Virus record (IMG/VR): IMGVR_UViG_3300042905_004424
From: an uncultured virus (IMG/VR IMGVR_UViG_3300042905_004424)
Lineage: Duplodnaviria; Heunggongvirae; Uroviricota; Caudoviricetes
Strand: one strand, 5' to 3'
Length of the DNA stretch: 20,000 bases
Each line of letters begins with the position of its first letter. The stretch's first letter is position 1. This document shows, piece by piece, positions 1-20,000 of this stretch. Position numbers and translations under genes: made by a program. The notes beneath the pieces are model-generated. The model did no database searches, was not told where the DNA came from, and saw only the letters and a list, made by a program, of their open reading frames with translations.

Positions 1-2
1 AA

Positions 3-626
3 GTTGTAACTTATCACGGAAGAAATTTCCCATCATTTCCAATATCTAGTTATTATAGATCCGCAAGTGAAAGGTATTCATGTTTAAGCAAAGTTAAAAA
101 CGACGTTAAAGTTCAATTTGGTGGAACTGGAGTAATGTGTTTCCATACCTCACTTATGAAAATACCTATTGACTATTTTAAAAATCCAAACATGGCGGAT
201 GTTTGGATTGGAAAATACTGTATAGAAAATAATATAGAAATTATTTGTTTAAAACATGATGAAGGATATATGAAATATATTCCACAAAAAACAACAATTT
301 ATAATGAAGCTTCAAAATCGGATAAAATTCAAACGGGATTAGTTAATGGATTATTTACTCCAAAATTTGTAGAAACAAAAATTGTAGAAACAAAAATTGT
401 AGAAACAAAAATTGAGGATCAAGAATTTGTAAAAAAAAATACACTTAAAACACTTGAGTTAACTCAAAAACAAATAAATTACGATAAAATAAATTCTATT
501 TTTCAAAAAAGTAACCCAAAAACAATTACACAAGCAAAAAACAATCAAGAGGTGGTTAATATAAAATTAAACTCATCAACAATATCAAAACTTATGGGTA
601 AAGGTAATAAAAAGTTTAAAAAATAG
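3..626 (+). CDS. GT-A fold (GT2-like) glycosyltransferase, 5'-truncated by window edge, with low-complexity Lys-rich C-terminal tail
   Basis: The frame of ORF 135..626 is open back to base 3 (VVTYHGRNFPSFPISSYYRS...VQFGGTGVMCFHT...NMADVWIG). The HG...GTG...MAD pattern resembles the C-terminal half of GT-A enzymes; the DxD motif would lie upstream of the window. Confidence 0.6.
   Translation, partial: VVTYHGRNFPSFPISSYYRSASERYSCLSKVKNDVKVQFGGTGVMCFHTSLMKIPIDYFKNPNMADVWIGKYCIENNIEIICLKHDEGYMKYIPQKTTIYNEASKSDKIQTGLVNGLFTPKFVETKIVETKIVETKIEDQEFVKKNTLKTLELTQKQINYDKINSIFQKSNPKTITQAKNNQEVVNIKLNSSTISKLMGKGNKKFKK
367..414 (+). repeat. 15-bp tandem repeat x3.2 (ttgtagaaacaaaaa) encoding (VETKI)3
   Basis: Exact copies at 367-381, 382-396 and 397-411, plus a partial ttg; in frame. 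Confidence 0.95.
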
Positions 627-646
627 TTTTTATTTTGTTTTTGTAA

Positions 647-653
647 TATTTAT
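647..653 (+). promoter_or_regulatory. TATTTAT motif, putative phage late promoter element
   Basis: 17 nt upstream of ATG 671; the same 7-mer lies shortly upstream of 7 gene starts in the window. Confidence 0.5.
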
Positions 654-670
654 TAATAAAAAACATTATT

Positions 671-3469
671 ATGCCAATTAAACTAACAATATCACAACAA
701 CCTAACGGAGTTTTATTCTCAGGATCAGGAACACTTAATACAACCTCACTTCAAAATTTACCATCATGGGGATTAAACATGGGAACTGGAATTTTTTTTA
801 GAGGCCCAAGTAAAATTGTTGGTGGAGCCGTTGGTAATATAAAGTTACATTCAAACTTACTACAAAATTTAGTGCCAATAAGTACATTATCAAGTAGTAT
901 ATATGGTACTAGTGGTGTTATTAATTTAACGGGGGGGGCTATGAATTATTTTTTCTCAATAGGTAACCCTTGGAATGATAGTAATTCTTTTCCAAACGCC
1001 CTATCTTATTCTGATAATTACATTTCAAATCAACCTTTTAATTTTTCATATCTTATACCTAATCAAACTTATACAAGTTTAGGTATAGTTCCACAAAATA
1101 ATACTTATAGTTGGACAAATCCGCAGTTAGGTGTTTCTGACAACGTACAGGTTGTGGTATTACAACCACAAAACGCGAATGTTATAATTACTATACAACA
1201 AGTTTTAAATACTGTTAACGTAAGTGTTGTTGGAACAATAAACCCTAACGGATTAGTACCTAATGGTGTTTTTACTTATAATCCTGGTGGTTATTTAAAA
1301 GGTTCAAACCCAAATAAAAGGGTTTTTATGTTTCCTGATAACGCTCAGATGCAAACATGGCAGATAACATCATACCCTACACAACCCTTTTCACTCAATC
1401 AAGGCATTGTTGCTGCCAATATTCAGCCATCACAACCACCATACTTTCTTATTGATAATTCTAGTTTTGGAATTAGTTCAAATGCGACAAGCGGTTACAT
1501 AAATACATCAATGGTTTATAATGATCCTGGAGCAACGATTCAAACCTTAGGTTTCATTACAGGAACTTACATATGGATGGCGCCCAACAACGTATTCCAA
1601 ATGAATGTTTTACCGCCACCATCACCTACACCAACTGTAACACCAACTAAGACTACAACACCAACAGTTACACCAACAAAAACAGTTACACCAACTGTTA
1701 CTAAAACACCAACTGTAACACCAACAAATACCGCAACACCAACAAATACCGCAACACCAACTGTAACTCCAACAATTACGCCAACAAATACTGCAACACC
1801 AACTGTCACACCGACACTTACTCTTACGCCAACAGTTACAAATACAGTTACACCGACAATAACCGCAACTCAAACTGAAACACCAACACCAACTGTTACA
1901 CCTACCAATACTTTAACACCAACAGTTACGGCTACAAATACGCCGACATTAACTAAAACACCATCACCTACACCAACAACAACACCAACTAACACTCCAA
2001 GTAACACACCAAACATATCATCAAACTGTTGTTCAAATCCTGAAAATCTTCCACAAGTTAATCAAACAGTTGTTAGAAACTTCACAAACGTAACTGCTAC
2101 AGGTTCTGGAAACATTGGAGTAGGTCCTAATGCTATTAATACGTATTACCAACAATATATAGGATCATTTACAATGTTGAGTGATATTATTTTAGGAACA
2201 AATGGTGGGTTTACTTATACTTTAACTTTTTCAAATCAGATTCAAGGGATAAGATTTTTAATGTATGGAATGAATGTTAGTCCGGTATGTTCATTTACAT
2301 TCACAACAGACAGTGGACCTATAACTATTACCACATGTCAAAGCGGATGTTTAAGTGTTTCTGGAAATGTTATTTCGACAAGTACGCCATGTAATCTTCT
2401 TGCAGGGGCTGGTTATTTTGAAATAATACCTACCTCTCCTTTCACAATATTAACTATAACAGGACCAGGTGATTCGGGGGGTACGGGTCTTCAACTATGT
2501 TATTTAGATGCAATAATTCCTTCACCAACACCGACACCAACAAATACCTTAACACCAACACCAACTGTTACCGTAAGTGTTACACCAAGTATTGCTGCGT
2601 CACCAACAGCGACACCTACAAACACGGCAACACCAACAGTTACACCAACAGTTACACCAACGATTACTGAAACCCCAACACCTACGGTTACTCCAACAAT
2701 TACGGAAACACCGACCGAAACGCCAACAAATACACCAACATTAACACCAACAAATACGCCAACTGTTACTGTAACGCCAACTGTTACGGCAACTAACACG
2801 CAAACACCAACTGTAACACCGACTGAAACACCAACAAATACACCAACAGTAACGTCAACAGTAACACCAACTGTCACACCTACTGCAACTCCAACATTAA
2901 CACCACAGTCAACAGTTACTCCAACTTTAACTTCAACACCAACTCTTACACCTACGGTAACTACAACGCCATCAGTAACGCCTACATTAACGGCAACACC
3001 AACAGCGACTGTAACACCGACTATTTCAATTACACCGACGTTGACACCAACACCAACAACTTCACCAGCACCATCAAATGTGACAATATTACTCAACACA
3101 TTAATTGTTGATGGTTCAATTAACATGTTAGTTACAATTAATTATAACAATACAATTCCATTTGCAACTATTGTAAGTTTCAACCTGAACTTGGTTTATA
3201 CTAATGGAACAACGTATACAGTTCCGTTTACAATCAACATGCCGGCAAATACACCACAAGGATTTGGATCGTTTAATATTCCAGGAAATGCGGCACAAAT
3301 ATCACAAGGACTTACAAATATTAGTAATGTTGTGATTACCAATTATTCAGGAACCGTTATTCCAAATATTAATATTACGGTAAATCCTACGCCAACACCA
3401 ACACCTACAGCGACATTAACACCATTCCCAACAGTAACACCTTCACCGGCTAACTGTTGTATAATTTAA
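671..3469 (+). CDS. Mucin-like Thr/Pro-rich protein A (932 aa): two tandem beta-rich N-terminal domains, TP linker, Cys-containing domain, TP linker, C-terminal domain; probable virion surface/fibre protein
   Basis: Long (TPTVTPT)n tracts separate globular beta-rich segments. There is an internal repeat (ITIxQ..GxGxLN...SLG/TLG...YxW) and no signal peptide. Paralogous to 3544..5703. Confidence 0.85.
1613..2010 (+). repeat. Degenerate Thr/Pro coding repeat tract 1 of protein A
   Basis: ACN/CCN/GTN codon repeats ([10 protein letters not shown]...). Confidence 0.9.
2519..3072 (+). repeat. Degenerate Thr/Pro coding repeat tract 2 of protein A
   Basis: ACN/CCN/GTN codon repeats ([12 protein letters not shown]...). 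Confidence 0.9.
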
Positions 3470-3488
3470 TTTAAAAGATAAAAAAAAT

Positions 3489-3520
3489 GATGGCCCGATA
3501 AAACAATTTGTCGGGTCATT
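3489..3520 (+). terminator. Intergenic stem-loop (possible terminator or RNA processing/stabilising hairpin)
   Basis: gatggcccgataaa-acaa-tttgtcgggtcatt forms a 14-bp stem with three G-U pairs, which pair only in the + strand RNA. The U-tail is weak (gtatttat). Confidence 0.55.
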
Positions 3521-3521
3521 G

Positions 3522-3528
3522 TATTTAT
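3522..3528 (+). promoter_or_regulatory. TATTTAT motif, putative late promoter element
   Basis: 15 nt upstream of ATG 3544, directly after the hairpin. Confidence 0.5.
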
Positions 3529-3543
3529 ATATAAAAATAGATT

Positions 3544-5703
3544 ATGCCAATTACAATCAATATTTACCAACAACCTAACGGACTTCAATTCCAAGGATCA
3601 GGAACGCTAAACTTAGACTCATTTATTGGGAAAACACAAGGAAATGCGGCTAACGTAAATCAAGGTCTTAGATTCAGATCTAATGCTTTAAATAATTTAG
3701 CTTTAAATAGATTATCATGGATAGGTCTTAATAATCCTAACACTAATTATAGGTTTTACCCTAATTTATTTACGACAATACCAAATTTTGGAACCTCCTC
3801 AACAGATTATACTACCGCTATAAATACATTTGCAACAGGAGGTCAGTTTTTTATGGTGGGACAAGATGCGACTATAGGGCAATTAACCGTTCCACAGTCT
3901 TATGTTTCAGGTTTAAATTTTAGTTGGGGTTTTTTATTACCAAGTTTAACCTATGCTGGTTTAGGAATGTCTCCACAAACAATTACACGAAGTTGGACTG
4001 GATCTACTGGTGTGGTTGAGACTCTAACAATTATCGTCAACCCATTACCAACGTCAAATGTTAATATAAACGTTATTGAAACTAATGGAAATGTTTATGT
4101 TGAAGTTGTTGGAAATATAGGGACTGGATATGTAACGGCATGTGGACTTGGATTTGGACCTGGAAATTCAATATTCTCATCACAAAGATGGGTACAATTT
4201 GGGTCTAGTAGTGTTGGTTTTTGTAAAGTGCAAATAAATTCTTTCCCACCAAGTTTTGGGAATACCTCAAGAACCGCTAATATTGGATCTCAGTTCACTC
4301 CTTTTAGAGTTGACAATCAAGGGGCTTACTTTGATCAAAATGCTTTAACTGATGATATTAATACAAGTATAACTTTTACTGGAACAACAATTGCCGGTAT
4401 GGGTTTAAATACTGGAGTATATAATTGGTATGGACCCGATAATAATATCCAAATGAATATTATTGGACCAACACCAACACCAACGGTTACGGCAACCAAC
4501 ACGCAAACACCAACCGTAACACCAACAAATACCGTTACACCCACAATTACGCCAACAGTAACGCCAACAGTTACGGAGACACCAACACCAACACCTACAC
4601 CTACAGTTACGCCAACAGTTACAACTACGGTTACTATTACACCAACTGAGACACCAACTAATACGCCAACACTTACGCCAACACTTACAGAAACACCTAC
4701 CCCAACAGTTACGGCAACTGTAACAGAAACTCCTACACCAACCGCAACAGAAACACCTACAGCAACACCTACAGCAACTGTAACACAATCTGTCACACCT
4801 ACTATTACACCAACAACTACGGTTACTATTACGCCAACTGAGACACCAACTAATACACCAACACTTACACCAACAATAAGTATTACACCTAGTTTTGCGT
4901 CTTCACCAACACCTACACCTACAATTACGGAAACACCTACTGTTACTCCTACTGTTACTCCTACGGTTACTGAAACACCTACAAATACTCCGACAGTAAC
5001 TCCAACAAATACAACAACACCAACACAAACAGTTACGGAAACACCAACTCAAACACCAACAGGAACTCCATCGGTTACACCAACAGTTACGGAGACACCA
5101 ACTCAAACACCAACAGGAACTCCATCGGTTACACCAACTATTACACCAACACTTACAGAAACACCATCGGTTACACCTACTAATACGATTACGCCTACGG
5201 CAACACAAACACTTACACCTACTGTTACTCAAACACAAACTCAAACTCCTACACCGACAGCAACTGTTACCCCATCTAAATCTCCAGCACCTGCCACTTT
5301 AAATGCAAATTTTAATGTAAATGTGGTTGATGGATCAATATCAGTAATAACAACTGTTTCTTACAATTTAGGAATTCCAGTTCCAACTATAGTTTACTTC
5401 ACAGTAAATATTATTTTAACAAATGGTGTAATATTTACAGTCCCTGAAAGTATTACGATCCCTGCATCCACATTACAAGGATCTGTAACTACTACACTTC
5501 CAGGAAATGCGGCACAAGTATCTAACTTAAGTTATGTGAATAATATAACAATTACAAACTATGCTGGAGTTGTTATACCAAATATTATAATTAGCATCAA
5601 CCCAACACCAACACCTACGCCAACAGCAACATTAACACCACTACCAACTATAACACCTTCACCGGCTAATTGTTGTCCAATACTTGCAATACCAGGATCT
5701 TAA
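3544..5703 (+). CDS. Mucin-like Thr/Pro-rich protein B (719 aa), paralog of 671..3469
   Basis: Same start (MPIxxxIxQQPNGxxFxGSGTLN), two tandem beta domains, a ~275-aa TP tract, and a shared C-terminal domain (VDGSI...PGNAAQ...VIPNI...TPSPANCC). Confidence 0.85.
4468..5292 (+). repeat. Degenerate Thr/Pro coding repeat tract of protein B, including a 54-bp near-perfect tandem duplication (5029-5082 / 5083-5136)
   Basis: [18 protein letters not shown] x2 with one synonymous mismatch; also a dispersed ~60-bp repeat at ~4621 and ~4813. Confidence 0.9.
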
Positions 5704-5774
5704 TTGGTGTCGGTGTTTACTATGTTTAATGTTGTAATAACTTTTTGTTAAAATAAAATACAAAAAAAGTTGAA

Positions 5775-6737
5775 TTGAGTCTTAGTATAATCATACCTAC
5801 TTTCAAAAACGTAGAGTTTCTTCCTGAGTTATTTGACTCAATAGATAAATGTAATTTCACTGGTGAATACGAAGTTTTAATTGGAATTGATTCTTGTGAA
5901 GATACCTTAAAATATGTTTATGAAAATCAATTTCCAACAAACTTTAAGTTCTTCTTTTTTTTAGAAAACAAAGGTCCTTATTTAATTAAAAATACTTTAT
6001 CTGATTTATCTTCTTTTGATAAACTATTTTTCTTTGACTCAGATGATGTTATGATGCCTGATTTAATAAGTGAAATTGATTCAAAGTTAAACACGTATTT
6101 GGTTGTTAAACCAAAATACATGGACTTTAAAGATCAAAACGGTATTAGAGAATATGTTGGAAAAAAACCAACTTTTGGTGAAGGTGTGTTTGGTATTATA
6201 AAAGAATTGTTTATTGAAATGAATGGTTTTGAAGGGTGGCAAGTTGCCGCTGATTCAGATTTTATGGGTAGACTTTATAAGACAAATAAAAATATTCTAC
6301 ATACATCACACATTCTTTTCCATAGAAGAATACACCCTAACTCACTAACAATTCACCCAAGAACAGGATTGTCATCTGCGTTAAGGGGTAATTATTACCA
6401 CATGAGTAAGAAGAAAACAATTGAAAATATTAAAAATAAAGAATTTTTAAAATCAAATTATAAGGTAGTTGATGTTGAAGACAAAATACTTTTAAAGTCA
6501 CAAAATGATATTAATTTGGAGATTGAAGTAAGTGATTATGAGAAAAAAAAATTAAAACACGAATCTATTGCAGATATATTTTTAAATAAACCAAAAAATA
6601 TTAAAACAGAGGTAAAGCCAAAAACAATCAATTATAACCATATTAACCAAAACACCAATTACCCAATCTCCTCACAACTATCAGTTGCATTAAAAAAGGC
6701 TAAATTAGAAAATATTAAAAAAAATCACCGTCGTTAA
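5775..6737 (+). CDS. Glycosyltransferase family 2 (GT-A) with Lys-rich C-terminal tail
   Basis: SIIIPTFKN, EVLIGIDSC, NKGPY, FFDSDD (DxD), GFEGW..AADSDF; TTG start. Confidence 0.88.
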   Translation: MSLSIIIPTFKNVEFLPELFDSIDKCNFTGEYEVLIGIDSCEDTLKYVYENQFPTNFKFFFFLENKGPYLIKNTLSDLSSFDKLFFFDSDDVMMPDLISEIDSKLNTYLVVKPKYMDFKDQNGIREYVGKKPTFGEGVFGIIKELFIEMNGFEGWQVAADSDFMGRLYKTNKNILHTSHILFHRRIHPNSLTIHPRTGLSSALRGNYYHMSKKKTIENIKNKEFLKSNYKVVDVEDKILLKSQNDINLEIEVSDYEKKKLKHESIADIFLNKPKNIKTEVKPKTINYNHINQNTNYPISSQLSVALKKAKLENIKKNHRR

Positions 6738-6749
6738 GATTTTTTTGCT

Positions 6750-6757
6750 TATATTTG
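6750..6757 (+). promoter_or_regulatory. Bacteroidota sigmaA-type -7 promoter element (TAnnTTTG)
   Basis: TATATTTG with exactly 4 nt before ATG 6762. Confidence 0.65.
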
Positions 6758-6761
6758 TTCT

Positions 6762-7133
6762 ATGAACAACACAAACAAAATAGGACATGTAATCAAGGAT
6801 GATCACATCAAAAAAGTTAAAAAACTTTTTAAGAAAAAATTAATTAAATGTGATGGTAAAGTTTGGTGCAAAAAAATTCAAATTGAAATAACTAACATCA
6901 GAAAATACAAACAAGGATATTACTTAAGCAAAGAGATTGTGCGTTACTGTTATGAGTTAGATGTTAAAATTAAATTCACAGATGAATTTGGGGTTTCCGA
7001 ATCTTGGGTTAAAAACAATAAAAGAGGTATTAACAGTCGAGTTAGAAATTGGAGTAATGAGAAATTACTACAGGACGAATTACAGTTTTTTGGAATTGAA
7101 AACATTTGCGTGTCAAAGATTCAATATGTTTAG
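6762..7133 (+). CDS. Hypothetical basic protein (123 aa)
   Basis: ORF fills the intergenic gap and has its own promoter motif; no recognisable domain. Confidence 0.75.
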   Translation: MNNTNKIGHVIKDDHIKKVKKLFKKKLIKCDGKVWCKKIQIEITNIRKYKQGYYLSKEIVRYCYELDVKIKFTDEFGVSESWVKNNKRGINSRVRNWSNEKLLQDELQFFGIENICVSKIQYV

Positions 7134-7143
7134 AGTTCTTTTA

Positions 7144-7150
7144 TATTTAT
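7144..7150 (+). promoter_or_regulatory. TATTTAT motif, putative late promoter element
   Basis: 4 nt before ATG 7155. Confidence 0.5.
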
Positions 7151-7154
7151 TGAT

Positions 7155-8069
7155 ATGAAAGTGTCATTAACAGAAGAACAACTTAGATCATTCAATAATA
7201 GACTTATTTATGAAGGTATTTTGGACGACATGGTTTTCAAAATATCTTTAATTGTTGAGGACGGTAAAACCGAACCTGACATGGAGTGGGATTTCACCAA
7301 TGTTAAAAAAGATATAGATAAATCAAAGTTATGGGTTAAAACAAAAGAAGATGCGATCCAATACGTTGAAAGTGTTGTGGATAAAATTAAAAATATTCCA
7401 CCTGAATTAAGAAAAAAAATCTTAAAATATGTAATATATTCTTTTATTGGATTACTTTCAATTAAACAACTAAATAAAATGGTTGAACCAGTTGTAAAAA
7501 AGGCTGATCAAATTGAGAAAGAAACAATCGAAAAAATTATTTCACTAAGAATTAGAAAATCAAGTCCAGAATTATATGAACACATGAGATATGAAGAAGG
7601 TTCCATAACAAAAAAAGGAGAACCTGTTTTGGTCGCCTATAATCTTGGTGATGGGGCATACACTATTGGTTATGGTCACGCAATATTTAGAGGTGAAAAT
7701 GAAGGGTATGAATTCCTACCGAATTATAATAAAATAATACCAGGTAAAACTAAAATCACTAAAGATCAGGCGGAGATACTACTTAAAGACGATATTAGTA
7801 ATTCCGAAGAGATAATAAATAAAATTCTTAATAAATGGGAAACAGAAGGTATTAAAATTAAGGTTAGTCAAGGAATGTATAATGCTATGGTATCAATGGC
7901 ATATAATATGGGTCCTGGTATTATAAAAAGTGATTTTATTAAAGCTTTAAAATCGGGCAATACATATTTAGCGGCAGAAGAAATATTAACCACAAGTTCA
8001 AACCTGTTTAAAAAATTCCCCGGTCTTGAACCAAGAAGAATGAGGGAATATAAAATGTTTACATCATGA
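7155..8069 (+). CDS. Phage lysozyme (GH24 muramidase) with ~140-aa N-terminal extension
   Basis: YEEG...AYNLGDGAYTIGYGH (E-D-T catalytic pattern), ITKDQAEILLKDDI, MVSMAYNMG, GLEPRRMREYKMF. N-terminal leader MKVSLTEEQL. Confidence 0.9.
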   Translation: MKVSLTEEQLRSFNNRLIYEGILDDMVFKISLIVEDGKTEPDMEWDFTNVKKDIDKSKLWVKTKEDAIQYVESVVDKIKNIPPELRKKILKYVIYSFIGLLSIKQLNKMVEPVVKKADQIEKETIEKIISLRIRKSSPELYEHMRYEEGSITKKGEPVLVAYNLGDGAYTIGYGHAIFRGENEGYEFLPNYNKIIPGKTKITKDQAEILLKDDISNSEEIINKILNKWETEGIKIKVSQGMYNAMVSMAYNMGPGIIKSDFIKALKSGNTYLAAEEILTTSSNLFKKFPGLEPRRMREYKMFTS

Positions 8070-8749
8070 ATAAAGAAAAAATATTAAAATTATTTAAAAA
8101 CTTTGTGGGTGAAGAGGTAAACATTTCCGGACTTCAATGTATTCCTGTTGGGGTTGGTGAATATGGTTCACATAATTCTATTATGGGTACCGGTTGGAAT
8201 CCAAACCCATATCATCAAATTCACTTTAAAATAAAAAATCCAAATAATGTCTGTTATTTTTATGCAATAATTTATGAAGAGTTATTAGAATTATTAGAAG
8301 AATTTACCCAATATATTAGTATTAAACTAAGACCAAATATAATATGGGAGGACACACAACCAAAATTTTATCTTAACGACGAAACAAGAAACAAAATACA
8401 AAAAGTTTTTGACTCTGTAAAAGAAATTAAATTTACAACAGGAAATTTAGATGGTGATGGCAAAGAATATGTTATTGAAATAAATTCAATTGGTTTTAAC
8501 AATAAACATTTTGATCTTGAATCATTTTATCTCCAAAACAAGGTTGTTCCAATATCTGCAACAAAAAATGGCGAAAATGTTGATGTGAGTGAGGTTATTT
8601 ACAAATATATAGATGAGTTTTTACCTAAAGTAGAAACTTACTATGAGTCAGAAGAATATTATAAAAAAATAGATGAGATAATTACCAAACATCCACTTTT
8701 AAATGCGGATTATATTGCGACTTATTACGATACAAAGTTTATCCAATAA
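8066..8749 (+). CDS. Hypothetical acidic protein (227 aa)
   Basis: ATGA overlap with the lysozyme stop codon; overlaps the convergent uvrC 3' end by 11 nt. Confidence 0.8.
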   Translation: MNKEKILKLFKNFVGEEVNISGLQCIPVGVGEYGSHNSIMGTGWNPNPYHQIHFKIKNPNNVCYFYAIIYEELLELLEEFTQYISIKLRPNIIWEDTQPKFYLNDETRNKIQKVFDSVKEIKFTTGNLDGDGKEYVIEINSIGFNNKHFDLESFYLQNKVVPISATKNGENVDVSEVIYKYIDEFLPKVETYYESEEYYKKIDEIITKHPLLNADYIATYYDTKFIQ

Positions 8750-10013
8750 CTTTCTTTGATCTTTTTTGTCGGTGAAAAGTAATCACGAATCGGTGAACTT
8801 CATTTTGAATCTCAGCCAATAAAAACCCAAACTCACTTCTTGGAATATCAAAACTTGACCCATCAATCTTGTGTATTGTTTGAGATTGGTGTTTATCGTT
8901 TTTAGAAATGGAGATCAAATCAATAGAAGATAACAATCCAAGAGATTCAAATACTTTTTTTGCAACACCCAACTGACCTTTACCGCCATCAATAACAACA
9001 AGTGAAGGTAACTCTTGTTTCTCATTTAAAAGTCTTTTGAAACGACGATTTAATACCTCAGTAAATGATGCGTAGTCATCAGGACCCTCAACAGTTTTGA
9101 TATTGAACTTACGATAGTTTGACTTATCGGTCTTACCATTCTTGTAACGAACAAGGGCAGACACCTGACAATCACCAGCAGTGTGAGAGTTATCAAAAGC
9201 TTCAATAAGAGTTGGAACATTCAATAAACCAAATTGTTCTTTGAAAGATCTTGAAATATCACAATACTTTCTAACACGAAACGACTCAAGTTTTTTCTCT
9301 AACAAATCAACAACATCCATTTTGTTTTTTAAGTTCTGAGAAATCTCAAACTCCATTTGTTCAGAATGATACTTCATAAACTTTCTCAAACGATTTCGAA
9401 CCTTGTCAAACTGAAAGGAAAATACATCTCTCATCTCACTTACAATCTTTAAGTAAGAAAACTTCTGAATTGAGGAAACACAAGGAGCATTACAACGACC
9501 AAGATGAAATTCCAAACAAGTCTTGAACTTTTCATTTTGAATATTTTCTTCAGTCAAGTTATAAGAACAAGATCTAAGATTGAAAATGTCATGAACCATC
9601 TCATAGATCTCATAACAAGAGTTAGAACTTGTAGATTCCAAAAGAACTTCACCAGTAAAGTTAGAAGGGTTACAAACTAAAAGTCTTGGGAACTCATCCG
9701 AACTCAAAGTGATAAACCAACGACGAGATCTGTCATCTTTTGCTTTGATGTTGTATTTTGGTTTGTGTGATTTGATAAGTTCGTCTTCCAACAAAAGAGC
9801 TTGAGATTCATCATCAGTGGTCATGAACTCAACATCACGAATCTCATTTACCAAGAAAGTTGTCTTTTTATCTTTGTGGTTTTTTTGAAAGTAAGACTTA
9901 ACTCGTTTAGGTAAAAACTTTGACTTACCCACATAGATAATCTGACCCTTCTCGTTTTTGAAAAGGTAACAGCCACTAGATTGGGGTATATTTGAAAGTT
10001 TCTCTGTAATCAC
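8739..10013 (-). CDS. uvrC: UvrC-family excinuclease (GIY-YIG + Cys cluster + UVR + RNase H-like domain; no C-terminal HhH), ~424 aa
   Basis: SGCYLFKN..IIYVGKSK..RVKSYF, LEDELIK.HKPKYN, C..CLEFHLGRCNAPC, IEAFDNSH, YRKFNIK..GPDDYASF, LVVIDGGKGQL, QNEVHRF. Start reassigned to GTG 10013 (VITEKL), 4 nt after the promoter motif. Confidence 0.93.
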   Translation of the reverse strand: MITEKLSNIPQSSGCYLFKNEKGQIIYVGKSKFLPKRVKSYFQKNHKDKKTTFLVNEIRDVEFMTTDDESQALLLEDELIKSHKPKYNIKAKDDRSRRWFITLSSDEFPRLLVCNPSNFTGEVLLESTSSNSCYEIYEMVHDIFNLRSCSYNLTEENIQNEKFKTCLEFHLGRCNAPCVSSIQKFSYLKIVSEMRDVFSFQFDKVRNRLRKFMKYHSEQMEFEISQNLKNKMDVVDLLEKKLESFRVRKYCDISRSFKEQFGLLNVPTLIEAFDNSHTAGDCQVSALVRYKNGKTDKSNYRKFNIKTVEGPDDYASFTEVLNRRFKRLLNEKQELPSLVVIDGGKGQLGVAKKVFESLGLLSSIDLISISKNDKHQSQTIHKIDGSSFDIPRSEFGFLLAEIQNEVHRFVITFHRQKRSKKVIG

Positions 10014-10017
10014 AATA

Positions 10018-10025
10018 CAAATATA
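10018..10025 (-). promoter_or_regulatory. Bacteroidota sigmaA-type -7 promoter element (TATATTTG) for uvrC
   Basis: The minus strand reads TATATTTG-tatt-GTG. Confidence 0.65.
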
Positions 10026-10067
10026 GTAATTTTTTATGGTAATTTTAAGTAAAAATTTATTAATCAA

Positions 10068-10074
10068 TATTTAT
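10068..10074 (+). promoter_or_regulatory. TATTTAT motif, putative late promoter element
   Basis: 18 nt before ATG 10093. Confidence 0.45.
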
Positions 10075-10092
10075 TATTAATAAAATAGAATA

Positions 10093-10884
10093 ATGGATGT
10101 AAATAGATTTAAAATATTGTTAGAATCTAAGTTAGGTAATATTAAAACATTAATATCTGAAGAAAAAAATGATGAAATAATCAAAATTCAAACAGATTTA
10201 GTTAATAAAGGTTATAATATTGGATTGTCTGGACCAAATAACGATGGTATTGATGGTGTTATGGGACCAAAAACAAAATTGGCATATAAAAAAGAATTTG
10301 GCAAATCATATGGTGATGAGGTAACAAATAAATTAAATAATGACGAGTTAATAGGTAAAACGTCTATTAATGATTATGGTGAAATATTGTTTTCTAAAAA
10401 TAAAACAGCCCCATTACTTATGGTTTATGGTGGAATAAATGTTGGTGGAAAAAAAAGTGGGGTATATATGTGGGATTATGTTAATAAATTAAAAGATAAA
10501 TATACTATATTTGTTGCTAATGACCATAAGGTAAGTGGTCTTAATTCATATAAAAAAGTTTTAGAGTCTTTAAAGGAAAATAATATTACACCATCTTCTA
10601 AAATACTTTATTTATTTTCTGGTGGATATAAACCTGGAAAAGAATTACTAAATTCTAACTCAGGTGATTTTAGTGAAATTTTACTTGTGGACATTTGGAT
10701 GGGTGGGTCAGTAGGTAATTTTTATAAGAAATTTGTTAAAGACAATAGTTCAAAAGTTAAATATTATTATACCTCATTTGGATCTCAAAACGATGACGCT
10801 AAAAATTTTATATCCAAAATTGTTTCAAGTGTAAAAAATAGTAATCACATGGAAACAAATACTGATGCGGTTAACAATTTATAA
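10093..10884 (+). CDS. Peptidoglycan-binding domain (PG_binding_1-like) fused to putative alpha/beta-hydrolase-like domain
   Basis: IIKIQTDLVNKGY...DGIDGVMGPKTKLAY is a typical PG-binding motif. Downstream are LMVYGG, LYLFSGGY (nucleophile-elbow-like), ILLVD and C-terminal NHM. Confidence 0.7.
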   Translation: MDVNRFKILLESKLGNIKTLISEEKNDEIIKIQTDLVNKGYNIGLSGPNNDGIDGVMGPKTKLAYKKEFGKSYGDEVTNKLNNDELIGKTSINDYGEILFSKNKTAPLLMVYGGINVGGKKSGVYMWDYVNKLKDKYTIFVANDHKVSGLNSYKKVLESLKENNITPSSKILYLFSGGYKPGKELLNSNSGDFSEILLVDIWMGGSVGNFYKKFVKDNSSKVKYYYTSFGSQNDDAKNFISKIVSSVKNSNHMETNTDAVNNL

Positions 10885-10891
10885 TAATTAA

Positions 10892-11242
10892 TTACATATT
10901 TTTTAAAATCACTTCTAAAGTATAGATGGACTCACGATCTTGTTTAGTTTTAAATTCTTTAGATTTAAGATAGTTTAAACTATCAACTAATTCATCTCTC
11001 TTTGATTTAGGTTTTGTTATTACTTGGACATCCTCATAATCATCATAATCATTGTCATTATCGTCAACTAAATCTTTCATCCACGAACTAACATCTAAAT
11101 CGGCGGTTTTTAATTCGTCGTATAACCAATAATTATTATCTTCAGATTTAGAAGTTATTACATTAGTTATTTCGATGTTCTCATCTTCTGGTTTAAGATC
11201 AAAGAACTCATAAACTCGGTCATTAATTTTTTTCATTATCAT
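10892..11242 (-). CDS. Hypothetical acidic protein (~116 aa)
   Basis: Start reassigned to ATG 11242 (MIMKKIND), 4 nt after TATATTTG; Asp-rich centre. Confidence 0.75.
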   Translation of the reverse strand: MIMKKINDRVYEFFDLKPEDENIEITNVITSKSEDNNYWLYDELKTADLDVSSWMKDLVDDNDNDYDDYEDVQVITKPKSKRDELVDSLNYLKSKEFKTKQDRESIYTLEVILKNM

Positions 11243-11246
11243 GTTA

Positions 11247-11254
11247 CAAATATA
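11247..11254 (-). promoter_or_regulatory. Bacteroidota sigmaA-type -7 promoter element (TATATTTG)
   Basis: The minus strand reads TATATTTG-taac-ATG. Confidence 0.65.
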
Positions 11255-11300
11255 CAAATATTTTTTAAATCAACTATTATTTATTTAATTTTTTTTAAAG

Positions 11301-11307
11301 TATTTAT
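11301..11307 (+). promoter_or_regulatory. TATTTAT motif, putative late promoter element
   Basis: 5 nt before ATG 11313. Confidence 0.5.
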
Positions 11308-11312
11308 ATAAT

Positions 11313-14129
11313 ATGAAAGATCTTGTAATACAAATATTAACAGAAGAATCAAAAAAATTAATTTTTGAGTCTGGTATTAGAAACATAAAAGAATTATCTA
11401 AACGATATCCTAAGGCAAAAATATATTTTCATCAGGATTTGGATGGAGTGACAACTGCTTTAGGTATGAAAAACTACTTAGAACAAAATGGAATTAAAGT
11501 GGTTGACTCTGAAATTATCCAATATGGTGATAAGGAATTTGCAATTAAAAAATTAGACGCCGAAGGTGATGTTATGCCGGTGTTAGTTGACTTTGCTCAC
11601 GGTAAACCAATGTTTGTTATACATACTGACCATCACGATACGCAAGCTGGTGTAGAACAAGGAACATCAACCAATTTTAAAGCGTCAAGATCAAACGTTG
11701 AGACAATATCTCAAACCGTATCACCAAACGACATTTTTCCATCAGACGATATAACTTTAATTTCTACTGTTGATTCAGCAAACTACGCACAATACGATAT
11801 AACACCCGAAGAGGTAATGAATTATTTGTTTAAGGTAGATAAAGATCAATCATTACAAAAAAACAAAATGGTTATGGGAATGGTAACCAATAAATTATTA
11901 TTAGCATTTAAAAACAAACCAAAATTTTTAGAAAATATCGTAATGAATGCAAATCCATCACTATTAAGTATTTTAATGTATATTAAATCTCAAATTAAAG
12001 ATAGTGGATATGCTGATGTGGACACATTAGAAAAAAATAAAGAGATGTATGTCCAATCAATGAAGATAAATAAGAATGTTAAAGTTGATGATGGGATAAT
12101 AGTTCAATATGGTGGAGGTAGTATGATGAAACCAGGATCATATGATAGATACACACCATTCAGAAATAATCCTGACGCTGACTTCTTGGTGATTGCTTGG
12201 CCCTTAGGGTTGGTACAAGCGTCTTGTAATCCATTTAAGAAAGAAAGAGCACTTAAAGGTGTGAACTTAGGTGAAATTAAAGATGAGGTCTTAAACAAGT
12301 GGAAATCACAATTACAAAATAAAGACATTCCTTTGTCCACAATTAAATGGATATCTGAATCAGGAAAAAGTTTTAATGAAGAATCTGTTGGTTTTACATT
12401 TAAAGACTTTAATGCTTTGTATGGAAAAGAATTTAAAAGAATGGATAATGGTGAAAAAATATTAAATGATATTGATGTTGTAATGAAAAAACCATTTAGT
12501 GAATTGACACAAAACGAAATGAAAATGTTGGACTCAATTAGTGTAAACGCTTGGGATTTAATTAAATCAAATAGTGGTGGACATAAATGTATTACCAATA
12601 TTTCAGGATTGTCTTATTTAGGTAGATCTAAACGACCACCTGAAGGTAAATATAAATATAATTCTGAATCTGATGACTCTCCATATGTTAAATTTACTAA
12701 AATGATACAAAATGAATTTGCAAGAATTCTTAAAGAAAAAATTAAAGAAACTAATAATGTTAATGAAAATTACAACTTAATTAGAAAAAAAGATTTAATT
12801 CCAAATCAGATTAATTACAAAAATATAAAAAAAATGTTAATAAAAGAAGAAACATTTGGGGCTACTTGGAAATCACCAATACCAGGAGATGCTGATTTAC
12901 TTCATGCGTTTGAAAGACGAAAATCTGACAAACAAGGGGCTCTTATTGGAACCCAAATTGAGGAGAAACTAAAAAAACTTTATGATGATGGAATTAACCC
13001 TGACATAACTGATTTAAAGTTAAATGTAGATTCTAAAAACTCTACGGTAACGTGGAGCGCAACTATTGGTCCTAGTACTGATGGTAAAGCATACATGGGA
13101 ATTTCAACAAGAGGATCTACTGGTGGTAGTTCAGAAAAACGAGCTTTAGATCAAGTAGGTCCTTTAAAACAACAATTAAGTTCAAAAGGATATCAAGACA
13201 TAACACCAATCACTTTTGACGGAAAAGACCATTTTGTAAATCCATCTGGTAATAAAATTCACCAATACTTTTTCAAATATACAGACCCAAATAAATATCC
13301 ACCTCACCCAACTAAAGATGGTTTAAATGTTGATAACACTAATACATCTTTAACAACAAACTCATCAGAAAATGATTTATTTGGTATAAAAGGTATTTTA
13401 TCCAAAATTAAAGAAAAATTATTCAAAAACAAAACAAACACAAAAAGTAGTGATACAACAAGCAATAATACAACAAGTGGTGACACAACAAGTAATAATA
13501 CAACCACCACAGATTCCGATTTTAAAACAATAACAAAAAAAGTAATTGCAAATTTTGAAGGAGGATATTGGAATCCATTTTGCCCGCACCCAACTAGCCG
13601 TATGGGTAAATCAACTGAGACTATGTTTGGTTTGGATAGGTATAATGGTAATATTGAAAGCACTGATAAAGGAAAAGAATTTTTTAAGATTATAGACGAT
13701 GAAAAAATCGCAGCTGGAGCCACATCTAGTGGTGAAGGTAAAAACATGAAATGGACAAACATGGGTAACTTTTGTAAAAAATGGAAATGGTTATATAGAG
13801 GTGGAGATAAAAAAGAAAAATTAGAAGATCTTGCAACTGAAATTATGGAAAAATACTTTAATAAAAACATGAGTAGTTATATTAAAGACTCTAAGACCAA
13901 AGAAAAAATTATGGGAAATAAAGGATTATTAGTGCATATGTCATACGCAAGTTGGAATGGTCCCGGATTCTTTCAAAAATTCGGAAGAAAATTAGAAGCC
14001 GCGGTAAAAGACGGAAAATCCGACAAAGAATTAATTGATGTTGCCTGTCAATCAAGATTAGACACTGGATTAAACCAAAGTAAAGTAATAGAGGCCATTA
14101 AAAATCCTGATGGGATGAAAACGGCTTAA
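11313..14129 (+). CDS. Multidomain protein (938 aa): DHH-family phosphoesterase + unknown domain + S/T/N linker + GH108-like lysozyme domain
   Basis: DHH motifs: FHQDLDG, VLVDF, HTDHH, STVDSA, SGGH. The C-terminal VIANFEGGYWN...TETMFGLD...ASWNGPG resembles GH108 (EGGY...T..GI). N-terminal leader MKDLVIQILTEE; internal MLIKEE. Confidence 0.8.
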   Translation: MKDLVIQILTEESKKLIFESGIRNIKELSKRYPKAKIYFHQDLDGVTTALGMKNYLEQNGIKVVDSEIIQYGDKEFAIKKLDAEGDVMPVLVDFAHGKPMFVIHTDHHDTQAGVEQGTSTNFKASRSNVETISQTVSPNDIFPSDDITLISTVDSANYAQYDITPEEVMNYLFKVDKDQSLQKNKMVMGMVTNKLLLAFKNKPKFLENIVMNANPSLLSILMYIKSQIKDSGYADVDTLEKNKEMYVQSMKINKNVKVDDGIIVQYGGGSMMKPGSYDRYTPFRNNPDADFLVIAWPLGLVQASCNPFKKERALKGVNLGEIKDEVLNKWKSQLQNKDIPLSTIKWISESGKSFNEESVGFTFKDFNALYGKEFKRMDNGEKILNDIDVVMKKPFSELTQNEMKMLDSISVNAWDLIKSNSGGHKCITNISGLSYLGRSKRPPEGKYKYNSESDDSPYVKFTKMIQNEFARILKEKIKETNNVNENYNLIRKKDLIPNQINYKNIKKMLIKEETFGATWKSPIPGDADLLHAFERRKSDKQGALIGTQIEEKLKKLYDDGINPDITDLKLNVDSKNSTVTWSATIGPSTDGKAYMGISTRGSTGGSSEKRALDQVGPLKQQLSSKGYQDITPITFDGKDHFVNPSGNKIHQYFFKYTDPNKYPPHPTKDGLNVDNTNTSLTTNSSENDLFGIKGILSKIKEKLFKNKTNTKSSDTTSNNTTSGDTTSNNTTTTDSDFKTITKKVIANFEGGYWNPFCPHPTSRMGKSTETMFGLDRYNGNIESTDKGKEFFKIIDDEKIAAGATSSGEGKNMKWTNMGNFCKKWKWLYRGGDKKEKLEDLATEIMEKYFNKNMSSYIKDSKTKEKIMGNKGLLVHMSYASWNGPGFFQKFGRKLEAAVKDGKSDKELIDVACQSRLDTGLNQSKVIEAIKNPDGMKTA

Positions 14130-14225
14130 ATAACATATTGTGGTTTTTTATGTTACCAAAAAGTTAAGTTTGATTTTAAAATTATGTTTAAGTAAATTTA
14201 TAACTATCTATTATTAAAAAGAATT

Positions 14226-14351
14226 GTGGTTTTAATTTTATTAGTAGTGTTGTCTTTAGTTTTAATAATTTTAAAAGATCGTAAAGATTATTTTAAGTAT
14301 AAAAAAAAATATGGAGTTATCAAATCTTGTAACGATTGTAATACCTTGTAA
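14226..14351 (+). CDS. Putative small membrane protein (41 aa), not in ORF track
   Basis: GTG start, 16-residue hydrophobic stretch (VVLILLVVLSLVLIIL), then a Lys-rich segment; overlaps the GT2 start. Confidence 0.4.
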   Translation: MVLILLVVLSLVLIILKDRKDYFKYKKKYGVIKSCNDCNTL

Positions 14352-15033
14352 AAACGAAAAGGATATTATATTAAAAACGTTGGACCTATTAAACTATCAA
14401 GTTGATATACATAACGTAAAAGTTGTTGTATGTGACGCATCAAATGATGGGATAACAAAATTAGATCTAATTACAAGGTTAGAGTATGTGAATAGAACCG
14501 ACCTGTTTGTCTTACGAGTAATGGATGGTGGACTTCCAGCAATAGCAAGAAACAACGGATTCAAACTTGTTACAACACCATATGTGTTGTTTATGGATGC
14601 TGATGTATTCTTATTAGACCCAAAGGTATTAATAAGATCGGTAATAAAGATAAAAAAACACAATTTAGATCTAGTAACAACAAAGTTTCGTTCTGATAAT
14701 GGGAATTATAATTACGTGTATAAGGTATTTGATTTAATACAGACACTCTCCAAGTGGTCAACACCATTCTGCCTTGGTGGATATATGTTAGTTCGTTCAG
14801 AAACGTTTAAGTCAATCGGAGGTTTTGATGAAGAGATTAAAGTTGCTGAAGATTATATGCTTTCAAAACAAATTAAACCAAAGAAATTCGGAAGAATAAA
14901 CAATATTGTATATACACCACCAAGAAGATTTGAAAACAAAGGTGTGATGTATATGTTAAGACTTATGTTATCATCATTTTTCAACAAAAATAACAAAGAA
15001 TACTTTACAAACGACAAAGGTTATTGGAAATGA
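14311..15033 (+). CDS. Glycosyltransferase family 2
   Basis: VTIVIPCKNE, VVVCDASNDG, PAIARNNG, VLFMDAD (DxD), GGFDEEIKVAED, PRRF. Confidence 0.92.
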   Translation: MELSNLVTIVIPCKNEKDIILKTLDLLNYQVDIHNVKVVVCDASNDGITKLDLITRLEYVNRTDLFVLRVMDGGLPAIARNNGFKLVTTPYVLFMDADVFLLDPKVLIRSVIKIKKHNLDLVTTKFRSDNGNYNYVYKVFDLIQTLSKWSTPFCLGGYMLVRSETFKSIGGFDEEIKVAEDYMLSKQIKPKKFGRINNIVYTPPRRFENKGVMYMLRLMLSSFFNKNNKEYFTNDKGYWK

Positions 15034-15743
15034 AAAAGTGGAGAACAATTATAATGAGTGATTTACATTTAGGCGCCAGACAATCACAAACAAATAAGAT
15101 ATTAAGATTCTTAGAAGAGAATGAATCTGAAACACTAATATTAAATGGTGACATTATTGATGGATGGGCATTAAAGGGTGGTGGTAAATGGAAAAAAGAT
15201 TGTTCAAAGATATTCAGACGGTTTATGAAACGATCAGAAGATGGAACAAAGGTAGTATATATTAGAGGAAATCACGATGACTTTTTAAAACCATTTGTTC
15301 CGTTCTTATTAAACAACATAGAGATTGTTAGAAAATACACACACATCGGAGCGGACGGAAGAAGTTACTATTGTTTTCATGGAGACGTATTGGACTTTGT
15401 TATTATGAAAGTAAGATGGTTGGCAGTTCTTGGTGGATGGTCATATGATTTGGTGATAAGATTAAATACATTTTATAACTACATAAGAAGAAAGTTTAAC
15501 TTACCATACCATTCATTGGCAAATGATATTAAACAATCTGTAAAGGGGGCAATCAACTTTGTGTCTGATTTTGAGGAAAACGCAAAAGGTTTATCAAAAC
15601 AAAAAGGATTTGATGTTGCGGTATGTGGACACATTCACCAACCTAAGTTAGATGTGGATTATATGAATTCAGGAGACTTCTGTGAGAACTCCACATGTCT
15701 TGTGGAGGATTTTAAAGGTAAGTGGCAAATAATGTATATGTGA
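15030..15743 (+). CDS. Calcineurin-like metallophosphoesterase, UDP-2,3-diacylglucosamine hydrolase (LpxH)-like family
   Basis: SDLHLG, LNGDIIDGW, RGNHDD, FHGD, CGHIH, YMNSGD; ATG 15030 overlaps the GT2 stop (ATGA). Confidence 0.88.
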   Translation: MKKWRTIIMSDLHLGARQSQTNKILRFLEENESETLILNGDIIDGWALKGGGKWKKDCSKIFRRFMKRSEDGTKVVYIRGNHDDFLKPFVPFLLNNIEIVRKYTHIGADGRSYYCFHGDVLDFVIMKVRWLAVLGGWSYDLVIRLNTFYNYIRRKFNLPYHSLANDIKQSVKGAINFVSDFEENAKGLSKQKGFDVAVCGHIHQPKLDVDYMNSGDFCENSTCLVEDFKGKWQIMYM

Positions 15744-15747
15744 ATAC

Positions 15748-15754
15748 TATTTAT
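15748..15754 (+). promoter_or_regulatory. TATTTAT motif, putative late promoter element
   Basis: 4 nt before ATG 15759. Confidence 0.5.
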
Positions 15755-15758
15755 CATT

Positions 15759-16235
15759 ATGAACCTACAAGAATCTATAAGAAGAATATTAAGAGAAGAA
15801 TTTAATGAAGATAAGAATCTTTATGGTGAGAAATTAAAACCATGTTCAAGAAATCCAATGACAGGGTTTTACAAGGATGGGTATTGTAGAACAGGAAATA
15901 ATGACACAGGAAGTCATACGGTGTGCGCAAAAGTAACAGAAGAGTTTTTAGAGTTTACCAATTCAATGGGGAACAATCTTGATATGTTGGAACCTGGTGA
16001 CAAATGGTGTTTATGTGCAAAAAGATGGGAAGAGGCAAACAAAGAGGGAGTTGCTCCTGAAATGATTAAAAGTTCAACAAACATTAAAACATTAAATATA
16101 ATTGGTGGTATTGAACAAGAACTTGATGAATACGCAAGAACACTTAAAAACGCAAGACAACAGGGGGTTGGGTTAAGATTCCCAAAGTCGGCAATAAAGG
16201 CAAACCCAGCAAGGTTTAGGCCATACAACAGGTAA
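15759..16235 (+). CDS. DUF2237-family protein with N-terminal IRRILREE leader and cationic C-terminal tail
   Basis: NLYGEKLKPCSRNPMTGFYKDGYC.TG..DTGSHTVCA.VTEEFLEF...PGDKWCLCA.RW.EA..EGVAP matches the DUF2237 pattern as recalled. Confidence 0.85.
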   Translation: MNLQESIRRILREEFNEDKNLYGEKLKPCSRNPMTGFYKDGYCRTGNNDTGSHTVCAKVTEEFLEFTNSMGNNLDMLEPGDKWCLCAKRWEEANKEGVAPEMIKSSTNIKTLNIIGGIEQELDEYARTLKNARQQGVGLRFPKSAIKANPARFRPYNR

Positions 16236-16236
16236 T

Positions 16237-16401
16237 ATGAAAAAAATAATAAGATTAACAGAATCAGAACTTATTTCATTAGTTAAAAGAGTAATGAAAG
16301 AAGGTGAACTTACAGAAAAATGTTGGGCAGGATATACTCAAAAAGGTATGAAGACAATGTTTGGTAAGAGATACCCTAACTGTGTTAAGAAGACAAAGTA
16401 A
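16237..16401 (+). CDS. Small protein (54 aa): leader + CWxGY...PNCV cationic peptide; not in ORF track
   Basis: MKKIIRLTESELISLVKRVMKEGELTEKCWAGYTQKGMKTMFGKRYPNCVKKTK*. It fits exactly between its neighbours, with 1-nt gaps on both sides. Confidence 0.85.
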   Translation: MKKIIRLTESELISLVKRVMKEGELTEKCWAGYTQKGMKTMFGKRYPNCVKKTK

Positions 16402-16402
16402 T

Positions 16403-17035
16403 ATGTCATATTTAAATGCAAACCTACCAATAATTAACTGTTTAATTAGAAACGAATTTTTATTTAACCATAAAAAAGGAAATGGTGAATTTACACCATG
16501 TGATGTTCATTCGGTTGCATCGATTCAAGGGAGAACACCTTTATTTGAGGCATTCTTGGAGAACGGAGTAAATTGGACACGAAGACCAATACACGCATTT
16601 GTATGGAAAGAAGATGCGGAAGTATTAGATTTAACTGAACATATATATTGGGATTGTTTTAGTCCTTACATTGACGTAAAAGTTAGGGAGAGACTATCAG
16701 GTTTAAGAGCCGATTTAATATCAATCACTGGAGTTAAAAGAGTGGGAACATATCTATTCACACTTGATTGGTCTCACGAAAATAGAAACAATCTTGATTT
16801 AGGTTTTTCTGAAACACCTGAACACAAATGTGGTCACGTATTCAAAATGGATAATGGTAATTATTTTATTTATCCCAACAACAGGATAATTTGGTTTGAC
16901 AGAGCTTGGACATTTAATAGGATAGATAAGAATCCTGGTTATGAAATAGATTTAAATATATATTCGGTGGAGAATAAAACATATCACACTACAGATTATT
17001 CATACATGACTGAGTTCGCCAAAGATAACGAATAA
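16403..17035 (+). CDS. Conserved phage hypothetical protein (210 aa, MSYLNANLP...)
   Basis: The true start is probably ATG 16403 rather than TTG 16361, which lies inside the 54-aa gene. The motifs YLNAN.P, NG..W.R.PI.AF, WDCFS, YLFTLDW, EHKCGH and NGNY..YPNNRI resemble a widespread phage family of unknown function. Confidence 0.8.
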   Translation: MSYLNANLPIINCLIRNEFLFNHKKGNGEFTPCDVHSVASIQGRTPLFEAFLENGVNWTRRPIHAFVWKEDAEVLDLTEHIYWDCFSPYIDVKVRERLSGLRADLISITGVKRVGTYLFTLDWSHENRNNLDLGFSETPEHKCGHVFKMDNGNYFIYPNNRIIWFDRAWTFNRIDKNPGYEIDLNIYSVENKTYHTTDYSYMTEFAKDNE

Positions 17036-17050
17036 AAGACATTTTAAATC

Positions 17051-17082
17051 AATCTTCACTTAAAATGTGAGGATTTTTTTTT
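17051..17082 (+). terminator. Rho-independent terminator
   Basis: aatcttcac-ttaaaat-gtgaggatt stem (one G-U) followed by a T-run, just downstream of the 17035 stop. Confidence 0.75.
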
Positions 17083-17090
17083 ATCTAAGG

Positions 17091-17097
17091 TATTTAT
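17091..17097 (+). promoter_or_regulatory. TATTTAT motif, putative late promoter heading the leader-bearing gene array
   Basis: Immediately after the terminator, 6 nt before ATG 17104. Confidence 0.55.
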
Positions 17098-17103
17098 AAT
17101 AAT

Positions 17104-17751
17104 ATGAAACACCTAATTAGAAAAATATTAAAAGAGGAGGTAAATAAGAAATACCCAAAACCAACACCAAACGTTGAAAAACTAATATATAATTGGTTAA
17201 ATAACTATTTTTCAGGATCTAAAATGTATCAAACAAAGGACTATGCGTTTAGCTATACTTTTGAATGGTGTAATAATGGTATGGAAATAGCTCAAGCTAT
17301 TATAGATTTTAACCATGATCACGATGCTTGGGATGACAAAAGAAAAACAAGTGAACGAAATTTTGAATCAGGAGAATTTTCAATACCTGAAGATATTATA
17401 GATGATTTAGAAACTGATATACCGGTAAGAAGAAACTATTTAAGATATATTGTAGAAGAATGGTTTGAAGATACATTGTTAGAAAAAATCAAAAGTGCAT
17501 TGGGAAGAAATGATATATCAATAGATGATTTTTCTGAACACCCTAAAAAGTCTCAAGTTTGCGTTCCTCCTGTTTCAAAACCTGAAGGGGTTACAGATGA
17601 TGAAATGATTGATTTTATTGTCAAAAATACTTTATTTAGAAGAGATGAGTTAGAAAAAAGAATTGTAGATGAACGTGAATGGTTGGAAAAATTATATACA
17701 GATAAACTGCGTAGCTCAGAAGTGGATAGAGTAAGAGGAAGTAGATGGTAA
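17104..17751 (+). CDS. Hypothetical acidic protein with MKHLIRKILKEE leader (215 aa)
   Basis: ORF track; carries the shared leader. Confidence 0.85.
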   Translation: MKHLIRKILKEEVNKKYPKPTPNVEKLIYNWLNNYFSGSKMYQTKDYAFSYTFEWCNNGMEIAQAIIDFNHDHDAWDDKRKTSERNFESGEFSIPEDIIDDLETDIPVRRNYLRYIVEEWFEDTLLEKIKSALGRNDISIDDFSEHPKKSQVCVPPVSKPEGVTDDEMIDFIVKNTLFRRDELEKRIVDEREWLEKLYTDKLRSSEVDRVRGSRW

Positions 17752-18197
17752 TGAGAAAACTTATTAAACACATATTAAAAGAAGAAGTATCTAAACAACA
17801 AATAGATAAGGGTATTGATATTGTTATTAACGGATTAAAAAAAGAATTTCCATTTGTTGTTGGTTGGAAATTACATGACAATTATGATGAATATATAACA
17901 AGCATTTATATTGATTTGGTTGTTGAATATGAAAAAGTAAAAGAGTTCTATGGTTTAAAACCTAAAATGACGTATAGCCTTGAATATATTAAAAACAGAC
18001 AAGTGGCATATGTCCTTACTCCATTTAAATATGAAGGCAATTTTGACCCATATATAGAGTCTCAAAAATTAAGTGAATATGTATTTGAAATGTATGAATA
18101 TATACCTGAAGAATTAAAGTTAGAAGAAAAGGATACGTATGGTTCTTCAAGGACTAACTATAAAGCATTAAAAGTTGATGATTTTATTTTTGTTTAA
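17751..18197 (+). CDS. Hypothetical protein with MRKLIKHILKEE leader (148 aa)
   Basis: Start reassigned to ATG 17751 based on the TAATG overlap and the leader alignment. Confidence 0.85.
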   Translation: MRKLIKHILKEEVSKQQIDKGIDIVINGLKKEFPFVVGWKLHDNYDEYITSIYIDLVVEYEKVKEFYGLKPKMTYSLEYIKNRQVAYVLTPFKYEGNFDPYIESQKLSEYVFEMYEYIPEELKLEEKDTYGSSRTNYKALKVDDFIFV

Positions 18198-18520
18198 TGA
18201 GAGGACTAATTAGATACATATTGAAAGAAGAAACAGAAGAAATTGACCAAAAGGTTATGAATTTTCTTGTGCGAAGATATGAAGTTAAAGAAATAAATAT
18301 TGACGACAATATTAGACTTAAAAGGATTCATTTCAAAGTAGATGATGATTATTATAATATTGGAACTTTTGATAATAAAAAAAGACAAGTAAGATTGATT
18401 TTAAATATGTTAGAAGATAATAATGTTACAGAACCAATTGATAATTTTTCAAATGAAAACAATCCATATAGACAAAAAGTTATTAGAACAATTAAAAAGT
18501 TTTTATCCCAAGTAATGTAA
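18197..18520 (+). CDS. Hypothetical protein with MRGLIRYILKEE leader (107 aa)
   Basis: TAATG overlaps at both ends. Confidence 0.85.
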   Translation: MRGLIRYILKEETEEIDQKVMNFLVRRYEVKEINIDDNIRLKRIHFKVDDDYYNIGTFDNKKRQVRLILNMLEDNNVTEPIDNFSNENNPYRQKVIRTIKKFLSQVM

Positions 18521-18954
18521 TGAAAGAGTTAATTAGACACATATTAAAAGAAGAAGAAAATGAAAACCTAAAAGAAAGGTTTGTTAGATCCGCCCAATCC
18601 ATTCCTTATATTATCCAAAGTAATGTAGATTCAAATCTTTTTACAGAAATTGAAATTGGAAGTATTAATTATAATAACAATCATAACAGCATTGATGGTG
18701 AATTGTTAATAACATCTTGGTGTGATGATCCTGACCTTTTTTCGTTTACAAACCAACTGAAATTAGTTGATAAAGAATTGGACACAGTTTTACTTAATTA
18801 TTCATTTACAAGTAACGGTTCTTTTGGGAAAAAGAAAGGTAAATATAATAACTTGATGTGTTGGTTTATTGGTTGTGAATGGAGTGCTGAAGGTGATTAT
18901 ACAATGAAGATGAAATACCATTTTACGCAAGAAGAATATGATGATGGTGAATAA
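18520..18954 (+). CDS. Hypothetical acidic protein with MKELIRHILKEE leader (144 aa)
   Basis: TAATG overlap with the upstream gene. Confidence 0.85.
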   Translation: MKELIRHILKEEENENLKERFVRSAQSIPYIIQSNVDSNLFTEIEIGSINYNNNHNSIDGELLITSWCDDPDLFSFTNQLKLVDKELDTVLLNYSFTSNGSFGKKKGKYNNLMCWFIGCEWSAEGDYTMKMKYHFTQEEYDDGE

Positions 18955-20000
18955 AGATTTAATTAGACATATCTTAAAAGAGGAAACTCGTGACACCAAA
19001 TCAAAACTAATTAAACAAATTGAAGATGAGGGGTTGTATTCTATTGCTGAATTAGTTGGGGGATTAGACAACCTAAAGAAGATACTAAAAGATAACCCCG
19101 AAATGGTTGAAAGAATTGAAAACCAAAAAGGGTTAGTTAAAGTGTCTTGGACAACGGATGGAGACGATCCATCAATTGATTTGCCATTTAAAATTATTGG
19201 TGCAGGGTGGAATATATGGATGACTAATAGTTGGCCAATAGTTAATATTATTTATAATGAAAATAAATTAACTAAAGATGAGAATTATAAATTTAAAGAT
19301 TTTTTATATGATTCTTTTAATGATGAAAGTTCGGTAAGAGTTCTTAAACTTAATAGTGATGAACCTAGAATGCATAAAACCTATGTTCAGTTAGGGGAAA
19401 TAAATGGGAAAACTGCACAAAAAAATACAACCGATTTAAGTCGCAGTTATGATCTGTCTGATATTCGGGAAATAGTAGAAACGTTAGGATATGATAATAT
19501 TATTAAAGAGGAGGTAGATAACACTAAAGAAATTCAAAAAAATTTAAGAACAATTAAGATATTGTTATCTCAAATTAGTTGGGAAGGACTTTGTGATATA
19601 TGGGTAGAATATAATCCTGTTGATAAGGATTATGAAATCAGATCCAAGTCAATAAAAAGACATTTTGATCATGACGAAATTGTTAATGAATTAAATTTTG
19701 TGGAAGAATCAATAAAAGCTATGGGTCTCAGACCTTATGTATTTTCACCATGGCATGTTGATAATTGTGAGGATGAGGTTGAGTTTATGAACGAAAGTAT
19801 AGATAAAAGTGATGAGAAAAGAAACAAGATCATAGAAAAAATTATGGACAACATTATTTTTCCTGAATATAAACATATCATTTGTGGTTATGATGTAAAA
19901 AATGATGAGGTTTTTAATGAACCTGTAGTTAATGTTACTTTTATTGGTGGGTATGGAACAAAACTTTGGCCTACCACACAAGGAATTCAAAAAATGTATA
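18938..20000 (+). CDS. Hypothetical multi-segment protein with NKDLIRHILKEE leader, 3'-truncated (>350 aa); not in ORF track
   Basis: The frame is open from ATG 18938/18941/18944 (or GTG 18947) to the window end: (MMMV)NKDLIRHILKEETRDTKSKLIKQIEDEG...NIIKEEVDN...EFMNESIDK...GGYGTKLWPTTQGIQKMY. Confidence 0.85.
   Translation, partial: MMMVNKDLIRHILKEETRDTKSKLIKQIEDEGLYSIAELVGGLDNLKKILKDNPEMVERIENQKGLVKVSWTTDGDDPSIDLPFKIIGAGWNIWMTNSWPIVNIIYNENKLTKDENYKFKDFLYDSFNDESSVRVLKLNSDEPRMHKTYVQLGEINGKTAQKNTTDLSRSYDLSDIREIVETLGYDNIIKEEVDNTKEIQKNLRTIKILLSQISWEGLCDIWVEYNPVDKDYEIRSKSIKRHFDHDEIVNELNFVEESIKAMGLRPYVFSPWHVDNCEDEVEFMNESIDKSDEKRNKIIEKIMDNIIFPEYKHIICGYDVKNDEVFNEPVVNVTFIGGYGTKLWPTTQGIQKMY

What the first reader, a model, noticed from the sequence alone, without database searches (positions are those of the whole stretch)
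7155..16401. The same leader family is grafted onto recognisable enzymes across the window
Seen: DUF2237 begins MNLQESIRRILREE and the DHH fusion begins MKDLVIQILTEE. The PG-binding protein begins MDVNRFKILLE...KTLISEE, the GH24 lysozyme MKVSLTEEQL...LIYE and the 54-aa gene MKKIIRLTESEL...VMKE. The last two define a second variant, MKxxxLTExxL. All these genes follow a TATTTAT motif or are coupled to a gene that does. Genes behind TATATTTG promoters (6762, uvrC, 11242) and the two complete GT2 genes lack the leader. Inference: captured bacterial-type domains were recruited into the virion by acquiring the leader together with late expression.
Basis: partly seen in the sequence, partly recalled or inferred. 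Interest (0 to 1): 0.75.

Follow-up and report, generated by a model that had tools for sequence, protein, structure and literature searches.

The report
Swappable capsid-loading tags on phage enzymes
In this uncultured giant lake phage, unrelated enzymes and small proteins start with short, interchangeable tags that their bacterial relatives lack and that end in the predicted cut site of the head protease, so they are likely loaded into the virus head and trimmed there, as phage T4 does with a handful of proteins.

Summary
It is not one leader but three or four interchangeable peptides (7-35 aa) that share only a final hydrophobic-[I/L]-x-E. That is the motif T4 gp21 cuts. A complete relative encodes a gp21-family protease, and its capsid protein keeps this motif at the T4-like propeptide end (79/79 loci).

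The leaders are phage additions on DUF2237 (0/74 bacterial copies) and on the 'PG-binding' protein, which is mainly an alpha/beta-hydrolase (0/12). Orthologues swap leaders at a fixed Glu (DHH 80/80). Leaders are enriched in TATTTAT units (20/41 vs 6/77, p=7e-7), but half of those units' genes lack them. The motif also precedes replication genes. Capture from bacteria is unproven for DHH and GH24.

Best reading: a T4-CTS-like load-and-clip system on a scale of tens of genes. Neither loading nor cutting has been measured. This scan has already reported the same system on other contigs.

The parts
7144..7150 (+). TATTTAT motif (putative phage-sigma promoter) before the GH24 gene
   Evidence: present within 50 nt of the first ATG in 56 of 60 orthologous loci
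7155..7259 (+). Type A leader of GH24, residues 1-35; predicted cut sites after L-T-E7 and I-V-E35
   Evidence: E7 and E35 each 25 of 25 distinct orthologous 5' ends with I/L at P3; E20 20 of 25
7155..8069 (+). GH24 lysozyme with a 135-aa N-terminal extension
   Evidence: PF00959 E 6e-17, residues 159-298; PDB lysozymes
10068..10074 (+). TATTTAT motif
10093..10161 (+). Leader of the 263-aa protein (rare type, sites L-L-E11 and I-S-E23)
   Evidence: orthologues P0244-P0246 carry other leader types ending at the same junction; the ESKxGxxKxL core recurs on unrelated genes of G001 and G007
10168..10284 (+). PG-binding-like segment (weak)
   Evidence: PF01471 E 0.006, below cut-off; precomputed PF01471 on 5 of 96 homologues
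10345..10881 (+). alpha/beta-hydrolase domain, predicted triad S176-D200-H252
   Evidence: invariant Ser, Asp and His in 63 sequences; model pLDDT 95.9; Foldseek best hits are esterases and related hydrolases
11301..11307 (+). TATTTAT motif (second copy at 11278)
11313..11369 (+). Stacked leader of the DHH fusion (I-L-T-E11, then L-I-F-E19)
   Evidence: junction Glu in 80 of 80 loci, P3 I/L in 79 of 80, leader 5-22 aa
11370..12752 (+). DHH-like phosphoesterase domain, clade core gene (stand-alone, about 468 aa, in most relatives)
   Evidence: PF01368 E 0.0004, sub-threshold; invariant DxD and DHH motifs
12816..12851 (+). Internal leader-like segment ending L-I-K-E512 at the fusion joint
   Evidence: sequence; the C-terminal half occurs as separate leader-bearing genes in relatives (L300, L303, L306, L307, L312)
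13488..14126 (+). Third domain, possibly lysozyme-like (lead only)
   Evidence: ESM Atlas feature hit 0.93 to clusters with PF21277 on 12% of members; no Pfam or PDB sequence hit
15748..15754 (+). TATTTAT motif
15759..15800 (+). Type B leader of DUF2237 (I-L-R-E13)
   Evidence: absent from 74 of 74 bacterial copies read from the nearest ATG; replaced by type C in other phage copies
15813..16106 (+). DUF2237 domain
   Evidence: PF09996 E 2.5e-38
16131..16232 (+). Basic 34-aa C-terminal module behind L-D-E124
   Evidence: present, absent or exchanged among homologues
16237..16317 (+). Type A+B leader of the 54-aa protein (L-T-E9, V-M-K-E22, L-T-E27)
16318..16398 (+). 27-aa basic two-Cys peptide (xCWxGY...PNCV), a mobile module
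   Evidence: preceded by [L/I/M]-x-E in 118 of 118 motif-bearing homologues; same module in S-SCSM1 gp29, annotated 'virion protein'
17091..17097 (+). TATTTAT heading a run of five more type B leader genes
17104..18985 (+). Five further unrelated genes with type B leaders (17104, 17745, 18197, 18520, 18938), outside the finding's coordinates
   Evidence: 33-nt repeat family D1, 76-88% to the reference copy
6750..6757 (+). TATATTTG (host-type promoter element) before leaderless gene 6762
   Evidence: the reading as a Bacteroidota -7 element is recalled
10018..10025 (-). TATATTTG before leaderless uvrC
11247..11254 (-). TATATTTG before leaderless gene 11242

Best explanation
The leaders are short, interchangeable N-terminal peptides that likely direct their proteins into the assembling prohead and are predicted to be cut off after the final I/L-x-E by the phage's T4-gp21-type head protease. 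Shown: several peptide types end in hydrophobic-[I/L]-x-E; they are swapped on orthologues at a fixed Glu; they are absent from bacterial homologues of two cargo domains; they are enriched in TATTTAT units; relatives encode a gp21-family protease and keep the same motif at the capsid-protein propeptide end. Inferred: TATTTAT is a promoter for a phage sigma factor; the leader binds the scaffold core; the protease cuts it; the trimmed enzymes (lysozyme, esterase, DHH-like phosphoesterase) and basic peptides stay in the head and some are ejected into the host. A new cargo would be recruited by fusing a leader-coding 5' end to a gene. Fusing two tagged genes would leave an internal cut site, as in the 938-aa protein.
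For: T4 gp21 cuts after L/I-X-E and T4 internal proteins carry 10-19-aa capsid-targeting propeptides (PMC9026906, passages). Relative G006 (318 kb, CheckV 100%, 43 reciprocal best hits at 47.7% mean identity) has portal, PF03420 protease (PDB 5jbl, E 9e-15), a scaffold-like gene and a Gp23 capsid protein. Capsid propeptide end: L-[I/L/M]-x-E in 79 of 79 matched loci, of 80. DHH junction: E in 80 of 80, P3 I/L in 79, eight residues at P2. GH24: E7 and E35 in 25 of 25, both Glu codons used at E35. Two-Cys peptide: E in 118 of 118, under all leader types. 263-aa protein: three leader types on four close orthologues, same junction; 38 of 96 homologues start with a T4-CTS-like pattern instead (T4 CTS read). 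Bacterial DUF2237 0 of 74 and bacterial hydrolase 0 of 12 readable loci have a leader. Association with TATTTAT units: contig 20/41 vs 6/77, p 7e-7; held-out G007 52/197 vs 9/179, p 8e-9. With a plain 4-residue motif: 21/39 vs 11/63, p 2e-4, with no effect in internal control windows. Tail, baseplate and neck genes (0 of 7) and the GH19 lysis endolysin of G006 have no leader.
Against: There is no virion proteome or cleavage data for this clade, and the window's own contig holds no head genes, so the protease is borrowed from relatives. The leaders do not share the T4 CTS sequence (MKTYQEFIAE). Counting only genes directly behind TATTTAT, the contig's association is not significant (10/27 vs 16/91, p 0.061); at unit level 3 of 7 relatives are not significant (G002, G004, G005). 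0 of 7 tail genes is weak against a base rate of 34/145. TATTTAT also heads DnaB and NrdAB. I/L-x-E is not enriched in the scaffold (10 vs 7.4 expected). Amphipathicity does not separate leaders from other N-termini. Loci are related and not independent, the patterns were written after seeing most of the data, and the query contains the site. Folded enzymes of 20-50 kDa, and the hydrophobic stretch 89-103 of GH24, raise the question of how they would be ejected.
Confidence: 0.68

Rival explanations
1. The leaders are prohead-protease cut sites or head-assembly helices, but most tagged proteins are core filler or are destroyed; they are not delivered as working enzymes.
For: T4 degrades gp22, gp67 and gp68 entirely (PMC9958956, passage). 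Most tagged genes are small, variable and of unknown function. The type C leader resembles the scaffold's C-terminal helix (rank 20 of 91,820 windows with a 5-sequence profile).
Against: The cargo domains here keep invariant catalytic residues (hydrolase Ser-Asp-His; DHH motifs; GH24 Glu) and hold few internal I/L-x-E sites: GH24 one after residue 35, hydrolase one.
Confidence: 0.14
2. The leader-coding DNA is a mobile 5' cassette (translation start plus recombination handle) that spreads between genes of one expression class; the peptide is a by-product.
For: Six copies of a 33-nt repeat at 76-88% identity in the window. Same-codon pairs run at 64-69%. Many leaders sit in translationally coupled runs. 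Promoter cassettes that shuffle genes are known in T4-type phages (PMC2839356, search listing and abstract start only).
Against: Mean nucleotide identity among leaders is only 56-57%, with about a third of same-residue pairs using different codons. Unrelated leader types of 5-22 aa all end at one Glu. The motif equals the capsid-protein site. A handle role can coexist with the peptide role.
Confidence: 0.1
3. The leader is a cytoplasmic sorting, oligomerisation or degradation tag of middle and late proteins, unrelated to the capsid.
For: TATTTAT units include replication genes. No localisation data exist.
Against: Those replication genes, the glycosyltransferases and the lysis endolysin carry no leader. 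The terminal motif matches the head-protease site. The 54-aa gene's module occurs in a cyanophage protein annotated as a virion protein.
Confidence: 0.08

Closest known systems
T4 capsid-targeting sequence (CTS) of IpI, IpII and IpIII, and the gp21 protease
   Same: Short N-terminal peptide on unrelated non-essential proteins, ending in I/L-x-E; gp21-family protease and Gp23-family capsid in relatives; the lysis lysozyme lacks the tag in both (T4 gene e; G006 GH19 endolysin). T-even phages carry diverse ip genes that share only the CTS (PMC3012670 and PMC12373910, passages).
   Different: No MKT[YF]xEF sequence; three or four leader types rather than one; about 30-45 tagged genes per genome above background (46 vs 17 in G006, 61 vs 15 in G007) against three Ips plus Alt; cargo includes cell-wall and ester hydrolases; leaders are stacked and retained at fusion joints; nothing measured.
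Propeptides of head and ejection proteins of phiKZ-like phages (SPN3US gp245, A-x-E; phiKZ gp175, S/A-x-E)
   Same: Many internal head proteins are cut after Glu by the head protease; there are redundant sites within a propeptide (PMC5694885, PMC9026906, passages).
   Different: Those propeptides are mostly over 100 aa and not shared between proteins; different P3 residue; different phage group.
P1 DarB capsid-targeting signal
   Same: An N-terminal stretch of at most 30 aa suffices to package a foreign protein (PMC9024508, passages).
   Different: No consensus shared among the Dar proteins; no I/L-x-E clip described in the passages read.
bS21-encoding freshwater Bacteroidetes phages (Chen et al. 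2022, PMC9723584)
   Different: The paper's main text has no occurrence of 'motif' or 'promoter'; it does not describe the leaders in the passages read.

Membership tests
T4 CTS / internal proteins | N-terminal 10-19-aa propeptide ending in L/I-x-E | tested here: met
   All five proteins have I/L-x-E within the first 13 residues and again at 13-35; the site is conserved across orthologues.
T4 CTS / internal proteins | CTS sequence MKT[YF]xEF, with targeting residues 4 and 7 | tested here: not met
   T4 IpII/III MKTYQEFIAE and IpI MKTFKEF.. differ from every window leader. A similar pattern occurs only on distant homologues of the hydrolase.
T4 CTS / internal proteins | Phage encodes a gp21-family (Peptidase S77) protease and a Gp23-family capsid | tested here: inconclusive
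   Met in relative G006. The window's 77.8-kb contig is a fragment without head genes. A 272-kb contig holds both a GH24 orthologue (L252) and the capsid gene (L425).
T4 CTS / internal proteins | Protein is packaged in the head and the leader suffices to package a foreign protein | not testable with these tools
   No cultured member or proteome found.
T4 CTS / internal proteins | Leader is removed by the protease during maturation | not testable with these tools
   Needs semi-tryptic virion mass spectrometry or an in vitro assay.
GH24 phage lysozyme | PF00959 above cut-off, catalytic Glu | tested here: met
   62.5 bits vs 22.3; the Glu-Glu pair is invariant in 10 orthologues, while the usual Asp position holds Leu or Ile.
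alpha/beta-hydrolase fold | Fold plus nucleophile elbow and Ser-Asp-His | tested here: met
   no Pfam family reaches cut-off
DHH phosphoesterase (PF01368) | Pfam gathering score; DxD and DHH motifs | tested here: inconclusive
   21.1 bits vs cut-off 28.1; motifs invariant in 11 orthologues
PG_binding_1 (PF01471) | Pfam gathering score | tested here: not met
   17.1 bits vs 23; some homologues carry the family

The most novel reading that the evidence does not exclude
This clade of giant Bacteroidota phages runs a plug-and-play virion cargo system. Several unrelated, stackable address peptides, exchangeable with the classical T4-type CTS, let it turn any captured gene (here a bacterial esterase and DUF2237) into a packaged, protease-released and injected effector, at 30-60 genes per genome, with fused genes acting as polyproteins. 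The tags would then give a sequence-only catalogue of injected anti-defence and envelope-remodelling proteins for thousands of uncultured phages.
Probability: 0.35. Interest if true: 0.75.

Novelty: new variant of a known kind. Interest (0 to 1): 0.5.

Why it matters
If the tags work as T4's CTS does, they mark from sequence alone which of the hundreds of unknown genes of uncultured giant phages are carried in the particle and act in the first minutes of infection. In T4 all three such proteins block host restriction enzymes (PMC12373910, passages). This window adds outgroup controls: two domains whose bacterial homologues lack the tag, and orthologues that swap tags at one Glu. It also names testable cargo (a lysozyme, an esterase, a DHH-like enzyme). 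The principle itself is thirty years old, and this scan has met the same system on several other contigs, which limits the surprise.

Tried and rejected
Complex prediction of the 54-aa leader with the capsid protein and scaffold C-terminus of G006 gave no answer (score 0.00); it is not evidence either way. RNA runs: three holders at share 0.06, contigs only and mostly relatives, so they gave no start sites or levels. The single-sequence model of the 263-aa protein was poor (pLDDT 51) and its fold search was empty; it was replaced by an alignment-based model. Family searches for the protease and capsid in G001-G005 rang nowhere (fragments). The single-protein search for DUF2237 in bacterial genomes found nothing until an alignment was used. 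The deep profile search for DHH homologues never ran, so distant bacterial DHH relatives may be missed. The capsid N-terminus MGALLE looked like a cut site, but its Glu is replaced in 7 of 67: not claimed. Scaffold enrichment for I/L-x-E was not found. Hydrophobic moment is not discriminating. The cultured relative Mel-JY01 (protease 42%) shows no clear window-type leaders in the 40 kb read and has no paper in the library. The type B match on ORF 6051 is a mis-called internal start of a GT2 gene; it was left in the counts, against my reading. A secretion-signal reading was rejected: the leaders are charged and lack a hydrophobic core.
Full report
Setting. The window is the last 20 kb of a 77.8-kb, 30% GC virus contig without head genes. 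Relatives were reached through the DHH-like protein (about 900 stored stretches in IMG/VR by the tool's estimate) and a second gene. G006 (318 kb) and G007 (296 kb) are rated complete and share 43 and 44 reciprocal best hits with the contig at 48% and 55% mean identity. G006 has T4-type portal, protease, capsid and sheath genes, a sigma-70-like factor and a bS21 gene on the opposite strand in the head region. This fits the freshwater Bacteroidetes bS21 phages of PMC9723584 (passages read). The host is inferred, not shown.

Observation. All quoted N-termini and motifs are present. I wrote three patterns: A, h-x-h-[S/T]-E near the start; B, h-x-x-h-h-x-E; C, E-N-I-x-R-I-x-x-M-M. They were written after seeing G000-G006 but not G007. 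They match 26 of 118 ORFs of at least 50 aa in the contig, against 5.7 in shuffles and 4 of 102 internal windows. TATTTAT is strand-biased and mostly 0-25 nt before the start codon; it precedes 27 of 118 genes against 6.8 expected.

Association with TATTTAT. Genes directly behind the motif: 10/27 vs 16/91, p 0.061, not significant. With genes coupled within 25 nt: 20/41 vs 6/77, OR 11, p 7e-7; host-type promoter units 0/8. In relatives at unit level: G007 p 8e-9, G006 p 1.5e-5, G001 p 3e-4, G003 p 0.003, but G002 p 0.14, G004 p 0.1 and G005 p 0.74. A plain h-[I/L]-x-E in residues 2-31 gives 21/39 vs 11/63 (p 2e-4) in the contig and p < 4e-4 in G001, G006 and G007, with no difference at residues 42-71. 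The relation is one-way: most leaders are in TATTTAT units, but half to four fifths of those units' genes have none. Of 145 such genes of at least 120 aa in G006 (of 260 genes of that size), 34 match a relaxed leader pattern. The seven tail, baseplate and neck genes, the GH19 endolysin, glycosyltransferases, DnaB and NrdAB do not. So the motif is probably a phage-sigma promoter that is not strictly late (inference), and 0 of 7 tail genes is only weak support.

Is the leader a graft? DUF2237: 80 bacterial loci were fetched, 74 with an ATG. None has a leader from the nearest ATG (one matches from a far ATG), and the median start is 4 residues before the domain, against 18-19 here. Of the best 120 of 626 protein hits, 78 match patterns B or C and many of the rest are near-miss C variants; some fusion forms keep the leader at the joint. 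The 263-aa protein is leader + weak PG-binding segment + alpha/beta-hydrolase. Its four closest orthologues carry three different leaders ending at the same place. Of 96 homologues, 5 match the clade patterns, 38 a pattern resembling the T4 CTS (written after seeing them) and 53 neither. Seventeen bacterial loci, mostly Acidobacteriota, hold the hydrolase; in the 12 my script could read, the protein starts 17-31 residues before the first strand with no Glu-ended leader. DHH-like protein: a core gene of the clade, stand-alone in most relatives. Bacterial genomes gave three loci: two AT-rich 3-kb contigs with the leader (probably phage) and one 34% Myxococcales protein with a signal-peptide-like start. 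GH24: a phage-type family; the three genome hits were uninformative. So 'captured from bacteria' holds as a plausible reading for two of the four domains, and the direction was not rooted.

What is conserved. In DHH the residue before SG[LI]R is Glu in 80 of 80 loci, with I/L two before in 79 and eight residues in between, while the leader varies from 5 to 22 aa and in type. In GH24, E7 and E35 are invariant in 25 distinct 5' ends (from 60 loci; those starting MK[VLI]) and E20 is not. The 27-aa two-Cys peptide of the 54-aa gene follows [L/I/M]-x-E in 118 of 118 motif-bearing hits (120 listed of 378), behind A, B or C leaders or at the end of other proteins; the query contained this site, so the count is biased. 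These loci are related and are not independent events.

Link to the head. T4 gp21 cuts after L/I-X-E and removes 10-19-aa targeting propeptides (PMC9026906, passages; PMC9958956, passages). The G006 protease is PF03420 and matches T4 gp21 (5jbl, E 9e-15). In 79 of 80 capsid loci my anchor matched, and all 79 read L-[I/L/M]-x-E near residue 60, close to where T4 gp23 loses its 65 residues. All 49 scaffold C-termini printed end with I/L-x-E and a short helix (read by eye). That helix resembles the type C leader only weakly (rank 20 of 91,820, profile of 5). The two-Cys module occurs at 77-86% identity in the best cyanophage matches. One is S-SCSM1 gp29, a string of basic modules separated by x-x-E, labelled 'virion protein' in GenBank. 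The paper detected 45 virion proteins by mass spectrometry (PMC9602691, section 13 and passages), and its supplement lists only a hypothetical best hit for ORF 29. The label therefore probably comes from the proteome, but I could not see the figure that lists them, and gp29 has no window-type leader.

Mechanism. Most likely: TATTTAT-driven synthesis during morphogenesis, leader-mediated binding to the scaffold core, clipping at I/L-x-E on maturation, and retention or ejection of the trimmed protein. The 938-aa protein would be split at L-I-K-E512; its C-terminal part is a separate tagged gene in relatives. DUF2237 would shed a basic tail at L-D-E124. Only the sequence patterns are shown; every step of targeting, cutting and delivery is inferred. 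The DNA-handle rival is partly true at most: six 33-nt copies at 76-88%, but 56-57% mean identity and many synonymous differences.

Prior art. The leaders fail the T4 CTS sequence test, so this is not filed as a CTS, but it likely works like one. Nine literature searches (the third term of 59 was malformed and matched nothing) showed no description of these leaders in this clade. The library lacks most subscription papers, and bioRxiv supplements are closed. Repoila 1994 and Mullaney and Black 1996 were seen only as citations. My reading was stated before the scan's notes were opened. Eight notes by words and two by place describe the same or a similar system on other contigs; they are repeats, not independent support.

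Verdict. Interest 0.5.

Noticed in passing
window 671-3469 and 3544-5703: Two long Thr-Pro-repeat paralogues behind TATTTAT, without a leader and without Pfam hits; probably external virion fibres.
   Followed up: no
window 8739-10013 (-): Phage-encoded UvrC (TIGR00194 above cut-off), GTG start behind a host-type promoter, apparently without the C-terminal HhH domain (424 aa).
   Followed up: partly
window 14311-15743: Coupled GT2 glycosyltransferase and LpxH-like metallophosphoesterase, also paired in G001 and G006; no leader.
   Followed up: no
P0247-P0303: The same hydrolase domain in other AT-rich, presumably phage, proteins starts with T4-CTS-like peptides such as MKHLLTYQQLFE, suggesting that address tags of different phage groups are exchangeable on one cargo.
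   Followed up: partly
L513: The only bacterial-looking DHH homologue (Myxococcales bin, 34%) has a signal-peptide-like N-terminus where the phage has its leader, hinting at an exported ancestral enzyme.
   Followed up: partly
L203:12820-13275 (-), G006; orthologue on the window's contig 6.9 kb before the window: A Dps/ferritin-like or DUF5856 protein carries a leader.
   Followed up: no
L196:16403-17419 (-), G006: An A+B leader on a protein with a weak OmpA-like C-terminal domain; another candidate envelope-directed cargo.
   Followed up: no
G006 L207:8125-12563: DnaB helicase and NrdAB lie in a TATTTAT-headed unit, so the motif is not confined to structural genes.
   Followed up: partly
window 16403-17035: Gene coupled to the 54-aa gene, without leader; matches phrog_3704 ('ferredoxin', E 2e-50).
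   Followed up: no
run X3, loose end at 16314: An RNA-library contig joins the two-Cys module to a start reading like a classical T4 CTS; a single contig, not checked.
   Followed up: no
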